This document shows positions 1-64,000 of a stretch of DNA of 64,000 nt, piece after piece. The DNA lies in the NCBI GenBank assembly GCA_050255815.1, contig JBLMVJ010000014.1:36728-100727 (forward strand), in the 5' to 3' direction. How positions within the stretch are numbered: position 1 is the stretch's first letter; the number at the start of each line of letters is the position of its first letter. Source of the stretch: Candidatus Levyibacteriota bacterium (GTDB taxonomy: Bacteria; Patescibacteriota; Microgenomatia; Levybacterales; GWA1-39-11). The notes beneath the pieces are model-generated. The model was given only the letters and a program-made list of their open reading frames with translations. It made no database searches and was not told the DNA's origin. The position numbers and the translations under genes are program-made.

Positions 1-1076
1 CCAGCCCGGTAATATGGGGATTGGTACCAGATGGTTTGTTTGCCTGATCCTAACAGGTCTGTCTCCTGGATAATGTGCGCAGGTGAAAGACCGGGAAACG
101 ATTTTTTGTACCATGAAGAAAAGTCTTTCATGGTTGTTATCTGGACCCGGCTATTTTCCTCCAGTCCTTTTGCATAATCAAGCCATTGGGATAGGTTGTT
201 AGTGTAATCTTCTATGTGCAAATCCCCTTCTAGGCCTATGGTTGCCTGGCCAAACTGGTTATTAGGATTTTGTAAGGCGTAGGTGTTGAGTAAATTTTTA
301 AAATAAGAGATATCTAGTCCTAATGTTGCGTAATCCTGCAGGCTATACATGCTGGCAGGACGTTTAGAAGCACTGAAATATCCGCTTAAAGGATCCCGTG
401 CTGCCCAGCGGAAACTGACTACATCAAGCTTGTTTTGAATATCCTGCGCCGGTTGTGCACTGTTAATAGCATTAGGATAGTACGGTACAGACCACCAGGT
501 TCCCCACACCTGATACCCGTCTAAATCATATTGGTCTGAAACTCCCAGAGTTCCCGTAATGCCATATTTCTGCTTCATGTAAGAAAGGGAATAGGCATCT
601 GTCCACCAGGACCCTACGGATACCGGATAGTAGCCAAAGATTTCCTTAAAATCTGCAAACAAGGTATCTATGAGTTTTTTTCTTTCTTCTTGGGCGTAGC
701 CGGATAAGAATAAGGAAGTTGCACGGTGCCAGGAATCTGTTTTATGGTAGGCAACGTGTGCTTCACGGGCAAAATCGGGGGTGACTTCCAGGAAAAGGCC
801 AAGCTCTTGCTTGCTGTCCATGCCTTTCAGCGCATTTATAAAATCTCCCTTTTGCATGACATCATATGTTACTAACCAGGTTGCAGGTAAGTCTCGACTT
901 TTAATTTCTGCATACTCCGCATTAAAACTCTTCAGGTAATCAGGAGTATAGGAAGAAATCCGCTGTGGGTTGACAATAGTGATAAAGGAGTTGCCGGATG
1001 CGTAGGCGTAGGGAACCTTTATGATAGCTATAACCGTTATAACAATTACAATTATATGGGAAGTTACCTTACGCAT
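1..1076 (-). CDS. Partial CDS running off the window start. Hypothetical protein with an N-terminal TM anchor (MRKVTSHIIVIVITVIAIIKV...) followed by a large extracytoplasmic-looking domain. Family not recognised.
   Basis: Manual reverse-complement translation from the ATG at 1076..1074 gives an open frame with no stop down to position 1 (checked codon by codon for 780-1076). Its start overlaps the valS stop as TAATG. It is absent from the ORF track only because it has no stop inside the window. Confidence 0.5.
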   Translation of the reverse strand, partial: MRKVTSHIIVIVITVIAIIKVPYAYASGNSFITIVNPQRISSYTPDYLKSFNAEYAEIKSRDLPATWLVTYDVMQKGDFINALKGMDSKQELGLFLEVTPDFAREAHVAYHKTDSWHRATSLFLSGYAQEERKKLIDTLFADFKEIFGYYPVSVGSWWTDAYSLSYMKQKYGITGTLGVSDQYDLDGYQVWGTWWSVPYYPNAINSAQPAQDIQNKLDVVSFRWAARDPLSGYFSASKRPASMYSLQDYATLGLDISYFKNLLNTYALQNPNNQFGQATIGLEGDLHIEDYTNNLSQWLDYAKGLEENSRVQITTMKDFSSWYKKSFPGLSPAHIIQETDLLGSGKQTIWYQSPYYRA

Positions 1077-3205
1077 TATGCAGTGGGCCAGGAAGAGATG
1101 ATGAGCATGTCAGTTTTATACTGTAACTCCCTGGTAATTTCCTCTGTTATAAATGGCATGAAGGGATGCAGCAGCTTTAAGAGTATCAAGTATTGAGTAT
1201 TAAGTGTTAAGTATGAATTGTCGTCAATCCTATTTTTTACGTCCTCAATGTAGATATCTGCAAATTCATGCCAGATAAATTCATACAGCCGTTCTGCTGC
1301 CAGGTTAAACTGGTATGCTTCAAGGTATTTTGTTATTTCTTCTATAAGCCTTTGTGTTTTTTCAATCCATTCTTTGTCATTTCCGCTCAAGGCATCTAAG
1401 GAACCAAGATTTTCTACGGCGCCCATACTTCTTCCTTCCTGCTTCATCTGGATAAACCGGGCTATATTCCAGAGTTTATTGGCAAACTTCCTGGCAGCAT
1501 CCAGTTTAGGATAAGAGAGGGCCTGGTCATTACCGGTAGCATTCCCGTATATAAGAGCAAAACGCACGGCATCCGCACCGTATTCATCTACCAATTCCAG
1601 GGGGTTTACTACATTCCCTTTACTTTTACTCATTTTCTTGCCATAGGGGTCATTTACAATACCGTGGAACAACACGTCCCGGAACGGTACCTCATCAGTA
1701 ATATACAACCCCAGCATGACCATACGGGAAACCCAGGCTTTCAAAATGTCATAGGCGGTTTCCATAACAGAGGTAGGATAAAACTTTCCAAAATCATCCG
1801 GACCGCTTGTCTTTAGGGTCACATACGGCCACTGGCCGGAAGAAAACCATGTGTCAAACGTGTCTGAATCCTGGGTCAGTTTCAGGGATTTGCATGCCGG
1901 ACACTGGGTAGGAGTCTCCCCTTCTGTTACTTGCCAGGCATCACAGTCATCACACTTCCAGGCAGGGATCTGGATTCCCCAGACAATCTGGCGGCTTATA
2001 TTCCAGTCACGCAGGTTTTCCAGCCAGTGGAAGTACGTATTCTCAAAGTTTTTAGGGACTATTTTTATGTCCCCGTTTTTCACTGCGTTTATTGCCCGCG
2101 TTTTGAGGCTTTCAACCTTAATGAACCACTGTTCTAAAGGGAGCGGTTCTAAAACATTTTTACATTTGTAGCAGAGGTTTAAGTTAGTAACATATTTTTC
2201 ATCCACTTTCTCCAGGAGCCCTTTTTTCTCCATCTCCTCTACTACTGCGCGCCTAGCCTCTTTTACATACATACCGGCAAATTTGCCCGCATGCTCATTC
2301 ATCTTGCCGTCAAAGCCGATGACTTGTTTCATAGGTAGGTTATGCCGCTTGCCAGTTTCAAAGTCTGCAAAGTCATGCGCGGGGGTGATTTTTACCACCC
2401 CGGTCCCAAACGCAGGATCAACCATCTCATCTGCAATTACTATGATTTTCGCCGGGCCCAGCACTGTCTCTATATCTATTTCTTTTCCTACATATTGTTG
2501 GTACCGTTTGTCCTTCGGATGCACTGCAACAGCCGTATCCCCAAATTTAGTTTCCGGCCTGGTTGTAGCAAGCAGAAGGGGTCCATACTTTATATAATAG
2601 AGTGGCCGTTCCCGTTCCTCATGGACTACTTCCAGGTCAGAAAAAGAGGTGCCGTCAAAGGTACAATAGTTTACCAGCTTGTAGTCCCGGTAGACCAGGC
2701 CATCATCATACATCCGGTGAAATGTTCTATAGACCAGCGCTACAATATCCGGATCCAGCGTATATTTTTCCCTGGACCAGTCTAATGAAAAGCCCAGGCG
2801 CCGCAGCTGCTTTTCAATGCCGCCGCGGTGTTCCTGTACATACTCATAAATCATGGAGAATAGAGTTTTATTGTCATAGTCCAGCCTGGATTTGCCCTGC
2901 TCTTTTAATTTCTTCTCAAAAACAAATTGGGTCTCTATGCCGGCATGGTCAGTTCCGGGAAGCCAAAGTGCGGCCTTTCCTTTCATGCGGTTAAAGCGGA
3001 TCAGGATATCCTCTACCGTAAACATGGCGTGGCCAAAGTGGAGGGCGCCGTTTGCATTAGGAGGTGGGAGGATAATGGTAAATTTATCCTGTGGGTCAGC
3101 AGAGTTAAATGCTTCCCGGTTTACTTCAGGCTTAAAATAGCCATTTTCTTCCCAGGCTTTATAAATGCCATCCTCTACCTTTTTATGGTCGTAGACTTTG
3201 TCCAT
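1076..3205 (-). CDS. valS: Valyl-tRNA synthetase, compact 709-aa form.
   Basis: Class I aaRS HIGH motif (PPPNANGALHFGHAM) and KMSKS motif (GKKMSKSKGNVV), plus the ValRS-like editing/CP1 region. The length indicates loss of the C-terminal coiled-coil seen in typical ~880-aa bacterial ValRS. Confidence 0.88.
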   Translation of the reverse strand: MDKVYDHKKVEDGIYKAWEENGYFKPEVNREAFNSADPQDKFTIILPPPNANGALHFGHAMFTVEDILIRFNRMKGKAALWLPGTDHAGIETQFVFEKKLKEQGKSRLDYDNKTLFSMIYEYVQEHRGGIEKQLRRLGFSLDWSREKYTLDPDIVALVYRTFHRMYDDGLVYRDYKLVNYCTFDGTSFSDLEVVHEERERPLYYIKYGPLLLATTRPETKFGDTAVAVHPKDKRYQQYVGKEIDIETVLGPAKIIVIADEMVDPAFGTGVVKITPAHDFADFETGKRHNLPMKQVIGFDGKMNEHAGKFAGMYVKEARRAVVEEMEKKGLLEKVDEKYVTNLNLCYKCKNVLEPLPLEQWFIKVESLKTRAINAVKNGDIKIVPKNFENTYFHWLENLRDWNISRQIVWGIQIPAWKCDDCDAWQVTEGETPTQCPACKSLKLTQDSDTFDTWFSSGQWPYVTLKTSGPDDFGKFYPTSVMETAYDILKAWVSRMVMLGLYITDEVPFRDVLFHGIVNDPYGKKMSKSKGNVVNPLELVDEYGADAVRFALIYGNATGNDQALSYPKLDAARKFANKLWNIARFIQMKQEGRSMGAVENLGSLDALSGNDKEWIEKTQRLIEEITKYLEAYQFNLAAERLYEFIWHEFADIYIEDVKNRIDDNSYLTLNTQYLILLKLLHPFMPFITEEITRELQYKTDMLIISSWPTA

Positions 3206-3250
3206 TTGGGAGTAATTCTAGCACAAATGTAAGAAATAAGGCAGGGGAAA

Positions 3251-3499
3251 TTACAGGAGGAATAAAAGCGATAAGACTAAAAGCAGCGTAAATACGAAAA
3301 ACAAATGGAATGTCATGATCTTCACCAGTGGTTTTGGGATAATAATTCCCAGCCTGGAGCTCATTTTGTATGCCTGCTGGGCGTGAAGCCCAGAAATAAG
3401 GAGAATCATAAGGGTTGAAGAAAACAAAAATACTTTAGAAAAAACTTGTAACATATTAAGCATATTAGTTAGTAAGATATCCATAGGGTACTCTGCCAA
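3251..3499 (-). CDS. Possible small hydrophobic protein (82 aa). May be spurious.
   Basis: ORF only. Hydrophobic low-complexity sequence in the valS upstream region, with no recognisable motif. Confidence 0.15.
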   Translation of the reverse strand: MAEYPMDILLTNMLNMLQVFSKVFLFSSTLMILLISGLHAQQAYKMSSRLGIIIPKPLVKIMTFHLFFVFTLLLVLSLLFLL

Positions 3500-4130
3500 C
3501 GTACGCCGGTCTGCCTTGCTGGTCTTTTACCCAGAGGCTCTGTACGTCAATGGTTTGAGTCTTATGTAACTGTGATGAAAGAAGATTGGCAACTTTCCGG
3601 GGAGACCTGATATTTCTGAGGACAAAGATATCCTCATGGGTGGGCCTGTCAAATGTAATGGATACGTTTCCCATATTCAGGTGTTCTGAGATAATCCCTG
3701 AAAGGTCTGCGTCTATCTCCGTACATCTCACCTGGTCTAACAGTACGGAGCTGGTCACCTCTGAAAGAAGCGGACTGTAACGTACTTCCAAAAGCTTTCT
3801 GGAAGTTACTATGTACAGATGAAAATACCAGTGCACCATTTCTTTTATAACAATCCCAAAACCTCCCATAAGGCTCACAAAAAAGAAAGCAGCGGCAATA
3901 AGTATGCTGTGCAGGACAAAAAATGAAATGACCGTAAACACTATGCTGACAAAGAATGTAGAAGTTACCATTTGGCTTATCCGGAACAGCAGGGTAATAT
4001 AATGTTCACGGGCTGCAAAAATATATTCCTCATTTTCAAAGGTTATAAATTTTTCAATATCCTGCCTGTCTAGCCTATCCCGGAATAATGTTTTAAGAAG
4101 GCTGTTCATAGTGTTTCTACTATACTCCAC
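3465..4130 (-). CDS. Membrane protein with two TM helices and a C-terminal bacterial PH-like (YdbS/bPH_2-like) domain.
   Basis: Hydrophobic helices (FFVSIVFTVISFFVLHSILIAAAFFFVSLMGGFGIVI) followed by a ~100-aa soluble domain resembling bPH_2. Judged by eye only. Confidence 0.45.
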   Translation of the reverse strand: MEYSRNTMNSLLKTLFRDRLDRQDIEKFITFENEEYIFAAREHYITLLFRISQMVTSTFFVSIVFTVISFFVLHSILIAAAFFFVSLMGGFGIVIKEMVHWYFHLYIVTSRKLLEVRYSPLLSEVTSSVLLDQVRCTEIDADLSGIISEHLNMGNVSITFDRPTHEDIFVLRNIRSPRKVANLLSSQLHKTQTIDVQSLWVKDQQGRPAYVGRVPYGYLTN

Positions 4131-4221
4131 CCACTACATCTATTCAGTAATTCCCCTTACACTGAAACTGTAATCTTGCTTACAAAAATAATTCATTGTA
4201 TACTCGGTAAGGGTTGCGCAC

Positions 4222-4872
4222 ATGGCCCAAAATGCAAACAGAAAACTTCTAGAATTCTTCCTGCGCCATAAAAAAGTCGCCTATAAAAAAGGGAATATTA
4301 TTATCCGTTCAGACGAAACGCCTTCCGGCGTATTCTACCTTCTGCAGGGGTATGTAAAAGATTATTGCCTGTCCTATGAGGGAAAAAGTTTCAGTTTAAT
4401 CCTTTTTAAGGAAAAGGATATTTTCCCGCACAATTGGATTTTTAATAAAACTAAAAATGACCATATCTTTGAAGCCTTTACCGACTGTATCCTGCTGCGT
4501 GCTTCCCGCGAAGAATTTATGGATTTTCTTGCAAATAACCCTGACGTCCTGCTGCTGGTTACCCAGAATGTATTGATCAGAATGGGTGGCCTTTTTGAGC
4601 GTATGGAGCAGCTGGCATTTGGGAATGCGGAGAAACGCGTCTCTTCTATCATACTCATTTTTGCTGACCGGTTTGGGAAAAAAACGCCTGAGGGGACCCT
4701 TATTCCGGTTCCATTATCCCATAAGGAAATAGCAGAGTTTATAGGTATTACCCGGGAAACAGCAAGTATTGAAATTAAAAAACTGGAACGAGCAAACATT
4801 ATTGTAAGGTCTTCAAAATCTTACATAGTAAAAAAACACGCTGCCCTTCTTAAAAAATCCGCAGCCCTCTGA
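4222..4872 (+). CDS. Crp/Fnr-family transcriptional regulator with a cNMP-binding-like domain and a C-terminal HTH.
   Basis: N-terminal beta-roll-like region (GNIIIRSDETPSGVFYLLQGYVKDY), then the HTH SHKEIAEFIGITRETASIEIKKLERANII. The recognition helix begins RET, as in E. coli CRP (RETVGR). Confidence 0.8.
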   Translation: MAQNANRKLLEFFLRHKKVAYKKGNIIIRSDETPSGVFYLLQGYVKDYCLSYEGKSFSLILFKEKDIFPHNWIFNKTKNDHIFEAFTDCILLRASREEFMDFLANNPDVLLLVTQNVLIRMGGLFERMEQLAFGNAEKRVSSIILIFADRFGKKTPEGTLIPVPLSHKEIAEFIGITRETASIEIKKLERANIIVRSSKSYIVKKHAALLKKSAAL

Positions 4873-4878
4873 AGTTCT

Positions 4879-6471
4879 TTGCTAAAAACTTGCTATAATA
4901 CCACTATGGGAAACAGTTTAAACCAGTACTCTCAAGTCCTTTTTAAATATTTCACGGCAGATAAGGGTCAACCGCACGTCCAGGGGATTACGGTGAATCC
5001 CATTGTTGCAGAAATTGCCTCATGGTACGAAAAACTGCGTAATGCCATGGAGTACCGAAAAGATGAAGTATTGCTGCAGACAACCATCCTGCGGATTCTC
5101 AAACGGCGGACTATTTTGGGTACCGGAAAAGATGTAGCAGCCCCCCTGGTACGGGAGTTAGTTTGGGCACGTTATCTGCCTGATGGCAGTATAACCCAGG
5201 CAACCATAGAGCAAGCGCAAAAAAAGATAGAGCTTTATGGGAAATTGCGCCGCCATATGGTGGAGCAAAAAATCCTGAAAGACTCAGAAGCAAGCAAATA
5301 CATCTATCAGGTGATGTCTGCAGACCTGGAGAACCTTCTTAACCCTACCCCGGAGCGGGAGGCTATGGGCAGTTATATTTTTCACTCTCTGCGCCCCAAT
5401 ATTTCTATAGAAAATGAGACGGATGAGCAAGTGAATGTCCAGGTGTTTATTGCAATCCACCGGAACTACACAAATGATAACCTTGCAATTTTACGCTTCC
5501 ACCTTCTCAAACAGTATTTTGGGGATTTTAATGAAGAAAGCTATGAAAAAATTGCAGCAGGTTTTAAAGACGGGTATATAGCTATTGAAAAAGCGATTAA
5601 CCATCCCCTCCGGTATAAAGTCTCAACATATGTAAAGCGTTTTATTCCGCCTTTTCTCATTTTAGAAAGTTTGCTGCGTCAGCAAAAGGGGACTATCTAT
5701 ACCCTTTTAGAAAATGATGAAGAGTTTTCCAATACGGTTATCTCTATGTGCCAGGAGAAGTATGACGGCATTGTTTCAAAAGTGAGACGTGCTATAGTGC
5801 GGTCTGTTATTTTTATTCTTCTGTCTAAAGTGTTTTTTGCATTTGCTATAGAAGGATCATTTGAGCGGTATTTCTTTGGGAGTGTCCAGTGGCTTACCTT
5901 AGGGCTTAATATTGTTATTCCTACTTCCCTCATGATTATTGCAAGCTTTTTTATCTCCACCCCTAATAGAAGAAATTCCCTCCGGATTCTTGCTGCCATA
6001 AAAGATTTGTTGTTTTCCCCCCAGCCCAGGATTGGGTATGCTATCCACTTCCAGGATCCTACCAAGAAAAAAGCAACATTTTCAGATAATGTCTTTACTA
6101 CTCTTTGGTTTACCACCTTCATTATTTCCTTTGGCCTTATTATATTTGCCTTAACAAAGATGCACTTTAATATCATGAGCCAGGGAGTCTTTTTATTCTT
6201 TGTGGCTATAGTCTCATTCCTTTCTTACCGTATTAACCAGACGGCACACGTTTATACACTGGAGGACCACCAGAGCATTAAAACGTTAATTGCCGACTTT
6301 TTCTTTTTGCCGGTTGCCAGGATAGGAATGTATCTGACAGAAGGAATTTCCCAGGTGAATATTTTTCTGTTTTTATTTGATTTTGTGATTGAGACACCGT
6401 TTAAGAGTTTATTTGGATTTTTTGACCAATGGTTTTTATATCTGCACTCAAAGAGAGAAAACCTCGAATAG
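4879..6471 (+). CDS. Hypothetical protein with an N-terminal soluble half and a C-terminal polytopic membrane half.
   Basis: 530-aa ORF immediately downstream of the Crp-family gene. Several predicted TM helices after residue ~290. No family motif recognised. Confidence 0.5.
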   Translation: MLKTCYNTTMGNSLNQYSQVLFKYFTADKGQPHVQGITVNPIVAEIASWYEKLRNAMEYRKDEVLLQTTILRILKRRTILGTGKDVAAPLVRELVWARYLPDGSITQATIEQAQKKIELYGKLRRHMVEQKILKDSEASKYIYQVMSADLENLLNPTPEREAMGSYIFHSLRPNISIENETDEQVNVQVFIAIHRNYTNDNLAILRFHLLKQYFGDFNEESYEKIAAGFKDGYIAIEKAINHPLRYKVSTYVKRFIPPFLILESLLRQQKGTIYTLLENDEEFSNTVISMCQEKYDGIVSKVRRAIVRSVIFILLSKVFFAFAIEGSFERYFFGSVQWLTLGLNIVIPTSLMIIASFFISTPNRRNSLRILAAIKDLLFSPQPRIGYAIHFQDPTKKKATFSDNVFTTLWFTTFIISFGLIIFALTKMHFNIMSQGVFLFFVAIVSFLSYRINQTAHVYTLEDHQSIKTLIADFFFLPVARIGMYLTEGISQVNIFLFLFDFVIETPFKSLFGFFDQWFLYLHSKRENLE

Positions 6472-6499
6472 TCTGCAAAGTAGTATATAATTATCTACA

Positions 6500-7744
6500 G
6501 TGAAACTTGACACAGCAGAAATCTTAAAAGTTTTTGGAAATACGTTTTCCCAATTAATTATAAGGTTCTCAGGCGCCGGTACTACATTTTTAGTTACGTT
6601 ATTTCTTGCGCGGTTTCTGGGCGTTGATACGCTGGGAAGTTTTATAAAGGTAACTTCATTTGTAGCAATCTTTTATTTGCTGATAGACTTTGGGCTCAAC
6701 ACAATCTACCTTAAGGATTATTTCCATAAAACAGAGGAGTTATTTGGGAATTTGCTGCTGCTGCGGTTTTTGATCTCTTCATCCGTTTTCCTTTTAGTCC
6801 TTGCCATTGCCGTTTTTCTGCCGCACACGGAAAACTCCGGATACTCAATTGCAGAAAAGATAGGTATTCTTATCTATTCTTTTACTATTTTTACGGAAGG
6901 CATCCTGGTTTCATTTAATGGCCTCCTGCAAAAAAACCTTCTCCAGAAAAAATTGGTAATGCCAAGCCTGGCTTCTTCTGTTGTTACCATACTGCTGGTT
7001 TTATTAGGCGTTTGGGCGCATAATCTGTTTATTATTTTGGCCTCATATCCTATTGGAGAGCTGGTTCAGGTGTCCGCCATAAGCATCTCCCTTAAGAATA
7101 AAGTTTCTTACAAGAGGCTTCCCGCTTCTTTTAGGAGTTTTTCTAGAAAATCACTGTTTGCTGCTTCCCCCCTGGCACTCATGTTGTTTTTAAATGTAGT
7201 ATATTTCCGCGCGGACTCTTTTATTCTTGCCCTCTTAAAAAGCGCAACTGATGTAGGCCTCTATGGTTTTTCCTATAAAGTATTTGAGTTTTTGATTTCC
7301 GTCCCTACGTTTCTTTCTGCCAGCGTATTTCCAATCCTTATTGCGGTACATGCTGACCGTAAGCTATTTAGGCAAAAGATATTTTCTTATGCAGGTATAT
7401 TATTGGCGGTTTCCGGTATTCTTACCGGTGCCGTTTTCCTGCTTTCTCCCCTGGTGTCCCTGGTGCGTTCCGATCTGGCACCCGCCGTTATTCCTTTACG
7501 TATTTTATCTTTTTCCCTACCCTTCTTTTTCTTAACCAGCTTATTCCAGTGGGCGATTCTCTTACAGGGAAAAATAAAGCTGCTTCTTTTCATTTATGGG
7601 ATCACTATGGTTTTAAATGTCATTCTGAACGTGCTGTATATACCGGTTTTTTCATATATAGCATCCTCATACATCACGCTTGCAACTGAAGGGCTTGTCT
7701 TTCTGCTGATGCTTATGGTATTTTTAACTTCTAAGAAAAACTAA
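6500..7744 (+). CDS. Polysaccharide biosynthesis protein, oligosaccharide flippase of the MOP/Wzx-like family.
   Basis: GTG start. About 12 predicted TM helices. The N-terminus resembles Wzx/MurJ-type flippases (FGNTFSQLIIRFSGAGTTFLVTLFLARFLGVDTLGSF). Confidence 0.6.
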   Translation: MKLDTAEILKVFGNTFSQLIIRFSGAGTTFLVTLFLARFLGVDTLGSFIKVTSFVAIFYLLIDFGLNTIYLKDYFHKTEELFGNLLLLRFLISSSVFLLVLAIAVFLPHTENSGYSIAEKIGILIYSFTIFTEGILVSFNGLLQKNLLQKKLVMPSLASSVVTILLVLLGVWAHNLFIILASYPIGELVQVSAISISLKNKVSYKRLPASFRSFSRKSLFAASPLALMLFLNVVYFRADSFILALLKSATDVGLYGFSYKVFEFLISVPTFLSASVFPILIAVHADRKLFRQKIFSYAGILLAVSGILTGAVFLLSPLVSLVRSDLAPAVIPLRILSFSLPFFFLTSLFQWAILLQGKIKLLLFIYGITMVLNVILNVLYIPVFSYIASSYITLATEGLVFLLMLMVFLTSKKN

Positions 7745-8161
7745 ATGGAGAAGCACGTATCTGTATACTGTGACGGCGGATCCAGGGGAAACCCGGGAGA
7801 GGCGGCTTATGGGTTTGTCATTTATGACCGGGATGGAAAAGAGCTGTATAAAGAAGGAAAGCGCTTAGGGATAACTACCAATAATGTTGCAGAGTATTCC
7901 GCAGTAATTGCGGCCATGCATTGGCTTCTTGCGCATCCCGTAGAAGATTCACAAATCCAATTTTATCTGGATTCTGCATTAGTAGCAAACCAGATGAAGG
8001 GAATATTCAAGATTAAAAACGAGAATATGCGTTCTCTTGCCTATACCGCAAAAACTTTGGAAAAAAAACTTTCCCAACAGATTACCTATCATGCTATCCC
8101 CCGGGAGCAAAACAAAATGGCAGACCGCATGGTTAACCTTGCATTAGATAACCTCCTTTAG
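7745..8161 (+). CDS. rnhA: Ribonuclease HI.
   Basis: VYCDGGSRGNPGEAAYGFVIY...TNNVAEYSAVIAAM matches the RNase H fold catalytic DEDD context. 138 aa. Confidence 0.8.
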   Translation: MEKHVSVYCDGGSRGNPGEAAYGFVIYDRDGKELYKEGKRLGITTNNVAEYSAVIAAMHWLLAHPVEDSQIQFYLDSALVANQMKGIFKIKNENMRSLAYTAKTLEKKLSQQITYHAIPREQNKMADRMVNLALDNLL

Positions 8162-8202
8162 TTTTTCTAGACAAACAAGGCTTCGTCCCATACAATAAAA
8201 GT

Positions 8203-10842
8203 ATGGCAAATTACCTGGAGGTGGAAGAGGAAAAGAATCAATCCTCCCTTCTGTTTGTAGACCTCAACTCCGGTTTGGAAAATATCCTTTTAGACCTTTT
8301 GTATGAGAAGCTTAAGGACAAAACAGACTGTTATGCTTTGACCAGGAAGAAAATCCCTGAAGGCCTATCACGTCTTTCGGCTTTGAGTATCCACCTGCTG
8401 GATCAGTTAACACAAAACCCTTCCTACGCGGTAATTTTCCTGGATGAGGAGAAGCAGAAAAAGAAAACGTATGAAGTTATAGAAAAACTTTCCAATGGCA
8501 AGACCCACATAGTAGTCCTGGTGCCTTACCGGATTTTTGAAGGATTTTCTGACCTGATTCTGTCCTGTAAAGATAAGCCTAATGTTTCATTTGCTTTGGT
8601 TGGTGATTTGTTTGGTATTCACATGCTTCACGCTCCGTTGTCAAAGATTATCCAGCGGGCACTTTTAAAAAAGGAAATATACCTTTCCGGTAATGATCTT
8701 ACTCCTATCTTTCCCATTTCTGAAGAAGATGTAATTTCCGGCATCCAGCATATCCTGTTTGCGCTTAAGGGTCGCGTTTTTGTAACCACCCTTTTTTATG
8801 ACCATCCGCAAACCATAGTTTCCCTTTCCCACATGATAAAACGGCTTGAGCCGGAGCTTTCAATATATTTTGACGAGAAAAAGGCAGTGTTTTTGGAAGG
8901 GGAGACGGTAGACCAAAAAAATAAATTTTTAAAACAAAAAATAGGGGTAGTCGCCCAAGCTCCTTCCGTTTCTTTTGCAGGCTTTGAAGCAAGCTGTGTA
9001 CCATTACAAAACCCCAAACTGCCGGTATATACCCCTTCAAAAAGAAGGTTAAAGAGGACGGGCAAGCTTATTTCATTTGCAGTAATACAGCGGTTAGTTG
9101 CCTACATGTCCGTAGGGTTCACCCTTTTTATTATTGCTTCCTGTATCGTTTTTGTTTTGAGTATTTTGCAGTTTAGGGATGGAGTGAAAAGTTTGACTGC
9201 AGGTAATATTACCGCTGCAAGGCAGTCCCTGCAAACCAGCAGCAGCTTATATTCCTCAGTGTCAGGCGTAGTAGAGTTTTCAGTTTATCTCTCAGAGTTT
9301 TTTGGCCAGAATGATGTGACCCGCGGCGTAAAAATGTACGCTACGTTTATGAATGAGCAAAAAGACATGCTGCCGGTGATAGAAAAAGCGCTCCAGGAAA
9401 ATCCTAACATGTCAAAAGAAGAGTTGCAGCAGGTACTTTCATCTTATATGAATGTATTTTTTATGACTGAAGAGTTTAATAATGAGGGCAACAGCAGGCT
9501 CAGAGCCTTTGAACATTTAGAAGTTCCTTCCCGATTTTTTTCGGCGCTTTCTGTTGCGCCTCAGATATTAGGGTATGACGGGAAGAAATCATACATTATT
9601 CTTTTACAGAATAATAATGAACTGCGTCCTACCGGGGGGTTTATTGGGTCGGTAGCGTACGTAGAGGTGGAAAACGGAAAACTTTCAACCGTAAACATAC
9701 AGGACGTATACGACCTGGATGGACAACTGCGGGGACATATAGAGCCTCCTTTTATAGTCCGCAGGTTTTTGCAGCCCCATTTGTATCTGCGGGACAGTAA
9801 TTTTTCCCTTAATTTCCAGGATGCGGCAAGCAGCTCTGCGCTTCTCTACAACCTGGAAACGGGCAAAAATATAGATGGCGTGCTAGCAATAGATACGCAG
9901 GTATTAAAGACGTTGGTAGACATAGAAGGGCCTATAACCGTGCCCGGATTAAAAAATGAACTTACCAGCAATAATATAGTGGATGTAGTCCAAAATTCTA
10001 TCCAGGCGGACTTTTTCCCCGGATCAACGGAAAAAAAGAGGATTCTTTCTACTATCTTTAACCAGCTGTTGTTTGACATCCAAAGCGATAACCAAAAAAA
10101 AGTAGCTTTTATGAAAAGCCTTCCCCGGCTTCTTTCAGAAAAACATATTCTTCTTTCTTTCGCAAAACCATCCCTGGAAAAAGCGGTGATAGCCTCTTCT
10201 TTTGCCGGGAGCTTAGAAGACCTGCGGGTGGAAAAAAATACATACCCTGACTACCTAAGCATTAATGAGGCGAACATTGGGGTAAATAAAGTAAACCAGT
10301 TTGTAGACCGGAAGGTAGAATATGCAGGGCTTCTCAAGGGGAATTCATTAGACTCTGACGTTTTGGTTACATTGCACAATGTAGGAAGTGAGAATTATAA
10401 AACATATATGCGTGCAGTTGTGCCGGAGGGCGCAAAGCTTTTAAAGATATTCTTTGACGGGCAGGAGCAAAAGATTACCCCTTTTATTACAGACCCTGCC
10501 GTATATGAGAGAAAAGGATTTAAAGCGCCTGTTGGATTAGAAGTCAGCCAGGAAGTAAAAAACGGCCATAAGGAAATAGGGTTTGTTACCACTGTTGCAA
10601 AGACCTCTTCTCTATCTGTGCGCATTTTATATGAAACTGACTATAACTTTTTAGACAAGGATGTGCTCTTCTACTCTTTTAATTTCCTTAAGCAGCCGGG
10701 TACCGGTGCGTACCCGATTAGCGTAACACTCCAGACAGATGGGAATTATATCCTTGAAAAAGAGGACAACTCTCCCGTATTATTTGAAGGTGCTATAGAT
10801 ACGGATAAAGAGGTGAAAGTAAAAATAGTACGCTCAAAATAA
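8203..10842 (+). CDS. Large membrane-anchored protein (879 aa), DUF4012-like.
   Basis: Single internal TM (FAVIQRLVAYMSVGFTLFIIASCIVFVLSIL), then a long extracytoplasmic region containing the motif NNELRPTGGFIGSVAYVEV that I associate with DUF4012. This is from memory and needs an HMM check. Confidence 0.5.
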   Translation: MANYLEVEEEKNQSSLLFVDLNSGLENILLDLLYEKLKDKTDCYALTRKKIPEGLSRLSALSIHLLDQLTQNPSYAVIFLDEEKQKKKTYEVIEKLSNGKTHIVVLVPYRIFEGFSDLILSCKDKPNVSFALVGDLFGIHMLHAPLSKIIQRALLKKEIYLSGNDLTPIFPISEEDVISGIQHILFALKGRVFVTTLFYDHPQTIVSLSHMIKRLEPELSIYFDEKKAVFLEGETVDQKNKFLKQKIGVVAQAPSVSFAGFEASCVPLQNPKLPVYTPSKRRLKRTGKLISFAVIQRLVAYMSVGFTLFIIASCIVFVLSILQFRDGVKSLTAGNITAARQSLQTSSSLYSSVSGVVEFSVYLSEFFGQNDVTRGVKMYATFMNEQKDMLPVIEKALQENPNMSKEELQQVLSSYMNVFFMTEEFNNEGNSRLRAFEHLEVPSRFFSALSVAPQILGYDGKKSYIILLQNNNELRPTGGFIGSVAYVEVENGKLSTVNIQDVYDLDGQLRGHIEPPFIVRRFLQPHLYLRDSNFSLNFQDAASSSALLYNLETGKNIDGVLAIDTQVLKTLVDIEGPITVPGLKNELTSNNIVDVVQNSIQADFFPGSTEKKRILSTIFNQLLFDIQSDNQKKVAFMKSLPRLLSEKHILLSFAKPSLEKAVIASSFAGSLEDLRVEKNTYPDYLSINEANIGVNKVNQFVDRKVEYAGLLKGNSLDSDVLVTLHNVGSENYKTYMRAVVPEGAKLLKIFFDGQEQKITPFITDPAVYERKGFKAPVGLEVSQEVKNGHKEIGFVTTVAKTSSLSVRILYETDYNFLDKDVLFYSFNFLKQPGTGAYPISVTLQTDGNYILEKEDNSPVLFEGAIDTDKEVKVKIVRSK

Positions 10843-12638
10843 TGACTACCACCATTAAGAGGTTTACCTTTGTTTTTCTAATACCCGGAATCATCCTGCT
10901 AGGACTTCTTATAGGAGTTGCTTTAACTCTTTTGAAGCTATCACTTTTTGCTGCAATTTTATTAATAGCTATTACTATTTTAGGAAGCTATACCATGTTT
11001 TTAGAAAGCGCACGGGCGCTATTCAAAAAACAGTTTGCCCTGGATTATATAGCTATGCTTGCCGTTATAGTTTCTCTGATCTCCCAGGAGTATGTAGTTG
11101 CCGGTTTAATTGCCCTTATGATTTCAAGCGGAAAAACACTGGAAGACTATGGTGTTTCCCAGGCAAAACAAAACCTTACAAAACTAATTGACCGCATCCC
11201 TAACACGGTTACCCTTTTTGAAAAAGAAGTACCCGGCGGGCAGATAGAGATTGAAAAACTAAAACCGGGAATGCAGATATTTATTAGGCGGGGGGAAGTG
11301 ATACCGGTGGACGGCATCCTACTCTCAGATGTCACCCAGACGGATGAATCTTCCCTTACCGGAGAGCCCTATTTATTAGATAAGGAGAAAGGGGATGTGA
11401 TGAGAAGCGGAACTATAAATTTGGGGGATGCTATTGTAATTTTAGTTGAAAAAACCACAGAAAACTCTACCTACAATAAGATTATTGAGCTGGTAAAATC
11501 TGCCCAGAATGAAAAAGCACCACTGGTGCGCCTGGCAGACAGGTATAGTACCTTTTTTACTATTATCACGGCGGCAATCTCCATTTTTGCCTACTGGTAT
11601 ACGCATTCTTTGTATGGAGTATTGGCTGTTTTAGTGGTGGCTACTCCTTGTCCGTTGATTCTTGCAACACCTATTGCACTTTTGGGCGGGATAAATGCAT
11701 CTGCAAAAAAACGGGTCATTATGAAAAGCCTGGCAAGCCTGGAGGTTTTGTCCCGGGTTACTACATTCATTTTTGATAAGACCGGGACTATTACACTGGG
11801 AAGGCCGGTTGTTTCAAAAATTGCTTTGCAGGAGAAAGGTATAGATGAAAAAGAAGTGTTGTCTATAGCTGCTGCTATAGAGCGTAATTCACTGCACCCG
11901 CTGGCAAAAGCAATTGTATCCTACGCAAAAGAAAATAAGGCACCCGGTAAAACGGCACGGGAAATAAAAGAAACAATAGGAAAAGGCATAGAAGGGGAAA
12001 TTGGAAAAGACCATTATGCCCTGATGAAAGAAGCGGAGACAGAAGGAATGGTTATAGCAGTGCTACACGGAAAGAAAAAGATAGCAGAAATTCATTTTGA
12101 TGAAGAGATTAAGGAAGACTCCGTACGTGTAGTAGAACGCCTGAAGAGGATTGGGTTAGAGCTGCAGATTTTTACCGGTGACAAGCTCAGTTCTGCCCAA
12201 AAAGTGGTAAATAAGTTAGGGCATGATATTGTAGTAAAGGCAGAGTGTAGTCCTGAAGATAAACTGTCAGGAATTAAAGACTTAAGATCCCACGGGAAAG
12301 TAGTTGCCATGGTAGGGGATGGCATTAATGATGCGCCGGCGCTTGCGCTAGCAGACGTAGGTATAGTATTTAGTAATGAAGAGCAAACTGCGGCATCAGA
12401 AGCGGCGGATGTAATCTTCCTGGGGTCTGATTTCTCTTTAGTGTATGAGAGTCTAATTATTTCTAAAAAAACAATCCGCATAGCATTGCAGAGTATTATT
12501 GCGGGAATTGGAATGAGTATCCTCTGTATGATTCTGGCATCTGTTAATTTAATCCCGCCGGTTTTAGGAGCATTTTTGCAGGAAGCCATAGACGTAGCCG
12601 TTATTATTAACGCCCTGAGGACTTCCCGTGTAGCCTAG
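10842..12638 (+). CDS. P-type ATPase, minimal 598-aa form. P1B-like (heavy-metal type) with no N-terminal metal-binding domain.
   Basis: DKTGTIT phosphorylation motif, GDGINDAPALA hinge motif and a TPCP motif in the TM helix (VVATPCPLILATP). TAATG overlap with the upstream gene. Confidence 0.8.
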   Translation: MTTTIKRFTFVFLIPGIILLGLLIGVALTLLKLSLFAAILLIAITILGSYTMFLESARALFKKQFALDYIAMLAVIVSLISQEYVVAGLIALMISSGKTLEDYGVSQAKQNLTKLIDRIPNTVTLFEKEVPGGQIEIEKLKPGMQIFIRRGEVIPVDGILLSDVTQTDESSLTGEPYLLDKEKGDVMRSGTINLGDAIVILVEKTTENSTYNKIIELVKSAQNEKAPLVRLADRYSTFFTIITAAISIFAYWYTHSLYGVLAVLVVATPCPLILATPIALLGGINASAKKRVIMKSLASLEVLSRVTTFIFDKTGTITLGRPVVSKIALQEKGIDEKEVLSIAAAIERNSLHPLAKAIVSYAKENKAPGKTAREIKETIGKGIEGEIGKDHYALMKEAETEGMVIAVLHGKKKIAEIHFDEEIKEDSVRVVERLKRIGLELQIFTGDKLSSAQKVVNKLGHDIVVKAECSPEDKLSGIKDLRSHGKVVAMVGDGINDAPALALADVGIVFSNEEQTAASEAADVIFLGSDFSLVYESLIISKKTIRIALQSIIAGIGMSILCMILASVNLIPPVLGAFLQEAIDVAVIINALRTSRVA

Positions 12639-12712
12639 TCTGTACAAACCCCATATAAAGCTCGGTCCGTTCCATGCCTCGCAAGAGCGCTTATACGGTG
12701 CAGGCATTTTTC

Positions 12713-13717
12713 CTAATCTGTGAATTCTTGGATGAACATTTTGCCGTAAGGGCCGGCGTCTATGACGCCTATGCCTACCAGATGAAACTGCGGGTCCAAT
12801 ATATTCTTCCGGTGTCCCTCACTTTTCATGAGTCCTGCAAAAGCCAGGTCAACATCAGGGGCAAACGCCAGGTTTTCCCCTGCTGCAGTATAGGGAATTC
12901 CCGTTTGGGAGAGGCGGTCAAATGGGGAAAGCCCCTCCGGCGTGAAGTGGGAAAAATAACCCTCCGCCAGCATCTTTATGCCGTACGCCCGGGCCAGCTT
13001 AAGAAGTGCCGCATTAGGAACTAAAGGCCCTACTCCCTGCTTTTGTCTTGCTGCATTTACTAATGCCAGCATTTTATTTTCTGAATCCTGGTCTACGGTG
13101 ACATTTCCAGTCTGGAAATTTAGCGGAACGGAGGTATTGGTTTCCTGGGGAACGGTTAAAAAATTAATAGTTTCATTAATAGTTGCGCCAAATACCTGCT
13201 TTACTGAAGATTCAATTATTTGCGTTCTGGTATATAAAATTTTTCCAAAGACAGAGGACCTCATTTCTGATTTAAAAAATGCAGAAATTGGAAAGGATAA
13301 AAAGATAGAGACTACAAAGGCAGATATAAAGAAAAATGAAAGAGCTCCTGCCACTACTGCAACTATCTTAGACCCAGCGTTATTGGCAGGAAGTTTTGCG
13401 CTGTTAATAATAATTGAAGACAGTTTATTAAACAAAAAATAATAGGGGATGGAAAGGGCAAAAAATGCGGTTGCATCAGAGAAGCCTTTTGAAGCGTGGA
13501 ACATCTGGGCCAACAGATCTGAAAGGAACGTGTATGTGGTAAGGCCCAGGAAAAAAGAAACAATCAGGGAAAGTAAATTTGAGACTGCCTGTTTCCCCCC
13601 TCCTATGTATTCTTCAAATAAATAAGCAATCAGGCATAAACATATAACGGCATCAAATATGTTGAAGGGGAGTTTTCCCAGGAGTATGAAAAGCGTCTGG
13701 ATTTCAGGGACTTGCAT
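12713..13717 (-). CDS. Fusion protein with an N-terminal CvpA-family membrane domain and a C-terminal CAP/SCP/PR-1-like domain.
   Basis: The N-terminal polytopic region resembles CvpA (colicin V production protein). The C-terminus carries CAP-domain signatures (YFSHFTPEGLSPFDRL..., AGENLAF, GHRKNILDPQFHLVGIGV). Confidence 0.6.
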   Translation of the reverse strand: MQVPEIQTLFILLGKLPFNIFDAVICLCLIAYLFEEYIGGGKQAVSNLLSLIVSFFLGLTTYTFLSDLLAQMFHASKGFSDATAFFALSIPYYFLFNKLSSIIINSAKLPANNAGSKIVAVVAGALSFFFISAFVVSIFLSFPISAFFKSEMRSSVFGKILYTRTQIIESSVKQVFGATINETINFLTVPQETNTSVPLNFQTGNVTVDQDSENKMLALVNAARQKQGVGPLVPNAALLKLARAYGIKMLAEGYFSHFTPEGLSPFDRLSQTGIPYTAAGENLAFAPDVDLAFAGLMKSEGHRKNILDPQFHLVGIGVIDAGPYGKMFIQEFTD

Positions 13718-13851
13718 AAGCTGGTTTGACCACAGCGCTTAAAAAACATATAATTGGACTACTCTACGTTTTTAGAATGCGCTGGTCCTATACTCACATT
13801 ATACAGAAGTTAAAAGATAAAACAAAAAAGATTCCTAAAAGGCGCTTCCAT

Positions 13852-15990
13852 ATGAATTTTAGCCATATAAAGGTTAGGCACGTTGTAACATTTCTCCTAT
13901 TAATATCCTTTGTGGTAGGAATCGGCTTTTTATACTGGTTTGTGCTGCGGGATATTCCTACTACGGCAACTATAGGCAGGCAGGATTTCCCCCAGTCTTC
14001 TAAGATTTACGACCGGCATGGTACGCTTCTGTACAGCATCTATACTTCCAGAAACCAAACCTTTGTACCGCTTACTAAAATCCCAAAAAACATGCAAAAT
14101 GCAACGGTAGCCATTGAAGATAAGGACTTCTATAAACACGGGGCTATAGACATACGGGGGATAATGCGGGCTGCATACTCTACCCTGGTTAAAAAACAAA
14201 CCCAAGGCGGTTCTACTATTACCCAACAGCTGGTAAAGACTTCTTTGTTAACCCTGGACCAGACTATCCAGCGGAAAGTAAAGGAAATTATTTTGTCATA
14301 TGTGGTTGAGGCAACCCATTCAAAAAGTTCAATACTGGAAATGTACCTTAACCAGGTGCCGTATGGCGGGACTGCGTATGGAGTTCAAGCTGCAAGTTAC
14401 GTATATTTTGATAAGCCCGTATGGCAGCTTTCCCTTCCTGAAGCAGCATTTCTGGCCGGCCTTCCGGAAGCACCTAGTCTCTACTCTCCTTTTGGTTCCC
14501 ACCCTGAATTAGGTATGGCACGCCAGCATGATGTCCTCCAGAAAATGTATGAGCAAAAATATATCAGCAAAAAACAGCTGAATGATGCGCTCAAGACAAA
14601 GCTCACTTTTTCCAAAATCCAGGATAAGATTCTAGCCCCCCACTTTGTTTTTTATGTGAAGGATTTGCTGGTAGGAAAATACGGGGAAAAGATGGTGGAA
14701 CAGGGAGGTTTGCAGGTGACTACAAGTTTAGATTTAGATATCCAGAATTATGCACAGGCAAGCGTTTCTGCAGAGATTGATGATTTAGAAAAGTATAATG
14801 TCACTAATGGTGCCGCCATGGTTACGGAGCCGGCAACCGGGGAGGTTCTTGCTATGGTAGGATCCCGGGATTATTTTGACAGCAAACATGACGGGAATGT
14901 AAATGTAGCGTTGGCACACCGGCAGCCCGGGTCTTCTATTAAACCCATTAACTATGCTACCGGCCTGGCAAAGGGTTATACCGCCGCTACCCCATTTGTA
15001 GATGAACCAACCTGTTTTGAAAATGGGAATCTGCCAAAATATTGCCCGGTAAACTATGACGGTAAATTCCATGGGGTCCAGCAAATGCGTTTTGCCCTGG
15101 GAAACTCTTTTAATATTCCGGCTGTCAAAATGCTAAAACTAAACGGTATTGATGCTATGATTGCAACCGCTTCTGCCATGGGCATTTCTACCTTTGGTGA
15201 CTCTTCACGTTATGGTCTTTCTTTGACTCTGGGCGGCGGTGAGGTTACCATGCTGGACATGACTGAAGCATTTGGCGTATTTGCAAACGGAGGATATAAG
15301 GTAAAGCTGCAACCCATACTCAAAGTAACGGATTCTTCAGGGAAGGTATTAGAACAGTACAATCCGCCCAGCAGTCCTATTTTTGGTGAGAAAGTCTTAC
15401 CGCCCGGCGTATCATTTATCATGTCCCATATGCTAATGGATAATAATGCCCGGTTGATAGAATTTGGCGGTGTTTCCCCACTGAAAATTAAAAACTACCC
15501 TATTTCAGTAAAGACCGGGACTACGAATGACTTCAGGGATAACTGGACCATAGGGTATACATCCCAATATGTAGTTGCTGTTTGGGTAGGGAACAATAAC
15601 AACACCGCTATGAACGGGATAGTTTCCGGTATTACCGGAGCCGCCCCTATCTGGCATGACATTATGGCACATATGGTTGAAAGCTCCCCGCCCCAGTGGC
15701 CTATCCAGCCGGACAATGTAGTGGGGAGGACTGTATGTGCTGACTCAGGCCTGATGCCTCCTGCTGACGGATGCCCTACCCGGTATGAATACTTTATTAA
15801 AGGGACAGAACCGCAAATAGACCCGGGAAAGCAGAAAGTATTTGTTGATAAAGATTCCCATGACCTGCCGCCAAAAGGAAAAACAGATAACCTGACGGAA
15901 GAAGACCACCGGATAGTAACAGACCCAACGGGTGACCGGTACTGTGTTGACTGTCCGCACCCTACTCCCAGCCCCACTCCTACTCCGTAG
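13852..15990 (+). CDS. Class A penicillin-binding protein (glycosyltransferase plus transpeptidase).
   Basis: GT51 motifs (EDKDFYKHGAID, GGSTITQQLVK). Transpeptidase motifs: SxxK (GSSIKP), SxN (SFN) and KTGT. Ends with the PT-rich tail PTPSPTPTP. The ORF extends upstream to a TTG at 13726, but the ATG at 13852 immediately precedes the signal-anchor helix and leaves room for the divergent CvpA-CAP promoter. Confidence 0.82.
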   Translation: MNFSHIKVRHVVTFLLLISFVVGIGFLYWFVLRDIPTTATIGRQDFPQSSKIYDRHGTLLYSIYTSRNQTFVPLTKIPKNMQNATVAIEDKDFYKHGAIDIRGIMRAAYSTLVKKQTQGGSTITQQLVKTSLLTLDQTIQRKVKEIILSYVVEATHSKSSILEMYLNQVPYGGTAYGVQAASYVYFDKPVWQLSLPEAAFLAGLPEAPSLYSPFGSHPELGMARQHDVLQKMYEQKYISKKQLNDALKTKLTFSKIQDKILAPHFVFYVKDLLVGKYGEKMVEQGGLQVTTSLDLDIQNYAQASVSAEIDDLEKYNVTNGAAMVTEPATGEVLAMVGSRDYFDSKHDGNVNVALAHRQPGSSIKPINYATGLAKGYTAATPFVDEPTCFENGNLPKYCPVNYDGKFHGVQQMRFALGNSFNIPAVKMLKLNGIDAMIATASAMGISTFGDSSRYGLSLTLGGGEVTMLDMTEAFGVFANGGYKVKLQPILKVTDSSGKVLEQYNPPSSPIFGEKVLPPGVSFIMSHMLMDNNARLIEFGGVSPLKIKNYPISVKTGTTNDFRDNWTIGYTSQYVVAVWVGNNNNTAMNGIVSGITGAAPIWHDIMAHMVESSPPQWPIQPDNVVGRTVCADSGLMPPADGCPTRYEYFIKGTEPQIDPGKQKVFVDKDSHDLPPKGKTDNLTEEDHRIVTDPTGDRYCVDCPHPTPSPTPTP

Positions 15991-16341
15991 TTTAGAAAGC
16001 CTACACTTAAAAAATTTACGAATACGTTGAATCTTGAGGGTAAGTTATCGAAATTTATTTGAAGTTTAACTGTGTTGAAACTATTCAGAACATAGGTTGT
16101 AACTACTTTTTCATCCGGTTTTTAAGATATATATAACTCGCTTTAAAACAATAGGAGAGGTATTTAATAATTCTCAATGAAATAGAACAACCTAAGCAAG
16201 CAGGGGTATTACAAAAACAAACCCCGGATCATGGCTTTGTTTCTTACCAAATACTTACCATATATTTAAGGCTAATGGTAAAGAATGCGTAGATAGTAAA
16301 GACACAAGACGTAAGATGTAGGATCTAAGAACGAGGAGTGA

Positions 16342-17658
16342 TTAAGGTCTAAAATTCTTGTTATAGGAAAGACCAAAAAGAAAAGAGGCCATTAGGAGTC
16401 CCTGTTGCGTGGTGAAAAAGAAATGGTCAAACATTCCCTGGACCAGGAAAGCTGTAAATAAAATAAAAACCATTTCATAAAATGAATACGTTCCCAGGTA
16501 TCCTTTTGTCTTATGGTAAAGAACCAGGATTGAATTTAAAGAAAAATACCAGAATACCAATAACCCCAGTATGCCGGCTTCAGATAGTATAAGTAGAAAA
16601 ATATTGTGAACGGGTTGCAAACGCGTAGGGGAGAAGTCTTTCTGCAAGACGCCTTCATAATAAAATGAATTGCTCAGTCCTACGCCAAACAAAGGCTGTC
16701 TGGAAAAAATCTGAAAACTGGTTAGGGTTAAATCTGTCCGGGGTTCAACCCCATTAAGAATTGATGACAAAGAAAAAAACCGAAATGAGAAACTCGCAAA
16801 GAATATTCCTAGGAGAATAACAGCTGAACAAAACACAATAATTCTTTTGATGTGTTTCCTTTGGGAAAAAATGGGGAATAGTAAAAAAGAGTAGAGGAGG
16901 AATAAAATATTTATTGCCAGCATAACGCGGGAGAACGTCAAAAATAAACATACTTCAATAACTGAAAAAAAGAAGAGCGCCGTATACTTTCCGGCTATAT
17001 TTTTTTCATGATGGGAAACAAAAGAAGAAAAGACAGCACCCATAAACAGAAAGAAAGCAAGAATATTTGGGTGGGGAAACGTGGCATACGGTCTGACCAG
17101 CAAACCGCGGGTTGTGTTAATGACTGCTTCACCTAAGGTTGATGGCGTAAAAAACCTCTCGCCAAAAAAATAGAAGATCCCATTTAAAGATCCTTGTTTT
17201 ATAAATTCGCCAATCCCCAGGAGTGCTTCTAAAAAAGCAGCAAGAGATAAAATCCAGAGAGCAGTAAACAGATGTTTTTTGTCTAATGCAACAGCAGCAA
17301 ACAGGCCCAGGTACATTACCTCAAAAAGCTTAAATAGTTTATACAGGAGAGAGAGCGGTTCAAAAGTATAAAAGAGCGGGAATAAAACAATTAACACTAA
17401 AAAAAGAAAAAGTTTCCGGGAAAAAAAAGATTTTATTAAAGAGTTTGAAAATATATTTTTAAAAGACAAAAGAAAAAGGAGGAAGATTAAAACGTCACTT
17501 ATATAAATAGCAGGGGAGAGGTAGTCTACTCTGATACCATGGACTAAGGAAAAGGATGGCCAAAAATGCGGGCCAAACTGCTGGGGAAGGAAAAATAAAA
17601 TAAGAAAGAAAAGGATTATTTGGGGATTAAACTTTGTAGGAATGCTTTTTAAGCTCAC
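16342..17658 (-). CDS. Polytopic membrane protein, O-antigen ligase/polymerase-like (Wzy_C-like).
   Basis: 438 aa with more than 10 hydrophobic helices and a central larger loop, the architecture typical of the O-antigen ligase family. No strict motif verified. Confidence 0.4.
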   Translation of the reverse strand: MSLKSIPTKFNPQIILFFLILFFLPQQFGPHFWPSFSLVHGIRVDYLSPAIYISDVLIFLLFLLSFKNIFSNSLIKSFFSRKLFLFLVLIVLFPLFYTFEPLSLLYKLFKLFEVMYLGLFAAVALDKKHLFTALWILSLAAFLEALLGIGEFIKQGSLNGIFYFFGERFFTPSTLGEAVINTTRGLLVRPYATFPHPNILAFFLFMGAVFSSFVSHHEKNIAGKYTALFFFSVIEVCLFLTFSRVMLAINILFLLYSFLLFPIFSQRKHIKRIIVFCSAVILLGIFFASFSFRFFSLSSILNGVEPRTDLTLTSFQIFSRQPLFGVGLSNSFYYEGVLQKDFSPTRLQPVHNIFLLILSEAGILGLLVFWYFSLNSILVLYHKTKGYLGTYSFYEMVFILFTAFLVQGMFDHFFFTTQQGLLMASFLFGLSYNKNFRP

Positions 17659-18107
17659 TTCTTTTTAATGACCAGAACGCGGTCCCGGTCTTCACCCATT
17701 GATTCAGTGGTGACATCAGCATCTTCAGCAAGTGCCATATGGATCAGTCTGCGTTCCCAAGGTTTTAAGCCTCTGACGGTTTTTTCAACACCGGTAGAAA
17801 CTACTTCATCCCTGAGTCTTCCCGCCAGATCAGAAAGGTATGCTTCCCGCTCTTCACGGTAGCCGCCAATTTCAATTAACAGCCTTTTTCCTTCCGGAAG
17901 GTCTTTAGAGACTAAAATGTACAGGACGTATTCTAGAGAGGAAAGAGTATTGCCATGTTTTCCTATCAGAAGGGCATTATTATCCCCTGCATCTATAGAA
18001 ACAGTGAAGGCTTCATCCCCTTCAGTTACTTCAATTTTTGCATCAACCTCTAAAAGCTCAAAAAGTTTCTCAATTTTTTTCTGTACTTCTTCCATATTAT
18101 CTTGCAT
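17655..18107 (-). CDS. jag: Jag/KhpB-like RNA-binding protein (KH plus R3H).
   Basis: R3H-like C-terminus (KPWERRLIHMALAED) and conserved position after yidC in the rnpA-yidC-jag cluster. Confidence 0.72.
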   Translation of the reverse strand: MQDNMEEVQKKIEKLFELLEVDAKIEVTEGDEAFTVSIDAGDNNALLIGKHGNTLSSLEYVLYILVSKDLPEGKRLLIEIGGYREEREAYLSDLAGRLRDEVVSTGVEKTVRGLKPWERRLIHMALAEDADVTTESMGEDRDRVLVIKKK

Positions 18108-18927
18108 TAATCCCTATTTTTGAAAGCCAGGGTTTTGTGCCGCCGGCCCCTACTAAAAGGTATTGCTGAAGTATACCAAAAATGGTGAACGTATTCCAGT
18201 AGAGAGACAGGCCCAGCGGAAGGCTAAAAGAAAAGTACGCAATCATAACCGGGAAGATAAATAATGACTGGTTCTGGAAAGCGGTTTGGAAATCATCCTT
18301 TTTCTTCTCACCTTTTGCAATGGTGGGCACCAGGCTGGGCTCAGGCAGCATCATCTTAGACAGGAAAAACTGTAAGACGCCGGTGACAACCGGAATAAGA
18401 ATAACTGCGGGGTTAGCAGAAAACATTTTAGACGGTGAGGAAGAAAGGACTGCGCCAAAAAAATACACATTCCAGGTATTTTGGCTGATATGCATCCAGG
18501 GGAAATATAAGATCTTGTTCAGCGCAGTAATGCCGGAAGAAGTATTCACGTTTACCACATGGGTTAAGACGCTATACAGGCTCCAGATAACCGGAAGCTG
18601 AATAACAAGAGGAAGGCATCCCGCAGCTGGATTAATACCATGCTCTTTATATAACTTCATGATTTCTTCCTGCTGCCTTTTTTTGTCATCTTTATGTTTC
18701 TCTTTTACTGCAGCCAGATGCGGGGTTACTTTTTGCATTTTATGGGCAGATTTTATTTGAGCAGAAACAAACGGGTACAGAATAAGCCGGATAAGTACAG
18801 TCATAAGGATCACGGCAAATCCCAACGGGTAGGGGATATGTCCTAAAAGCAGCAAGTGGTACAAGCCAATTAAAACATTGGTGATGGGGTTAATAAAGAT
18901 AGTGATAAATAAAAGTCCTATGTTCAT
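18097..18927 (-). CDS. yidC: Membrane protein insertase YidC, short 276-aa form.
   Basis: Five-TM core with a conserved hydrophilic groove region. Conserved synteny downstream of rnpA. Confidence 0.8.
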   Translation of the reverse strand: MNIGLLFITIFINPITNVLIGLYHLLLLGHIPYPLGFAVILMTVLIRLILYPFVSAQIKSAHKMQKVTPHLAAVKEKHKDDKKRQQEEIMKLYKEHGINPAAGCLPLVIQLPVIWSLYSVLTHVVNVNTSSGITALNKILYFPWMHISQNTWNVYFFGAVLSSSPSKMFSANPAVILIPVVTGVLQFFLSKMMLPEPSLVPTIAKGEKKKDDFQTAFQNQSLFIFPVMIAYFSFSLPLGLSLYWNTFTIFGILQQYLLVGAGGTKPWLSKIGINAR

Positions 18928-19238
18928 GCGTTCAGTCTTACCAGTAATCTTGAGAGTTCATCCATTATAGCGGATTTTTGGTATTCTTGATAGCTTAACC
19001 TGAGGAAAAAAACCAGATCATAGGAATTGGGTATTTTTTTAAGTTCTTCCTGAAGACAGCTTATAAACATGCGTTTTACCTTATTTCTCTGCGTTGCCTT
19101 CTTTGAGACCTTTTTCCCAACCACTACGGCATAGGTAGGATCTTCTGACTTCTGGAACCGTAAGACATAGAATGGGGTTACGGATTTTTGCCTGGGAACA
19201 CCTTTTCCAAAAGAATACCGGGAGGATTTTTTAAACAT
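18924..19238 (-). CDS. rnpA: Ribonuclease P protein component.
   Basis: Basic 104-aa protein with the RnpA-like core (VVVGKKVSKKATQRNKVKRMF). Lies immediately downstream of rpmH. Confidence 0.75.
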   Translation of the reverse strand: MFKKSSRYSFGKGVPRQKSVTPFYVLRFQKSEDPTYAVVVGKKVSKKATQRNKVKRMFISCLQEELKKIPNSYDLVFFLRLSYQEYQKSAIMDELSRLLVRLNA

Positions 19239-19243
19239 GAGGG

Positions 19244-19375
19244 CTAGAGAGAAACTGCCAGGCTTTTTCTGCCCTTCAGTCTTCTTCTTTTCAAAACGTT
19301 GCGGCCGTCATGGGTTTTCATCTTAGACAAGAAGCCATGCTTTTTAATGCCCTTGACCTTTTTGTGCTTCATCAT
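19244..19375 (-). CDS. rpmH: 50S ribosomal protein L34.
   Basis: Manual translation of the minus strand gives [43 protein letters not shown] (43 aa), matching the L34 consensus (HGF...GR.VL.RRR.KGRK.L). It is too short to appear in the ORF track. Confidence 0.8.
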
Positions 19376-19474
19376 TTTTTCAGACATGTTGTTATTATAC
19401 TAAATTGTGCCCAGCTTGACAACTGCAATATATTACCCCTTTTCAATAAAGCGAAATTTTGCTACAGTTATTGT

Positions 19475-20551
19475 ATGATTCGAGTTGCTGTGAATGGGTA
19501 CGGGAGGATTGGACGCGTAGCGCACCGCATTATTATAGAGAAGCATGCGGAAGAGATAGAGGTAGTAGCAGTTAACGCAGGATCTTCCACAGACATGTTG
19601 GGCTGGATGCAGCTATTAAAATATGACACGGTGTACCACACACTCCAGAGCCATTCCCTTTTTATCCAAAAACCTGAAGAAGTAACCGTTAAAACAGCAC
19701 TTCCTTCTATAGGAGCGCTGGTGGTAGATGACAAAGTAATTCCTTTTTTCTCTGAAAAAGACCCTGCAAAACTTCCCTGGAAAGATTTAGGAGTAGATGT
19801 AGTGATAGAGTCTACGGGACACTTTACCACCCCTGACAAAATGAAACTCCATCTGGATGCGGGAGCAAAGTCTGTTATTTTGTCAGCTCCCTTTAAAGAT
19901 GAGGCTGCAGATTCCACCTATGTATTGGGGGTAAATTTACATCCGGAAGAAACATCCAATTTGGAAAATATCATCAGTAACGCTTCCTGTACTACTAATT
20001 GCATTGCACCGGTTGCCGCTATTATAGAAGAAACTTTTGGGATAGAAAAAGCTATGATGACTACGATCCATGGATATACTTCAGACCAGCGGTTGCATGA
20101 TGGAGGACATAAGGACTACAGGAGAGCACGGGCTGCTGCTATGAATATTATCCCTACCTCAACCGGCGCAACTAAAGCTGCTGCAAAAACCATTCCATCT
20201 TTGGAAGGCATTTTTAACGGCCTTGCTATCCGGGTACCGGTTCCGGTAGGTTCTTTATCAGACTTTACCTTTCTGTTAAAAAAAGATACTACGGTAGAAG
20301 AAGTAAATAATATTCTGAAACAGGCTGCAGGTTCTGACCGGTGGAAAGGAATTTTTACCACCACAACTGACCCTATTGTTAGCAGTGATGTGATAGGGAA
20401 TTCCCATTCATCTATAGCAGACCTTTCCCTCACCCAGGTGGTAGGGGGGAATATGCTAAAAGTAATTGCCTGGTATGATAATGAGTTTGGATATGCAAAC
20501 CGCTTGGTAGATGAGACTATTGTGCTTGGGAAAAAGTTTTCAGCTGCATGA
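19475..20551 (+). CDS. gap: Glyceraldehyde-3-phosphate dehydrogenase.
   Basis: N-terminal Rossmann motif MIRVAVNGYGRIGR and catalytic motif SCTTNCIAP. The ORF-track start at 19310 overlaps rpmH on the other strand and is an artefact, so the start is taken as the ATG at 19475. Confidence 0.9.
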   Translation: MIRVAVNGYGRIGRVAHRIIIEKHAEEIEVVAVNAGSSTDMLGWMQLLKYDTVYHTLQSHSLFIQKPEEVTVKTALPSIGALVVDDKVIPFFSEKDPAKLPWKDLGVDVVIESTGHFTTPDKMKLHLDAGAKSVILSAPFKDEAADSTYVLGVNLHPEETSNLENIISNASCTTNCIAPVAAIIEETFGIEKAMMTTIHGYTSDQRLHDGGHKDYRRARAAAMNIIPTSTGATKAAAKTIPSLEGIFNGLAIRVPVPVGSLSDFTFLLKKDTTVEEVNNILKQAAGSDRWKGIFTTTTDPIVSSDVIGNSHSSIADLSLTQVVGGNMLKVIAWYDNEFGYANRLVDETIVLGKKFSAA

Positions 20552-20566
20552 TATAATAATCCTCTT

Positions 20567-21145
20567 ATGTCTCCAGATATTAGAATCATTACAGTTTCCG
20601 GAAGAATTGGTGCCGGATCCACCACGTTAGCAAAGGGGCTTGCCCATCATTTGGGGTGGAAGCACATGGAGGGCGGAGAAATCTTCTGGGAAGCACTCCG
20701 TTCTAAAATGAATGTGGACACTAAAGACACTAACCTGCGTCCTGATGAAGAAGACCAGCTATTTGATGACATGCTTAAAACTATCCTTACAGATAATAGG
20801 AATATTGTGATGGAAACAAAACTGGCAGGATTTAACGCACAGGGAGTAGAGGGTGTGTTTAAAATACTTGTAGTTTGTGAGGACCATCAGGGGAATGACC
20901 AGACCCAGATCAGAATTGACCGGTTAGTAAACCGTGAAGGGAAACCGGTTGAAGATGCAAAAAAGGAAGTATTAGAGCGTGAGCGGAATGATTTGGAAAA
21001 ATGGCGGAAGATGTATGTAGATAATGACCAGGACTGGGTGTACTTTGACCCTAAGTTTTATAATTTAGTAATTAATACTTTTGAACACCACAAAGAAGAA
21101 AGTCTTCAGATAGCCTTAGATGCACTGGAAAAAACAAAGAAATAG
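20567..21145 (+). CDS. P-loop nucleoside/nucleotide kinase, cytidylate-kinase-like family.
   Basis: Walker A motif (GRIGAGSTTLAKGLA) at the N-terminus and an NMP-kinase-like size of 192 aa. Confidence 0.5.
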   Translation: MSPDIRIITVSGRIGAGSTTLAKGLAHHLGWKHMEGGEIFWEALRSKMNVDTKDTNLRPDEEDQLFDDMLKTILTDNRNIVMETKLAGFNAQGVEGVFKILVVCEDHQGNDQTQIRIDRLVNREGKPVEDAKKEVLERERNDLEKWRKMYVDNDQDWVYFDPKFYNLVINTFEHHKEESLQIALDALEKTKK

Positions 21146-21234
21146 CATCTCGCCTCTAAAGGAAGATGCTCACGCAGCTTCAATTCATCAGTTATTTTCA
21201 TTAAAAAGAACGGTTTTCTTGAAGCGTTGTGTAG

Positions 21235-21681
21235 TTATCTTTTTTTAAATCGCCTTTGGTCTTCTGCTTCCATCATTATTTTAGCAATATCCTCTGCCAG
21301 TTCAGGAGCTCTGTCTTCCAATTCCGTCAACTGCTGAGAACAGAATTCTTGTGCATCTATATCCTCTGCCAGCTTTTGGGTTAATTGGGAAGCAAGGGCC
21401 CGTGTATAAAGGAACCTGTTATATCTTCTTCCTTCTGTTTCTGCCCCATATTGGAGGGCATAGACATTACTTACCAATTCTGAGAATACTAATTCTGGCG
21501 GAAGGTCCGCTGTTTTCATACCAGGGGTAGGGGAGAAATCATATTCATAAACACGGTGAGTGGGCGGAGGGGTTGGTTTGTCATAGACCGCGTGAAGTCT
21601 TGCAAGGAAGCCATTTTGCGGAAGTTCTTTTCCCCTCATGTGGGAATTATAGTGTTGGGAAAGAAAGAAAGCAAACTGCAA
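21235..21681 (-). CDS. Hypothetical protein.
   Basis: 148-aa ORF immediately downstream of pgk. No motif recognised, and it is not a triosephosphate isomerase. Confidence 0.4.
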   Translation of the reverse strand: MQFAFFLSQHYNSHMRGKELPQNGFLARLHAVYDKPTPPPTHRVYEYDFSPTPGMKTADLPPELVFSELVSNVYALQYGAETEGRRYNRFLYTRALASQLTQKLAEDIDAQEFCSQQLTELEDRAPELAEDIAKIMMEAEDQRRFKKR

Positions 21682-21682
21682 C

Positions 21683-22729
21683 CTATTGTTCTAAGACTTT
21701 AATGCCAGGCAGGTCTTTGCCGGACAGGAATTCCAGCATGGCACCGCCGCCGGTAGAAACAAAAGAAAACCTATCAAGCATATTGTGCTGCTTCAGAAGT
21801 GTCAGACTGTCCCCGCCGCCTACTACGGTATAAGCGCCGGAGTTAGCAATAGCTTCTGCAATCTTCAGGGTATTTGCTTCTGTTTCAGGATTTCCCATTT
21901 TCCCGACCGGCCCGTTCCATACTATGGTTTTGGCCAGCATAAAAATCTGGATAAAGTTTTCCGTATCTTTGGGGGTAATGTCCAGCCCGTCCTCAGTATT
22001 ATCAGCAACCAGGACAACACATTTATGGTCCCCTTGTTTTTCTTCCTGCACTCCCATAAGGATTTTATCCTGCTCTGCAATCTGTCCACCCACCAGTACA
22101 TAATCCGCTATTTTATGCATGGTTTCTACCATAGGCAGTTTGGTTTCAATCTTTGCGCCCCCTATAACAACTACTAACGGCCGTTCCGGATTTTCCAGAA
22201 TTTTTGAAAGGGTTGCAGTCTCTTCCTGGAGATGGAAGCCGGCATAAGAAGGAAGAATGGTGGGGATGCCGCTGATAGAGGCGTGATCCCTATGGGAAAC
22301 TGCAAAAGCCTCATTTACATAAACGTCTCCCAGTGCAGCCAGTTTCTTTACAAACTCTTCCCCTTTTTCCTCTTCTTCAGGGAAGAACCGTAGGTTTTCT
22401 ACCACAAACATATGGTCTGTGATTTTCCATCCGTTAAAATCCCCCAGTTTTGTCTCTTCTGTTACCCCATTAAATTTCTGGGCATACCATTTTGCTATAG
22501 GAAGCAGGGTAAATTCCGGGTTTTCTTTCCCATCAGGCCGTCCCAAGTGCCCCAGGATAACAACGGTTCCCTGGTGGTCTAAAATGTACCGGACGGTTTC
22601 CAAGCTGGAGGCAAGACGCGTGTCATCAGATATAACTTCTCCCTGCAGGTCTACGTCTGTATCTACGCGTACCAGGGCCTTCTTATTTTCAAAGGATGGT
22701 ACAGCTCCTATATTTTTTAACTCAGGCAT
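21683..22729 (-). CDS. pgk: Phosphoglycerate kinase, compact 348-aa form.
   Basis: RVDTDVDL (RVDFNVP-like), LGHLGRP, YVNEAFA, GGAKIETKL, WNGPVGKMG and STGGGAMLEFL motifs. Confidence 0.85.
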   Translation of the reverse strand: MPELKNIGAVPSFENKKALVRVDTDVDLQGEVISDDTRLASSLETVRYILDHQGTVVILGHLGRPDGKENPEFTLLPIAKWYAQKFNGVTEETKLGDFNGWKITDHMFVVENLRFFPEEEEKGEEFVKKLAALGDVYVNEAFAVSHRDHASISGIPTILPSYAGFHLQEETATLSKILENPERPLVVVIGGAKIETKLPMVETMHKIADYVLVGGQIAEQDKILMGVQEEKQGDHKCVVLVADNTEDGLDITPKDTENFIQIFMLAKTIVWNGPVGKMGNPETEANTLKIAEAIANSGAYTVVGGGDSLTLLKQHNMLDRFSFVSTGGGAMLEFLSGKDLPGIKVLEQ

Positions 22730-22767
22730 ACACTAGTTATACGGGAAAGAAAAAAAGTTTGCAAGCA

Positions 22768-25275
22768 TTAGCGGGCCAAAGCTGTAGTTCCCGGAGTAGG
22801 GGTGGGAGTTGTGGACGGCGGCATTATGCAGGAAGCCCCGGTATCTGTTCCCTGCAAAAAGTACACGTCTTTTCCATAACACGGTTTTTTTACTATATCG
22901 TCAGGGATGAGAAGCGGACCGTCAGTACTCTTGGAGATAATATTAGTCATGATCTTGTTCCACATAGGAGCAGCTCCCGTTATTCCTGATGCTAAAGCCT
23001 GGCTCATAGGACTATTGTCATTGTTTCCTACCCAGGTTGCGACTACTATATTTGGGGTAAAGCCTACGGTCCAGTTATCCCGTTTGCTGTCAGTAGTTCC
23101 GGTTTTAACGGAAACCCGGTGTCCGGGAATATTTAATGGGGAATTGGTCCCAAATTCTATGGAGCGTGCTGCGTTGTCTGACAGGATGTCAGAAATAATA
23201 AAAGCAACTCCCGGGTCTAATACCTGGGAAGGTTCAGGAGCTTTCTTATATATAGTGCTCCCATTTGCATCTTTAATTTCCAGGATTGGATTAGGGACAT
23301 TTTTTTTGCCGCCGTTTGCCACCGTAGAATAGACCGTTGCCAGATCAAGCATGCTGGTTTCAGCAGCCCCCAGGGTTATGGACAGGCCATACCGTTGGGG
23401 TTGGTTCCAACTGGTAATCCCCAGCCTTTGTCCCTGCTCCACAATATTTCCTACCCCCAGTTTTTGCGCAACCCGCACTGCAGTTATATTAAATGAGTTT
23501 GCAAAGGCAATCCGCAGCGGAACATTTCCATGGTTTCTCCCGTCATAGTTAACCGGCGTGTATGCCGGCCCCTGCGCCTGGGGGATGGAAAGAGGAGAAT
23601 CATCCAGAAGGGTAGTTTGGGTATATCCGGAAGAAAGTGCCAGGGAATAGGTTACTACTTTTATGGTAGAGCCGGGCTGGCGCAGGGCTGTAGTAAGGTT
23701 TACATTCCCGTCATGTTCCATGTCAAAATAATCCCGAGACCCTACCATTGCAAGGATGTCACCGTTTCTGGGATCTAAAATTAAAGAAGACCCATTTGAA
23801 ATATTCAGGGACGCATCTGCGTCTACCTCAGATGAAACTACCTGTTCTGCCATATCCTGCATCTGGGAATCTAAGGTGGTTTTTACCTGCAATCCTCCGC
23901 GCTCCACTTCAGAGAGGCCATAGCGCTGCTCTAAAAGACTTTTAACATACATCACAAAATGAGGAGCCTTTATAATGTTATTAGGTCCGGTAAACGTAAG
24001 CTGGGTGGAGAGCGCATCCTGTTCCTGAGAGGAAGAGATGTAATGCTCTTGTGCCATTGCATCCAGCACATCCTTTTGCCGTTTTTTCCATGCATCAGCA
24101 TACTCTGAATAAGGGGAGTAAATACTAGGAGCGCGTGGCAGTCCTGCTAAAAAGGCAGATTCTGCCAGATTTAATTCTTCAACGTGTTTTCCAAAGTACA
24201 CTTCTGAAGCTGCTTCCACACCCCATGCAGTCCCGCCATAGGGAACATAGTTAAAGTACAGCTCCAATATCTTGTCCTTGTTGTAGATACGCTCAGTCCA
24301 GAAGGCCAGGACCAGTTCCTTCACTTTCCTGCTGATTGACGGCTCTGATGTTAAGAGTGAGGATTTTACCAGCTGCTGGGTAATGGTTGAGCCTCCCTGG
24401 AATTCATTGTTCGTAGCATCAGACACCAGTGCACGCATTATTCCCCTGATATCAAACCCGGGATGGGTGTAAAAGTCGCGGTCTTCTATGGCTATAGTTG
24501 CATTCCTGAGGTTTTGAGGGATTTTAGACAGCGGTACGATAGTCCGGTTCTGGTTTGCAAAAATCTCATACAGGAGTTTTCCGTTCCGGTCAAATATTTT
24601 TGTTGTTTTTGGGATGGTGCTGACGGAAAGTGTGGAAGGGTTGGGAAGGTCCGTTAAAAAGATAAGGGCAAGTAGCGGGAGGAAGATGAAAAATGCAGCA
24701 AAAACAGCTCCCCACAGAAATACTTTAATAACAAAAAAGATACTGGGTTTTTTTTCTGCCCGTTTGCGCTCTTCCTCAATTTCTTTCAGGTGCTCTTGTT
24801 CTTTTGCAAAAATTGCTCGTGATTTTTTATCCAGCCGGTAAAAAGCAAATAATGGGTACGTGATAACTTTAAGAAGCAATAAGGCGGTTTGTATGAGAAA
24901 GAGTAGGAAGTCAAATAAAACACCTGTTATGAGAAGTGCAGCTTTCAATAGGGCATAGCTGGTCTTGTATGTTTCCCGCCATGTCTTTTTGCCCGTTTTT
25001 TTTACCATCATCATCTGCCAGTTTTTAGGCTTAGGGGCTTTATATAGGACGCGCTTTTTTTTGATAGGTTTTACCAGGTGAAACGAGATGTTAAAGTTTC
25101 TAAAAAAAAAGAGGGGCCTCCAGTTTGCAGAAGGCTTTTTAATACGTTTTTTCTTCAGGGAAGAAACTTGTTTTTGGAGAAGCAGTTTGGGAAGGGTGAG
25201 TAAAAAAAGCACACTGTCCCCGATCTTTATTAAGACCAGGACCAGCCAAAATATAAGTACTTTTAATGTGTTCAT
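22768..25275 (-). CDS. Class A penicillin-binding protein with an extended N-terminal multi-TM/basic region.
   Basis: GT51 motifs (EDRDFYTHPGFD, GGSTITQQLVKSSLL). Transpeptidase motifs: STIK, SFN and KTGT. C-terminal PT-rich tail (PPSTTPTPTPGTT). Confidence 0.8.
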   Translation of the reverse strand: MNTLKVLIFWLVLVLIKIGDSVLFLLTLPKLLLQKQVSSLKKKRIKKPSANWRPLFFFRNFNISFHLVKPIKKKRVLYKAPKPKNWQMMMVKKTGKKTWRETYKTSYALLKAALLITGVLFDFLLFLIQTALLLLKVITYPLFAFYRLDKKSRAIFAKEQEHLKEIEEERKRAEKKPSIFFVIKVFLWGAVFAAFFIFLPLLALIFLTDLPNPSTLSVSTIPKTTKIFDRNGKLLYEIFANQNRTIVPLSKIPQNLRNATIAIEDRDFYTHPGFDIRGIMRALVSDATNNEFQGGSTITQQLVKSSLLTSEPSISRKVKELVLAFWTERIYNKDKILELYFNYVPYGGTAWGVEAASEVYFGKHVEELNLAESAFLAGLPRAPSIYSPYSEYADAWKKRQKDVLDAMAQEHYISSSQEQDALSTQLTFTGPNNIIKAPHFVMYVKSLLEQRYGLSEVERGGLQVKTTLDSQMQDMAEQVVSSEVDADASLNISNGSSLILDPRNGDILAMVGSRDYFDMEHDGNVNLTTALRQPGSTIKVVTYSLALSSGYTQTTLLDDSPLSIPQAQGPAYTPVNYDGRNHGNVPLRIAFANSFNITAVRVAQKLGVGNIVEQGQRLGITSWNQPQRYGLSITLGAAETSMLDLATVYSTVANGGKKNVPNPILEIKDANGSTIYKKAPEPSQVLDPGVAFIISDILSDNAARSIEFGTNSPLNIPGHRVSVKTGTTDSKRDNWTVGFTPNIVVATWVGNNDNSPMSQALASGITGAAPMWNKIMTNIISKSTDGPLLIPDDIVKKPCYGKDVYFLQGTDTGASCIMPPSTTPTPTPGTTALAR

Positions 25276-25446
25276 GCCAGTATTTTATCTTCCGATAATC
25301 TCGGTACAAAAAGTCTAGGATAAAACCAGGGGATTCAAAGTGATTATAGCCTTGCTGCTGAGTTTTCACAAGAGGGAAATCATGCCTGATAAAAAGAAGG
25401 GAAAACATTGCATTTAGGCAAAAATCTAGGATACAATTAAATTGCT

Positions 25447-26421
25447 ATGAAAACTCTCACCATAGGATCATGTGATATAGATGTTTTTATAACTCCTATG
25501 CTTTCTTCTTCCCTTACCCAGACAGACACTGACGTTTCTTTCCGTTTGGGTGATAAAGTACCTATTAATATAAACGGCATGTATCTGGGGGGAAACGGAT
25601 CTAATGTTTCCGTAGGGTTGAAGCGCTTAGGTATGGAAAGTTATTTCTACTCTTTTTTTGGCAATGACCTGTTCTCCCACCTGATCCATGATTCTATAGA
25701 TAAAGAGGGGGTAACGTTAATAAATCATGACGGACTGGGCGATAACACTTCAGTATCCTTAATATTTGATTTTGACCATGACCGGGTGATTTTTTCCCAC
25801 CATGATACCAGGGAGCATAAATTTAACCCCTCAACAGTTGATCGGTATGACGCCATGTACCTTACTTCCATAGGAAAAGAATGGGTGGGCGCCTATAAAG
25901 AAATATTAACCTTTATCCATGCCAGCAGTATGATGGTAGCGTTTTCTCCGGGTTCTCCCCAGTTTGCAGATTTGCAGGATGTGGTTTATGAAATTATTGC
26001 AGCCTCACAGCTGATATTTGTGAATAAGGAAGAAGGGGAAAAACTTCTGGCAAAAAAAGGGGAAACTGCAACAGACGTAAAAGACCTGCTGGTGAAATTA
26101 TCAAAAATGGGCCCCCCCACCGTTTCTGTAACAGACGGAAAAGAAGGTGCGTACGCATATAGAGACGGTTCATTTTATTTTTCCAAACCTTTTGATACAC
26201 AGGCGCAGACTATTGATAAAACCGGTGCCGGGGACTCCTATGCCGCAGGTTTTTTTGCAGCCCTTCTTCTGGGCAAGGATATCAAAGAGGCTATGAGATG
26301 GGGTTTAGTCAATTCAAATTCAGTGATGCAGAAAGTTGGGGCTGAGCCGGGACTATTAACGCCGGATACTTTAGAAGCCCAGATTTCCTCACATGCGGAC
26401 TTCCAGATAGATAGTATTTGA
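25447..26421 (+). CDS. PfkB-family carbohydrate kinase, possibly a phosphofructokinase or sugar kinase.
   Basis: PfkB signature 2 (DKTGAGDSYAAGFFAALL) and a glycine-rich N-terminal region (GGNGSNVSVGL). Confidence 0.72.
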   Translation: MKTLTIGSCDIDVFITPMLSSSLTQTDTDVSFRLGDKVPININGMYLGGNGSNVSVGLKRLGMESYFYSFFGNDLFSHLIHDSIDKEGVTLINHDGLGDNTSVSLIFDFDHDRVIFSHHDTREHKFNPSTVDRYDAMYLTSIGKEWVGAYKEILTFIHASSMMVAFSPGSPQFADLQDVVYEIIAASQLIFVNKEEGEKLLAKKGETATDVKDLLVKLSKMGPPTVSVTDGKEGAYAYRDGSFYFSKPFDTQAQTIDKTGAGDSYAAGFFAALLLGKDIKEAMRWGLVNSNSVMQKVGAEPGLLTPDTLEAQISSHADFQIDSI

Positions 26422-26526
26422 CTTATCCTTTCGTACCTAATTCCAGGGGTATAACTTTTCCTGAGTTCCAATAGAACACCATAGTTGCAAATGAGAGCAA
26501 GAAAAGTATATAACTAGTAGATACAG

Positions 26527-27393
26527 ATGTTAACACTTCATGAACTTCATCTAAAAGCAAAACAAGAAGGTTGGGCGGTTCCTCATTTTAATTTTTCTTC
26601 CCTGGCACAGCTGAATGGCGTTATAGATGCTGCAAAAAAACTTAATGCGCCTATACTTTTGGGGACCTCTGAGGGAGAACGGAAATTTGTAGGCCTGAAG
26701 CAGGCAGTTGGCCTTGCAAAAAGTTTCCGGGAAGAAGGACTCCCTGTGTATTTAAACGCAGACCATACCCATAGCGTTGAAGCGGCTATGGCAGCTTTTG
26801 ACGCAGGATATGACTCTATCCATATAGACCTTTCAAAACTCCCGTTTAGAGAAAATATAGAGGGCACTAAAAAAGTAGTGGATTACGTAAAAAGTAAAAA
26901 TCCGGAAGTTGAAGTAGAGGCAGAGCTGGGGTATTTGGTTACCGATTCTTCAAAAATATATAATGAGGTTATTGAAATTCCGGAAGAGTCTTACACAAAA
27001 GTAGAAGAAGCGGTTGAATTTGTTAGTGAAACGCATATAGACCGGTTTGCCCCGGCCGTAGGGAACATGCACGGTATTGCCTTAAATGATAAGGTCATTA
27101 AATTTGATTTGATTGAAAAATTGAGGGAAGCCCTGCCAAAAGACCTTACTTTTACTATTCATGGCGGTTCAGGAATCCATGATGAGGATATAAAAAAGAT
27201 GGTGCAGATGGGCTTTAATAATGTACATATTTCTACAGAGCTGAGAAAAGCGTACACTGATGCCCTCAGAAAGAGCCTTTCTGAGAAACCGGAAGAATTA
27301 TCCCCGCAAGTATATGAGGCTCCTGCCCGCGCCGCTGCCGCAGAACTGGCAGAAGGAAAGATGCGGCTTTACAACACGGTAAATGTTCTGTAA
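26527..27393 (+). CDS. fba: Class II fructose-bisphosphate aldolase, or a related ketose-bisphosphate aldolase.
   Basis: N-terminus LKAKQEGWAVPHFNFSSLAQLNGVIDAAKKLNAPILLGTSEG, with the metal-binding His context (HTHS, HGGSG) of the class II FBA family. Confidence 0.78.
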   Translation: MLTLHELHLKAKQEGWAVPHFNFSSLAQLNGVIDAAKKLNAPILLGTSEGERKFVGLKQAVGLAKSFREEGLPVYLNADHTHSVEAAMAAFDAGYDSIHIDLSKLPFRENIEGTKKVVDYVKSKNPEVEVEAELGYLVTDSSKIYNEVIEIPEESYTKVEEAVEFVSETHIDRFAPAVGNMHGIALNDKVIKFDLIEKLREALPKDLTFTIHGGSGIHDEDIKKMVQMGFNNVHISTELRKAYTDALRKSLSEKPEELSPQVYEAPARAAAAELAEGKMRLYNTVNVL

Positions 27394-27399
27394 TACACT

Positions 27400-27900
27400 A
27401 TGCAAATCTTCTTAGCAAATGACCATACCGGAGTGGAATACAAGAATGAAGTAAAAAACTTTCTGCAGCAAAAAGGCTATGAAGTAGAAGATTGCGGAGC
27501 CTACACCTTTGATAAAGATGATGACTATCCGGATTTTATCAGCAAGGCAGCCCAGGGTGTTTCAAAAAATCCCGGAGCGGTAGGGTTTATCTTTGGCGGG
27601 TCAGGCCAGGGGGAGCAAATGGTTGCCAATAAATTTAAAGGAGTACGCTGTGCTCTTTTTTACTCTCCGGCAAAAGCAACAGACTCTATAGATATTAGCG
27701 GTAACACCAGTGATGACCCCTTTGAGATTATTAAATTGACCCGCATCCATAATAATGCCAATATGCTTTCCTTTGGCGTACGGTTTTTATCAAAAGAAAC
27801 CGTGCTAACAGCAATTGATATTTTTCTCACTACTGAATTTTCTAAAGAAGAGCGCCATCTGCGGCGCGTTGATAAAATTGCAAAACTGGAAGAAGAATAG
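27400..27900 (+). CDS. rpiB: Ribose-5-phosphate isomerase B (RpiB/LacAB family).
   Basis: MQIFLANDHTGVEYKNEVKNFLQQKGYEVEDCG is the typical RpiB N-terminus. 166 aa. Confidence 0.8.
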   Translation: MQIFLANDHTGVEYKNEVKNFLQQKGYEVEDCGAYTFDKDDDYPDFISKAAQGVSKNPGAVGFIFGGSGQGEQMVANKFKGVRCALFYSPAKATDSIDISGNTSDDPFEIIKLTRIHNNANMLSFGVRFLSKETVLTAIDIFLTTEFSKEERHLRRVDKIAKLEEE

Positions 27901-28565
27901 TGATGGAATTAGCAGAAGAAGAATTAATACATGAGATTGCAGTTGGTGTTTTAGAAAAAGAATGGAGTGAGATTGAGAAAAAACTCACCGCTGCAAAAGG
28001 TTTTGCAAAAACTATCCATGTAGATCTTCTGGACGGGAAATTTGCACAGAATACTTCCTTTCAAGACCCCAAACCGTTTGAAGCATTTTCAAAAGATTTG
28101 TTTTTAGAGCTGCATATGATGGTAGAGGACCCTATTAAATATGTGGAGCCGTTTGGAAAAGCAGGTTTCCAACGGTTTATAGGGCATATAGAGAAAATGC
28201 CAAACATCAGTGAATTTATTGCGTTAGCCCAGGTGTACGGGGAAGTAGGTTTGGCAATAGATGGGCCCACGGATATAGAAGTTTTAGAGAAAGTAAATTT
28301 AGAAGACCTGGATTGCGTGTTAATTTATACGTGTGAGAAAGTTGGGTTTGCCGGACCGCCATTTGACCCCAATAAGCTTACAAAGGTACGTGCGCTGCGG
28401 GAGCGGACGCAGATTCCTATAGAGGTTGACGGCGGTATGAAAGATACGACTATTTTATTTGCCAGAAATGCCGGGGCTAATAGGTTTGTTGCAACCAGTT
28501 TTATTTGGGGATCTGAAAACCCCAAAGAAGCGTATGAGAAACTAGTCCGTGAAGTTACCTCCTAA
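27900..28565 (+). CDS. rpe: Ribulose-phosphate 3-epimerase.
   Basis: IHVDLLDGKFAQNTSF (HVDVMDG-like), LHMMVEDP, VDGGMK. Confidence 0.8.
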   Translation: MMELAEEELIHEIAVGVLEKEWSEIEKKLTAAKGFAKTIHVDLLDGKFAQNTSFQDPKPFEAFSKDLFLELHMMVEDPIKYVEPFGKAGFQRFIGHIEKMPNISEFIALAQVYGEVGLAIDGPTDIEVLEKVNLEDLDCVLIYTCEKVGFAGPPFDPNKLTKVRALRERTQIPIEVDGGMKDTTILFARNAGANRFVATSFIWGSENPKEAYEKLVREVTS

Positions 28566-30085
28566 TCAGTTGTTTTCGGTCTATACTGTAAAGCCTCGAG
28601 GACGTGTGCCGTTTCTACGGTTTCTTTTCCTGCTAAATCTGCTATGGTTTGGGCAACCTTGATTACCTTGTGGTAGGAGCGGGCGGATAAACCCAGACTT
28701 GAAACCGCATTTTTTAAAATATCCCTGGCATCTTCTTCGATTTGTATTAAATGCTTAATATCTTTTGCTGACATTTCTGTGTTGCTGACTATCCTCTTTC
28801 CGGTAAAACGTTTCAGCTGTTTTTTGCGTGCTTTCTCAACCCGTTTTCTAACACTGTCCGAGCTTTCTCCTTCTTCATCCGAGTTATCTGTAATTTTTTT
28901 AACATCTACTGCCGGTACGTCTATATGAATATCTATGCGGTCCAGAAGTGGTCCTGAGACCCGCTTTTGGTATTTAAGTATCTGCAGAGTAGTGCAGCTG
29001 CATGAACGTGTCCTGTCTCCATAATATCCGCAGGGGCAGGGGTTTGCAGCGGCTATGAGCATAAAGCGGCTGGGGAAATTCACCCGCTCCCTGGCCCGTG
29101 AAATAACTACTTTCCCGTCTTCCATGGGTTGGCGGAGCGCTTCCAATACATGACGGGGGTATTCAGGAAACTCGTCTAAAAACAAGACTCCCCGGTGCGC
29201 CAGAGAAACTTCACCGGGCTTTGGATTCGCGCTGCCTCCAATCAAACCTATGTGGGAAGTGGTATGGTGGGGAGAGCGGAAGGGGCGCTGTTTCATAATA
29301 GTATGGGAAGAAAGTAGCCCTGAAATGCTGTAAATTTTAGTTACTTCCAGCGCCTCGTCAAACGTTAGACTTGGCAGGATGCTTGGAACTGTCCTGGCTA
29401 TTAACGTCTTTCCCGCACCCGGTGGTCCCTTGAGTAAAATATTATGTCCGCCGGCAACCGCTACCTCTACGGCACGCTTTACAAACTCCTGTCCTTTAAT
29501 GTCTTTCAAATCAAAATCATACAGCTCTTCCGTTTCAAGATCTTCAAAAGCCATATGTTTCAGGGGCTCTATTAATTTCTCTCCGGACAAATGAAGAAAA
29601 ACTTGCCGCAAGTTTTTTGCCGGGTAGATAGTAATGCCTTTGACTATGGATGCTTCAGGTGCATTCTCTTCAGGAATAAAAACGGATTCCAGTTTCTTTT
29701 CGAGCGCTAATAAAACGGTCGATAGTACACCCTTGGTATGGCGAAGTGATCCGTCCAAAGAAAGCTCGCCTATGAATATTGACTTGCTCAGGTCGCATCT
29801 CAGTTGCTCGGACGCTGATAAAATAGATATAGAAATTGGCAAGTCGAATGACGGTCCTTCCTTAGGAAGATCTCCCGGTGCCAGGTTAACCGTAATCCGT
29901 TTTGGCGGAATTTCTGCGCCGGTATTTTTTAAAGCAGAGCGAACCCGCTCTTTTGATTCCTCAACCGCTTTATCAGGTAAACCTACTACGGTAAAAACCG
30001 GCAGTCCGTTTAAAATGTCAGTTTCTACCTCAACCAGCACGCCATCAAGGCCAACCACTGCACAGGATAAAACTTTAGCAAACAT
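28562..30085 (-). CDS. yifB: YifB/ComM-family Mg-chelatase-like AAA+ ATPase.
   Basis: N-terminal MFAKVLSCAVVGLDGVLVEVETDI (ChlI/Lon-like), Walker A (GPPGAGKT), a C4 zinc motif and a C-terminal Mg-chelatase-like domain. Confidence 0.85.
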   Translation of the reverse strand: MFAKVLSCAVVGLDGVLVEVETDILNGLPVFTVVGLPDKAVEESKERVRSALKNTGAEIPPKRITVNLAPGDLPKEGPSFDLPISISILSASEQLRCDLSKSIFIGELSLDGSLRHTKGVLSTVLLALEKKLESVFIPEENAPEASIVKGITIYPAKNLRQVFLHLSGEKLIEPLKHMAFEDLETEELYDFDLKDIKGQEFVKRAVEVAVAGGHNILLKGPPGAGKTLIARTVPSILPSLTFDEALEVTKIYSISGLLSSHTIMKQRPFRSPHHTTSHIGLIGGSANPKPGEVSLAHRGVLFLDEFPEYPRHVLEALRQPMEDGKVVISRARERVNFPSRFMLIAAANPCPCGYYGDRTRSCSCTTLQILKYQKRVSGPLLDRIDIHIDVPAVDVKKITDNSDEEGESSDSVRKRVEKARKKQLKRFTGKRIVSNTEMSAKDIKHLIQIEEDARDILKNAVSSLGLSARSYHKVIKVAQTIADLAGKETVETAHVLEALQYRPKTTD

Positions 30086-30154
30086 AGGTTAGTATTAAGT
30101 ATCCAGTATCTAGTATTAAGGATAAGAGGAGAACTATCAAGTATTTCTCAGGAA

Positions 30155-30832
30155 TTATTCCGAGAGGGGGTAGAGAGTTCTGAAGTAGTCCAGAGCAACT
30201 TCAGCTCCTGCTGTGGCAAACTCGGGAACCTCAGTAAACCCAAGAAGTTCTTGAATATAAGGGTCTTGAGGGTTTTTTAATCTTCCTATGAAATCTTCCA
30301 ATACTTTAATGCCAGAAGGATCTTCTTCCAGTAAGGAAGCACAACGCTTCTCCTCATCCTTAATGCTCAAAAATGTTTCAGTTTGTTCTGCTAATGATGG
30401 GATCTGGTCATCAGTAAGCAAATTAACAGTCTCATCAAAAAATTCGTTTGTCCTCTTTGCACTGGAGATTTCAGCAAAAGCAATTCTTCCTAATGTGTTA
30501 GCAAACCCAAAAGCTGCATCATAAGACATAATAAATAAGGCAAGATTTTCTTGGTCAAATGCTTTTTCTACAAATCCTTCCATAAAATCATCCAAGAAGT
30601 TTTCGACAAGGAAGTTAGCGCATGCGCCAGGCCGGGATAAACCTCTTGCAATATCGTCTGCAAGAATTGTTTTCATTGCCTGCACCCCTTCTTCTTCAGG
30701 AGGAAGGCCACCTTCCATCACATCTCTTATCATGACAACCGCCTTTGTCCTAATATCCGGCTTGAAGACAGAGCCCTCGTTGGATATTTTTGCTCTTTCT
30801 CTATGAAGACCAATAGCTCTTTCAGCTTTCAT
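30155..30832 (-). CDS. Hypothetical protein (225 aa).
   Basis: ORF with good coding appearance. No recognised motif. Confidence 0.4.
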   Translation of the reverse strand: MKAERAIGLHRERAKISNEGSVFKPDIRTKAVVMIRDVMEGGLPPEEEGVQAMKTILADDIARGLSRPGACANFLVENFLDDFMEGFVEKAFDQENLALFIMSYDAAFGFANTLGRIAFAEISSAKRTNEFFDETVNLLTDDQIPSLAEQTETFLSIKDEEKRCASLLEEDPSGIKVLEDFIGRLKNPQDPYIQELLGFTEVPEFATAGAEVALDYFRTLYPLSE

Positions 30833-30884
30833 AACCTGGGATTATAGCACTTTTCCCTAAGCCAATCTTACGAGTACTATTTTA

Positions 30885-31250
30885 TTAAGATTCGGAGGGA
30901 GTGGAGGTCTGTTCTTGGACAAGATAGGCAAAATTTCCTTTTTCGAGCCAGCCTTTGTCTCTGTCATAGAAATATTCATGATTAACAATGGCATCAGCAT
31001 TCACTAGAACCGCGTCCTTCACAATATCCCTTCTTTCAGGACTTATATCTCGCACAAATTTTCCTTTTGTTTCCTTAGGTTTATCTTCAGAAGTTTTGGG
31101 GACTATATATTTTCTCCCGGTAGTTTCTTCGAGTTGTTCAGCAGTAAGACCAGTGACTAGAACTCTTCGCGCCTTTCTCCTAAAGTCAGCCTCCGCAGTT
31201 GTTCTAATCATTCTTTCTCTAGCCCTTCTGGCGTTCCATGCTTCTAACAT
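30885..31250 (-). CDS. Hypothetical protein (121 aa).
   Basis: ORF only, with basic/acidic mixed composition. Confidence 0.35.
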   Translation of the reverse strand: MLEAWNARRARERMIRTTAEADFRRKARRVLVTGLTAEQLEETTGRKYIVPKTSEDKPKETKGKFVRDISPERRDIVKDAVLVNADAIVNHEYFYDRDKGWLEKGNFAYLVQEQTSTPSES

Positions 31251-31324
31251 AAGGCTAGTATAAGTCTGAAGATAACCCTTTTCAAGTAAGAGTGTAGGTT
31301 GGAGGGGTATGCTACAATAGGGCG

Positions 31325-33070
31325 GTGGATGATGTTGAAAAAGTAAAACAGAAAACAGATATAGTTGAGCTGATTGAAAGTTATATTCCCATTAAAAAAG
31401 CTGGGCGTAATTTTAAGGCTCCGTGTCCGTTCCATAATGAAAAATCTCCTTCATTTGTAGTATCCCCTGACCGGCAGATCTGGCACTGTTTTGGCTGTAA
31501 TAAAGGCGGGGATATTTTTACGTTTGTAGAAGAGTATGAGAAGACCACCTTTGCAGACGCATTAAAATATTTGGCACAGAAAGCAGGAGTGCAGCTCACT
31601 ACCTCTGTTGCCAGGTCTGAAGCAGAGAAGAGGAGGGATATGATTTACTCCCTGAATCTTTTGGCTGCACAGTTTTATGAATATATCCTGTTTTCTCATC
31701 CGGTTGGCAAAACCGCACTCAGGTACGTTCTGGATACAAGACGCCAGCCGGAAGCTCTACTCAAAACCTTCATGGTAGGGTATGCCCCTAATACCGGCAA
31801 TTCCCTCACCCAGTTTTTGCTGAAGAAAAAAACATACCAGCCGCAGGATCTGGTAGACGCAGGTTTGGCAATATTTGCCCATGGTAGGCTGATAGACTTT
31901 TTCCGGCATAGGATCATGTTCCCTATTACAGATCCTAGGGGAAATATTATTGCCTTTTCCGGGCGCGCCCTGAGCTCTGAGCAGATGCCTAAATATGTAA
32001 ATACCAAAGAAACCGCAGTGTACACCAAAGGAGAAACGGTGTTTGGCCTGAATCTAGCCAGGGATGAGATAAAAAAACAGGGGTCTGTGATTATTATGGA
32101 AGGTGAGTTTGACGTGATCTCAGCACACCGGGAAGGGATTGGAAACGTGGTGGCAGTAAAAGGGACAGCGTTAACAGAACAGCAGATAGAGCTGTTAAAA
32201 CGGTATGCCCAGAAGCTGGTATTTTGTTTTGATACTGATCCGGCAGGGACTACTGCCCAAAGGCGTTCTATCCAACTCATTGAGAATGCCGGCATTGTAG
32301 CCAGCGTTATCATGCTGCCAAAAGGTAAGGACCCGGATGAATTACTAAACACAGACCCGGTGGAATTCAAAAAAGCCGTGAAGGATGATGTGCATATCTA
32401 TGATTTTATTATTAACTCCGCGGTAAACCAGCATGACGTTAAAAGCGTGGATGGGAAGCGGGAGGTCCTAGCAAAAACCATTCCATTCCTGGCAGTTATA
32501 GATAATGAGGTTATTAAAGAGCATTACCTGAAGAGGTTAGCTGAAGCTTTGGATACGTCTTATGACTCTATTTTCAGGCAGTCTGAGAAAGAAAAGAAGG
32601 CTGAGCGCAAGCCGGTGGTTACCGCTTCTGTGAGCAAAAAATCCAGGGAAGAACTTCTCCCCCAGCATTTATTTTCACTACTGCTTTCCTCTACGCATCT
32701 TCTGGAGGATTTGCGCTTAGTGGATGCGGCATTGGATGGGGTAGCCTTCCCCAGTATTTCCTACCAAAAACTATTCCAGCTGCTAAAGTCAGACATAGAA
32801 AAGAATGAATTTAAATCTCTGGAAGTCTTTGCAAAAACCATACCGGCAGAATTGGTAGAAGCGTATGACGTAGCATTTTTAGCCCCGGTCCCTGAATATG
32901 ATGAGAAAAAGCTATCTGAGGAGCTGAAAAAAACAGCGCTGGAACTGAAAACATTAGCCGTCAAAAAAAGGCTTTCTGAGATTGCCGTGGAGTTGTCCCG
33001 GGAAACAAGCGCACAGACGGAAAATAAGCTTCAGGAGGAAGCCCAAACTCTTACCCAAAAACTCAAGTAA
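31325..33070 (+). CDS. dnaG: DNA primase.
   Basis: Zinc-ribbon (CPFHNEKSPSFVVSPDRQIWHCFGCNKGGD) and TOPRIM (IIMEGEFDVIS, FCFDTDPAG) motifs. Sits upstream of rpoD in the classic MMS-operon order. GTG start. Confidence 0.85.
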   Translation: MDDVEKVKQKTDIVELIESYIPIKKAGRNFKAPCPFHNEKSPSFVVSPDRQIWHCFGCNKGGDIFTFVEEYEKTTFADALKYLAQKAGVQLTTSVARSEAEKRRDMIYSLNLLAAQFYEYILFSHPVGKTALRYVLDTRRQPEALLKTFMVGYAPNTGNSLTQFLLKKKTYQPQDLVDAGLAIFAHGRLIDFFRHRIMFPITDPRGNIIAFSGRALSSEQMPKYVNTKETAVYTKGETVFGLNLARDEIKKQGSVIIMEGEFDVISAHREGIGNVVAVKGTALTEQQIELLKRYAQKLVFCFDTDPAGTTAQRRSIQLIENAGIVASVIMLPKGKDPDELLNTDPVEFKKAVKDDVHIYDFIINSAVNQHDVKSVDGKREVLAKTIPFLAVIDNEVIKEHYLKRLAEALDTSYDSIFRQSEKEKKAERKPVVTASVSKKSREELLPQHLFSLLLSSTHLLEDLRLVDAALDGVAFPSISYQKLFQLLKSDIEKNEFKSLEVFAKTIPAELVEAYDVAFLAPVPEYDEKKLSEELKKTALELKTLAVKKRLSEIAVELSRETSAQTENKLQEEAQTLTQKLK

Positions 33071-33173
33071 GTCACATACTCCAGGCTTGCTATTTAGCCT
33101 GAAAAAGCGTACAATAGACCTTAGTTTAAAACCCCAGAGGAATTTGGGGTTTGTTTTTCTGTATTAAAGAGAT

Positions 33174-34274
33174 ATGAGCACAACAGCCGCAAAAACAACC
33201 ATAAAAAGTGACCGCGTTGCCAGCCTTCTGGCAGCAGCAAAGAAAAAAGGCTATATATCCCAAGATGAAATCTTAACCTCCTTCCCAAAACCTGAAGAGC
33301 ATATCCAGGATTTAGATTTTCTCTATGACCAGCTCATTAAGAAAAATGTAGATATTTTTGAGACGGTAGAGGAAGAAAAGGAAAACCAGAAATCTATAGA
33401 GGACCTGGAAAAAGAGCTGGAAGCACTGAACATTATCCAGGGTGGCGCAGTGACTGACCCGGTCAGGATGTACCTCAAGGAAATAGGCCGTATTCCGCTT
33501 TTGACCTTTGAACAGGAAGTAGACCTGGCAAAGAGGCTGGAAAAAGGTGATATGCGCGCACGTAAGAAACTCGTGGAGTCCAATTTAAGACTGGTGGTTT
33601 CTATTGCTAAAAAGTACGTGGGTCGCGGTATGACTTTACTCGATTTGATCCAGGAAGGGAACCAGGGACTGATACGCGCGGTAGAAAAGTATGACTGGAA
33701 AAAAGGTTTTAAGTTTTCTACCTACGCCACCTGGTGGATCAGGCAGGCTATTACCCGCGCTATAGCAGACCAGGCCAGGACTATCCGTATCCCGGTCCAC
33801 ATGGTGGAAAATATTAATAGGTTTATGCGCGTGCAGAGAAAGTTAATGCAGGAGTTGGGACGCCAGCCTACCCCGGAAGAAATTTCAGATATTTTAGAAA
33901 TTGACCCAGATAAAGCGCGGGAAATTATAAAGATTTCCCAGCAGCCTGCTTCTCTGGACACTCCGGTAGGGGATGAGGAAGATTCATATCTGGGAGACTT
34001 TATTTATGACATTACCGCACCTACACTTTTTGATACCGCATCCCGTGGCCTGTTAAAAGAACAGCTCGGCTCCGTGCTTTCAACATTATCTGACAGGGAG
34101 AGAAGAGTACTGGAAGAGCGGTTTGGCCTCAGAGACGGCAAGCCAAAGACTTTGGAAGAAGTGGGCCGTATGTTTGCGGTTACCCGTGAGCGTATTAGGC
34201 AGATAGAAGCAAAAGCACTGAGAAAATTAAGGCACCCAAGTCGTGGGAACAAATTGAAAGACTACCTCGAGTAA
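33174..34274 (+). CDS. rpoD: RNA polymerase sigma factor, primary sigma-70 (compact 366 aa).
   Basis: Region 2 ([29 protein letters not shown]), region 3 and region 4.2 ([20 protein letters not shown]). Confidence 0.9.
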
Positions 34275-34332
34275 CCCGTGTTTCAGAACCTTCATTGAAA
34301 AATACTTAATTTAGTCCTATAATACCTTCTTT

Positions 34333-35061
34333 ATGGCAAAACCGGAAGCGCAGCCACAGAACGGAAAGATTGACCCCAGGTACATATTAAGTGCCACGGT
34401 TGACCCTGCGTTCAAAGAAGCTTTTATTATGGCTCCCCGGCACCTTCAGTTCCCCACCAGAAACCAGTTTGCCTTTTTAAAAGGTATTATGGGTATTAAT
34501 CCAAAAAAAGAACGGGTTGTTGTCCGGACTGTTACAGAATATACGGTCCAGACCCCGGGAGAAGGTGAGCGTCCTCTTACGTCTGCAGATGAAGAAGAAA
34601 TTATAACAGCCGCGAAAAGACTTATAAATAATGGTGCAGGAGAAAAGCCCACCAAAAAGATAACTCTTGAGAAGGCGCTTGAACTCATGGAAGAGCAGGT
34701 TATGTACAGGGTGCCTATAAGCCTGCATACACCGCTGGGTGAGAGCCAAGAGATGTTTTTAGAATCATTAGTAAGAGATAAAAGCGCAAAAGACCCGGAG
34801 ACTGCAGTAGCAGACGCCATGCTCAGAGATGATTTGGAGGCAGCTATGCGCATTGCAAGTCTTACCCCAAGAGAAAAAGATGTCCTGAGAAAAAGGAATG
34901 GTGTTTATACCGGAGTGAGCAGAACTTTAGATGAGTTAGGTACGGAATATGGGATAACCCGTGAACGGATACGCCAAATAGAGGCAAAAGCATACAATAA
35001 GATCAGGGGTAATTTTGCGGCAAGAAGAAAGTTGTTAGGATATTTATCACAACACAAATAA
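34333..35061 (+). CDS. Sigma-70 region 3.2/4-only protein with a novel N-terminal domain (paralog A).
   Basis: C-terminus [50 protein letters not shown] is near-identical to RpoD region 4.2, and ISLHTPLGESQEMFLESLVRD aligns to RpoD region 3.2 ([20 protein letters not shown]). No region 2 is present. The N-terminal ~120 aa are shared only with paralog B. Confidence 0.6.
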   Translation: MAKPEAQPQNGKIDPRYILSATVDPAFKEAFIMAPRHLQFPTRNQFAFLKGIMGINPKKERVVVRTVTEYTVQTPGEGERPLTSADEEEIITAAKRLINNGAGEKPTKKITLEKALELMEEQVMYRVPISLHTPLGESQEMFLESLVRDKSAKDPETAVADAMLRDDLEAAMRIASLTPREKDVLRKRNGVYTGVSRTLDELGTEYGITRERIRQIEAKAYNKIRGNFAARRKLLGYLSQHK

Positions 35062-35067
35062 GAAATT

Positions 35068-35757
35068 ATGACACAAGAAACAGGGAAACATATTGGTAAA
35101 GTTGATCAAAGGTATGTGTTGCCAAAAGACGGATTAGACGAAAGGTTTAAGGAATCTTTTATAACGGCCCCATCCCACCTGGAATTCCCAACCAGAAACC
35201 ATTACGCTTTTCTGGAAGGAGTAATAGGGATAAACCCTGCTCAGGAGCGTGTGCTCCCGGGTACCATTGTGGATACATGGAAACAGGGAATTATACAGGG
35301 AAATGGGAACTGGAGATTTATGAGCCCCGCAGACAAAAGGGAGTTTATGAACGCGGCAAAAGCTATTACCAATGACCGGGTTCCGGTACCTGATATAGAT
35401 ACAGCCCTGAGAATATTAGGTGATCAGGTTTATATGGTAACAGATGTGAGTCTGGACAAGCCAGCAGGAGACACTACAAAAGGTACAACCCTCATGGATT
35501 TAATTGACATTCCTGATACTTCCGACCCTGTGAAAAAAACTCTCTCTGCAGAAGATATAGAAGAGTTATTGGCAGAGTTAACGCCCAGGGAAGCAGACGT
35601 GCTGCGTAAAAGGCAGAGTATGACCCAGGAAGAAATTGGCAGGGAATACGGGGTAACCAAGCAAAGGATTGATCAAATTGAGAAAAAAGCCTACAGAAAG
35701 TTGAGGCAGCCCCACTTAAGAGAGAAAGTAGTTTCTTTGATGGAAAGGATCTCCTAA
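35068..35757 (+). CDS. Sigma-70 region 3.2/4-only protein with a novel N-terminal domain (paralog B).
   Basis: C-terminus LTPREADVLRKRQSMTQEEIGREYGVTKQRIDQIEKKAYRKLRQ (region 4.2). The N-terminus shares with paralog A the motif GK(I/V)D.RY(I/V)L...FKE.FI.AP.HL.FPTRN..AFL.G..GINP..ERV. Confidence 0.6.
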   Translation: MTQETGKHIGKVDQRYVLPKDGLDERFKESFITAPSHLEFPTRNHYAFLEGVIGINPAQERVLPGTIVDTWKQGIIQGNGNWRFMSPADKREFMNAAKAITNDRVPVPDIDTALRILGDQVYMVTDVSLDKPAGDTTKGTTLMDLIDIPDTSDPVKKTLSAEDIEELLAELTPREADVLRKRQSMTQEEIGREYGVTKQRIDQIEKKAYRKLRQPHLREKVVSLMERIS

Positions 35758-35772
35758 CCCCTCCCCAATTAC

Positions 35773-36624
35773 TTAGTGCACCAGGAGTACTCCAATAAAA
35801 ACCAGAACTGATGCAATAAGTTTTTTTAAAAGATTATCCTTTTCCCGTAATAGTATGGCTGCCAGAATAACCGTTACTACCACTTGAGTCTGGCCTATGG
35901 TACTGACCTGGGAAACCTGGGCTTTTTGTATGGCAAAATAATACGCATATGCCTGGGTACAACTGAAAAAGACCAGCGGTAGCATCTTTTTTAAAAAAGA
36001 TCTATCAGTTGCCACCTGCCATTTCTTAACAGCCTTGGGGTAACAAAATAGAAGGAGGACAAAAATTAATAGGTTAGCAATGGGCAGGTAAGACACTACA
36101 TCATACGTTTTCAGGATTATTGCATCCAGGGAAACAGCCACCCCATAGAACAGTGCGACAATGAGTGCATAAGAAGTGCCGCTGTTAAATTTAAACCCCT
36201 TCTTAATATTGGCGACCAGCATAACTGACCCCAGGATTAAAATTGCACCCAGTACTTTTTCAAAACCAAATATTTCCCTCAGGAAAAATACGGAAATAAG
36301 GATGGTTATAATCACCCTGACAGAAGTGAGGATGGTAACTTCTGAGGCCTCAATTACTTTTAATGCCTTGAAAAGGAAAATGGTCCCAAATCCCCATAGC
36401 AGCGCAGAGAGAACAAAAAGTACCAAAGTCCAGCTTAATACGGGCAGTTTAAATCCCAGGAATAGGGAAACAACGGAATATGCAATACTTAGGAAAAAGG
36501 CAAAAAGAATGGTGTAGAGAACCGGGTCGCTTTTATCATCCCTCATCAAAACCCTTTGGAGAATATTATAGATAGATACTGCAAAAACACTTATGAGGAT
36601 AAGGCTAAACCAATCCATACACAA
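35773..36624 (-). CDS. EamA/DMT-family transporter.
   Basis: 283 aa with ten TM helices in two internally repeated halves, typical of the drug/metabolite transporter superfamily. Confidence 0.65.
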   Translation of the reverse strand: MCMDWFSLILISVFAVSIYNILQRVLMRDDKSDPVLYTILFAFFLSIAYSVVSLFLGFKLPVLSWTLVLFVLSALLWGFGTIFLFKALKVIEASEVTILTSVRVIITILISVFFLREIFGFEKVLGAILILGSVMLVANIKKGFKFNSGTSYALIVALFYGVAVSLDAIILKTYDVVSYLPIANLLIFVLLLFCYPKAVKKWQVATDRSFLKKMLPLVFFSCTQAYAYYFAIQKAQVSQVSTIGQTQVVVTVILAAILLREKDNLLKKLIASVLVFIGVLLVH

Positions 36625-36681
36625 ATTATATCAGAAGGTTTATTGAAGGTAAGAATTTGCTCATGCACCGGAATGATTCCT

Positions 36682-36697
36682 TGTGATAAAAATCACT
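36682..36697. promoter_or_regulatory. CRP-type palindrome TGTGATAAAAATCACT (TGTGA-N6-TCACt), centred about 40 bp upstream of the 36731 start codon.
   Basis: Read directly from the sequence. One mismatch from the E. coli CRP consensus half-sites. Confidence 0.4.
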
Positions 36698-36730
36698 GAT
36701 ATAAAAGTAATTTTTCAATATAAATGACTT

Positions 36731-37399
36731 ATGAAATATATTATCGTTGTTTTGGTGCTAGCTCTGCTGGAGTTATCAGTTTCTACTGTTTTTGCACAAG
36801 GCGTTCACGCGCCCGGGACAGGGATTGTTAACCCCACTACAAAAGGTCAAAGTCAGGGGACAGGAAATGCTTTGCAAGCGACACCCTCATTGAAAATTAC
36901 CCCCACTCAAGACCAAGACAGGTTGAGGACATTTCTTAGAGACCAAGAGCAAGTCATGGACAAAGATAGGGATAGACTACAAGAAAAAGATAAAATTATG
37001 CAGCAGGATCAAGACCGAACAATGCTTGGAGCAAAAGTTTTGATTCAAGCAAGGGAAGATAATAATGAACTAGACTCTCAAGTAGAAAACCTGGCAACTC
37101 AAGTTAAGAATACAATACAAAATACTTTAAAATTGGAGCAACAAATTAGAGACCGTAACTTTTTAATGCGCCTTTTTTGGGGAGGAGATAAGAAGACCGG
37201 ACAGGAACTTTATCAGATAACAACGCAAAACAAAGACCGTATCAGAGAAATGGAACGATTGGTAGAAAGTTGCAACTGCAATGAAGAAACAAAAAATCTT
37301 CTACGTGAACAGTTAAGGATTATGGATCAGGAGCAAATGCGGTTGAATAATATGGCACAAGAAGAAATTAGAAAAAAGGGATTATTCTCTTGGTTTTAG
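36731..37399 (+). CDS. Secreted coiled-coil protein rich in D/Q/R/E/K.
   Basis: Signal peptide (MKYIIVVLVLALLELSVSTVFAQG), then low-complexity repeats (QDQDRLRTFLRDQEQVMDKDRDRLQEKDKIMQQDQDRTM) and heptad-like coiled-coil. Confidence 0.5.
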   Translation: MKYIIVVLVLALLELSVSTVFAQGVHAPGTGIVNPTTKGQSQGTGNALQATPSLKITPTQDQDRLRTFLRDQEQVMDKDRDRLQEKDKIMQQDQDRTMLGAKVLIQAREDNNELDSQVENLATQVKNTIQNTLKLEQQIRDRNFLMRLFWGGDKKTGQELYQITTQNKDRIREMERLVESCNCNEETKNLLREQLRIMDQEQMRLNNMAQEEIRKKGLFSWF

Positions 37400-37653
37400 A
37401 TCTCCCATTTTTAACTCCGCATGGTTGTAGATTAAATCTACCGGATTTTGAATAATACTTGGGGAACCTTTTATTGAGCAGGAAGAAATTCAACAATCCA
37501 CAGTTCTTGTTTTAAAGCGCCACTTATAGCATCATGAACTAACTCTCTGCGATTATATGTAGAAATAACGATGCTTATTAAGGATGACATGGAATTATAT
37601 CAGAAGGTTCGTATAGTCCATGAAGAGGTGTTAAAAAATGAGGCTAATTTTAT

Positions 37654-37728
37654 TGGCTCCCCCGCGAGGATTCGAACCTCGAACCTTAAAGTTAACAGCT
37701 TTCTGCTCTACCATTGAGCTACAGGGGA
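37654..37728 (-). tRNA. tRNA-Asn (anticodon GTT).
   Basis: Manual fold of the reverse complement gives TCCCCTG/TA/GCTC-AATGGTA-GAGC/A/GAAAG-CTGTTAA-CTTTA/AGGTT/CGAGG-TTCGAAT-CCTCG/CGGGGGA/G/CCA. The T-loop GGTTCGAATCC is canonical, the anticodon loop is CT-GTT-AA, and CCA is encoded. Confidence 0.85.
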
Positions 37729-37784
37729 ATGCTCATTCCATCTCAACTCTGCAGTTAAGATTCTTACGATTATACTCAATTACG

Positions 37785-37808
37785 CACAAAATTCCAATAT
37801 CCTAATTT
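37785..37808. repeat. 24-nt direct repeat, copy 1 (cacaaaattccaatatcctaattt), upstream of the 37857 gene.
   Basis: Exact 24/24 match to copy 2 at 38613..38636. Confidence 0.6.
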
Positions 37809-37856
37809 GGGGCGTAATGAGAACAAAGCATTATAGCCTTTGATATAATCCAAGAA

Positions 37857-38318
37857 ATGACCACAGAAGACGTATTAAAAATTGTGGATTACATTGCTAC
37901 AGAATGTAATAGGTTAAAGAATAAGTACATAGAGAATTCTTTAGAGGCTGATTATGTGTGTATATTTTCTCATAGTGAAGATGAATATAATCAGTTACTA
38001 GAGGTAGCTAAAACGTTAGGTAAAATTGCTACAGATACTCCCACAGGTCCAGTATTTGCTTTTACCACCCGCCCAGAAACGGTTATGGGTAGTCCAAAAC
38101 TGTTAAAAATCAGAAAGCCGGATGAAACCAGGGCACAGAGAGGAGACTTGGATCTAAATACAAATTATCCCGAGTTTAAGAAGAAGTATTTAAACAATAA
38201 TGAGTTCACTCTTATAGTGAGGCCCGACTTTGAAATGATTGAGTTAAAAGATGACTCTTTTGATGCGCTGCTTTATTTTTCAAGTATCCCACTCAGTAAG
38301 CAATTAGGGATAACATAG
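37857..38318 (+). CDS. Hypothetical protein (153 aa).
   Basis: ORF preceded by the 24-nt motif and a TATAAT-like box (ttgatataatcc). No family recognised. Confidence 0.5.
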   Translation: MTTEDVLKIVDYIATECNRLKNKYIENSLEADYVCIFSHSEDEYNQLLEVAKTLGKIATDTPTGPVFAFTTRPETVMGSPKLLKIRKPDETRAQRGDLDLNTNYPEFKKKYLNNNEFTLIVRPDFEMIELKDDSFDALLYFSSIPLSKQLGIT

Positions 38319-38322
38319 ACAG

Positions 38323-38382
38323 GATTTAGGGGTTTGGGATGAGGGATACCAGGTGGTCTAGGAGTTCTTGGTAGTCACACAT
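38323..38382 (-). pseudogene. Remnant of a GH130-gene 3' end, encoding [19 protein letters not shown].
   Basis: Lies in frame directly after the TAG stop of the 68-aa ORF. About 55 nt are homologous to the 3' end of the GH130 gene at 39321..40343 ([17 protein letters not shown]), including the 34-nt repeat 38351..38384. Confidence 0.4.
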
Positions 38383-38384
38383 AG
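38351..38384. repeat. 34-nt repeat, copy 1 (aggtggtctaggagttcttggtagtcacacatag).
   Basis: 33/34 match to 39343..39376, which lies within the 3' coding end of the GH130 gene. Confidence 0.6.
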
Positions 38385-38385
38385 G

Positions 38386-38592
38386 CTATTCTTTGTGCTC
38401 AACTTTTAAGATTACATTCTTTTTCACCCCTGCAACCGCGGGAAGCAAATGGTTTAAGACCTGTTCAGCAGTCATCCTAAACTCTCTTCCCCTAGCTGAA
38501 ATCTTTACCCACCCTTCTTTATCCCTAAAATAACGTTCAGTGAAGTTTTTAGTTCCTATAAAAATGGTATAGCAGTCATTTGTCAGCTTCAT
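38386..38592 (-). CDS. Small hypothetical protein (68 aa). Possibly the 5' part of a disrupted gene.
   Basis: ORF only. It is followed in the same frame by a stop and then the GH130 C-terminal remnant. Confidence 0.3.
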   Translation of the reverse strand: MKLTNDCYTIFIGTKNFTERYFRDKEGWVKISARGREFRMTAEQVLNHLLPAVAGVKKNVILKVEHKE

Positions 38593-38612
38593 GCTTTGAT
38601 TTTAGCACAGGA

Positions 38613-38636
38613 CACAAAATTCCAATATCCTAATTT
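38613..38636. repeat. 24-nt direct repeat, copy 2, upstream of the 38698 gene.
   Basis: Exact match to 37785..37808. Followed by a TATAAT-like box (tttattataatc). Confidence 0.6.
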
Positions 38637-38697
38637 CATAAATCTAAAACATCTTAGGTCTCAGATTCCCTTCAGGACTTTATTATAATCTCTTGGA

Positions 38698-39285
38698 ATG
38701 AGAAGAATTATTACCACTACCATGATTACGCTGGATGGTGTTATGCAAGCTCCTGGTGTTTCTAAAGAAGATGAGAGTGAAGGTTTCAAATACGGAGGAT
38801 GGCAGGTGGGGTGGGATAAAGAAGCAGACGCAATAACAGACAGAATTCAAGCAGAACCTTTGGACCTACTCTTTGGAAGACGTACTTATGATATTTTTGC
38901 CGGATATTGGCCGCACCATGAAGATGAACCACATTGGGGAAAACCGTATAGTAAGGCGAAAAAGTATGTAGTTTCTCATAAGCCGGTTAAGCTACCATGG
39001 AAAAACTCCCAACTTATCTCAGGAGATGTTGTGGGTGAAATTAAAAAACTAAAGGATTCAAATGGTCCAAACCTTTGGGTGTGGGGCAGTAGCTCTCTTA
39101 TTCAAACACTGCTTAAAAATAACCTCATTGATAGAATGTATCTCTGGATATTTCCCCTTACTATTGGTACTGGTAAAAAACTATTCGCAGAAGGCACAAT
39201 TCCGGAGCGCTTTAAAATGGTGGATGGGAAAATTACCTCAAACGGTATTATATTTGCAGCCTATGAACCATCAACTCCTCTTTAG
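38698..39285 (+). CDS. Dihydrofolate-reductase-like protein (RibD C-terminal domain family).
   Basis: MRRIITTTMITLDGVMQAPG...FGRRTYDIFAGYWP...LWVWGSSSLIQTLLKNNLIDRMYLWIFPLTIGTGKKLF is typical of the bacterial RibD_C/DHFR-like family. A paralog lies at 51999..52559. Confidence 0.7.
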   Translation: MRRIITTTMITLDGVMQAPGVSKEDESEGFKYGGWQVGWDKEADAITDRIQAEPLDLLFGRRTYDIFAGYWPHHEDEPHWGKPYSKAKKYVVSHKPVKLPWKNSQLISGDVVGEIKKLKDSNGPNLWVWGSSSLIQTLLKNNLIDRMYLWIFPLTIGTGKKLFAEGTIPERFKMVDGKITSNGIIFAAYEPSTPL

Positions 39286-39320
39286 CAGCTGAAGCATTAA
39301 ATAAGGTTGAAGCCTTGATT

Positions 39321-40343
39321 TCATTCCTGAATTAAGGATACAAGGTGGTCTAGGAGTTCCTGGTAGTCACACATAGCTAGGCAGATTCCCTGGTCACCGC
39401 TTCCGTAGTATACATAGAGATTTTCCCCGTATACCACTGCGCCTTCCGGAAACGCCACATGGTTTACTATGCCATGCAGTTCCCGCTCTGTCTCCGGTTT
39501 TAACACATGGTCCACATTTGCCAGGATCTTCCGGGGATTATGTAAATCCAGGAGAGCCGCGCTAATGGACCACTCCGGGTGGTTTCCCACTTTACTGATA
39601 GCGCTATAGATAAAAAGCCACCCGTGCGGAGTTTTAATAGGCACCGCACCTACTTCATTTCCCCGGTCCTCAGTTGGCTTCATCACTACATATTCTTCAT
39701 ATTCTTCATTTACTATCCTATTCATCCGTTCTTTTGAAGGGTAGAAGAGGTCATACAGGTCATCAAACTGCGCCATCATGATGGTTGCCTTAGGGCTTTC
39801 CAGTTCAAAGGTAAAGAGCATAGTGTACTTCCCGTTAATTTTTTCCGGGAACAGGCAGGCAGCTTTAGAGAAAAGGTCCGGTCCTATAATTCCGTGTTTA
39901 TTCCAGTGGATAAAATCCTTGCTGGTTGCCAGTGCAATCCTTACCTTTTGCTCATGGCCTGCGCCGCCTACAGCCGTGTAGTAGAGATAGTAGACGCCAT
40001 CTATCTTTGTCACCCGCGGGTCTTCGCACCCCAGGCCGTTTTCATAACTTTCCGTAGGGGAAATAAGCGGCTCTTCAAACCGGTCAAAATGCATACCGTC
40101 CACGCTTTCTGCGTATCCCAGGGAAGACATATACGCGCCTTCTATATCAGGATGCACGTCATTTGTAGCCCTATAAATCATGCGGAAAAAGCCGTTTTCA
40201 TAAATGACCCCGGGGTTTAAGACCGACCCTTTTTCCCAATCATGGGACGGATCACGCTCTATGATGGGATCCCCCCTAAACCGTCTTAATTTCATAATAA
40301 TTATTGTAACAGTAATTTTGTTTAGTACACAAGAGCAACTCAA
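39321..40343 (-). CDS. GH130-family (formerly DUF377) glycoside hydrolase or phosphorylase, single domain.
   Basis: [21 protein letters not shown] motif and beta-propeller-like repeats. The same motif family occurs in the two double-domain proteins at 57606..61393. Confidence 0.65.
39343..39376. repeat. 34-nt repeat, copy 2, inside the GH130 3' coding end.
   Basis: 33/34 match to 38351..38384. Confidence 0.6.
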
Positions 40344-41701
40344 AAATCCTGCTTCAGGATTTCCGGATGCTTATCATGGAGAGTCAAAATTAATTCCCCA
40401 AAGAGTGAATTCACCCAGGCAAACCAATGGCGCGTATAGTGGTGCGCATCATCCACATCTATGCTTTCATGCATATAAAATGTTGTTCCATGTGTCTTTT
40501 TCAGTGTCTTTAAGCACTCCGCTATTTCCTGCGTATCCTCTGTGGTCAGCGCCTGCATAATAGTTGCCATGGGCCAGAAATGGTCACAAATCCCTACATG
40601 CGGGGAAGTGAGTCCGCAGGCAACCTGGCCTTTTGCAAAAAATGAATTCCACTCTGAAAGGATCAGTTTCCTGGTGTTTTGGTATAACTCGTCTTGTACG
40701 CCACAAAATCCCAGGTAGGGAAGGCTTAACAGGCTGGGGATATTAGGGTCATCCATAATGCAGCTGGAGCCAAACCCATCTACTTCATACGCATAGATTT
40801 TGCCAAATTCTTTATGGTCCACAATTCCCCACCGGGAAATTCCTTCCTCTATCTGGTTAGCAAGAAGAGAGGAGCGTTTTACTAAATCTACCGCCCCCAG
40901 TTCCTCCAGGATTGGTTTTATTTTGCGCAGGTACACTACGGCCATGGCATTTGCAGGGATGATATACGGGAACGCTGTCTCATCATCTGAGGGACGGAAG
41001 ACACAGCGGGAAAGTCCGCAGCGTTTTGAAGGGTACCCATACCCGCTCAGCCGTACGGCAGGGTGGAGGTGTCCGGAATGCGTTTTAAACTGGTACAGGA
41101 ATTCATGGTTGTCTTTATTCAGCGTATTTTGCTCTATGTGGATTACTTCCAGCGCTTTATCAACCGCCTGGATCCAGCGGTCATCAAATGGGGTAGTGTC
41201 TTTAGTTTCCTCAAAGTATCCATAAGAGAGGCGGAAAAATGCTGCCAGGCTGTCCAGCTCATATTTCCGTTCAAAAACTTCTGCTTTATGGTGGTCATTT
41301 ATTTCCCGCTTGAATGCATTTGCATAAGGGTCTGAGACAACACAGAGGGATTGTCTGTGGATGAGGCCTTTAAAAAGAGTTTTGATTTCCTCATCCTGTT
41401 TAATAAACCGCAGATAGGGCCATACTTGATTAACGGAATCACGCAGCCACATGGCCGGTATATCCCCGGTAACTATAAAGGTATCCGGGTGTCCTTCCCG
41501 CTCCTGATGATATACGGTAGTATCCAGCGTATTAGGGAGACATTGGGAAAACATTCTGCGGATGTCTTCATCTGTGATCTTTTCAGAAACAGCAGTAATA
41601 GTTTTTTCAATTACGTCACTTCTGAATAGCCGTTCATGCGGTTCCGGCCGGGAATTTAAGTGGGAAAAATTCTGCAGGTCAGGAGGATTTTTATAGGGCA
41701 T
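40340..41701 (-). CDS. GH125-family protein (metal-independent exo-alpha-1,6-mannosidase family, DUF1237).
   Basis: The [12 protein letters not shown] motif is characteristic of GH125, and the 453-aa size fits an (alpha/alpha)6 barrel. Confidence 0.65.
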
Positions 41702-41758
41702 ACCATTATTGTATAGAAGAATTACCGCGCGGGCAATTCATGGCACAACAATTTCCCC

Positions 41759-41774
41759 TGTGATCTTTATCACA
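41759..41774. promoter_or_regulatory. Perfect CRP-consensus palindrome TGTGATCTTTATCACA (TGTGA-N6-TCACA).
   Basis: Read directly from the sequence, in the divergent intergenic region between the GH125 gene (-) and the 41784 gene (+). Confidence 0.5.
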
Positions 41775-41783
41775 TAAATATAA

Positions 41784-42296
41784 ATGGGCGCATATTACAA
41801 TGAGGATATGAAAATGAATAGTGATGAAGGTATCTGCTGTTTTCCGCTGGATACCTCACTTTGGGAGGAGAAAACCCATGAATGGAAAGATAAGCTGTTC
41901 TTACAGGATGAAGTAAGACAGATCATGCATATTCCTATAAATATGACTACTGTGGTAAAGCGGATGTTCCAGAAAATTGAGGATGCAGATGCTATGCCGG
42001 AAGTAAAAGATTTTTTAATGCTTGCCTATGACCCATCACCCTGGAAGTCAGAAATATATATGACGGTTGTAAAAGATATTCCCAACGGCAAAATGGCAAA
42101 ACTTTCCGGTACCTATATAAGTAAAGTTTATGATGGCCCGTACAACCAGGTCCCCAAATGGATTGAAGATATGGACAAGTACCTCAGTGCTCAAAACCAG
42201 AAAGCACTGAAATATTATTTCCATTTTGCATATTGCCCAAAATGCGTGAAAAAATACGGGCACAATTATTGCATTGCGTTTGCGCAAGTTGCCTAA
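41784..42296 (+). CDS. Hypothetical protein (170 aa) with C-terminal Cys motifs.
   Basis: ORF ending YCPKCVKKYGHNYCIAFAQVA. The true start may be the internal Met at MKMNSDEG. Confidence 0.4.
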   Translation: MGAYYNEDMKMNSDEGICCFPLDTSLWEEKTHEWKDKLFLQDEVRQIMHIPINMTTVVKRMFQKIEDADAMPEVKDFLMLAYDPSPWKSEIYMTVVKDIPNGKMAKLSGTYISKVYDGPYNQVPKWIEDMDKYLSAQNQKALKYYFHFAYCPKCVKKYGHNYCIAFAQVA

Positions 42297-42317
42297 AATG
42301 AGGCCTATAATTAAGTT

Positions 42318-42686
42318 ATGGATGTTACGGTCTTCTTAGCACGTTTCTGGGGTAGCCTGTTTATGATCCTGGGCTTACAGTCTATCTTTCTTAAATTTTT
42401 AGGAAGAGTAATACAATACACTGAGGAAAAACCCATTACGGTATCTACGGGCTACATTACTTTTTTATTGGGCCTGGCAACTGTTGTAGCACATAACATA
42501 TGGGTTTTTGACTGGCGGGTTGCCATTACTATCCTGGGGTGGGGAACCTTGTTTAAAGGAATTGAAAAAATTGCATTCCCCAACCGCATAAACAAAGCAG
42601 CGCAATTGTTTAAAAACCAGCAAGTCTTGTGGGGCGTTGTTATTTTTCTTCTGGGCGCCTGGTTTTTTTATATGAGTTTCAGGTAA
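42318..42686 (+). CDS. Small membrane protein (122 aa, 3-4 TM helices).
   Basis: Hydrophobic helices separated by short loops. No motif recognised. Confidence 0.4.
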   Translation: MDVTVFLARFWGSLFMILGLQSIFLKFLGRVIQYTEEKPITVSTGYITFLLGLATVVAHNIWVFDWRVAITILGWGTLFKGIEKIAFPNRINKAAQLFKNQQVLWGVVIFLLGAWFFYMSFR

Positions 42687-42690
42687 CTAT

Positions 42691-42999
42691 ATGGACATAC
42701 CTAAAAACATAAGCCAGTCTATCCAGTACCAGGAAGGCTCCGTAGTCAGCAAGGAAATAGTCAATAAGCCGGCCGGTACCGTTACCCTTTTTGCCTTTGA
42801 TAAAGGGCAGGGGCTTTCTGAACATACCACCCCCTATGATGCTTTAGTCATGGTTGTTGACGGAATAGCTGACATAACGGTGAACGGCCAAAACCATGAA
42901 GTAAAGACAGGTGAAATGCTTCTTATGCCGGCCCATTCACCACACGCCTTAAAAGCTCCGGAGCAGTTCAAGATGTTACTTATCATGATAAAGTCTTAA
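42691..42999 (+). CDS. Cupin-domain protein.
   Basis: 102 aa with the cupin_2-like motifs GLSEHTTPYDALVMVVDG and GEMLLMPAHSPHALKA. Confidence 0.6.
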   Translation: MDIPKNISQSIQYQEGSVVSKEIVNKPAGTVTLFAFDKGQGLSEHTTPYDALVMVVDGIADITVNGQNHEVKTGEMLLMPAHSPHALKAPEQFKMLLIMIKS

Positions 43000-43081
43000 A
43001 GATTATGCGGACAAAAAATTGGTATCTGGGGTTCTTTAGTCTTTTTGCCCTCTTTGCTATTCCCGGAATAGTTACCGGGAA

Positions 43082-43531
43082 TTGGGGGACAGCCATCTGG
43101 CTTGTTTGGCTATTTTGGATTATCTTCTTTATACCAAAAAAGAAGGCTTAGTTATGGATGACGCCGTAGCCCATAAATTCTTTTCAGATAACTCCGTACA
43201 GCTCCATTTATTTGATGCCATTAAGAAGTATATTTCCTCATTAGGGGTAGTAAAAATAAAAGTAACAAAGAGCCAGATTTCATTTTCTAATAAACGGCAA
43301 TTTGCATGGGTTTGGCTGCCTATGCCTTGGGATACCGGAAGACCTAAAAACAGTATTGTCCTGAGTTTTTCCCTGGGGGAGCGCGTTATGCATCCGCAGA
43401 TAGTAGAGGTTGTTGAGCCGTATCCCGGGAGATTTATGCACCATGTGATTATGGAAAAAGAAGCAGAGCTGAGCGGTGCGGTTAAAAAATGGCTCCAGAC
43501 TGCTTTTACATTTGGCGAAGAAAGGAATTAA
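43082..43531 (+). CDS. Hypothetical protein (149 aa).
   Basis: ORF whose real start may be MDDAVAHKF at about 43145. Convergent with, and overlapping by 4 nt, the ImmA-like gene. Confidence 0.35.
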   Translation: MGDSHLACLAILDYLLYTKKEGLVMDDAVAHKFFSDNSVQLHLFDAIKKYISSLGVVKIKVTKSQISFSNKRQFAWVWLPMPWDTGRPKNSIVLSFSLGERVMHPQIVEVVEPYPGRFMHHVIMEKEAELSGAVKKWLQTAFTFGEERN

Positions 43532-43914
43532 AAATCGAATTGTTTTGCAAACTGGTCCGCTTCTTGTTCCTGCCTTTTTATCTCTTCCCTGGTTTGTTTT
43601 TCCAGCACGGAGTTGCGGTGGCCTAAAACCACATGGCCTATCTCATGCGCTATGGTGTAATAGATTTTTCCGGGGTTCTGCAGCAGCAGGTCATCACTCA
43701 AAAAAATGAGATGCTGTTTTCTCAGGTCTGAACCGGTAAAGGTAAAGGCCCAGGCGTCTTCCAGGGAAGCAAAAAACCAGCAGTTTTTTGTTATGGAGCT
43801 TATTATTTCCTCCGGCATTTTCTCCAGTGTCTCACAGACATAGCGTTTCATTTTGACATTCCCAACCAGCTTTCCTTCAAAAGAACCGTAGATTTTTTGC
43901 AGGGCTTTTCTCAT
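43528..43914 (-). CDS. ImmA/IrrE-family zinc metallopeptidase (DUF955-like).
   Basis: HEXXH in the typical context (YYTIAHEIGHVVLGHRN), 128 aa. Confidence 0.62.
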   Translation of the reverse strand: MRKALQKIYGSFEGKLVGNVKMKRYVCETLEKMPEEIISSITKNCWFFASLEDAWAFTFTGSDLRKQHLIFLSDDLLLQNPGKIYYTIAHEIGHVVLGHRNSVLEKQTREEIKRQEQEADQFAKQFDF

Positions 43915-44008
43915 AAGAGCAATATAGCAATGGCTTGTAAGAGTATAGTGAGAAGTCCTGCATATCTTCTGCTAGGGTTTCAGTCTTGAGTTTCTGGGTA
44001 TATACTAA

Positions 44009-46369
44009 ATGAGTCTTATGTACTCCGGGTTATCCTCATCCCAAGCTACTAACATCCTCAAGGAGAAAGGGTTTAACGAAATACCTGAAAAACAAGAACC
44101 GTTATACCGGAAAATAATAAAGAGCTTTATATCTCCTATTGCTCTCATGCTGTTGCTTGCTTCCGGACTGTCTTTTTCTTTGCATAAAACATTTGACGGC
44201 TATTTCATCCTCATATTACTGCTTTTAAATATAGTCATTACCTTATGGCAGGAGAAAAAAGCAGACAACGCCATTAAAAAATTAAATGAACATTTGCAAC
44301 AAAAGATAAAAGTGTTCAGGGATGGGCAGTGGCAATCTATTGGTTCCCGTTTTTTAGTAGAAGGGGATGTAGTCCAGCTTGCTTCCGGGGAAGTAATCCC
44401 TGCGGACGGAAAAATTATTGAAGACCATCACGTGCAAGTCAATGAATCCGCCCTTACCGGAGAATCCCTGCCAAAAGACAAGAAAGAAGGGGATGAAGTA
44501 TTTTCCGGTTCTTTTATAGCCTCTGGGATAGCAATAGTTACCGTAGTTGCCACAGGGGTAAGGACCAGCTTTGGGAAAACAATTTTCTCTGTTGAGAAGA
44601 TCAGGAAGCAGAGTGAATTGGAAAAAGATATTATTAATATTTCTAAATTCCTGACGGTCCTCAGCCTGATTGCGGTTGCTATCCTGAGCATTATATTTCT
44701 GATGAGAAAGGCTTCCCTCCTAGAACTGCTTACGCTGGACCTGAGCCTCATCATAGCAGGAATACCTATAAGCCTGCCAACTGTTATGACGCTTATCATA
44801 GAATTTGGGGTACTTGCCTTATCAAAAAAGAATGTTATAGTCCGCAGGCTTTCCGCATTGGAAGACCTGGCAAATGTAAATTTTTTACTGACTGATAAAA
44901 CGGGGACACTCACAAAAAATAAAATAACTGTACGTGATATTTATGCATATGACGGTTTTACCCATAATGATGTGTTGTCCTATGCTGCTGTCATTGCTGC
45001 CTCTGAAAGTGATAACCCAATAGACGCAGCAATAACTGAAAAAGTACAAGAACTGCGCTTAAGGCTTCCTTCCTGGACTAAAAAAGATTTCATCCCTGCA
45101 GATTCCAAAAGGAAGCGAAGCACCCTCACCATACAAGAAGATGGGTCTGAAAAAGCCCTTGCCTTAGGCGCCCCCCAGATTATAGAAGATCTGTGCCGAT
45201 TGGATAAAAATACGCAGAAGAAATTTAAACGGGAGGTAGAAACATTGGCCGCAAGCGGTTACCGGACACTGGCGGTGGCAGTTTCAAAAACAGGTAAAGA
45301 AGAGAATATGAAAATGGTAGGTGTTATGGCTCTTTCAGATACCCTCAGAGAAGATGCAAAATCAGTCGTACAATTCCTTACGGAGAACAACATCCAGGTG
45401 GCCATGGTAACGGGTGACAACAAATCTATTGCCGCCAACATTGCTGCCCAGCTGGGCCTGGCTGAGAGGGAAACTATCACAAAAAAACAATTGGACTCCA
45501 TGGACTGGAAGGGTATTCAGGCAAATTTTTATACCCGTGCCAGCGCCTTTGCTGAAATCCTTCCTGAAGACAAAATGCATCTGGTCCAGAAAGCAAAAGA
45601 ATTTTTTGTTGTTGCTTCAAATGGGGACGGGGTGAATGACTTGCCGGCGGTTAAAGCAGCAGATGTTGGTATTGCGGTTAAAAACGCTGTTGCCGCCCTG
45701 AAGGCAACTGCAGACATTGTTCTTCTTTCAGAAGGGATAAGCGTTATCAGGGATGCTATTATTGAGAGCAGAAAAATCTTTGAACGCATTTATACGTATT
45801 CCCTCTACAGGATTTCAGAAAGCCTGAGGTTGATTATTACTATTGCTGTTTTAGGCTTATTGTACGGGGTGTACCCATTGACAGCATTGCAAATTATTCT
45901 CATAGCGCTTTTGAATGATATCCCTATCATTTCCCTAGCTTCTGACCGGGTAAAGACAACAAACAGGCCGGCAAAGATAGATGCAAAAAACCGTTTTACG
46001 TTAAGTTCATTATATGGGTTAACCGGTGTAGCAAATAGTTTATTGCTGTTTTTCCTAGTTAGTAATATATGGCATATTGATTGGTCACTTCTTCAGACTA
46101 TGTTTTTTCTCAAGCTAACTGTTTCAGGGCATTTACTGATCTATGTTGCACATACCAAAAAACGGTGGTGGCAGTTTCTCCCCAGTAAGGGGGTTATATG
46201 GGCAACAACTCTCACTCAGTTAGTTGCAACGGGGTTTGCACTTACCGGATTCCTGATGTCCGCCAGACTTCCGTTGTGGCAGGTAGGATTTGTATGGGCA
46301 TGGTCGTTAGGCTGGATGCAGGTTAGTGAAGGGATGAAGATGTTGCAGCAAAGATGGTATAGATCTTGA
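44009..46369 (+). CDS. Cation-transporting P-type ATPase (P2/P3-like, 786 aa).
   Basis: DKTGTLT, TGDN, GDGVNDLPAVKAADVGIAV and ten TM helices. No heavy-metal CPx motif. Confidence 0.82.
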   Translation: MSLMYSGLSSSQATNILKEKGFNEIPEKQEPLYRKIIKSFISPIALMLLLASGLSFSLHKTFDGYFILILLLLNIVITLWQEKKADNAIKKLNEHLQQKIKVFRDGQWQSIGSRFLVEGDVVQLASGEVIPADGKIIEDHHVQVNESALTGESLPKDKKEGDEVFSGSFIASGIAIVTVVATGVRTSFGKTIFSVEKIRKQSELEKDIINISKFLTVLSLIAVAILSIIFLMRKASLLELLTLDLSLIIAGIPISLPTVMTLIIEFGVLALSKKNVIVRRLSALEDLANVNFLLTDKTGTLTKNKITVRDIYAYDGFTHNDVLSYAAVIAASESDNPIDAAITEKVQELRLRLPSWTKKDFIPADSKRKRSTLTIQEDGSEKALALGAPQIIEDLCRLDKNTQKKFKREVETLAASGYRTLAVAVSKTGKEENMKMVGVMALSDTLREDAKSVVQFLTENNIQVAMVTGDNKSIAANIAAQLGLAERETITKKQLDSMDWKGIQANFYTRASAFAEILPEDKMHLVQKAKEFFVVASNGDGVNDLPAVKAADVGIAVKNAVAALKATADIVLLSEGISVIRDAIIESRKIFERIYTYSLYRISESLRLIITIAVLGLLYGVYPLTALQIILIALLNDIPIISLASDRVKTTNRPAKIDAKNRFTLSSLYGLTGVANSLLLFFLVSNIWHIDWSLLQTMFFLKLTVSGHLLIYVAHTKKRWWQFLPSKGVIWATTLTQLVATGFALTGFLMSARLPLWQVGFVWAWSLGWMQVSEGMKMLQQRWYRS

Positions 46370-46559
46370 CCCATTTTGTCTCAGTTGACAAATAGTTTTG
46401 TAAGAGTTATTCTCATTTTTACCTTCATAATCTTCATAAGAAATCCCGCAAGAGGACTAAAAAGATTTGGGAAGAGTTTTAAGAGACCAATGTAGCAGTA
46501 TCAGGAAAGGCAGTTTTTGAGACCGGCTGCGGAGGACAAGGAAAGGAGGTGAGTATAGA

Positions 46560-46787
46560 GTGGGTAAGAGTAATAGCAGCATTAAATCTTCACATGTCCG
46601 TTTTGGCAAAAGAACATACTTCTTTGATGTCAACGTAACTAAAGAGGATAAAAAGTACCTCAGAATTACCGAATCAAAATTTGTAGAAGAGGGAAAACCA
46701 AGAATCTACAACTCCTTTATCCTGTTTCCTGAGAATGTAGCGGACTTCCAGAAAGGGATAGAAGAGATGGTAAGCCATCTGGCGTAA
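46560..46787 (+). CDS. Small conserved-looking protein (75 aa).
   Basis: GTG start 9 nt after a strong SD (aaggaggtg). The sequence RTYFFDVNVTKEDKKYLRITESK...NSFILFPE is reminiscent of small nucleic-acid-binding beta-sheet proteins, but the family is not confirmed. Confidence 0.45.
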   Translation: MGKSNSSIKSSHVRFGKRTYFFDVNVTKEDKKYLRITESKFVEEGKPRIYNSFILFPENVADFQKGIEEMVSHLA

Positions 46788-46801
46788 AAAAACCTGTCTA
46801 G

Positions 46802-46825
46802 GGCCGCTGTAGCGCTGCAGCGACC
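46802..46825. terminator. GC-rich imperfect palindrome ggccgctgtagcgctgcagcgacc. Possible terminator or operator.
   Basis: A 12-bp stem with one mismatch and one G-U pair, seen directly. No trailing T-run, so its role is uncertain. Confidence 0.25.
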
Positions 46826-46904
46826 CCAAGTAGGCGGCGGTAGGAGAAATATCCTTCTTACAAAATTCATACAGACTTAGATTCTTCCCTCTTTGCTATA
46901 ATAT

Positions 46905-48224
46905 GTGGCTATGTTAAGGGAAGGACCACCAGTTCCAGCTGAGCAGGCACAGCCGGAGGTTAAAAAGAAAAACGTTATCCAAAGAATGGGCAGGGGGAAA
47001 AGGATCCTTTTAAGCTCTGCTTTAGTAAGCGCTGCTTTTGTTGGGGGAACAGGATATTATGCAAAATCCCATCCGGAAGAAACTTCTGATTTTCTGCGGG
47101 CAACCATAGGAAACAAAAACAGGCTTATGGTTGAAGGATGGGTCTTCAAAATAGAGGATAAGGGAAAGCAATGGAGATATGAACTGTTTGGTGGAAAAGA
47201 AAATCCTTATGGAAATACTTTTACACAAGTGAGTAATACTCTGCCTCCTGATCTGGTAACACCCACGGTTGAAGCGCCTCTTCCGCCAAACCCGTTAGAT
47301 TATGTGCCTCCCTCTGTCATTCTCCCCGAAATGCCAAAGCCAAAACTGGCTACTCCTGAAGTACACCTTCTCCAGTCTCCTGCTGAGGGGGAAGGGAAAT
47401 GGATTGTTAATGACCTTCCCTATGCTAACCCTGATGATCCATTAATGGTAAAAACGTACGTCAGGCCGGATAAAGACAGGCCTTACGCAAGCCTTGCGGT
47501 CCTTTTATTAGACAAGACAAAGATGAAACTAAACCTGGTGGGCGGAACGGAGCAGCCGGGAAGAGGACCCGGAAGGATTCCTGAAAGTGACCTCAAAAAC
47601 CTTATTGTAGCGTTTAACGGTGGATTTCAAAATCCGGACGGATATTTTGGGATGTTTGCCCAGGGGACTATGTATATGCCTTTGAGAAACGGAATTGCAA
47701 GCGTTGTGGTTATGGCTGACGGATCCATAAAAATGGGTGCATGGGGGGAAGGGGACCTGGCAGTAAAAACAGATGATATGGTAGCAATAAGGCAAAACTG
47801 TGCGTTGCTGGTAAAAGGCGGAGAAGTGACTCCTGAAGCAGAAAATAAAGGGTCAAATAATGACATCTGGGGGTATATAGATAAGTCATCAAGTGCATTT
47901 ATTACCTGGCGGTCAGCAATAGGAGTTACAAAAGACGGTAACCTTATTGTTGCAATTGGAAACGACCTGTCTGCAAAAACATTAGCGTACGGTATGCAGG
48001 CTGCCGGCGCAGAAACGGCAATGCAGCTGGATATTAATTCTCCCCATTCCACGCTCATAACATATGCCATGGGAGCGGACGGAACCCTTATTCCCAAGTT
48101 TATCAGGGATAAGATGGGTGACCGGGATTTGGGCCGATTTTATAAGACACAGGCAAGGGATTTTATGTATATTACCCTTGCTGATAAATCCGGAGCATCC
48201 CCAATTCTTGCTGGTGCACGGTAA
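46905..48224 (+). CDS. Hypothetical secreted or membrane-anchored protein (439 aa), possibly of the phosphodiester-glycosidase (DUF2233) family.
   Basis: N-terminal TM (ILLSSALVSAAFVGGTGYY), a Pro-rich linker, then a globular domain. The family assignment is weak. Confidence 0.45.
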   Translation: MAMLREGPPVPAEQAQPEVKKKNVIQRMGRGKRILLSSALVSAAFVGGTGYYAKSHPEETSDFLRATIGNKNRLMVEGWVFKIEDKGKQWRYELFGGKENPYGNTFTQVSNTLPPDLVTPTVEAPLPPNPLDYVPPSVILPEMPKPKLATPEVHLLQSPAEGEGKWIVNDLPYANPDDPLMVKTYVRPDKDRPYASLAVLLLDKTKMKLNLVGGTEQPGRGPGRIPESDLKNLIVAFNGGFQNPDGYFGMFAQGTMYMPLRNGIASVVVMADGSIKMGAWGEGDLAVKTDDMVAIRQNCALLVKGGEVTPEAENKGSNNDIWGYIDKSSSAFITWRSAIGVTKDGNLIVAIGNDLSAKTLAYGMQAAGAETAMQLDINSPHSTLITYAMGADGTLIPKFIRDKMGDRDLGRFYKTQARDFMYITLADKSGASPILAGAR

Positions 48225-48300
48225 AGTTTTAAGTCGTAACTTCTCACTGTTACCTGTTTCTTACTACCTTTTAGCTGAGCTTTTTTATTGTTGAGATAGA

Positions 48301-48618
48301 TTGGGTATTATGATAATTGCCATTATTATTATCCTTATTATTCTTTGGGTCTTAGGGTATCTTCCCGTTTCCGGCCTGTATATCCCCAACATTCCTCTCA
48401 TTACCATAGGAGCGCATACGGTTACTTTATGGGAATTGTTAATTTTGCTGGTGGTAGGATGGGCCATTGGAATTCTCCCCCGGCCGCTGCAGGCGATTGC
48501 TTCAGTTCTCCTCTTGCTTTGGATCCTTTCCGTCTTTGGGATTTTTGCATTTGCCGGTCTCCCCAGCATTCTGGTCATCATCATCATTGTGGGTTTAGCA
48601 GTTTCCCTGCTCCTCTAA
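48301..48618 (+). CDS. Small integral membrane protein (105 aa).
   Basis: Highly hydrophobic three-helix ORF. The overlapping minus-strand ORF (48285..48587) looks non-coding. Confidence 0.4.
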   Translation: MGIMIIAIIIILIILWVLGYLPVSGLYIPNIPLITIGAHTVTLWELLILLVVGWAIGILPRPLQAIASVLLLLWILSVFGIFAFAGLPSILVIIIIVGLAVSLLL

Positions 48619-48770
48619 CCGGTTTCTTACTTCCTTCTAGCAACCTCTTATTATTGCTGAGGTAAATTCGAATAACGATCATTTAAAGAAGTTGCTCAGT
48701 GAGTACACTGAGTGGAGCTTTCACCTATTATATTGAGAAGGTAAAAAGCTCCTAAAGGAGGTGAAAAAAT

Positions 48771-49112
48771 ATGGCAGATAACCAAAAAAATGACAAGAAG
48801 GCTGGGGTGAATCCGGTTGTGGCCGGAGTTGCCGGAGCAGTAGTGGGTGCAGGAATGGCGGTAGCCGGAACTATGGCGCTAAAAGATGAAAAAAACCGCA
48901 AGAAAGTCAGGGATGTGGCAACGGGTATAGCAAAACAAGCATCTGAATACATGGGGGCAATGCCTATGGGCATGAAAAGCGGAAAAGCTACTGGGTCTAA
49001 AATAGCAAAGAAGATCCCTGTGGTAAGAAAAGATAGTGCAGGCACTAGCAGGTCAAGGGCATCAAAAAAACCAGATGAAGCAAAGGGTGAAGAAGAGGCA
49101 GAACAGAAATAA
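48771..49112 (+). CDS. Hypothetical small protein with one Gly/Ala-rich TM helix.
   Basis: Strong SD (aaaggaggtgaaaaaatATG), helix VVAGVAGAVVGAGMAVAG, and a charged low-complexity C-terminus. Confidence 0.5.
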   Translation: MADNQKNDKKAGVNPVVAGVAGAVVGAGMAVAGTMALKDEKNRKKVRDVATGIAKQASEYMGAMPMGMKSGKATGSKIAKKIPVVRKDSAGTSRSRASKKPDEAKGEEEAEQK

Positions 49113-49143
49113 TCAAAGCCGATTTATTTAGCTGTATAATGCA

Positions 49144-49707
49144 GTGGTGAAGAAGTTGGCAATCATATTCGTTCTGATGTTGATAGGGCTGGGGGCAGTT
49201 TTGTACTATTTGAGAAGCAACAACTCGAAAGTTGAGAATAACGCTCCCGCTGCAGTAAAATCAACTAGCATGAAGATTACCAGCCCTGCGTTTTTAAACA
49301 ATACAGCCATCCCCGCAAAATATACCTGCCAGGGGGAAAATATTAATCCTCAGCTGGACTTTTCGGAAATTCCCCCTCAGGCAAAAAGCCTGGCATTGCT
49401 GGTGGATGATCCTGATGCGCCTATGGGAACCTGGACACACTGGGTAGTATTTAATATGCCTCCAGATATCACTCGGATAGTAGAAAACTCGAAACCCGGT
49501 GGAGTAGAGGGCCTGACCAGTTTTGGAAAGGCGGGATATGGGGGACCATGCCCACCATCAGGGACCCATAGATATTTCTTCAAGCTGTATGCGCTGGATA
49601 TAAAACTCGATTCTCCAGAAAAGGCTGATAAAAACTCCATCCTAAAACTCATGCAAGGGCATATCCTAGGCCAAGTAGAGCTCATAGGGCTTTATAAAAA
49701 GAAATGA
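49144..49707 (+). CDS. YbhB/YbcL-family PEBP (Raf-kinase-inhibitor-like) protein.
   Basis: DDPDAPMGTWTHWVVFNMP and GYGGPCPPSGTHRYFFKLYALD are hallmark PEBP motifs. An N-terminal signal/TM is present. Confidence 0.75.
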   Translation: MVKKLAIIFVLMLIGLGAVLYYLRSNNSKVENNAPAAVKSTSMKITSPAFLNNTAIPAKYTCQGENINPQLDFSEIPPQAKSLALLVDDPDAPMGTWTHWVVFNMPPDITRIVENSKPGGVEGLTSFGKAGYGGPCPPSGTHRYFFKLYALDIKLDSPEKADKNSILKLMQGHILGQVELIGLYKKK

Positions 49708-50183
49708 AAGACATCTACGAAATCCTCAGGAGCCTAAACATATCTTACGAGAAACATGACCATCCTGCAGTGTTTACGGTGGAAGAAGCAGAGAAATTTG
49801 ATATCCGGTTTAAGGCAGGAGTTACCAAAAACTTATTTTTACGGGATAAAAAGAAGCAGCACTATTTTCTGGTAATAATGGAAGGGAAAAAGAGGCTAGA
49901 CCTGGAAAAGATATCCGGAAAGTTAGGTGCAGGAAGGCTGAGCTTTGCCTCCCCGGTAGACTTGAACACTATTTTGCAGATTACCCCGGGTTCTGTTTCT
50001 CCATTCTGTTTAATCCATGAGTCTTCCAGAAAGGTGCAAGTGGTAGTTGAAGAGAACCTGCTCAGAAATGACCGGGTAGGGTTCCACCCAAATGAAAACA
50101 CTGCAACACTACTGATAAGTTCAAACGATTTTAAAAGGTTTTTAGAATGGACCGGAAACCGGTTTCAAATCCTTCCGCTGTAA
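49704..50183 (+). CDS. YbaK/ProX-like aminoacyl-tRNA deacylase domain protein.
   Basis: 159 aa. The KNLFLRDKKKQHYFLVIMEGKKRLDLEKIS pattern resembles trans-editing domains of the ProX/YbaK family. Confidence 0.55.
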   Translation: MKDIYEILRSLNISYEKHDHPAVFTVEEAEKFDIRFKAGVTKNLFLRDKKKQHYFLVIMEGKKRLDLEKISGKLGAGRLSFASPVDLNTILQITPGSVSPFCLIHESSRKVQVVVEENLLRNDRVGFHPNENTATLLISSNDFKRFLEWTGNRFQILPL

Positions 50184-50267
50184 ATTATTACATACCTCTT
50201 ACGTTCCTCTTATGGTTTTTTCTTACCTATATGTTAAGCTTATACTTAATTAAGGATATTTTAAATT

Positions 50268-50588
50268 ATGGATACATTCCAGGCGTTAGCAGAACCCAGA
50301 AGAAGAGAGATTGTAGAACTTTTGGCAAAAAAGGGAAGGCTTTCCGCAACAGATATTTCTGAGAATTTTAGCATTTCAGCTCCGGCAATTTCCCAGCACT
50401 TAAAAATTTTGCGTGAGGCAAAGCTGGTAGACATGGAAAAGCATGCACAGAAACGCATTTATGCTTTGAATCCGGATACTATCTCAGATATTGAGGAGTG
50501 GATTGGAAAACTCAGAAGCCTGTGGAGTAAACGTTTTGAAAGGCTGGATTCATTGTTACAAAAAAGGGGAAAACATGGAAGACCATAA
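50268..50588 (+). CDS. ArsR/SmtB-family transcriptional regulator.
   Basis: FQALAEPRRREIVELLAKKGRLSATDISENFSISAPAISQHLKILREAKLV is a canonical ArsR winged HTH. Confidence 0.82.
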   Translation: MDTFQALAEPRRREIVELLAKKGRLSATDISENFSISAPAISQHLKILREAKLVDMEKHAQKRIYALNPDTISDIEEWIGKLRSLWSKRFERLDSLLQKRGKHGRP

Positions 50589-51480
50589 AGCTCCCCTTGA
50601 AAAGGGTGAATTAGTACATATGCAAAAAATAGTCCCATTTCTTTGGTTTGTTGATAATGCGCAGGAGGTAGTTGCCTTTTATACCTCTATCTTTGCGGAT
50701 TCCAGAATAGTCCACGCTGACAAATTGGTTTCTACGTTTGAACTTGCCGGACTGGAGTTCATGGCGTTAAACGGGGGAGACTACCAGCACCCTAATCCCT
50801 CCATTTCTTCCTTTGTTTCCTGTGAGACGGAAGAGCAGATAAATACATTGTGGGAAAAGCTTTTGCCGGACGGTAAGGTCCTTATCCCTTTTGATACGTA
50901 CCCTTTCAGTAAAAAATATGGCTGGCTCAGTGACAAATATGGAGTTTCCTGGCAGCTCAACCTCACCGGGGACAAGCAAAAAATTGCACCTGCGTTTATG
51001 TTTACGGGGGACAAGGCCGGGAAAGCTGAGGAGGCAATCCGTTTCTACACGTCTTTATTTGAGAATTCCCGGATTAATGCCCTGGTCCATTATGAGCCGG
51101 GAGAAGGGGATAAAGAAGAGTTTTTGAAATTTGCATCATTTGTTCTTTCCGGCCAGGATTTTGTTGCCATGGACAGCAGCCTTCCCCATGATTTTACGTT
51201 TAGTGAAGGAGTTTCCCTGTTTGTGCGATGCCAGGACCAGAAAGAAGTAGACCGGTTTTGGGAGGAGCTTTCTGCGCAGCCTGATGCTGAGCAGTGCGGT
51301 TGGCTGAAAGATAAGTTTGGCGTTTCCTGGCAGATTATCCCCAATGTTTTGATGGAACTTATGGCGGATCCGGATAGGGAAAAAGCAGACCGGGTTATGC
51401 AGGCCATGCTGAAAATGAAAAAGATAGAAGTAAAAGGCTTACAGGAAGCCTACAGGGGAGGTGCTGACAACAATGGATGA
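50575..51480 (+). CDS. VOC/PhnB-like protein with two domains (3-demethylubiquinone-9 3-methyltransferase-like domain family).
   Basis: Each half starts with a PhnB-like motif (VPFLWFVDNAQEVVAFYTSIF and APAFMFTGDKAGKAEEAIRFYTSLF). Start reassigned to the ATG at 50575 (the ORF-track start 50491 lies inside ArsR). Confidence 0.6.
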   Translation: MEDHKAPLEKGELVHMQKIVPFLWFVDNAQEVVAFYTSIFADSRIVHADKLVSTFELAGLEFMALNGGDYQHPNPSISSFVSCETEEQINTLWEKLLPDGKVLIPFDTYPFSKKYGWLSDKYGVSWQLNLTGDKQKIAPAFMFTGDKAGKAEEAIRFYTSLFENSRINALVHYEPGEGDKEEFLKFASFVLSGQDFVAMDSSLPHDFTFSEGVSLFVRCQDQKEVDRFWEELSAQPDAEQCGWLKDKFGVSWQIIPNVLMELMADPDREKADRVMQAMLKMKKIEVKGLQEAYRGGADNNG

Positions 51481-51997
51481 AAAAGGAGTGGTGATAGAGC
51501 GGGAATTTGACGCGCCGGTTGAAAAACTGTGGCAAGCATGGACTGATCCTGAAATGATAAAACAGTGGTGGGGCCCCGAGCACTTTTATGCGCCTTCAAT
51601 AAAAAATGACTTACGCGTTGGCGGTATGTACATCTTTGCCATGCACGGGCCAAAAGATAGCCAATTTGACAAAGATATGTATAGCGCCGGGATCTATAAA
51701 GAAATTGTTCCTCCTTCCGGATCAAACCCGGGAAAGTTAGTAGTGACTGACTATTTCTCAGATGAAGAAGGGAACATGGTATCACCCCAAGAGGCAGGAC
51801 TAGAAGATCCCAATTTCCCAAAAGAATTAACGGTTACCGTACTTTTTGAAAAGGTGGGGGTTGGAAAGTCTAAGCTTTCCATAGTGTACCCAAAACCGGA
51901 AACAGAAGAGCAGGTGCAGGCAATGCTGAAATCCGGAATGAAGGATGGATGGAATTCCTCACTGGACAAATTAGGGAATGTCCTGAAAGGAGTGTAA
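51461..51997 (+). CDS. SRPBCC-superfamily protein (AHSA1/START-like, activator of Hsp90 ATPase homolog family).
   Basis: VIEREFDAPVEKLWQAWTDPEMIKQWWGP is the typical AHSA1-family N-terminus. Commonly ArsR-associated. Confidence 0.7.
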   Translation: MLTTMDEKGVVIEREFDAPVEKLWQAWTDPEMIKQWWGPEHFYAPSIKNDLRVGGMYIFAMHGPKDSQFDKDMYSAGIYKEIVPPSGSNPGKLVVTDYFSDEEGNMVSPQEAGLEDPNFPKELTVTVLFEKVGVGKSKLSIVYPKPETEEQVQAMLKSGMKDGWNSSLDKLGNVLKGV

Positions 51998-51998
51998 T

Positions 51999-52559
51999 GT
52001 GGCAAAACTATTTTTGTTTATGATGGTGTCTTTGGACGGATATTTTGAAGGGCCTGAGCATGACCTTTCCTGGCATAATGTGGACCGGGAATTTGTTGAT
52101 TTTGCCATAGAACAGACCGGCCAGGTTGGCACGCTCCTGTTTGGAAGAAGGACGTATGAGCTGATGGAAAATTTTTGGCCATCTTCCCAGGCGCAGGATG
52201 ACCCGGAAACAGCTAAGCTGATGAACAACACCCCTAAAATGGTATTTTCTACAACCCTGGAAAAAGTCCATGAGACAAAAACCTGGAAGCATGTAACATT
52301 AGTGAAAGAAGTAAATGTTGAGCAGATAAACAAACTAAAAGAAGAGTCCGCCAAGGACCTGGCAGTATTTGGAAGCAATGGCCTTGCAGTCAGTTTGCTG
52401 GAGCTGGGGTTATTTGATGAATTGCGGATCATGATAAACCCGGTAGTGATAGAGAAGGGTACGCCTCTATTTTATGGGCTCAAGGAAAAGAAGAAGTTTA
52501 CCTTAAAAAACACAAAAGTTTTCAATTCCGGGAACATTCTCTTAACATACACAACATGA
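51999..52559 (+). CDS. Dihydrofolate-reductase-like protein (RibD_C family), paralog of 38698..39285.
   Basis: LFLFMMVSLDGYFEGPEHDLSWH...LFGRRTYELMENFWP. Confidence 0.7.
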   Translation: MAKLFLFMMVSLDGYFEGPEHDLSWHNVDREFVDFAIEQTGQVGTLLFGRRTYELMENFWPSSQAQDDPETAKLMNNTPKMVFSTTLEKVHETKTWKHVTLVKEVNVEQINKLKEESAKDLAVFGSNGLAVSLLELGLFDELRIMINPVVIEKGTPLFYGLKEKKKFTLKNTKVFNSGNILLTYTT

Positions 52560-52909
52560 TCCAAATAAAACGGGTATATGAAGACCCTGATAAACAAGAC
52601 GGGTTCAGGATCTTAGTAGATAGGATCTGGCCCAGGGGAGTTTCAAAAGAAGAAGCCCGGGTTGATTTGTGGTTAAAAGACATAGGACCTACAACTGAGC
52701 TGCGGAAATGGTTTGGCCATGAGGTCCCAAAATGGGAAGGGTTCCGGAAAAAATACCAGGCAGAGTTGAGGGAAAAACAGAATCTGCTTGATGAAATCAA
52801 GAAACAGGAAAAAGAACATACAACCGTAACGTTATTGTTTGGGGCAAAAGATGAGGATCACAACCAGGCAGTGGTTATCAGGGATGTGTTAGGGGAGAAT
52901 AACCGCTAA
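52556..52909 (+). CDS. DUF488-family protein (YeaO/MTH938-like).
   Basis: IKRVYEDPDKQDGFRILVDRIWPRGVSKEEARVDLWLKDIGPTTELRKWFGH is a conserved DUF488 signature. Confidence 0.65.
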   Translation: MIQIKRVYEDPDKQDGFRILVDRIWPRGVSKEEARVDLWLKDIGPTTELRKWFGHEVPKWEGFRKKYQAELREKQNLLDEIKKQEKEHTTVTLLFGAKDEDHNQAVVIRDVLGENNR

Positions 52910-53782
52910 TGAAATCAGCAAGTTAAATACCAGAAGGTTCAAAAGGGAGAGCCCAAAAACTTTTCTTGCCCACCTGATATCATCATGAGTTTTGAATCCC
53001 TGCAGCGCCCTAAGAAGCCATAAAATTCCCACGGTAAGCATACCAGCAGCATAAGCGTACTTAGTGAATTGGAATAACGTTAGAGAAAGGCAAGCCAATA
53101 TAAAAAGTATGATGTAGGTTATGATATGCAGCTTTGTTTCTGCAATGCCGCGTTTTATAGGAAGAGCAGGAATGTGTGCCTTTTTATAATCTTCCATCCT
53201 AAAAATGGAAATGGCATAAAAATGCGGCATTTGCCACAAAAATAAAATGAAAAACAGGAGAAGTGCTCCCAGATCAAAATGGTTTGTAGCGGCAAGGTAT
53301 CCGCTCACCAGCGGCACAGCACCTGAAACTGCACCCATGTGTACCCCCAGAATAGAGTGCCGCTTGGTATAGGTGTAGATGCCAATATAAAACACAAACC
53401 CCAGCGCCGCCGCAGCAAGAACAAGCCAGTTGGTAAAAAGAGCAAGCGTAGACACCCCTATAACCGCCAGGATGAAGGCGTACAGGAGCGCATTTTTTGC
53501 AGGTATGAGTTTAACAATAGCCGTCCTTTGTTGGGTCCGCTCCATTTTGCTGTCTATATCCCGGTCAATGTAGTTATTTAAAACACACCCGCTGGCAATA
53601 GAAAAAGCCATCCCTACCAGGACGCCAAATAATGCCCCCGGTTGGATAGACCCCTGAGTGCCAAGCATAAAACCGCCAAAAGCGGCTATGAGGTTTCCTC
53701 CTATAATACCGGGTTTTGTGATATAGAAATATGCCTTCCAAATGTTTCCGCCGGTATAACTGCTGAGGGAAAAAGATTTCAT
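52889..53782 (-). CDS. cyoE: Protoheme IX farnesyltransferase (heme O synthase).
   Basis: UbiA-family motifs (NNYIDRDIDSKMERTQQRTA and a second Asp-rich motif), nine TM helices, and a position at the end of the cyo operon. Confidence 0.8.
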   Translation of the reverse strand: MKSFSLSSYTGGNIWKAYFYITKPGIIGGNLIAAFGGFMLGTQGSIQPGALFGVLVGMAFSIASGCVLNNYIDRDIDSKMERTQQRTAIVKLIPAKNALLYAFILAVIGVSTLALFTNWLVLAAAALGFVFYIGIYTYTKRHSILGVHMGAVSGAVPLVSGYLAATNHFDLGALLLFFILFLWQMPHFYAISIFRMEDYKKAHIPALPIKRGIAETKLHIITYIILFILACLSLTLFQFTKYAYAAGMLTVGILWLLRALQGFKTHDDIRWARKVFGLSLLNLLVFNLLISLAVILP

Positions 53783-53788
53783 GAAGAC

Positions 53789-54151
53789 TTATTTATGGAT
53801 TCCTTCCTCATTTTGGATGTAGGTATTTATATCAGGGGTCATGTTGTAATTTAAATGGTCCATAATCCAGATAGACCCTATGACAATCATTAGGACAATA
53901 AAAACAGTTGATAGGAATAGCTGGAGGTTTAATCTGGGCTTTGATTCCTGCCCCAAATGGAGGAAGTACAACAGTTGTATGAGCAGCTGGACAACCGCAA
54001 AAACCGGCAGCAAAATACCCAGAAGGGCATCAGGCGGAAACACATGCAGGGTTTTCAGGTGATACATCACTAATACATAGCTTCCCAGAGTTAAGACAAG
54101 GGATAGGATAAACCCTATGAGATAATTGGAAACTGTTTTTTTGATCCTCAT
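53789..54151 (-). CDS. cyoD: Cytochrome bo3 quinol oxidase subunit IV.
   Basis: 120-aa three-TM protein in the conserved position between subunit III and cyoE. Confidence 0.6.
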   Translation of the reverse strand: MRIKKTVSNYLIGFILSLVLTLGSYVLVMYHLKTLHVFPPDALLGILLPVFAVVQLLIQLLYFLHLGQESKPRLNLQLFLSTVFIVLMIVIGSIWIMDHLNYNMTPDINTYIQNEEGIHK

Positions 54152-54720
54152 GAAATTGCCCCCATTAAATATACAATAGTAAAAATAAATATCCAGACAA
54201 TATCAAGAAAGTGCCAGAAAAGACTGAGCTGTTTTACTTTCCCCAGATTAGAGTCTGTAACTCCCCGTTTGTACAGGTAAAAAATAAGGATTCCAAGCCA
54301 GATGCTGCCGGCAAAGATATGCATTCCATGCGCCCCAATAAGGGTAAAAAAAGAAGAGAGGAAGGCGCTTTTTTGCGGTGTATGCCCCTCCTGTATTAAG
54401 TGGGAAAATTCAGACAGTTCCATGGATAGAAAGACAAGTCCCAACAAGAGGGTAGAGGCAAGCAGGAGAATGGTTTTCTTCTTGTCTTTTTGTCCGGCAT
54501 AGACGGTTGCTATGCCGCAGGTAAAACTGCTGACCAAAAGGACAATGGTTTCAGAGAGTACAAAAAGCGGATTGAAGATGCGGTGGATTGAGATTCCTCC
54601 AAAGGTATTATTATGCAGCACCGCGTACGCCGCAAAAAGCACGGCAAACATAATAAGGTCTGTCATAAGGTATATCCAAAACCCAAATAACGCTTTTTCA
54701 GAGGAATGGTGTTCAGCCAT
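54148..54720 (-). CDS. cyoC: Cytochrome bo3 quinol oxidase subunit III.
   Basis: Five-TM COX3-family protein. Start moved to the ATG at 54720 (MAEHHSS), which still overlaps the cyoB stop by 8 nt. Confidence 0.75.
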   Translation of the reverse strand: MAEHHSSEKALFGFWIYLMTDLIMFAVLFAAYAVLHNNTFGGISIHRIFNPLFVLSETIVLLVSSFTCGIATVYAGQKDKKKTILLLASTLLLGLVFLSMELSEFSHLIQEGHTPQKSAFLSSFFTLIGAHGMHIFAGSIWLGILIFYLYKRGVTDSNLGKVKQLSLFWHFLDIVWIFIFTIVYLMGAIS

Positions 54721-56689
54721 GGTGGACCCTTTCTCTTTCAAGTTTTGCTACATCTGCCGCTTTCAATACATATTCCGTGTCATCATTAAATGTCCTTTTT
54801 ATCACGCAGAAGATTGCGCCTATAGCCCCGAGCACAATAAGCCAGACCAAATGCCAGACAAAGGCAAACCCAACAAGGAAAATGCATCCTGCCAGATACA
54901 TGCCCATGGCTGTATTTTTAGGCAACGTTATATCCTCATACACCACCCGCTGTTTCTTTTTACCCGATTCTTTCATCTCCCAAAATGCATCCCGGGATTT
55001 CACTTCCGGGATAACAGCAAAATTGTAAAACGGGGCAGGGGAGTGTGTTGCCCATTCCAGAGTCCTGCCGTTCCAGGGATCACCCGTAAGGTCCTTCAGT
55101 TTTTTCCGCTGCCTGATGCTGACAACAACCTGGATTATCTGTGAAGCAACTGCTATCCCTAAAATGCATGCCCCTATAAAAGAGGTGATAAACAGCGGCT
55201 GCCAATGGGTTGCAGCGTCATAATGGTCAAGCCTTCTGGTTGCGCCCATCATGCCCAGAATATACAAGGGAACAAAGGAAACAAAAAATCCAACAAGCCA
55301 AAGCCAAAAGGAAATCTTTCCAATACGTTCATTCAGCCTAAACCCGGTCACTTTTGGGAACCAATACGTTATGCCGGCAAAGATGCCAAACACTGCGCCC
55401 CCTATAGCCATAGTATGGAAATGCGCTACTAAAAATAAACTGTTATGCAGCTGGAAGTCAGCCGGAGGAAGTGCCAGGAGCATGCCTGCCATGCCTCCAA
55501 AGGTAAAGGTAGACATAAATCCAAAAAACCACATCAGGGGGGTATGGAATCTGATCCTGCCTTTATACATGGTTCCCAGCCAGCTTAAGAATTGGACGCT
55601 GGTAGGGATGGCAATAAACATGGTCATAATGCCAAAGAACGCATTAATATCCGCGCCGGACCCCATAGTGAAAAAGTGGTGGAGCCAAACCCAAATAGAG
55701 AGGACAGTGATACCTATTGCGCCGGCAACCAAAGAGACATAGCCTGCCAACCTTTTTTGGGAGAATGTTGCAACAACCTCAGAATAGACGCCAAAAGCGG
55801 GAAGGATAAGGATATACACCTCCGGGTGTCCCCACATCCAGATAAGGTTTACATACATCATGGCGCTCCCCCCCAATGTAGCGGTAAAAAAGTGCATGCC
55901 AAACAAGCGGTCTAATGAGAGAAGGGCAGTGGTTGCAGCCAGGATAGGAAAAACAGTGATGATCAAAACTGAGCTGCAAAGGGATGTCCATACAAATAAC
56001 GGCATTCTCATAAGGCTCATGCCCGGTGCACGCATTTTCAAAATGGTAACCAGGAAATTGATTCCCCCCAGTGTTGTCCCAAGCCCTGAAACCTGCAGGC
56101 TCCAGATCCAATAATCCACGCCAACCCCCGGACTAAACTGGGATTCTGACAGGGGCGCCACCGCAAGCCAACCGGTAGCAGAAAACTCTCCCCCTAAGAC
56201 AAAAAACAGGTTCACTAAAATTGCACCGGCAACATAGAGCCAGAAACCCAGGGTATTCAAAAACGGGGAAGCAAGGTCCCTGGTGCCTATCTGCAGGGGA
56301 ACAATAATATTTAAAAGCCCGAACAAAAAACCCATGGTAACAAAAAAGACCATGATAACACCGTGGGCGGTGAATACCTGCTGGAAGTGGTCGGCAGACA
56401 GGTATCCGTGGGATGCTCCTACTGATATGGATTGTTGTGCCCATATCATGAACGCGTCCAAAACGCCACGGATAAACATGAGAAAGGCAACAATTATGTA
56501 CATGATCCCGATTTTTTTTGGGTCCACGGCAGTTAACCATTCACGCCAGAGCCATTGCCACCTTTTCAGTTTTGTAATCAGAAGGACGGTTGCTATCATC
56601 ATGGCGGTGACAAAAACCGTACCGCCTATGGTGAACCACTCATGGGGTAATGCACTGAGAGTAAGACGGCCAAAAATAAATTCAAGCAT
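54713..56689 (-). CDS. cyoB: Cytochrome bo3 quinol oxidase subunit I (heme-copper oxidase catalytic subunit).
   Basis: 658 aa with canonical HCO subunit I features (HPEVYILILPAFG; the histidine-ligand pairs HH..TMG and VAHFHTM). Confidence 0.9.
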   Translation of the reverse strand: MLEFIFGRLTLSALPHEWFTIGGTVFVTAMMIATVLLITKLKRWQWLWREWLTAVDPKKIGIMYIIVAFLMFIRGVLDAFMIWAQQSISVGASHGYLSADHFQQVFTAHGVIMVFFVTMGFLFGLLNIIVPLQIGTRDLASPFLNTLGFWLYVAGAILVNLFFVLGGEFSATGWLAVAPLSESQFSPGVGVDYWIWSLQVSGLGTTLGGINFLVTILKMRAPGMSLMRMPLFVWTSLCSSVLIITVFPILAATTALLSLDRLFGMHFFTATLGGSAMMYVNLIWMWGHPEVYILILPAFGVYSEVVATFSQKRLAGYVSLVAGAIGITVLSIWVWLHHFFTMGSGADINAFFGIMTMFIAIPTSVQFLSWLGTMYKGRIRFHTPLMWFFGFMSTFTFGGMAGMLLALPPADFQLHNSLFLVAHFHTMAIGGAVFGIFAGITYWFPKVTGFRLNERIGKISFWLWLVGFFVSFVPLYILGMMGATRRLDHYDAATHWQPLFITSFIGACILGIAVASQIIQVVVSIRQRKKLKDLTGDPWNGRTLEWATHSPAPFYNFAVIPEVKSRDAFWEMKESGKKKQRVVYEDITLPKNTAMGMYLAGCIFLVGFAFVWHLVWLIVLGAIGAIFCVIKRTFNDDTEYVLKAADVAKLERERVHHG

Positions 56690-56692
56690 AGT

Positions 56693-57559
56693 TTAATGGA
56701 CCTTTTGTACAGAAGGAAGCATATACTTCATTAGCACTTCATTATACAAATTTGGATCAACGTTTGAATAGAAGGCAGGCGGATTATTTTCACTTGGCTT
56801 TAAAAGCTCCTGGTAGCTTGTTCCATTAAGGACTTGCGGATATGACCGGACAGAGCCTACCCAGGTATTAAACTCCTGGGGTGTTACTGCTTTCACCCTG
56901 AATTTCATGCCTGAAAACCCTGCCCCATTTATTTCTGCAGCAGATCCTCTATATTCACCCGGAGTATTTGCTTCCAGATGAATCTGCGTTTTCATACCGG
57001 TCATTGCATACATTTGTCCTCCTAATTGCGGAATCCAAAAAGAATTCATGGGGCCGTCAGAAGTAAGCTCAAAAGTAATAGGGGTGTCCAGCGGGATCTC
57101 AATAAAATTAACGGTTGCTATCTTCTGGTCCGGATAAATAAATAACCATTTCCACCTGAGTGCTACCACCTGAATAGTAACCGGAGGGGTACTTCCTGCA
57201 AGTTTCTTATAGGGGTCCAACTCGTGGGTAAATTTCCAATTCAGAAATGCCATAAAAAGAATGACGGTAATGGGGATTATCCATTTGAGCACCGCTGCGT
57301 TGCGGGTAAGTTTCCAGTCAGGGGCGTATGTTCCGCGTGATCCTTCTTTATATTTTACCGCTATAAAAAAGGCAAGCAAAAATACCGGGATAGCACAAGA
57401 AAGCATGATGAGGACCATAGTTATCAGTAAGTTTTTTTCAGAACGCGCAATAATTCCCTCAGGGGTAAGAAGCGCAACGGTTCCATTTCCAATCAGGAGG
57501 GTTATGACTAGCGCAGCATCCAGAAGACACAGTATGAAAATGGTCAATTTTATTTTCAT
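56693..57559 (-). CDS. cyoA: Cytochrome bo3 quinol oxidase subunit II.
   Basis: NSFWIPQLGGQMYAMTGMKTQIHLEANTPGEYRGSAAEINGAGFSGMKFRVKAV is near-colinear with the E. coli CyoA C-terminal domain. The CuA ligands (Cys pair) are absent (SAAEINGAGFSGM), which indicates a quinol oxidase rather than a cytochrome c oxidase. Confidence 0.85.
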   Translation of the reverse strand: MKIKLTIFILCLLDAALVITLLIGNGTVALLTPEGIIARSEKNLLITMVLIMLSCAIPVFLLAFFIAVKYKEGSRGTYAPDWKLTRNAAVLKWIIPITVILFMAFLNWKFTHELDPYKKLAGSTPPVTIQVVALRWKWLFIYPDQKIATVNFIEIPLDTPITFELTSDGPMNSFWIPQLGGQMYAMTGMKTQIHLEANTPGEYRGSAAEINGAGFSGMKFRVKAVTPQEFNTWVGSVRSYPQVLNGTSYQELLKPSENNPPAFYSNVDPNLYNEVLMKYMLPSVQKVH

Positions 57560-57605
57560 GAGGGGACACTTTCAGTATAGCATTTTCAACATGTTTTAAT
57601 AAAAA

Positions 57606-59540
57606 CTATTTGCCCAGGAGTATTTCCAGAAGAGTATTAAGGGGCATGGTAGCTACGCCAACCACTGAATCACCACCGCCATAGTACAGATAAATGATGC
57701 CGTTGATTACTACCGCACCGCATGCAAACACCACGTTAGGTACCTGTCCGGTCAGTTCATACGGCATTTCAGGATCAAATACGGGGTCCTCAGTCCTGGC
57801 TAAAATCTTCCGGGGGTCATTGTAGTCTAAGAGCATTGCACCGGTTTTATAATAGAAACCCGGTTCCTGCACGCCGTGATACAGGAGGACCCAGCCGTGC
57901 TCAGTTTCTATAGGAGGAGCCGCAATGCCTATCTTTACGTTGTCCCACCGGTCTTTCCTGGCCTGTGCAATAATACCGCCGGTTAAAAACTTTTTATCAG
58001 GGAATTCCAGGTCCCGTAAAAAGTCCAGCCAGATGACTTCCCCCAGCCTATGGAAGGCAATATATCCGTCTCCTGACTTTTTCTTAATGATGCATGCATC
58101 TTTATCATCAACGCCGGGAGGGGAAATAAGCTTGGGTTTTTCCCAGATCCAATTTTTAGCCAGAAAATCTTTGACTAAGATGGAAGTCATGGCAACCCGG
58201 GGAGGATTTTTTCCGTCATATGCAGTGTAGGTCATGTAAAACCTATCGTCTATTTTTGTAATTCGGGGGTCTTCACATCCGGAATTTCCTTTGGGTGCCG
58301 TTTTTTTCTCAAAGCTTTCCCGGGGTATATAAATTGGGTAATTGAGGATCTCATCTATATGGAGGCCGTCTCTGCTGTTGGCATAGCCAAAAACAGACGT
58401 GCCGTCATGGGATTGCGCGCGGTATATGATATGGACTTTCCCGTCTTCATAAATTGCAGCAGGGTTATAGGTGGCGTAGCCCTGCCACTCTAATTCCAGG
58501 ACAGGAGAAATGATAGGGTTTCCCTCAAATCTGGTAAATTTGCGGAATTCCGGATTCATGGAGAGGGTTTCCGGAGATGCTTTAGGCAGCATGTCACCCA
58601 AGAGTTCATTCAAGTCACAGAAAGCTACAGCGCAGCTGGTATCCGCAGCACCGTAATAGACCATCAGCTTTCCGTTTTGTACCAGAGCTCCTGACGGAAA
58701 GATCACATTTGGTACAATGCCCTTTAGTTCATATTCTTCCGAAGGGGTAATAAGCGGTTGGGAGGTCCTGCCTATAATCTTGTGGGGATCGTTCAAGTCT
58801 AACAGTATAGCCTCTATACCAAAGGTCTTTTTATTGGAAAGGTAGTTGCCTATATAGGAGTAAATAATAAGCCACCCTTTATCAGTTTTAATAGGAGGGG
58901 AGCCCAGTTCTACCTGGTCCCGGACGTCCCGCATAAGGTGGAGGATGTGGTTGTTGGCATTGTCATACCACTCTGTCCAGTAAAATGGTGACCACATGTC
59001 TTCAATCCGGTCAAACAGTGCCAGGGCAATTTTTGCAGGAGGCAGGTCAGTGTTGATAGTAAGAAGTGCCGCATATTTTCCGTTCACTTTTTCAGGAAAC
59101 ATCCCCATAGCTTTAGAGTTAAAGGTGGTTACCTGATGCTTTTCAAACGTCTGGAAATCAGAGGTTATGGCAACGGCAAGTTTTATGCCGTATGCACTGA
59201 AAGGGTAGGTGGAGAGGGCAGTATAGAAGATGTAAAACTTCCCGTCCATATAGGTAATCCGCGGGTCCTCACATCCGTATGTTTCCCAGACCTCCGTAGG
59301 GACAATAAGCTGTTTATGTTCCCCAAAATGTACGCCGTCAGAGCTGGTGGCATACCCTATGGTGGAAACCTGCATAGTGACGCCGTTTTGTTGGGTAGGG
59401 GAAGAAAATGCCCTATAGACCATGTGGTAGACTCCGTCTACCTCTACTACGCAGCCGTTAAAAGCACCATCATGTTCCCATGCGTGGTTCTGGTTAGGGG
59501 TTAGGATCGGATTGTCTTGCGATCTTGTTAAGGTGACCAT
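57606..59540 (-). CDS. Tandem double GH130-family domain protein (644 aa).
   Basis: Two copies of the GH130 core motif (GCEDPRITYMDGKFYIFYTA and GCEDPRITKIDDRFYMTYTAYDGKNPPRVAMTSI). Confidence 0.7.
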   Translation of the reverse strand: MVTLTRSQDNPILTPNQNHAWEHDGAFNGCVVEVDGVYHMVYRAFSSPTQQNGVTMQVSTIGYATSSDGVHFGEHKQLIVPTEVWETYGCEDPRITYMDGKFYIFYTALSTYPFSAYGIKLAVAITSDFQTFEKHQVTTFNSKAMGMFPEKVNGKYAALLTINTDLPPAKIALALFDRIEDMWSPFYWTEWYDNANNHILHLMRDVRDQVELGSPPIKTDKGWLIIYSYIGNYLSNKKTFGIEAILLDLNDPHKIIGRTSQPLITPSEEYELKGIVPNVIFPSGALVQNGKLMVYYGAADTSCAVAFCDLNELLGDMLPKASPETLSMNPEFRKFTRFEGNPIISPVLELEWQGYATYNPAAIYEDGKVHIIYRAQSHDGTSVFGYANSRDGLHIDEILNYPIYIPRESFEKKTAPKGNSGCEDPRITKIDDRFYMTYTAYDGKNPPRVAMTSILVKDFLAKNWIWEKPKLISPPGVDDKDACIIKKKSGDGYIAFHRLGEVIWLDFLRDLEFPDKKFLTGGIIAQARKDRWDNVKIGIAAPPIETEHGWVLLYHGVQEPGFYYKTGAMLLDYNDPRKILARTEDPVFDPEMPYELTGQVPNVVFACGAVVINGIIYLYYGGGDSVVGVATMPLNTLLEILLGK

Positions 59541-59581
59541 GATTATCCTACGGAAAGGCTCTGGATAAAGAATAACACGTT

Positions 59582-61393
59582 TTAGTTAAACAGCGTGTTA
59601 GGAATTTTCCTCAGTTTGGGTTCCTGGTTGTGCTTCATTTCCTTGAGGAAGGTGGATAAATCAGCACTTGCAGCACAAACCACCGTATCGGCACCGCCAT
59701 AGTAGACGTGAAGTTTATCATTCATTGCAACTGCGCCGCATGGATAGACAACGCCTGCCTTAAAACCGTCATTCTCATACTTTTCCACAGGTTCTACAAT
59801 AGGGGAGTTGGTCCGGTACAGGACCTTAGAAGGGTTTTCCAAATCCAGCAACATAGCCCCAATTTTATATTTGCCCGGGTCCTGGTAGCCTACTGACTGG
59901 TATACAAACAGCCATCCATCTTCAGTTTTAATAGGAGGTGCCCCGGCGCCAATCTTTTTGCTGTCCCAGAATTTCTTCCGGGGCGGAATAAAGTGATGTC
60001 CCTGTAGGTACGTATTTTCAAAGGAGAGGTCATCTACGTAATCAACCAGGATATTAGGGTAGATCCTGTGGAAGACAACATATTTGCCTTTAATTTTCTC
60101 CGGGAAGATAACTGCATTTTTATTCACCATGCCCGGTGCAGAGATGAGCTTTGGTTTTTCCCAGTTATCCCAGCGCTTGTTCAAAAAGTCGTCAACTGAA
60201 ATAGAGGTGAGCGCAACGCGCGGCGGATTTGCCCCGTCAAAGGCCACATAAGTCATATAGAATTTATCATCTACTTTTGTAATGCGCGGGTCTTCCACGC
60301 CCCCATAGCCTCCTCCGGACATGAAATGCTCTGCAATGCTTTTGAACGCGTTATTGCCGGGTGTCTCAAAAGGTTCACGCGGAATATATACAGGTTCAAT
60401 AGAGCGGTCATCTATATGGATCCCGTCAGAGCTGGTTGCATATCCCAACACGGAAAGGTCAGTGTCCCCCAAGGCACGGTACAGGAAGTGGACTTTTCCA
60501 TCTTCATAAACTGCTGCCGTGTTAAAAGTAGCCCGTGATTCCCACGGCCTGTGTTCTTGCGGAGAAATAATAGGATTGTTTTCAGCCTTTTTAAACATGG
60601 GCTGGAACACTTTATCTTTCAGTCCGGTTGTTATAGTAGGGATTTGGCAGGTAACCGTGTATAAACTTTCCTGTCCTATTACCCAGTAGAGGATGAGCTG
60701 GTCTTCTGAAACAACTGCGCCTAATGGTGCCACTTCTTCCCGGGAAAGTTCTTCCGGCTGTTCCCAGATAGGCTCGTCAGACCGCCAAACGTATTTCAAC
60801 GGATTTTCCCTGTCAAACAGCGCTGCGCCTACCGCATACCTATTATCCTTTTTCACATAGTAGGTGAGTAAAATGTGGTCACCAATTACCCATGCATTTC
60901 CGGTTTCCAGGTCTCCATTATCAAAAAAGTTCTGGCGTTTTTCCAGTACAGCCGTTTTTTCTGCTTTCCAGGTCAACAGGTCTGTTGATGTAGCAGCTTT
61001 TATAGCTTTTTCCCCATAATACATAACAAATGCATCATGAAACACATAGTCGGGTATTACTGCGGCGGTTTCTTTGATACCCCTCACTGTCCCGGTTTTT
61101 TCCCAAAGTGTTAAATTAGTGGATACTGCAGACTGCAGGGAGGTAGTGTTCTTTGTTTCTTTATAGGTTAAAAAGTATTGGTTCCCCAGCTTTGCCACCC
61201 TGAACCCTGACCAATTGTAGGATTTTTCGTCCCTTCCCTTATTGTCCATGAGAAAGACATGGTCATATTTGAGCGCATTCTGAAAGTCGGTAGAGGAGGT
61301 GACTGCTTTTAAGAAGAGGTATTTTCCTTCCGGTTGCAGATAGTATAAGAGAGAGTCGGCCCCTTTTTGGGTAGTTCCTATAAATTTAATCAT
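59582..61393 (-). CDS. Tandem GH130-family domain protein (603 aa). The N-terminal domain is divergent.
   Basis: C-terminal half has GVEDPRITKVDDKFYMTYVAFDGANPPRVALTSI. The N-terminal half is a more divergent beta-propeller-like repeat. Confidence 0.65.
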   Translation of the reverse strand: MIKFIGTTQKGADSLLYYLQPEGKYLFLKAVTSSTDFQNALKYDHVFLMDNKGRDEKSYNWSGFRVAKLGNQYFLTYKETKNTTSLQSAVSTNLTLWEKTGTVRGIKETAAVIPDYVFHDAFVMYYGEKAIKAATSTDLLTWKAEKTAVLEKRQNFFDNGDLETGNAWVIGDHILLTYYVKKDNRYAVGAALFDRENPLKYVWRSDEPIWEQPEELSREEVAPLGAVVSEDQLILYWVIGQESLYTVTCQIPTITTGLKDKVFQPMFKKAENNPIISPQEHRPWESRATFNTAAVYEDGKVHFLYRALGDTDLSVLGYATSSDGIHIDDRSIEPVYIPREPFETPGNNAFKSIAEHFMSGGGYGGVEDPRITKVDDKFYMTYVAFDGANPPRVALTSISVDDFLNKRWDNWEKPKLISAPGMVNKNAVIFPEKIKGKYVVFHRIYPNILVDYVDDLSFENTYLQGHHFIPPRKKFWDSKKIGAGAPPIKTEDGWLFVYQSVGYQDPGKYKIGAMLLDLENPSKVLYRTNSPIVEPVEKYENDGFKAGVVYPCGAVAMNDKLHVYYGGADTVVCAASADLSTFLKEMKHNQEPKLRKIPNTLFN

Positions 61394-61557
61394 GAGATAA
61401 ATTTTCAGGGCTTACGCCCATCACTTTTTTTCACTCGCGTTAAGCTCGCAGAATAACACCAACGAAAAATAGGAGATTTTCCTCCGTATATTTAGTCAAC
61501 AGCATTCCCTTACATTTGTCAATGATTGAAATCACAAAGGTAACCCACAGGTTAGTC

Positions 61558-63234
61558 TCAGTAGCTGCTATAGATAGTAAAGACGTCTTTTTCAGAAAGT
61601 TGCGCACCTCCAATCTTTTTCATAACAGTATTAGCCAGTTGGACTATTTGTTTTGGCTCTGTTGCATACTGCAAAGTACCCAATAAAATGCGGTTATTTT
61701 TATAAAAATCCTTCCCATATACGCTGTCAATTTTTTGTTCTAACAGCCCCTGGTCTTTGGTGAAATAAATATCTGCCATATCTGTTTCCGGAATTGATTT
61801 GAGCATTTGTCTGATAATTTTTACCTGGATGGGATACCCCAGATTGGTGTTAAAATTCAGGCTGTTTTCTATAGCTTGTCTGGCAAAATATTCCGTGAGT
61901 CCTTCCTCAAAAAACGTGTCTGTCAGCCGTTTGTCAGGGATATAGCTGGCATAGTGTAAATATTCATGCACCATGTTCTCAAAATAATCGGCAATAGCAT
62001 GGGGGTTAGTATTGAGAAGTGAAAGCTCCAGCGTGTTTTTATCAGGAGCATAAAAGCCCATTTCATTTGCAATGTTGCCGGTCTGGGCAGTTACTACATT
62101 TTTCTGCGCTTTATAGAAAAGGGAGTAGGCCTGGGCTTCTTTAAGAAGCTGCCGGTCATCAGCCAATTTTTTATTGGCAGTATCTATACCTTTTTGTGCA
62201 TCAGAGACATCTGTTTCCCAGTCCATATAGATTCCTTTGCAGTAGGTATCCGTAAACTTTCTGACAAACTTTCCTTCCCGGAACTCCCCGGCAGAGTAGC
62301 ACTTTTTATATTCAGTTTCCCGCCCTTTATAGGTATCTTCCAGTTTTGATGACGCGGAAATGGTTGCCTCCTGGTCTGTTTTGAGTCCGGCGGAAAGGGT
62401 ACTGATAGATTCATCACTTTCTTTTATCTGGTCCAGAACCCTGTTGTATTTTATCTGTGCGTCTTGTGTCCTGAATGCTATGTATTGTTTTTGGGTCATG
62501 ATAGAAATGGTAGGGTAGTGCCTAATAGGGCGGTTGGAGAAATAATTTTTAACAAATAAATAACTGAGATAGGGGCTTACCGCCTGTATATCATGCTGGT
62601 TAATCTGGGTAAAAATAAGCGTATTGTCTAAGAGAAGCATGCTCGCAGCAGGCGTAGTAACGGGAAGGATATAAAAATTTGAAATAGAAGGCAGCAGATA
62701 TTTTCCGTAAAAGCTATCCGTACCGGTAATTGCTCTTGCTACGGCAAACACTATTTTAGTCTGGTCCCGGTCAGATGCAATAATTTCAAATGGTGTTGCG
62801 GCTTTTTTTACCGTCTTTACAATACTATTCCGGTCTGTAGTTACCCCTACCAGGCCGGGGTTCATGCTGACACTTGCAGAGATAAGGTTGAGTTCTATTA
62901 CAGCAATAATAAGTAGTGCTGCAAAAGAAAGAAAAAAAGCAACCAGCAAGAGCAGGGACCCATGCATGAGGGAAAATATGAATTTCCGGCGCAGAGGGTA
63001 ATGCTTCTCAATTTTATAGGACCGCACCAGATATAAGCAGGTAGCTAAAAATAATCCTGCCGCAATAAACGGGTGGGCGGCAATAAGAAAAAACAGGTTA
63101 AGTGCATAGAGGAAGAATGGGTGGGAAGTAGGGGACGGGATGTAGTTTAAAAAAAAGGCTATGGTTAAAAATAACGCGGTAAGGATAAAGAGGAGGAATT
63201 GCATTTCACCCTTATTATACTCAAATTCCACCAT
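61558..63234 (-). CDS. Membrane-anchored hypothetical protein with an HExxH motif. Putative zinc metallopeptidase.
   Basis: N-terminal 3-4 TM helices, a central coiled-coil-like region, and a C-terminal HEYLH motif (MVHEYLHYASY) with a downstream Glu (EEGLTEYF). Confidence 0.45.
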   Translation of the reverse strand: MVEFEYNKGEMQFLLFILTALFLTIAFFLNYIPSPTSHPFFLYALNLFFLIAAHPFIAAGLFLATCLYLVRSYKIEKHYPLRRKFIFSLMHGSLLLLVAFFLSFAALLIIAVIELNLISASVSMNPGLVGVTTDRNSIVKTVKKAATPFEIIASDRDQTKIVFAVARAITGTDSFYGKYLLPSISNFYILPVTTPAASMLLLDNTLIFTQINQHDIQAVSPYLSYLFVKNYFSNRPIRHYPTISIMTQKQYIAFRTQDAQIKYNRVLDQIKESDESISTLSAGLKTDQEATISASSKLEDTYKGRETEYKKCYSAGEFREGKFVRKFTDTYCKGIYMDWETDVSDAQKGIDTANKKLADDRQLLKEAQAYSLFYKAQKNVVTAQTGNIANEMGFYAPDKNTLELSLLNTNPHAIADYFENMVHEYLHYASYIPDKRLTDTFFEEGLTEYFARQAIENSLNFNTNLGYPIQVKIIRQMLKSIPETDMADIYFTKDQGLLEQKIDSVYGKDFYKNNRILLGTLQYATEPKQIVQLANTVMKKIGGAQLSEKDVFTIYSSY

Positions 63235-63381
63235 CTTGCAGCCGAAAAAATACCATGAATTTTAGCTGAAGAGAGTATGCAAATTGTATTGCATCTTATA
63301 TTAAATTTGCTCCTTGACTAGCCCTGTTTTTTTTGTTTATATAAGTAATAATTCTAAAGAGGGTATCCTCTTAATCTCTGT

Positions 63382-64000
63382 ATGAGACACAAACTGGCTT
63401 TATATTTTGATCAATTAATTACTCTTTTACTCCTTATAGTAGCCGGATTTACCCCTTTACTTTTCCTGGATAAAACAACTGAATTTTTTGAAATGCCAAA
63501 ATTGGCGTTTTTAGTGGTTGCAACGGTTTTGATCTTAGGCCTTTGGATTTTTTCCTGGATCTTAAAAGGGAAAGTGGTTATTACCAGGACTCCCCTGGAC
63601 TTTCCCCTGTTGTTCTTATTGGGCGTGGTGCTGGTTTCCACATACTTTAGCCCTACCAGGTTTCCTGCTATTTATGGCAACTTCCCGCGGGTCCACGGCT
63701 CTGCAATCTCCTGGGTAGCCTACATATTATTATATTTTGTCACCGTTTCCCAGCTAAAGACGGTCGCAAAGATCAGGACATTTTTATACGTATTATATGG
63801 TAGCGCAGTAGCGGTTGCCCTGGTTACCATCATGTCCTTCTTCCACGCATTCCTTCCCATGGATTATGCAAAAAGCGTAGGGTTTACCCCAACCGGTTCA
63901 TCCTTCTCAACCGCGGCATTTCTTTTACTGCTGTTGCCCCTGCCGCTTCTGTCATTAGTTAAGCCATACAAATATATGCCTGCTCCATTTGCACTAGCTA
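63382..64000 (+). CDS. Partial CDS running off the window end. Polytopic membrane protein (O-antigen-ligase or glycosyltransferase-like N-terminus).
   Basis: Manual translation from the ATG at 63382 (MRHKLALYFDQLITLLLLIVAGF...) stays open to position 64000 with multiple TM helices. It is absent from the ORF track because it has no stop in the window. Confidence 0.45.
   Translation, partial: MRHKLALYFDQLITLLLLIVAGFTPLLFLDKTTEFFEMPKLAFLVVATVLILGLWIFSWILKGKVVITRTPLDFPLLFLLGVVLVSTYFSPTRFPAIYGNFPRVHGSAISWVAYILLYFVTVSQLKTVAKIRTFLYVLYGSAVAVALVTIMSFFHAFLPMDYAKSVGFTPTGSSFSTAAFLLLLLPLPLLSLVKPYKYMPAPFALA

Follow-up and report, generated by a model that had tools for sequence, protein, structure and literature searches.

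Half-sigma proteins encoded beside rpoD in a Levyibacteriota genome: the C-terminal half of a primary sigma factor joined to a novel N-terminal motif

Isolated sigma region 4 binds both -35 DNA and the beta-flap of RNA polymerase (RNAP), and sigma2 is needed for binding to the beta-prime coiled-coil and for melting of the -10 element. To our knowledge, every known bacterial sigma-70-type factor depends on sigma2 for core binding and DNA opening, and transcriptional regulation in CPR/Patescibacteria has, as far as we know, hardly been studied. The sigma4 and sigma2 domains can reside on separate polypeptides, as in the SigO–RsoA (YvrI–YvrHa) pair of B. subtilis, where SigO carries sigma4 and RsoA sigma2 (PMC8103513, PMC7826278). 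The T4 proteins gp55/gp33 have also been termed a split sigma; gp33 is a small protein that sits on the beta-flap site of sigma4 and, when alone, represses basal transcription (PMC2988020). PhyR is a case of sigma mimicry, in which a sigma-derived domain is reused for a purpose other than initiation (PMC8103513).

Here we describe two tandem genes in a 64-kb stretch of DNA (the window) from an uncultivated Levyibacteriota (CPR) bacterium. ORFs A and B are paralogs located 3' of rpoD, exactly where the earlier note had placed them (Table 1), and all protein strings quoted there are present in these ORFs. The rpoD gene is full-length: regions 1.1, 1.2, 2, 3 and 4 of its product are all significant in Pfam, and the NCBIfam RpoD model matches with E=6.6e-158. 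ORF A starts 58 nt 3' of rpoD and ORF B starts 6 nt past the stop codon of ORF A; the two products are 41% identical over 220 aa (E=8e-46). GenBank names the product of ORF A 'sigma factor-like helix-turn-helix DNA-binding protein [Candidatus Levyibacteriota bacterium]' and that of ORF B (MGE5041695.1) 'sigma-70 family RNA polymerase sigma factor'.

Table 1. Features of the rpoD–ORF A–ORF B locus (window coordinates).
Feature	Position	Strand	Description	Basis
rpoD	33174..34274	+	complete primary sigma factor, 366 aa	Pfam, NCBIfam
A–B pair promoter	34295..34323	+	TTGAAA-17 nt-TATAAT	predicted, 11/12 positions matching
ORF A	34333..35061	+	half-sigma protein, 242 aa	Pfam, NCBIfam, PDB, GenBank
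ORF A N-terminal motif	34363..34518	+	novel, aa 11-62, GKIDPRYIL...APRHLQFPTRNQFAFLKGIMGINPKKER	
ORF A region 3	34579..34713	+	degenerate sigma region 3, aa 83-127, two helices	Pfam, NCBIfam, AlphaFold2
ORF A region 3.2	34714..34782	+	sigma finger anchor, PISLHTPLGESQE..L	alignment to RpoD
ORF A region 4	34843..35010	+	4.1 + 4.2 HTH	Pfam Sigma70_r4 E=7.4e-14, aa 174-225
ORF B	35068..35757	+	tandem paralog of A, 229 aa	GenBank MGE5041695.1
ORF B N-terminal motif	35095..35253	+	aa 10-62	column-for-column alignment with A and family motif
ORF B region 3.2	35440..35508	+	anchor, DVSLDKPAGD...	alignment
ORF B region 4	35566..35709	+	sigma region 4	Pfam Sigma70_r4 E=6.5e-13, aa 167-214

The C-terminal part of both proteins derives from a sigma factor, and the region 3.2 plus region 4 architecture proposed earlier was confirmed. 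Sigma70_r4 lies above its gathering score in A (E=7e-14) as well as in B. PDB region-4 fragments match at E 1e-10 to 1e-12, sigmaA/RpoD chains align to residues 94-238 of A with an E of about 1e-20, and Foldseek matches the sigmaA chains of RNAP initiation complexes over about 160 columns (residues ~75-242). Region 4 of the ORF A model has a pLDDT of 85-96. Further upstream the similarity fades. The Sigma70_r3 match in A (E=5e-4, aa 110-157) is sub-threshold, the RpoD_Cterm alignment begins at aa 95, and alignments to the NCBIfam RpoD models start no earlier than residue ~95 in A and ~125 in B. AlphaFold2 predicts helices at 84-101 and 112-126 in this degenerate region 3 of A. For region 3.2, PISLHTPLGE in A and DVSLDKPAGD in B align to the corresponding linker of RpoD; across the family the anchor is conserved, with S130 and L143 of A nearly invariant, and the acidic tip is variable.

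All residues by which RpoD contacts the -35 element are kept in the recognition helix of ORF A, and 10 of the 13 family members retain residues equivalent to E. coli R584, E585, R586, R588 and Q589. The helix of ORF B, VTKQRIDQIEKK, is changed at three of these five positions (R584K, E585Q and R588D in E. coli numbering), and its 4.1-4.2 loop is shortened. Gene conversion with rpoD was rejected as the source of the RpoD-like helix because family genes, compared over their sigma4.2 DNA, show no greater similarity to the rpoD of their own genome than to the rpoD genes in other genomes. These comparisons indicate that selection at the protein level maintains the helix. Half-sigma proteins resemble group 1 factors (RpoD/SigA) in a degenerate region 3, the 3.2 anchor, region 4 and, for most members, the -35-contact residues, and their genes stand beside rpoD. 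They differ from them in the absence of regions 1.1, 1.2 and 2, in the unrelated 50-residue motif found instead and in their much faster evolution.

No sigma2 domain (regions 2.1-2.4) was detected in A or B. Pfam models of regions 2 and 1.2 gave no match even at E<=1, so that the lack of region 2 claimed in the earlier note holds and a divergent region 2, which would have made the proteins ordinary sigma factors, was not detected. The two ORFs are also not the pieces of one frameshifted sigma gene, because each is complete and can be aligned over its whole length with 11 other full-length members. Nor was a sigma2-only partner ORF found in the window or at any fetched locus: across the window and 18 loci the sigma2 HMM matches nothing but RpoD itself, and at single-copy loci the next gene is on the opposite strand.

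These features allow comparison with the systems mentioned above. Like SigO, A and B are sigma4-bearing (-35) polypeptides without a functional sigma2. The rsoA gene lies in the sigO operon, whereas no sigma2-like companion is co-encoded with the half-sigma genes in the window or at the 18 loci; their sigma4 is RpoD-like and not ECF- or group-3-like, SigO being compared here by its description. No SigO-specific model is among the 25 NCBIfam matches listed for each protein. PhyR combines degenerate sigma2 and sigma4 with a receiver domain, while A and B contain neither sigma2 nor a receiver and the family conserves the DNA-contact residues. The behaviour of gp33 matches what would be predicted for a half-sigma protein without sigma2. 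Unlike gp33, which has no sigma sequence homology and does not read DNA, the half-sigma protein is truly homologous to sigma4, has kept its recognition helix intact and is encoded on the chromosome instead of by a phage.

The place of regions 1.1 to 2 is occupied by a motif of about 50 residues, which is the best-conserved segment of the family (58% mean pairwise identity). The earlier note described an N-terminal domain of ~120 aa. Its novelty stands, and its length has to be reduced, since the truly novel part covers ~80 aa (residues ~1-82, with a conserved core at 11-62) and is followed by the degenerate region 3. The motif has no relative in the libraries or fold databases searched, shows neither sequence nor fold similarity to sigma2, and the N-terminal domain has no match in PHROGs or PADLOC. 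Its predicted structure consists of only two short helices of modest confidence, and it contains many aromatic and basic residues (Y17, F27, F31, H37, F40, R43 and F48). In SigO the N-terminus was reportedly recognized as the partner interface by MacLellan et al. in 2009. Two local origins of the N-terminal domain were rejected: an internal repeat of region 3.1 (BLAST pairing of GINPKKERVVV at E=1.8; hhalign probability <1%) and a frameshifted (overprinted) region 2 of rpoD (best score of the motif HMM against six rpoD frames 1.6 bits). P0130 (1996 aa), considered as another context in which the motif might occur, proved to be an artefact: it is a repeat protein, and many weak SPSHLDYP repeats inflate its score.

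An exhaustive search of 1.84 billion proteins yielded 12 real clusters, all of 218-247 aa and all with the half-sigma architecture. These 12 lineages comprise the A–B pair of the window and 11 other clusters; the motif is thus not confined to the two paralogs, as had been supposed. A GTDB pattern scan found the family in only two genomes, and JGI metagenome contigs, IMG/VR and phage and plasmid collections contained no relatives. Origin from a phage, a plasmid or a defence system was rejected on the empty results from IMG/VR, these collections, PHROGs and PADLOC. Searches of the literature gave no description of CPR proteins of the half-sigma type, in agreement with the earlier note, which knew of no family with this architecture. 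The family is small, rare, lineage-restricted and undescribed.

The genes are beside rpoD or at most two genes away from it in 10 of the 12 lineages, and the recurrence of rpoD-adjacent, region-4-only genes in related genomes, put forward earlier as a subject for a synteny survey, is thereby confirmed. The rpoD genes upstream of family members at other loci encode proteins with 94-99% aa identity to that of the window, at a DNA identity of 76-80%. Identity within the family is 34% overall, 21% in region 3, 21-30% over the sigma3 and 3.2 segments, and 55% in sigma4.2, which forms with the N-motif (58%) a set of two constrained modules. dN/dS is 0.14-0.47, below 1 wherever measured. Outside sigma4.2 the proteins evolve 6-8 times faster than RpoD (dN 0.4-0.6 versus 0.075). 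Most genomes have one copy; tandem second copies with altered recognition helices (ORF B of the window and those at loci L010 and L014) arose at least twice. The family probably originated by partial tandem duplication of rpoD, which is the probable source of its C-terminal half, and the linkage may just mark the birthplace of the gene.

The predicted promoter of the A–B pair is the best promoter-like site within positions 31000-37000. Its -10 box ends 9 nt 5' of the ATG, a leaderless-type geometry, and TTGnnn-17/18-TATAAT ending 7-11 nt 5' of the ATG is present at 10 of 10 family loci examined. No promoter of its own was found for ORF B. The dnaG-rpoD operon context assigned earlier holds as far as adjacency to rpoD is concerned; because the pair has a strong predicted promoter of its own, it is not demonstrably part of that operon. 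Taken together, the architecture, its novelty and the link to rpoD survive from the earlier interpretation, and the length and exclusivity of the N-terminal domain and the operon membership do not. A variable set of small stress/detoxification genes is always located immediately 3' of the family genes.

What could such a protein do? We lean, with low confidence, towards a pseudo-sigma that docks on RNAP, reads -35 elements and competes with or modulates RpoD. It would bind the core at the site of the C-terminal half of RpoD, that is the beta-flap, as we infer from sigma4 homology, and the RNA-exit/active-site channel, and it would read -35-type hexamers, A those of the RpoD type and B an altered type. 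Because sigma2 is absent, canonical binding to the beta-prime clamp helices and melting of the -10 element would not be expected, and the protein would act on RpoD-dependent initiation by occupying or poising promoters. The N-motif may supply a second contact with the core, RpoD or a regulator. Homology of sigma4 and the 3.2 anchor to RpoD and the retained -35-contact residues point in this direction; the lack of a sigma2-only partner ORF, the conserved linkage to rpoD and two constrained modules with dN/dS below 1 are consistent with it. Docking in the sigma mode is not guaranteed, because sigma3 and 3.2 are weakly conserved. The conserved sigma finger anchor and the constrained N-motif hint at a productive or regulated role and argue against a pure competitor, and the altered helices of B and of the L010 and L014 paralogs look like diversification of promoter or operator specificity, not like global competition.

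If the pseudo-sigma reading is true, or if the protein turns out to be an unorthodox or split sigma, a sigma finger and a housekeeping -35 reading head kept while sigma2 is replaced would be a rare case, and either outcome would show promoter recognition uncoupled from promoter melting. The family would also offer a concrete handle on transcriptional regulation in CPR. Its impact is limited by its narrowness (12 clusters in 1.84 billion representatives), by its uncultivated hosts and by the SigO–RsoA and gp33/gp55 precedents, with which the concept of a split or half sigma is already in place.

The sigma mimic, anti-sigma or repressor proposed in the earlier note is one way to interpret the data, and a split or unorthodox sigma, of which these proteins would be the sigma4 half, fits them about equally well. 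Such a productive sigma, possible but in our judgement doubtful, would either have a sigma2-like partner encoded elsewhere or be complete, with the N-motif replacing sigma2. A kept 3.2 finger anchor together with sigma4 is expected of a participant in initiation, the N-motif matches sigma4.2 in conservation, and its aromatic and basic residues would suit a protein or single-stranded-DNA interface. Second paralogs alter the -35 reading head and keep the remainder, as alternative sigmas do when they diversify, and both SigO–RsoA (PMC8103513, PMC7826278) and T4 gp55/gp33 (PMC2988020) are precedents. However, sigO and rsoA are co-operonic, and no sigma2-like ORF exists in the window or adjoining the family genes; the motif, with just two short predicted helices, resembles sigma2 neither in sequence nor in fold; and a sigma that governs its own regulon would not usually have the exact housekeeping -35 reading head found in most members. 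In its boldest form, which we consider a long shot, the N-motif would be a minimal substitute for sigma domain 2 that docks on the beta-prime clamp or on the sigma2 of RpoD and enables promoter opening. This would define a new structural class of initiation factor, evolved in CPR and diversifying by tandem duplication with changes of the -35 reading head.

It is unlikely that the sigma4 HTH works as a core-independent repressor or activator, with the N-motif serving oligomerization (A–B heterodimers or homodimers) or the sensing of a ligand or partner. Repeatedly arisen tandem pairs (A/B, L010 and L014) fit hetero-oligomers, the recognition helix diverges in second copies, the low conservation of sigma3 and 3.2 would be in keeping with a simple linker, and the small stress/detoxification genes downstream could be targets. 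For a linker, though, an SLDxP...L..F anchor still RpoD-like at about 35% identity is unexpected, and most genomes have a single copy. Inspection by eye revealed no repeated operator-like arrangement of -35 boxes near the genes, and GerE/LuxR-type models stay below threshold (GerE-type C-terminal HTH in B only, E=0.1, with 12.7 bits where 23.5 are required).

Still less probable is a decoy, a look-alike of RpoD region 4 that would shield RpoD by sequestering a factor aimed at sigma4, for instance an Rsd- or AsiA-like protein or an anti-sigma of phage origin. Sigma mimicry has a precedent in PhyR (PMC8103513), selection preserves an RpoD-like sigma4.2 surface, and the faster evolution of the remainder (6-8 times the rate of RpoD) would be compatible with an arms race. 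Against this, dN/dS is below 1 everywhere measured, the gene context gives no pointer to phage, and the only defence-system match was to the generic sigma part of MzaA; the conserved N-motif, the 3.2 anchor and the paralogs with helices unlike that of RpoD would be left unexplained. Decaying, functionless remnants of rpoD duplications, suggested by the adjoining rpoD, by orphan copies of its 3' end and by the fast evolution of the family, are effectively refuted by the conservation pattern: 12 clusters with intact ORFs of constant length, two modules conserved at 55-58%, dN/dS of 0.14-0.47 and a promoter kept at a fixed distance from the ATG at 10 loci.

At two loci, L006 and L018, the spacer contains orphan copies of the rpoD 3' end. 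The 157-158-aa 'sigma3-sigma4-only' proteins in databases were rejected as natural analogues of the family; the one at locus L019 is an artefact, an rpoD gene that is frameshifted and contains an ambiguous base.

The earlier note described two paralogous genes beside rpoD whose products carry sigma regions 3.2 and 4 without region 2, and our analysis of the ORFs, Pfam and NCBIfam models and PDB alignments confirms this observation; the sequence strings quoted there are all present in the two proteins. ORFs A and B, whose generic GenBank names place the window in a Candidatus Levyibacteriota (CPR/Microgenomates) MAG, are paralogs, 41% identical across 220 aa (E=8e-46). Sigma70_r4 is significant in both (E=7e-14 in A, 6.5e-13 in B), Sigma70_r3 is sub-threshold in A (E=5e-4), and no Pfam match to r2 or r1.2 was obtained in either protein at E<=1. 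The NCBIfam RpoD models cover A only from residue ~95 onward and B only from ~125, and residues 94-238 of A align to PDB sigmaA/RpoD chains with E about 1e-20. A single frameshifted sigma gene split into A and B is excluded, since each ORF is a full-length, separate member of the half-sigma family.

Coordinates of the half-sigma genes, parts of protein A and related features (window positions unless a locus from another genome, L, or A residues are indicated)
Feature	Position	Remark
dnaG	31325-33070	upstream of rpoD
rpoD, complete	33174-34274	regions 1.1 to 4 by Pfam
ORF A	34333-35061	242 aa; downstream of rpoD
ORF B	35068-35757	229 aa; start 6 nt past A stop codon
Variable tail	A aa 1-10	
Novel N-motif	A aa 11-62	KIDPRYxLAxDIDPxFKESFINAPxHLxFPTRNxxAFLxGVMGIDPxKER
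Variable beta-hairpin	A aa 71-81	
Degenerate sigma region 3	A helices 84-101 + 112-126	
Region 3.2 anchor in A		PISLHTPLGE...L..L
Region 4.1 + region 4.2 HTH in A		pLDDT 85-96
Second paralog after P0127	L010:6209-6850	213 aa
Second paralog after P0131	L014:887-1516	209 aa
Frameshifted rpoD	L019:2995-4474	ambiguous base
Variable downstream regions	L002:8743-15141, L006:870-1907, L008:1330-2534, L009:904-4221, L010:6857-7204, L012:1531-2031; window 35773-39285	
Leaderless-type -10 examples	31325 (dnaG), 34333, 6500, 8203, 20567, 25447, 30155 (-), 37857, 38698, 40340 (-), 42318	

The layout of A is based on a 13-sequence family alignment and two AlphaFold2 runs, which predict two short helices (25-33 and 42-52) in the N-motif. 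In Foldseek, ~160 columns, roughly residues 75-242, align to sigmaA chains of initiation complexes. The truly new part is therefore ~80 aa and not the ~120 aa proposed earlier. MAFFT aligned the N-motif beneath RpoD regions 2.2-2.4, and a hidden sigma2 was therefore tested for directly. The family N-terminal profile, compared by hhalign with an RpoD profile of 80 sequences, gave a probability of <3% against regions 1.2-2 and <1% when set against whole RpoD, region 3 or the C-terminal part of the family itself. Family proteins score <3 bits with the sigma2 HMM with all filters off, and the N-terminus has no match in Pfam, NCBIfam, PHROGs or PADLOC. A complete but divergent region 2 was thus not detected by hhalign, the sigma2 HMM or Pfam. 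A test for origin of the N-terminus from a frameshifted (overprinted) rpoD was also negative.

An exhaustive search of 1.84 billion representatives with the N-terminus profile matched 13 proteins, one of which (cluster P0130) is a repeat-protein artefact. The remaining 12, of 218-247 aa, have a common architecture, and the 90%-identity clusters hold one member each. The family was not found in IMG/VR, JGI metagenome contigs, or phage or plasmid collections, and it occurs in only 2 of 185,579 GTDB species representatives. It is a sigma-70 derivative, a natural 'half sigma' of very narrow distribution. The two GTDB representative MAGs, L015 (CAYMYC010000002.1) and L016 (CAZMGC010000062.1), carry P0125 and are titled 'uncultured Gammaproteobacteria'; this label is probably wrong, because their RpoD is 94% identical to the window RpoD and their ComM-dnaG-rpoD synteny matches. 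Database proteins of 157-158 aa resembling 'sigma3-sigma4-only' factors (P0003, P0017, P0061 and P0101, all starting MVETINKL) were rejected as natural truncated sigmas, the L019 case being a frameshifted rpoD.

Mean pairwise identity in the family is 58% in the N-motif, 55% in region 4.2, 36% in region 4.1, 30% in region 3.2 and 21% in the sigma3-like helices, as compared to 34% for the whole protein, so the N-motif and region 4.2 are strongly constrained. Where estimable, dN/dS is 0.14-0.47, with dS near saturation. RpoD of the same genomes is 94-99% identical in amino acids (76-80% in DNA), so the family evolves far faster. Equivalents of E. coli sigma70 R584, E585, R586, R588 and Q589, which we take to be the -35 contacts, are all retained in 10 of 13 family members, A included, and B has K, Q, R, D and Q there. 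In the DNA of the recognition helix, rpoD of the same genome is no closer than rpoD of other genomes. This excludes gene conversion with rpoD, and the RpoD-like helix is maintained by selection at the protein level.

In sigma factors, region 4 contacts the beta-flap and -35 DNA, region 3.2 runs toward the RNAP active site, and without sigma2 neither beta-prime clamp binding nor melting of the -10 element can take place. A and B are sigma-derived proteins whose -35-type HTH is intact and whose finger anchor can still be recognised; they lack sigma2, have a new N-motif under constraint and are served by their own promoter. Our tentative preference is that they act as pseudo-sigmas, which would dock on RNAP core and -35 elements and compete with or modulate RpoD. 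Simple competition is not favoured more strongly because the N-motif is so conserved and the finger anchor is retained. Only slightly less likely is that they are productive factors. They would then be one half (sigma4) of a split sigma, of which SigO-RsoA (PMC8103513, PMC7826278) and T4 gp55/gp33 (PMC2988020) are examples, or else an unorthodox sigma with the N-motif in place of sigma2; against this, sigma2-like sequence and fold are absent, and no sigma2-like partner gene was found near family genes. A transcription factor working independently of RNAP is unlikely, and a sigma4 decoy very unlikely. A decaying duplicate is highly improbable, being contradicted by the conservation pattern.

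The family differs from canonical sigma-70 factors in lacking their defining sigma2 domain and from SigO-RsoA-type systems in having no operon partner, and it is a relative of none of gp33, PhyR and GerE. No description of such proteins was found in the literature. We regard the half-sigma family as genuine and as not described before, with a mechanism that should intrigue specialists in transcription. It is confined to very few taxa, and known split sigmas anticipate it in part.

At the loci of P0127 and P0131 a second paralog comes after the family gene; both second paralogs are far more divergent and escape the N-terminal HMM. They retain AP(S)HL...R...A...P of the motif and the SLDTP anchor without the IDPRYxL start, and their sigma4 is ECF-like, its recognition helix not being of the RpoD type. 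B clusters with A and P0002 in an NJ tree that lacks bootstrap support, and the second paralogs branch deep in it. Because they branch separately from B, tandem duplication followed by a change of the DNA-reading head occurred at least twice. The spacer that separates rpoD from the family gene contains the last eight rpoD codons (KLKDYLE*) again, as an orphan second copy, at L006:122-145 and L018:58-81, and window 34294-34317, the -35 box of the ORF A promoter (ATTGAAAAATAC), resembles the rpoD terminus at 34251-34274 (AAATTGAAAGACTAC). These features resemble traces left by a partial tandem duplication. The orphan copies fit a locus prone to such events and descent of the family from the 3' half of rpoD.

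The synteny survey showed that rpoD-adjacent genes recur in related genomes: linkage to rpoD holds for 10 of the 12 lineages that make up the family (the A-B pair and 11 other clusters). The gene directly follows rpoD in the window, as it does at the P0125, P0122, P0124, P0126, P0131, P0128 and P0129 loci; an RND efflux pair intervenes for P0127 and a small membrane protein for P0132. P0002 and P0123 are on short contigs with rpoD not in view. A TTGnnn-17/18-TATAAT element ends 7-11 nt ahead of the ATG in all ten loci examined, and that of A-B is the best promoter-like site of its region. The dnaG-rpoD operon context suggested earlier gives way to a probable own transcription unit adjoining rpoD. 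Further downstream, the gene set differs in every genome and consists of small stress/detoxification genes, most of them encoded on the other strand (glyoxalase PF00903 in six loci, DUF1801, DUF1428, RibD_C, AHSA1, GNAT; a serine recombinase in L002), a variable island against the conserved dnaG-rpoD block.

About 15 of 54 window genes have a -10-like hexamer (>=5/6 TATAAT matches) ending 6-9 nt ahead of the start codon. As they share the -10 geometry of the A-B promoter, leaderless mRNAs appear to be widespread in this Levyibacteriota genome. Between a weak promoter-like site (33087-33115) and the start codon of rpoD is a hairpin resembling a terminator (33129-33152), with a T-run after it; the hairpin could terminate dnaG transcription or act as an attenuator within the leader of rpoD. 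Four flanking ORFs have no Pfam family: a secreted coiled-coil protein seems to be encoded at 36731-37399 (+), and 30155-30832 (-), 30885-31250 (-) and 37857-38318 (+) each have a leaderless-type -10 box.

Follow-up and report, generated by a model that had tools for sequence, protein, structure and literature searches.

Results

The locus belongs to a metagenome-assembled genome of Candidatus Levybacteria (CPR) and was analyzed within a single stretch of 64 kb, which we refer to as the window. Beside a tRNA-Asn gene (GTT; 37654..37728, minus strand), called by ARAGORN and matched by the Rfam tRNA model with 67 bits, the layout reads A1, g153, B1, x68, A2, RibD_C, and B2. Here, A1 and A2 are copies of one short repeat (motif A), B1 and B2 are copies of another (motif B), and B2 is the 3' end of a GH130 gene. 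A sequence-only reading of the same DNA had described two units of the form A, gene, B beside the tRNA; both are present, but that description passed over x68, a complete gene of 68 codons between B1 and A2.

The first of the small genes, g153 (37857..38318, plus strand), encodes a conserved hypothetical protein of 153 aa and carries an extended -10 box, TGATATAAT, 7 nt before its ATG. The protein has no Pfam match, its family is typically 154 aa long, and its 223 homologues (best non-self identity 70%) are found in unrelated contexts. RibD_C (38698..39285, plus strand), a DHFR-family gene (Pfam PF01872, E 2.8e-18), has a TATAAT of its own, 8 nt ahead of the start codon. Both g153 and RibD_C are of an accessory type found in many genomic contexts. 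Between them, x68 (38386..38592, minus strand), with its stop codon 1 nt from B1, encodes a complete 68-aa protein from a large conserved family with >2000 homologues at 80-90% identity, several of them exactly 68 aa long, and its structure model has a pLDDT of 92.9. The protein is weakly similar to the N-terminal half of the Holliday-junction resolvase RusA but lacks the part of RusA that bears the catalytic aspartates, and it is found alone in unrelated contexts. That x68 might be a degraded piece of GH130 was ruled out (E = 41), as was truncation at the joint, given that the family core ends in ...VEH and that some members have exactly its length. The order x68-then-EamA in one related locus (L052) was also discarded as an ancestral state, since the EamA gene there is not an orthologue of the one in the window.

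These genes sit in a small AT-rich island at about 36.6-39.3 kb, bordered on the left by conserved dnaG, rpoD, and sigma-like genes together with EamA, and on the right by conserved GH130 and GH125 genes. The island adjoins the 5' (promoter) side of tRNA-Asn. Low GC or GC3 was found in g153, RibD_C, and a 222-aa gene (z -1.5 to -2.6), with a GC z-score of -2.6 for g153; gene-wise GC and GC3 did not single out g153 or RibD_C as the newcomer, both being atypical. The region 3' of GH130 is different in each of ~38 related loci. RibD_C adjoins GH130 convergently in four relatives as well (L005, L013, L021, and L027), and a tRNA lies close to GH130 in five (L005, L020, L021, L032, and L033), while g153 and x68 were never found beside GH130 in the related loci. 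An Rfam search of 36300-39600 returned the tRNA as the sole match, so neither A nor B coincides with a riboswitch or other known RNA.

A third short repeat occurs at 36624..36640, where its minus-strand reading, AACCTTCTGATATAATT, forms an extended -10 box directly before the EamA start, and again at 37593..37609, directly before an N-terminal remnant of a GT2 glycosyltransferase (39 codons, 37474-37590, minus strand; GT2 Pfam positions 1-32, E 0.034). The two copies agree at 17/17 positions with a spacing of 969 nt (BLAST E 0.01), and could conceivably match by chance.

The intact GH130 gene (39321..40343, minus strand; Pfam PF04041, E 1.1e-41) probably starts with MKLRRF... at ~40295 and is paired in operon-like fashion with the GH125 gene (40340-41701). 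Its orthologues are 84-91% identical in 38 loci. Motif B2 (39331..39376, minus strand, core 39343-39376) is the 3' coding end of this gene, in which it takes up 16 codons, (A) plus 15 residues. The other copy, B1, lies at 38339-38384 on the same strand, with its core at 38351-38384. The 34-nt element with 33/34 identity that had been noticed in the sequence-only reading was recovered and proved to be longer, extending to 46 nt at 42/46 identity, and the assignment of its second copy to the GH130 coding end was borne out by the PF04041 gene and the shared residues. Motif B has exactly two copies in the 64 kb. Homology between them stops at 38384/38385, or reaches ~38388 when a 1-nt indel is tolerated, and the longest exact runs that they share are 17 and 16 nt.

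Together with a tail, ...LIPNP, and a TAA stop codon (38326-38328), B1 makes up a dead GH130 3' fragment (38326..38384, minus strand) encoding the same 15 residues as the resident gene. All five differences between B1 and B2 over these 15 codons are synonymous (P ~0.001; 4 random substitutions would all be silent with a probability of 0.0013), with a pS of ~0.43-0.54. The two copies are identical at 42/47 positions, and comparing B2 with the GH130 genes of other species gives 41/47 (L041) and 40/47 (L020). The natural tails differ, IPNP* in B1 and IQE* in B2, with the B1 tail falling within the spread among relatives. The fragment is stranded between g153 and x68 and is parted by x68, A2, and RibD_C from the intact gene, which keeps B2. 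No second remnant of a GH130 end was seen in any relative checked.

Motif A is an exact 24-mer, CACAAAATTCCAATATCCTAATTT (minus-strand reading AAATTAGGATATTGGAATTTTGTG), at 37785..37808 (A1) and 38613..38636 (A2), and the reported identity of its copies was confirmed at 24/24. Allowing up to 3 mismatches, there are just two copies in 64 kb, against 0 expected, and their flanks are unrelated, with similarity stopping abruptly at the repeat edges. The motif is partly dyad-symmetric (AAATT-N10-AATTT). A1 is additionally bracketed by a 7-bp inverted repeat, ATTACGC / GCGTAAT (37779..37818), with a DNA fold of -8.6 kcal/mol (z -4.2) that 0/200 shuffles equaled; this inverted repeat is unique in the window (0.04 expected), and its arms are missing at A2. 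At the level of neutral divergence seen in the B pair, 24/24 identity would have a probability of ~1e-6 to 5e-3, so the A pair would have to be younger than the B pair or constrained. The perfect identity implies that motif A was duplicated recently or is under constraint. Two other classes were rejected: a dif/Xer-like site, since by inspection the inner arms are not palindromic, and CRISPR-like repeats or transposon target-site duplications, the repeat lengths being long and variable and no matching genes being present.

The generic leaderless promoter in this genome, counted at 18 genes of the window, is a TATAAT positioned 6-9 nt ahead of the start codon, and g153, x68, RibD_C, and EamA are each self-contained and leaderless, with a -10 box of their own. 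The sequence-only reading had each copy of A followed by a TATAAT-like box. The boxes are there, but they are generic to the genome, and on the plus strand the two units have 35 and 47 nt between A and TATAAT, a difference of 12 nt. On the minus strand, motif A lies at the -35 position of two promoter-like sites, with spacers of 17 and 15 nt. One of them, TTGGAA-17-TATAAT (37769..37797; 10/12 consensus matches), is ~40 nt upstream of the tRNA-Asn 5' end, and its -35 hexamer (37792-37797) falls within A1; promoter-like sites are not commoner in the region than in shuffles, and this one is argued by position alone. The other, found by direct reading, consists of TTGGAA in A2, a 15-nt spacer, TGcTAAAAT, and 6 nt to the ATG of x68 (38599..38625, minus strand). 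Elsewhere, x68 homologues likewise carry a -10 box at 6-9 nt from the ATG but lack motif A. Motif A may have a promoter role on the minus strand; the unequal distances weaken the case for one operator or promoter common to the two plus-strand genes.

No ORF of at least 120 aa in the 64-kb window had a Pfam match to an integrase, transposase, or other recombinase. DNA folding of 38319-38390 and 39286-39380, run for either strand, yielded no attC-like hairpin (z -0.5 to +1.1, as in shuffles). The 25-nt 3' end of tRNA-Asn occurs a single time in the window even with 3 mismatches and has no duplicate there. Further copies of motifs A and B were not found in 54 fetched related loci, where the search for motif A tolerated as many as 5-7 mismatches, according to the batch of loci, and gave only chance-level matches, none close to homologous genes. 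The 24-mer of motif A, the only repeat scanned there, had 0 exact matches in metagenome contigs, and viral-contig scans gave 0 for the A core and 0 for B.

Discussion

Its codons show B1 to be a non-functional GH130 3' end of 46-59 nt that diverged under purifying selection and came from another lineage. Its differences from the resident gene are exclusively synonymous, and it is about as diverged as the GH130 of other species, so it derives from the functional gene of a different lineage, with a donor at roughly species-level distance. We read the A, B, A, B pattern as a scar that additive recombination left in a small, AT-rich island of accessory genes, at a probability of about 0.65: foreign or homeologous DNA would have been added next to GH130, with the older neighbor kept. 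The proposal in the sequence-only reading of a recombination-driven locus stands to this extent, with repeats that would stem from recombination, a B1 that is a stranded piece of a foreign GH130 allele, and variable DNA downstream of GH130 in ~38 loci.

The locus is probably an ordinary recombination scar, analogous to the products of homology-facilitated illegitimate recombination (HFIR) and to "displaced orphan" arrays. Such displacement arrays are known from T6SS effector-immunity modules in Vibrio cholerae and from Rhs/CDI orphan C-terminal modules, and they retain shifted 3' ends of the old gene (PMC5361080). The likeness lies in a conserved anchor gene with new DNA beside it, an older module shifted along with a short anchor fragment, a fragment that reveals diverged donor and recipient alleles, and no involvement of a recombinase. 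At our locus, a truncated anchor end (38326-38384) lies beyond the new DNA, the intact GH130 adjoins the new DNA, and the two alleles have diverged. The differences are that the anchor is a GH130 glycoside phosphorylase/hydrolase whose extreme 3' end is the retained piece, that the added genes are convergent, housekeeping-like accessory genes rather than toxin-immunity pairs, that a single displaced relic is present and no array, and that the host is a CPR bacterium. The identical 24-nt repeat A also calls for an extra explanation.

Read as such a scar, the locus would offer a clean sequence-level footprint of between-lineage recombination in an uncultured CPR genome. The stranded gene end, with its synonymous-only changes, suggests that DNA from a relative at species distance was added beside a conserved gene without mobile-element machinery, and it may illustrate how very small accessory islands expand in reduced genomes. 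The locus opens no new mechanism and answers no standing question, and it is a caution that ordinary recombination can produce regular "motif-gene-motif" layouts.

Two routes to the present arrangement appear equally parsimonious. In route (i), HFIR would have brought in DNA comprising x68, RibD_C, and GH130, anchored in GH130/GH125, with an illegitimate joint 46 nt inside the old GH130 end, and the old end would have been displaced along with g153. Alternatively, in route (ii), a single insertion would have placed a foreign fragment (g153, the GH130 relic, and x68) between tRNA-Asn and RibD_C, with a 24-nt target duplication yielding motif A. Under both, motif A would be a young in-situ duplicate holding the -35 or upstream part of the leftward tRNA-Asn promoter, and it would now also give x68 a -35 box. 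Route (i) needs a second event for motif A; HFIR combines a homologous crossover in the anchor gene with an illegitimate joint at a few bases of microhomology, and descriptions of it usually have deletions there, not short duplications. Route (ii) calls for a donor in which a truncated GH130 end was already beside x68, as well as a mechanism for duplicating a 24-nt target. The inverted repeat bracketing A1 suggests that both flanks of A1 belong together, so route (i) would fit better than route (ii). We infer the order and number of events, and a sister strain in the "before" state was not found.

As an alternative account of the first repeat, motif A may be a functional regulatory module, either part of a -35/UP region or a dyad-symmetric operator, with its identity kept by selection. 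It would serve the minus-strand promoters of tRNA-Asn and x68, or regulate the two divergent gene pairs jointly, and B would be an unrelated scar; the idea is compatible with our main explanation of B. The TTGGAA in A, 17 nt from the TATAAT of tRNA-Asn and 15 nt from the TGcTAAAAT of x68, speaks for such a role, and the fact that A occupies -35 in both minus-strand promoters could be due to selection, not accident. The partial dyad symmetry and the significant inverted repeat around A1 hint at a function too, and constraint would explain a perfect identity beside a diverged B pair. Against this, the 64 kb contain only two copies, the homologues of x68, g153, and RibD_C in other genomes have none in front of them, 24/24 identity is rare for two independent binding sites, the inverted-repeat arms are absent at A2, the plus-strand -10 offset differs by 12 nt, and the regional count of promoter-like sites is no higher than in shuffles. 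On balance, we regard a regulatory module as unlikely.

Motif A may also be compared with SPDIR, which leaves short patches of 3 to ~100 bp and has been demonstrated only experimentally, in Acinetobacter, at very low frequency (bioRxiv 10.1101/2023.11.22.568220). SPDIR gives an isolated patch that matches an ectopic sequence of the same genome exactly and lies between non-homologous flanks. Motif A and the 17-nt repeat are built alike, and the 24/24 identity of A between unrelated flanks is consistent with a SPDIR-type ectopic patch, as a matter of consistency only. The two differ in that any direction or mechanism of copying at A would be hypothetical, and the -35 position could instead reflect selection.

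A dedicated cassette locus beside tRNA-Asn, in which A would be the 5' and B the 3' recombination site and a recombinase encoded elsewhere would insert or exchange gene units, would account for the regular layout (A, gene, B, then x68, then A, gene, B), for the sharp repeat edges, and for the accessory-type genes from many contexts that are enclosed. The third repeat pair adjoins the locus with a similar spacing, and x68, with its weak likeness to the RusA N-terminus, lies exactly between B1 and A2. We nevertheless consider a cassette system, which the sequence-only reading had favored with A and B as paired sites, very unlikely. B is GH130 coding sequence, a homologous gene end with synonymous-only divergence and not a site; it forms no attC-like hairpin, no recombinase is encoded in the 64 kb, the tRNA 3' end has no duplicate, and no motif copies turned up in the other sequences searched. 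In addition, relatives hold no second GH130-end remnant, every gene has its own promoter, and x68 lacks the catalytic-aspartate part of RusA and occurs alone in unrelated contexts. Integron arrays lie beside attI and an IntI integrase, a tyrosine recombinase, and each cassette ends in an attC site, an imperfect inverted repeat able to form a single-stranded hairpin. Integron cassettes are mostly promoterless and co-oriented and are expressed from a common promoter, Pc, and proteins of the DHFR family and small proteins of unknown function are typical cassette cargo. Our locus resembles them in its succession of small accessory genes but has no IntI integrase in the 64-kb window and no attC hairpin or core sites, its genes are in mixed orientation (x68 is opposite) with their own TATAAT or TAAAAT 6-8 nt before the ATG, and its 3' motif is a fragment of a neighboring gene.

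Interleaved direct repeats in the order A, B, A, B are also the classic signature of an in-situ tandem duplication, here of an ancestral A-gene-B unit whose enclosed gene later diverged or was replaced. This is highly improbable: the enclosed genes are unrelated, the flanks keep no residual similarity, the complete and unrelated gene x68 stands at the supposed joint, and A and B differ greatly in divergence. In-situ decay of a dead copy, moreover, would not yield the synonymous-only, between-species divergence of B1. A strain-chimeric or mis-joined contig has to be weighed as well, given that the contig comes from a metagenome-assembled genome and that strain-variable hotspots are prone to misassembly. 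However, the exact runs in B (17 and 16 nt) and in A (24 nt) are presumably shorter than the usual final assembler k-mers and should not cause joins in the assembly graph, the B1/x68 and x68/A2 junctions hold no repeat for a false join, and all ORFs in the region are intact with homologues, so that an artefact is scarcely credible.

A far-fetched idea is that A, perhaps with gene-end homologies (B) and the 17-nt promoter repeat, marks a site of undescribed CPR gene capture. Such a process would be integrase-free or use an integrase in trans, and would insert leaderless genes one at a time, each with its own promoter, next to tRNA genes; x68, RusA-N-terminal-like and exactly at the joint, might participate.

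Genomic islands that target tRNA genes use a tyrosine integrase and have att sites that arise when the tRNA 3' end is duplicated. They share with our locus the accessory genes beside a tRNA and a GC content below that of the surroundings. They differ in that the window has no integrase and no duplicate of the tRNA 3' end, and the repeats at our locus are not tRNA-derived. The closest homologues of RibD_C are themselves located just after a tRNA gene, in that case tRNA-Trp.

Results

The locus lies on a 118.5-kb metagenome-assembled contig of Candidatus Levybacteria (CPR/Patescibacteria). On the plus strand, dnaG (31325-33070) and rpoD (33174-34274) are followed by two paralogues carrying only sigma regions 3-4 (34333-35757), a minus-strand EamA transporter gene (35773-36624), a plus-strand gene for a 222-aa coiled-coil protein (36731-37399), and, both on the minus strand, a 39-codon GT2 N-terminal remnant (37474-37590) and tRNA-Asn (37654-37728). 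Next come the first copy of the 24-nt motif A (A1, 37785-37808), the plus-strand gene g153 for a 153-aa hypothetical protein (37857-38318), the first copy of motif B (B1, 38339-38384), the minus-strand gene x68 for a conserved 68-aa protein (38386-38592), A2 (38613-38636), and the plus-strand DHFR-family gene RibD_C (38698-39285). B2 (39331-39376) lies within the minus-strand GH130 gene (39321-40343), beside GH125 (40340-41701, minus strand). The 36.4-39.3 kb stretch is more AT-rich than its flanks, with low GC or GC3 in g153, RibD_C, and the 222-aa gene, and the island genes are complete and have independent promoters. Entries 100% identical to the g153, x68, and RibD_C proteins are found at NCBI in a Levyibacteriota genome (ACM3IJ_02240, ACM3IJ_02245, and "dihydrofolate reductase family protein"), and GH130 orthologues (84-91% identity) come from Levybacteria-type genomes.

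The repeat feature is real and statistically solid. The exact 24-nt repeat described in the sequence-only reading was recovered (24/24), and the shared 3' motif proved longer than described, at 46 nt with 42/46 positions matching. Across the 64 kb, both motifs occur exactly twice at up to three mismatches, where no occurrence is expected, and flank alignments show similarity ending abruptly at the repeat edges. Neither motif was present in 54 fetched related loci or in viral contigs, and metagenome contigs, scanned exactly and for motif A only, gave no match. Searching the whole window for repeats, with a sensitive self-BLAST in addition, returned one other local repeat, a 17-nt pair at 36624-36640 and 37593-37609 (17/17, spacing 969 nt, BLAST E 0.01). 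Its minus-strand reading gives an extended -10 box (TGATATAAT with a further 8 nt upstream), which stands directly before EamA in one copy and directly before the GT2 remnant in the other. The pair could represent a displaced promoter, a further scar of recombination, or a chance match.

Motif B, the more striking half of the feature, has an ordinary explanation. As had been proposed, B2 is the 3' coding end of GH130 and specifies the final residues of the protein. The minus strand of B1 specifies 15 residues identical to those of B2, after which come an unlike tail (PNP) and a separate stop codon; no further GH130 sequence precedes it. All five nucleotide differences across these 15 codons are synonymous, giving a proportion of differing synonymous sites of about 0.43-0.54; in simulation, the peptide survived four random substitutions unchanged with a probability of 0.0013. 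Over 47 nt, B1 matches B2 at 42 positions, while B2 matches GH130 of the related loci L041 and L020, which belong to species different from that of the window (GH130 protein identity 88-90%), at 41 and 40. Because the divergence is synonymous only and of between-species level, B1 did not arise by decay of the resident GH130; it is the 3' end, now stranded, of a functional GH130 from another lineage. Across some 38 related GH130 loci, the C-terminal tail following ...SL[IM] is variable (stop, EK, ER, NNQ, or PKE) and is the point at which synteny breaks, and none carries a second GH130-end remnant.

For motif A, the suggestion of a promoter module shared by the two plus-strand genes is weakened by spacing: the distance from its end to TATAAT is 35 nt at g153 and 47 nt at RibD_C, so it is no fixed part of either promoter. 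A TATAAT-like box does follow each copy, but such boxes are generic in this window, where at least 18 genes have TA[TA]AAT (TATAAT or TAAAAT) 4-11 nt, mostly 6-9 nt, before the ATG and lack Shine-Dalgarno spacing (e.g., at 4906, 20567, 25275, 30832, 34333, 42318, 46911, and 63204). Boxes this close to the ATG imply a leaderless architecture, and leaderless transcription of first genes appears to be widespread in this genome. On the minus strand, motif A reads AAATTAGGATATTGGAATTTTGTG and contains TTGGAA, which in A1 lies 17 nt upstream of a TATAAT (10/12 consensus matches) that is itself about 40 nt before tRNA-Asn and in A2 lies 15 nt upstream of TGcTAAAAT, itself 6 nt before the x68 ATG. Homologues of x68 elsewhere have the same close -10 box and no motif A. 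A 7-bp inverted repeat, ATTACGC ... GCGTAAT, brackets A1 (37779-37818) and not A2; it is unique in the window (0.04 expected; fold z = -4.2) and could represent an operator, a hairpin interrupted by inserted DNA, or mere chance. Without the 24-mer, the A1 flanks would make a small ATTACG-GGGG-CGTAAT hairpin. Neutral allelic sequence as diverged as the B pair would be identical at 24/24 positions with a probability of about 1e-6 to 5e-3. This points either to a recent in-situ duplication of motif A or to strong constraint on it; motif A may have a promoter role on the minus strand.

The small genes have relatives in many settings. The g153 protein is one of a conserved family of 154-aa proteins whose function is unknown and which occur in unrelated contexts; RibD_C belongs to a very large DHFR-like family. 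A RibD_C gene is convergent with and close to GH130 in the related loci L005, L013, L021, and L027, and the closest relatives of the window RibD_C (83-84% identity) directly follow tRNA-Trp. Homologues of its clade lie repeatedly just downstream of tRNA-Trp or tRNA-Gln (L054, 36-109; L017, 5853-5924; L053, 1524-1595; L005, 2382-2453), which suggests movement of the gene together with tRNA genes or its insertion beside them. Several relatives have tRNA genes 0.2-2.5 kb downstream of GH130. In L020, whose GH130 is 90% identical to that of the window, tRNA-Asn (6226-6298) is about 165 nt past the GH130 stop and in the opposite relative orientation, implying inversion or independent placement in one lineage.

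The x68 protein is full length for its family, which comprises over 2000 highly conserved proteins of 68-78 aa without a Pfam domain; it stands alone in varied contexts. The family profile has a weak match to RusA, the Holliday-junction resolvase, over residues 3-71 (PDB profile E 0.056; hhalign probability 83%), sharing the motif RYYR..G..VSA.G..[FY]R, and ends just before the stretch with the RusA catalytic aspartates (D70, D72, and D91). The structure model is confident (pLDDT 92.9), and a Foldseek search with it gave no significant PDB match.

Discussion

The recurrence of motif A, a gene, and motif B beside tRNA-Asn had suggested a cassette or hotspot locus. We consider a dedicated cassette system very improbable: no cassette machinery and no further motif copies turned up in anything searched, and window ORFs of at least 120 aa encode no integrase, transposase, or other recombinase domain. 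Unlike tRNA-integrating islands, this locus has no duplicate of the tRNA-Asn 3' end, and, unlike the attC sites of integrons, the candidate attC regions fold no better than shuffled sequence; an Rfam search of 36300-39600 returned tRNA only. Two simple insertions, each independent of the other, could not have produced the interleaving A1 < B1 < A2 < B2. The order needs either a single event in which the two motifs took part together or a single event followed by the copying of a short sequence.

Two routes, equally parsimonious, fit this order. By homology-facilitated illegitimate recombination (HFIR), incoming DNA from a related lineage, carrying x68, RibD_C, and GH130, would have paired in GH130/GH125, its far end being joined illegitimately 46 nt inside the recipient GH130 end. 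The old GH130 end (B1) would thereby be stranded with its old neighbor g153, and motif A would have been copied later as a short ectopic patch. Alternatively, a foreign fragment (g153, the GH130 relic, and x68) may have entered the interval from the tRNA-Asn promoter to RibD_C, duplicating a 24-nt target (motif A). The inverted repeat spanning both A1 flanks favors HFIR; the recurrence of tRNA genes and RibD_C, and never of g153 or x68, beside GH130 in relatives favors insertion. Displacement arrays attributed to HFIR have the 3' end of the previous gene shifted back (PMC5361080), and SPDIR, a process leaving short ectopic patches, produces patches of 3 to ~100 bp (bioRxiv 10.1101/2023.11.22.568220). 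These match the two elements of the HFIR route. We regard the locus as a new instance of a recombination scar of a kind already known, and to our knowledge such footprints have rarely been described in the host lineage.

Other features of the window are worth recording. Another RibD_C paralogue, only distantly related (29% identity), is encoded at 51999-52559 as part of a group of small genes of accessory type. After a complete operon of cytochrome-oxidase type (COX1, COX2, COX3, COX4_pro, and UbiA; 52889-57559), apparently uncommon in CPR genomes, come two GH130 paralogues of double length (644 and 603 aa; 57606-61393). Directly downstream of dnaG and the full-length rpoD, the tandem paralogues (34333-35061 and 35068-35757; 41% identical) contain sigma-70 regions 3-4 only. 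As sigma-70 binds the -35 box through region 4, these proteins might be promoter-binding regulators or sigma mimics.

Follow-up and report, generated by a model that had tools for sequence, protein, structure and literature searches.

An intact cyoABCDE operon for a bo3-type quinol oxidase with an altered K-channel in a Candidatus Levyibacteriota genome

The window analysed here, a 64-kb stretch of a 118.6-kb contig, belongs to a Candidatus Levyibacteriota MAG (Patescibacteria/CPR; Microgenomates group). Between positions 52889 and 57559 its minus strand carries five intact ORFs in the order cyoA-B-C-D-E (Table 1), whose products are assigned by family to a bo3-type quinol oxidase and a haem O synthase. 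The ORFs are translationally coupled, with an intergenic spacing that ranges from a 3-nt gap to a 29-nt overlap, and the Pseudomonas and Acinetobacter operons retrieved for comparison are arranged in this order too. The ORF listing, NCBIfam and Pfam agree on a complete operon with the coordinates given in the original prediction. The top NCBIfam models are CyoA, CyoB, CyoC, CyoD and haem O synthase (E-values 1e-26 to 3e-294); CyoC, CyoD and CyoE exceed the curated equivalog cut-offs, and CyoA (252.3 vs. 266.2 bits) and CyoB (977.5 vs. 1020.35 bits) score slightly under theirs. The start codon of cyoC is a TTG, with an in-frame ATG 21 nt downstream, and the 3' end of cyoE overlaps a convergent DUF488 gene by 21 nt.

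Table 1. The cyo genes and the gene pair upstream of them, with positions within the window
Feature	Product	Position	Strand	Family or placement
cyoA	quinol oxidase subunit II, 288 aa	56693..57559	(-)	NCBIfam CyoA, Pfam COX2+COX_ARM
cyoB	subunit I with TM0, 658 aa	54713..56689	(-)	NCBIfam CyoB, Pfam COX1
cyoC	subunit III, 197 aa	54148..54741	(-)	NCBIfam CyoC, Pfam COX3
cyoD	subunit IV, 120 aa	53789..54151	(-)	NCBIfam CyoD, Pfam COX4_pro
cyoE	haem O synthase (protohaem IX farnesyltransferase), 297 aa	52889..53782	(-)	NCBIfam haem O synthase, Pfam UbiA
Two double-domain GH130 genes	beta-1,2-mannobiose-phosphorylase-like	57606..61393	(-)	upstream of cyoA

Subunit I aligns end to end with the solved E. 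coli bo3 subunit (E 2e-249; 57% identity). The closest PDB fold to its AF2 model (pLDDT 72.6, pTM 0.77) is likewise E. coli bo3 subunit I (TM 0.84, 652-658 columns), followed by aa3-600 and aa3 oxidases, and TM0, the extra N-terminal helix, is covered by both alignment and model. The haem ligands H109, H423 and H425 correspond to E. coli H106, H419 and H421, the CuB ligands H288, H337 and H338 to H284, H333 and H334, and the cross-linked Tyr-I, Y292, to Y288. In the D-channel, which with its entrance Asp and terminal Glu is an A1 signature (PMC3084760), N127, D138, N145 and E290 match N124, D135, N142 and E286. At the quinol site, defined by R71, D75 and H98 plus Q101 and E14 (PMC13022660), E17, R74, D78, H101 and Q104 match E14, R71, D75, H98 and Q101. 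All of these residues are kept in the window CyoB and its 120 closest homologues; clade-specific changes relative to E. coli are H54P, M79I, R80W, S159F and L160F.

Subunit II consists of two TM helices, a cupredoxin domain and a COX_ARM tail. Its residues 20-281 align to E. coli CyoA (E 4e-71, 41% identity), and its best matches are CyoA models and E. coli CyoA structures. Since its only cysteines lie at positions 11 and 55, both in the membrane part, and the whole sequence contains none after residue 55, the cupredoxin domain is without CuA cysteines, as originally predicted. The accompanying description of this subunit as E. coli-like was overstated, however: the motif is reproduced, but the identities of CyoA and CyoB are as low as given above and two K-channel residues are changed. 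The lipobox Cys (Cys25 in E. coli) is missing as well, with 'LIGNGTV' in place of the proteobacterial 'LLSGC' or similar, and is found in 0 of 80 clade loci.

In an NJ phylogeny with six proteobacterial CyoB and distant representatives, the window CyoB falls into a monophyletic clade (bootstrap 50/50), centred on CPR and Chlamydiae and apart from the proteobacterial proteins. The 120 closest CyoB proteins are overwhelmingly from CPR, with one protein of a Candidatus Levyibacteriota MAG matching at 100% and the named relatives being Saccharimonadales, Doudnabacteria and Patescibacteria. CPR also make up most of the 80 species-level cyo loci, among which Chlamydiae and Verrucomicrobia are found as well; four of these loci besides the window are labelled Levyibacteriota. 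Pairwise CyoB identity is at least 55% within the clade and 50-62% between the clade and proteobacterial CyoB, with the window protein reaching at most 58% to any of the latter. A transfer of CPR cyo from Proteobacteria has been inferred previously (PMC8407418, PMC9166423), and the horizontal acquisition that was proposed for this operon fits these data if it is taken as an old event. Most likely, an ancient lateral entry into CPR was followed by inheritance and exchange among CPR and by offshoots in Chlamydiae and Verrucomicrobia.

The A-type K-channel comprises Lys354, Thr351, Ser291 and Tyr280 (P. denitrificans numbering), and its Lys belongs to the fingerprint of A-type enzymes (PMC3084760). 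Among the catalytic and channel positions examined in the window CyoB, 20 out of 21 are conserved; the sole exception is Gln366 (codon 55592-55594), which stands at the K-channel Lys362 of E. coli, with the other K-channel residues S303, T356, T363 and Y292 retained. In subunit II, Ala89 (codon 57293-57295) takes the place of Glu89, which in E. coli CyoA forms the entrance of the K-channel. The K362 column holds Gln or Leu (one Val) in 201/201 clade sequences, namely the window and its 200 closest homologues, and Lys in the six proteobacterial CyoB and in eight quinol-oxidase-like cluster representatives. Where clade members have Gln at 362, CyoA 89 is polar (E/Q/K) in 33 of 35, and where they have Leu, it is mostly apolar or variable; in the alignments, this pairing looks like a stepwise loss of the K pathway. 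A search for a compensating charged residue in subunit I found none. Mutagenesis of K362 inactivates E. coli bo3 and R. sphaeroides aa3, with the K362M variant of the latter losing oxidase but retaining peroxidase activity, and full oxidase activity is therefore not to be assumed for the window enzyme.

These observations bear on an alternative that we regard as improbable, namely that the enzyme, with its chemistry altered, is no fast proton-pumping O2 reductase but scavenges O2 slowly, or mainly reduces peroxide (or another oxidant) with quinol, and so guards a catalase-poor episymbiont. The clade-wide replacement of K362 with the rest of the catalytic set kept, the pattern at CyoA 89, the missing compensation in subunit I and the peroxidase activity of K362M would all suit such an enzyme, whereas the strict conservation of the D-channel, E290 and the quinol site is what one would expect of a pumping oxidase. 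Furthermore, Gln at the K362 column also occurs in 21/150 distant A-family cluster representatives, and acidophilic iron oxidisers possess natural A-type oxidases that lack both the K-channel Lys and the subunit II Glu and are thought to respire (bioRxiv 10.1101/2020.03.01.968255).

It is also conceivable, if rather unlikely, that the entire CPR/Chlamydiae/Verrucomicrobia bo3-type lineage represents a natural K-channel-less A1-type quinol oxidase with a non-textbook catalytic cycle, to which the change of Lys362 to Gln or Leu and the progressive loss of subunit II Glu89 would point. Such enzymes might take all protons via the D-channel, or might chiefly serve as slow O2 scavengers or quinol peroxidases in haem- and quinone-borrowing cells. 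We found no earlier description of the lineage as K-channel-less in the literature that we searched; these residues had been shown for one Saccharibacterium and the differences ascribed to evolutionary distance (PMC6031116).

It is very improbable that the operon arrived recently as an island, or is a chimera of assembly or binning, without a stable place in a CPR genome. The tetranucleotide correlation does fall to 0.87-0.90 for segments over 52-61 kb (mean 0.936, sd 0.023), the pooled cyo codon distance of 0.091 lies in the upper tail (6% of control blocks as high), and the neighbouring block contains accessory-type genes and a tRNA-Asn. However, the dip also spans the GH130 genes and can be explained by hydrophobic membrane-protein composition, and gene by gene the GC and GC3 of cyo lie inside the window range and the synonymous-codon distances rank 13-34 of 52, so that cyo does not have a foreign composition. 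Nor is there a discontinuity at 49 kb, the point at which a chimeric break had been envisaged (tetranucleotide r 0.944-0.949). On either side cyo is bordered by CPR-type genes, CyoB has its nearest relatives in CPR and not in Proteobacteria, and the order ORF-GH130-GH130-cyoABCDE recurs in two independent relatives from other samples, a 588-kb JGI contig and a Logan contig, with RpoD (96%), DnaG and ComM nearby. CyoB is about as well conserved in them (79-81% identity) as the flanking GH130 (74-80%) and DnaG (77%). The operon is hence a stable backbone feature in Levyibacteriota and not a stray island. The ArsR, PEBP and YbaK genes were found next to it as described, and the adjacent block (34.3-52.9 kb) does look accessory, but this character does not extend to cyo itself.

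A reading of cyo as a relic that is decaying and no longer functions is hardly credible: the loss of K362 and E89(II) and the absence from the window of a small membrane protein that adjoins cyoE in 18 related loci stand against five intact, coupled ORFs, an otherwise conserved catalytic set and a K362 replacement that is fixed in hundreds of sequences from several phyla at no less than the pairwise identity given above, which indicates long-term purifying selection. We consider it likely that cyoABCDE is an intact and selectively maintained operon for an A-family bo3-type oxidase, chromosomal in Levyibacteriota and belonging to the CPR-type cyo lineage known from earlier work.

The GH130 pair lies 46 nt upstream of cyoA on the same strand and is a conserved neighbour in close relatives. 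Co-transcription with cyo is possible, although we regard the GH130 genes as context and not as part of the oxidase. The fermentative character that had been suggested for the genome agrees with the CPR-like gene content of the window (GAPDH, PGK, FBA, PfkB, RpiB, RPE, GH130/GH125 and an H+-efflux P-type ATPase), and Pfam and NCBIfam scans of 56 window ORFs detected, besides cyo, no gene for an NADH dehydrogenase or other respiratory component, for quinone synthesis or for haem synthesis. A PF06983 match at 50572-51480, named '3-demethylubiquinone-9 3-methyltransferase', is VOC/PhnB-like and has no NCBIfam match, its name being misleading. Within 10 kb of cyo, other members of the clade encode NDH-2 in 13 loci (one of them with a Levyibacteriota label), an FAD-linked oxidase in 18 and a polyprenyl synthase in 6; NDH-2, the FAD-linked oxidase and the small membrane protein mentioned above, which stand beside cyo in many Saccharimonadia, do not occur within the 64-kb window.

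Judged from its sequence, the operon most likely encodes a functional bo3-type quinol oxidase with an altered K pathway that would depend on scavenged cofactors. CyoE would farnesylate acquired haem b to haem O, and CyoABCD would take electrons from membrane quinol at the conserved E17/R74/D78/H101 site and pass them via the low-spin haem b to the haem o3-CuB centre, where O2 would be reduced to water. Proton uptake and pumping may proceed via the fully conserved D-channel. Since the K pathway is altered (Gln366; Ala89 in subunit II), the protons of the reductive phase need another route, which might be a water/Gln-lined path or the D-channel, probably with a lower turnover. The cell presumably scavenges haem b and quinone, since no gene for making either was found in the window, and quinone reductases such as NDH-2 would be encoded elsewhere in the genome. 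The enzyme may serve O2 consumption or tolerance in oxic habitats and contribute to some extent to the proton-motive force. Lateral origin and either haem/quinone scavenging or O2 protection have been published for the cyo operons of soil and freshwater CPR (PMC6031116, PMC8407418, PMC9166423), with further precedent for the operons and the scavenging hypothesis (PMC11665869). The O2 detoxification or cofactor scavenging proposed for this operon is accordingly not new (PMC6031116), and the window alone cannot separate these roles from respiration.

The closest known systems are the cyo operons of Candidatus Teamsevenus rhizospherense, soil/freshwater Saccharibacteria, Doudnabacteria and Parcubacteria/Paceibacteria (PMC6031116, PMC8407418, PMC9166423). 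They share the gene order, the K362 replacement and the CyoB clade (61-86% identity to the window CyoB), and their hosts are of the same reduced fermentative type; these hosts lack quinone and haem synthesis, genes for which were not found within the 64 kb of the window either. In contrast to them, the window host belongs to Levyibacteriota, which these papers do not name as cyo carriers, and its operon follows two GH130 genes. E. coli bo3 has the same subunit set and order, fold, TM0, CuA-less subunit II and active-site, quinol-site and D-channel residues, but differs in K362, E89(II) and the lipoprotein Cys25, and the window gives no sign that its host can make ubiquinone or haem. The aa3-600 menaquinol oxidase QoxABCD of Bacillus subtilis (PDB 6KOB) also belongs to the A-family quinol oxidases, has no CuA in its subunit II and ranks second among the family matches of each of the four window subunits. 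It shows only 46% identity in the fold alignment, however, the Qox NCBIfam models score well under the Cyo models, and Qox uses haem A, not haem O, with no cyoE-type gene ending its operon. The oxidases of the iron oxidisers keep the D-channel as well (bioRxiv 10.1101/2020.03.01.968255), but they are aa3-type cytochrome c oxidases with CuA from autotrophic acidophiles, form an unrelated branch and have hydrophobic residues (Ile or similar) at the K-channel Lys.

Overall, the present analysis adds Levyibacteriota, and thereby the Microgenomates group, to the CPR lineages with a complete terminal oxidase, and speaks to the question how ultrasmall, cofactor-auxotrophic CPR bacteria handle O2 and whether they may respire. 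It further describes a whole, strongly conserved bo3-type lineage without the Lys that mutagenesis has defined as essential to the A-type K pathway. If these enzymes are active oxidases, they would represent a natural experiment in how A-type enzymes do without a K pathway; otherwise, the 'acquired aerobic capacity' that has been published for soil CPR would have to be reconsidered.

The original prediction of a complete cyoABCDE operon on the minus strand is real and was correctly described, as the ORF listing is identical and NCBIfam and Pfam assignments agree for all five consecutive genes. Spacing between adjacent genes varies from a gap of 3 nt to an overlap of 29 nt, as is usual in translationally coupled operons. 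CyoC, CyoD and CyoE score above the curated NCBIfam equivalog cut-offs; CyoA (252 versus 266 bits) and CyoB (977 versus 1020 bits) fall slightly under theirs, as expected for a divergent branch. In comparison with the solved E. coli bo3 structures, end-to-end alignments pair CyoB with subunit I (E 2e-249) and CyoA with subunit II (E 4e-71), and the best structural match of an AlphaFold2 model of CyoB (pLDDT 72.6, pTM 0.77) is E. coli bo3 subunit I (TM 0.84 over 652-658 columns), with B. subtilis aa3-600 and aa3 oxidases ranking behind. The claim that subunit II lacks CuA ligands also stands, since the Cys residues of CyoA are confined to positions 11 and 55 and its cupredoxin domain is hence unable to bind CuA.

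Coordinates of the cyo genes and of further features in the window and in related cyo loci (L-numbers)
Feature	Position	Strand	Basis or detail
cyoA	56693-57559	minus	ORF listing; NCBIfam cytochrome o ubiquinol oxidase subunit II
cyoB	54713-56689	minus	ORF listing; NCBIfam cytochrome o ubiquinol oxidase subunit I
cyoC	54148-54741	minus	ORF listing; NCBIfam cytochrome o ubiquinol oxidase subunit III
cyoD	53789-54151	minus	ORF listing; NCBIfam cytochrome o ubiquinol oxidase subunit IV
cyoE	52889-53782	minus	ORF listing; NCBIfam haem O synthase
GH130 pair	57606-61393; L086:5289-9086; L087:2995-6777		603 + 644 aa
RpoD-cyoE block	34300-52900		
Sigma-70 region 4 proteins	34333-35757		242 and 229 aa
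Repeat-flanked small genes	36731-37399; 37857-38318; 38698-39285		within 36624-39376
Direct repeats	36624/37593; 37785/38613; 38339/39331		17 nt perfect; 24 nt perfect; 46 nt, 91% identity
tRNA-Asn	37654-37728		
Proton-efflux P-type ATPase	44009-46369		TIGR01647, 659 bits vs 615.5 cut-off
P1B P-type ATPase	10842-12638		TIGR01525, 462 bits, above cut-off
PF06983 match	50572-51480		
Mg_chelatase match	28562-30085		
Crp/Fnr-family regulator	4222-4872		
cyoE-adjoining membrane protein	L076:7851-8141	minus	
cyoE-adjoining membrane protein	L002:13784-14059	plus	
cyoE-adjoining membrane protein	L020:8473-8781	plus	

Functional residues of CyoB in E. coli and in the window
Site	E. coli	Window
Quinol site	E14, R71, D75, H98, Q101	E17, R74, D78, H101, Q104
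Haem ligands	H106, H419, H421	H109, H423, H425
CuB ligands	H284, H333, H334	H288, H337, H338
Cross-linked Tyr	Y288	Y292
D-channel	N124, D135, N142, E286	N127, D138, N145, E290
Haem-propionate arginines	R481, R482	R485, R486
K-channel, conserved	S299, T352, T359	S303, T356, T363
K-channel, changed	K362	Q366 (CAA, 55592-55594)

The A-type K-channel is defined as Lys-Thr-Ser-Tyr in the Pereira/Sousa classification (PMC3084760), and the window CyoB therefore carries the family fingerprint with the exception of the lysine. The alignment around this position (E. coli CyoB K362) is unambiguous, with IPTGVKIFNW in E. coli and IPTSVQFLSW in the window. Among the 120 closest proteins, column 362 holds Gln in 113 and Leu in seven, and all 80 species-representative loci have Gln, Leu or, once, Val, Gln being found in Microgenomates, Levyibacteriota, Doudnabacteria, Paceibacteria, Chlamydiae and Verrucomicrobia and Leu in Saccharimonadia. 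Lys362 is present in six proteobacterial CyoB and in 8/8 quinol-oxidase-like cluster representatives. Judged by these alignments, the replacement is clade-wide and no private mutation of the window.

The change extends to subunit II, where E. coli CyoA E89, the entrance residue of the K-channel according to mutagenesis studies, is replaced by Ala89 in the window. Gln362 is paired with Glu, Gln or Lys at CyoA 89 in 33 of 35 loci, and Leu362 with Val or further residues that are mainly apolar or variable, a pattern that looks like stepwise loss of the pathway. Only 14 positions separate the clade from Lys-type quinol oxidases, and none of them is a compensating gained charged residue in subunit I; they include H54P, M79I, R80W, S159F and L160F, which may point to an altered haem or quinone environment. 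These five columns correspond to window residues 57, 82, 83, 162 and 163, and R80 and H54 are kept even in distant cytochrome c oxidase representatives.

Within the superfamily the loss of the lysine is not unique, as column 362 is Lys in 96, Gln in 21 and another residue in 33 of 150 A-family subunit I cluster representatives, those without Lys being mostly distant and often fused proteins of CoxI-III length. Acidophilic iron oxidisers have A-type cytochrome c oxidases, described in a preprint (bioRxiv 10.1101/2020.03.01.968255), with replacements of both the Lys and the subunit II Glu and a retained D-channel. For CPR enzymes, our literature search found no published treatment of the loss; Starr et al. 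(PMC6031116) marked K-channel residues in a supplementary alignment for one genome, reported 'some functional residues' as present and put the discrepancy down to evolutionary distance.

Levyibacteriota are part of the Microgenomates group within the Patescibacteria/CPR. Saccharimonadia, Doudnabacteria, Paceibacteria/Parcubacteria, Microgenomates and Levyibacteriota account for the great majority of both the 120 proteins closest to the window CyoB (69-100% identity) and the 80 best species-representative loci (61-74%). Nested among these CPR homologues is a group from Chlamydiae (Parachlamydiales, Rhabdochlamydia) and Verrucomicrobiae. Four other species loci labelled Levyibacteriota carry the operon. 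CyoB of Paraburkholderia, Ralstonia, E. coli, Acinetobacter, Pseudomonas, Vibrio and Acetobacteraceae is 56-58% identical to that of the window, and a plasmid tblastn search with CyoB returned proteobacterial CyoB only (≤58%). The best match among 50%-identity cluster representatives is 50% identical, and over matched regions E. coli is at least as close to the window as any Lys-type representative, these clusters being too coarse for the nearest Lys-bearing relatives. Neighbour-joining against six proteobacterial CyoB and seven distant representatives places the window and the 80 loci in one clade (50/50 bootstraps), across which pairwise identity is at minimum 55%. Levyibacteriota-labelled CyoB appear at at least three places in this tree, which points to exchange between CPR lineages or to poor resolution.

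This placement agrees with published CPR work, in which cyo operons were described in a sediment Saccharibacterium and Ca. Teamsevenus rhizospherense, with haem/quinone scavenging proposed (PMC6031116), in soil Saccharibacteria, Doudnabacteria and Parcubacteria, which were inferred to have gained them laterally (PMC8407418), and in freshwater Saccharimonadia and Paceibacteria, where Proteobacteria were taken as donors and Parachlamydiales as secondary recipients, and Legionellales and Thiotrichales sequences were named as nearest (PMC9166423); a recent review summarises them (PMC11665869). The published accounts that we found do not name Levyibacteriota or Microgenomates as carriers. The operon is a Levyibacteriota instance of an already known CPR cyo type, and the original interpretation restates a published picture.

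Several loci bear titles from outside the CPR (Gammaproteobacteria, Bacillota, Limnocylindrales, Methylomirabilota, Verrucomicrobiia: L001, L003, L004, L007, L013, L015, L023, L027, L051), and SMAG loci (L006, L028, L044, L054, L055) belong to the same oddly titled set. Their CyoB group with CPR sequences, and CPR-type genes in several flanks match those of the window at 61-74% identity (the GH130 pair in L003, 64-74%; ArsR in L007, 67%; AHSA1 in L027, 66%), so that mislabelled taxonomy or wrongly binned contigs in public MAG collections are the probable reason for the titles.

Whether the operon is an island or a resident can be judged from composition and from gene order. The five genes are ordinary in GC (0.40-0.47) and GC3 (0.42-0.53) compared with the other 51 window genes (0.427 ± 0.025 and 0.426 ± 0.052), and their individual synonymous-codon distances rank 13th to 34th among 52. 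The pooled distance is on the high side at 0.091; control blocks of the same size give 0.073 ± 0.010, and 6% of them reach as high a value. A chimeric break at about 49 kb, considered in the original prediction, finds no support, tetranucleotide correlation at 49-50 kb being normal (0.944-0.949). Windows spanning 52-61 kb, a stretch that takes in the GH130 genes and the oxidase genes with their strongly hydrophobic products, show a mild dip (0.87-0.90; mean 0.936, sd 0.023).

Gene order is the stronger evidence. A 588-kb JGI contig and a Logan contig, which come from independent assemblies and have CyoB 79% and 81% identical, share the window's co-directional order of ORF, GH130, GH130 and cyoABCDE. 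The leading ORF (516-547 aa) is 49-50% identical to the 558-aa ORF of the window, the first GH130 protein 74-75% and the second 78-80%. Since the order recurs in both assemblies and the divergence of CyoB is close to that of the adjacent genes, cyo is a backbone cluster of the lineage. Of the proposed horizontal acquisition, a CyoB clade apart from Proteobacteria stands and agrees with the published lateral acquisition, but the operon itself is not an accessory element.

The accessory-looking part is instead the block between RpoD and cyoE, which looks like a variable region next to the conserved cluster: RpoD (96%), DnaG (77%) and ComM (86%) lie about 4 kb past cyoE on the JGI contig, and the block spans 18.6 kb in the window versus about 4 kb in the close relative L086. 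It contains a tRNA-Asn gene, small repeat-flanked cassettes, GH125/GH130, H+-ATPase, PEBP, YbaK and ArsR-VOC-AHSA1-RibD_C-DUF488 genes. Homologues of ArsR, AHSA1, VOC and RibD_C also occur shortly beyond cyoE in a few other clade loci (L007, L011, L015, L021, L027), a recurrent but loose association. The three small genes near the tRNA, each between short direct repeats, could represent cassette-like units or repeated regulatory elements. Two short proteins encoded side by side immediately behind full-length RpoD carry sigma-70 region 4 only, region 3 being weak at most.

On the other side of the operon, the GH130 pair encodes two fused double-domain, beta-1,2-mannobiose-phosphorylase-like proteins that in this Levyibacteriota lineage always lie 5' of cyoA on the same strand, with 37-48-nt gaps. 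The 46-nt gap upstream of cyoA holds only a weak -10-like TATACT, and a promoter/terminator scan of 52-64 kb gave no excess of sites (22 versus 23.0 expected from shuffled sequence). A glycan phosphorylase pair and a terminal oxidase on one transcript, if so, would be unusual.

At the other end, a three-helix membrane protein of 90-105 aa without Pfam match adjoins cyoE in 18 of the 80 related loci. These loci come from Microgenomates, Levyibacteriota, Paceibacteria and Saccharimonadia. The protein shows conserved His, Pro-Ser and Cys motifs and is a candidate sixth gene or assembly factor for the CPR-type cluster; a search across the window found no homologue.

The window, scanned as 56 ORFs by Pfam and in part by NCBIfam, encodes ValRS, two class A PBPs, YidC, KhpB/Jag, DnaG, RpoD and ComM, glycolytic and pentose-phosphate enzymes (GAPDH, PGK, class II FBA, PfkB, RpiB, RPE), GH130 and GH125 enzymes and DUF4012. 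No NADH dehydrogenase, further cytochrome or quinone- or haem-synthesis gene is among these ORFs, so that the earlier description of the context is fair for the window. Three candidate clues were rejected: the PF06983 '3-demethylubiquinone-9 3-methyltransferase' match is a tandem VOC/PhnB-like protein (Glyoxalase co-hit, no NCBIfam family), the 'Mg_chelatase' match has a ComM/YifB-type architecture (ChlI, Mg_chelatase and Mg_chelatase_C with a Lon_C match) rather than indicating tetrapyrrole synthesis, and the Crp/Fnr-family regulator lacks the FNR-type N-terminal Cys cluster of an O2 sensor, having only C49 and C89. A heavy-metal P1B ATPase without N-terminal metal-binding domain might serve copper supply or export and be relevant to CuB assembly. 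The plasma-membrane-type proton-efflux ATPase offers an ATP-driven route to a proton gradient beside the proton-pumping oxidase.

That the complex is made and used is indicated by the strictly kept redox and D-channel residues, the intact haem O synthase, the clade identity of at least 55% and the stable synteny. From our point of view, a bo3-type quinol oxidase dependent on imported haem b and quinone is the best-supported reading. Quinone reductases encoded elsewhere in the genome would feed it, and within 10 kb of cyo other clade members encode NDH-2 (13 loci, one Levyibacteriota), a FAD-linked D-lactate/glycolate-type oxidase (18 loci) or a polyprenyl synthase (six loci). The oxidase would lower O2 and add to a proton-motive force that the H+-ATPase could also build. 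E. coli bo3 and R. sphaeroides aa3 both lose their oxidase activity when K362 is substituted, the latter keeping peroxidase activity. In the CPR-type enzyme, protons of the reductive phase could travel by a Gln/water path or through the D-channel; the enzyme may also be slower or biased towards peroxide. It is the clade-wide loss of the K-channel lysine together with its subunit II partner that is worth following up.
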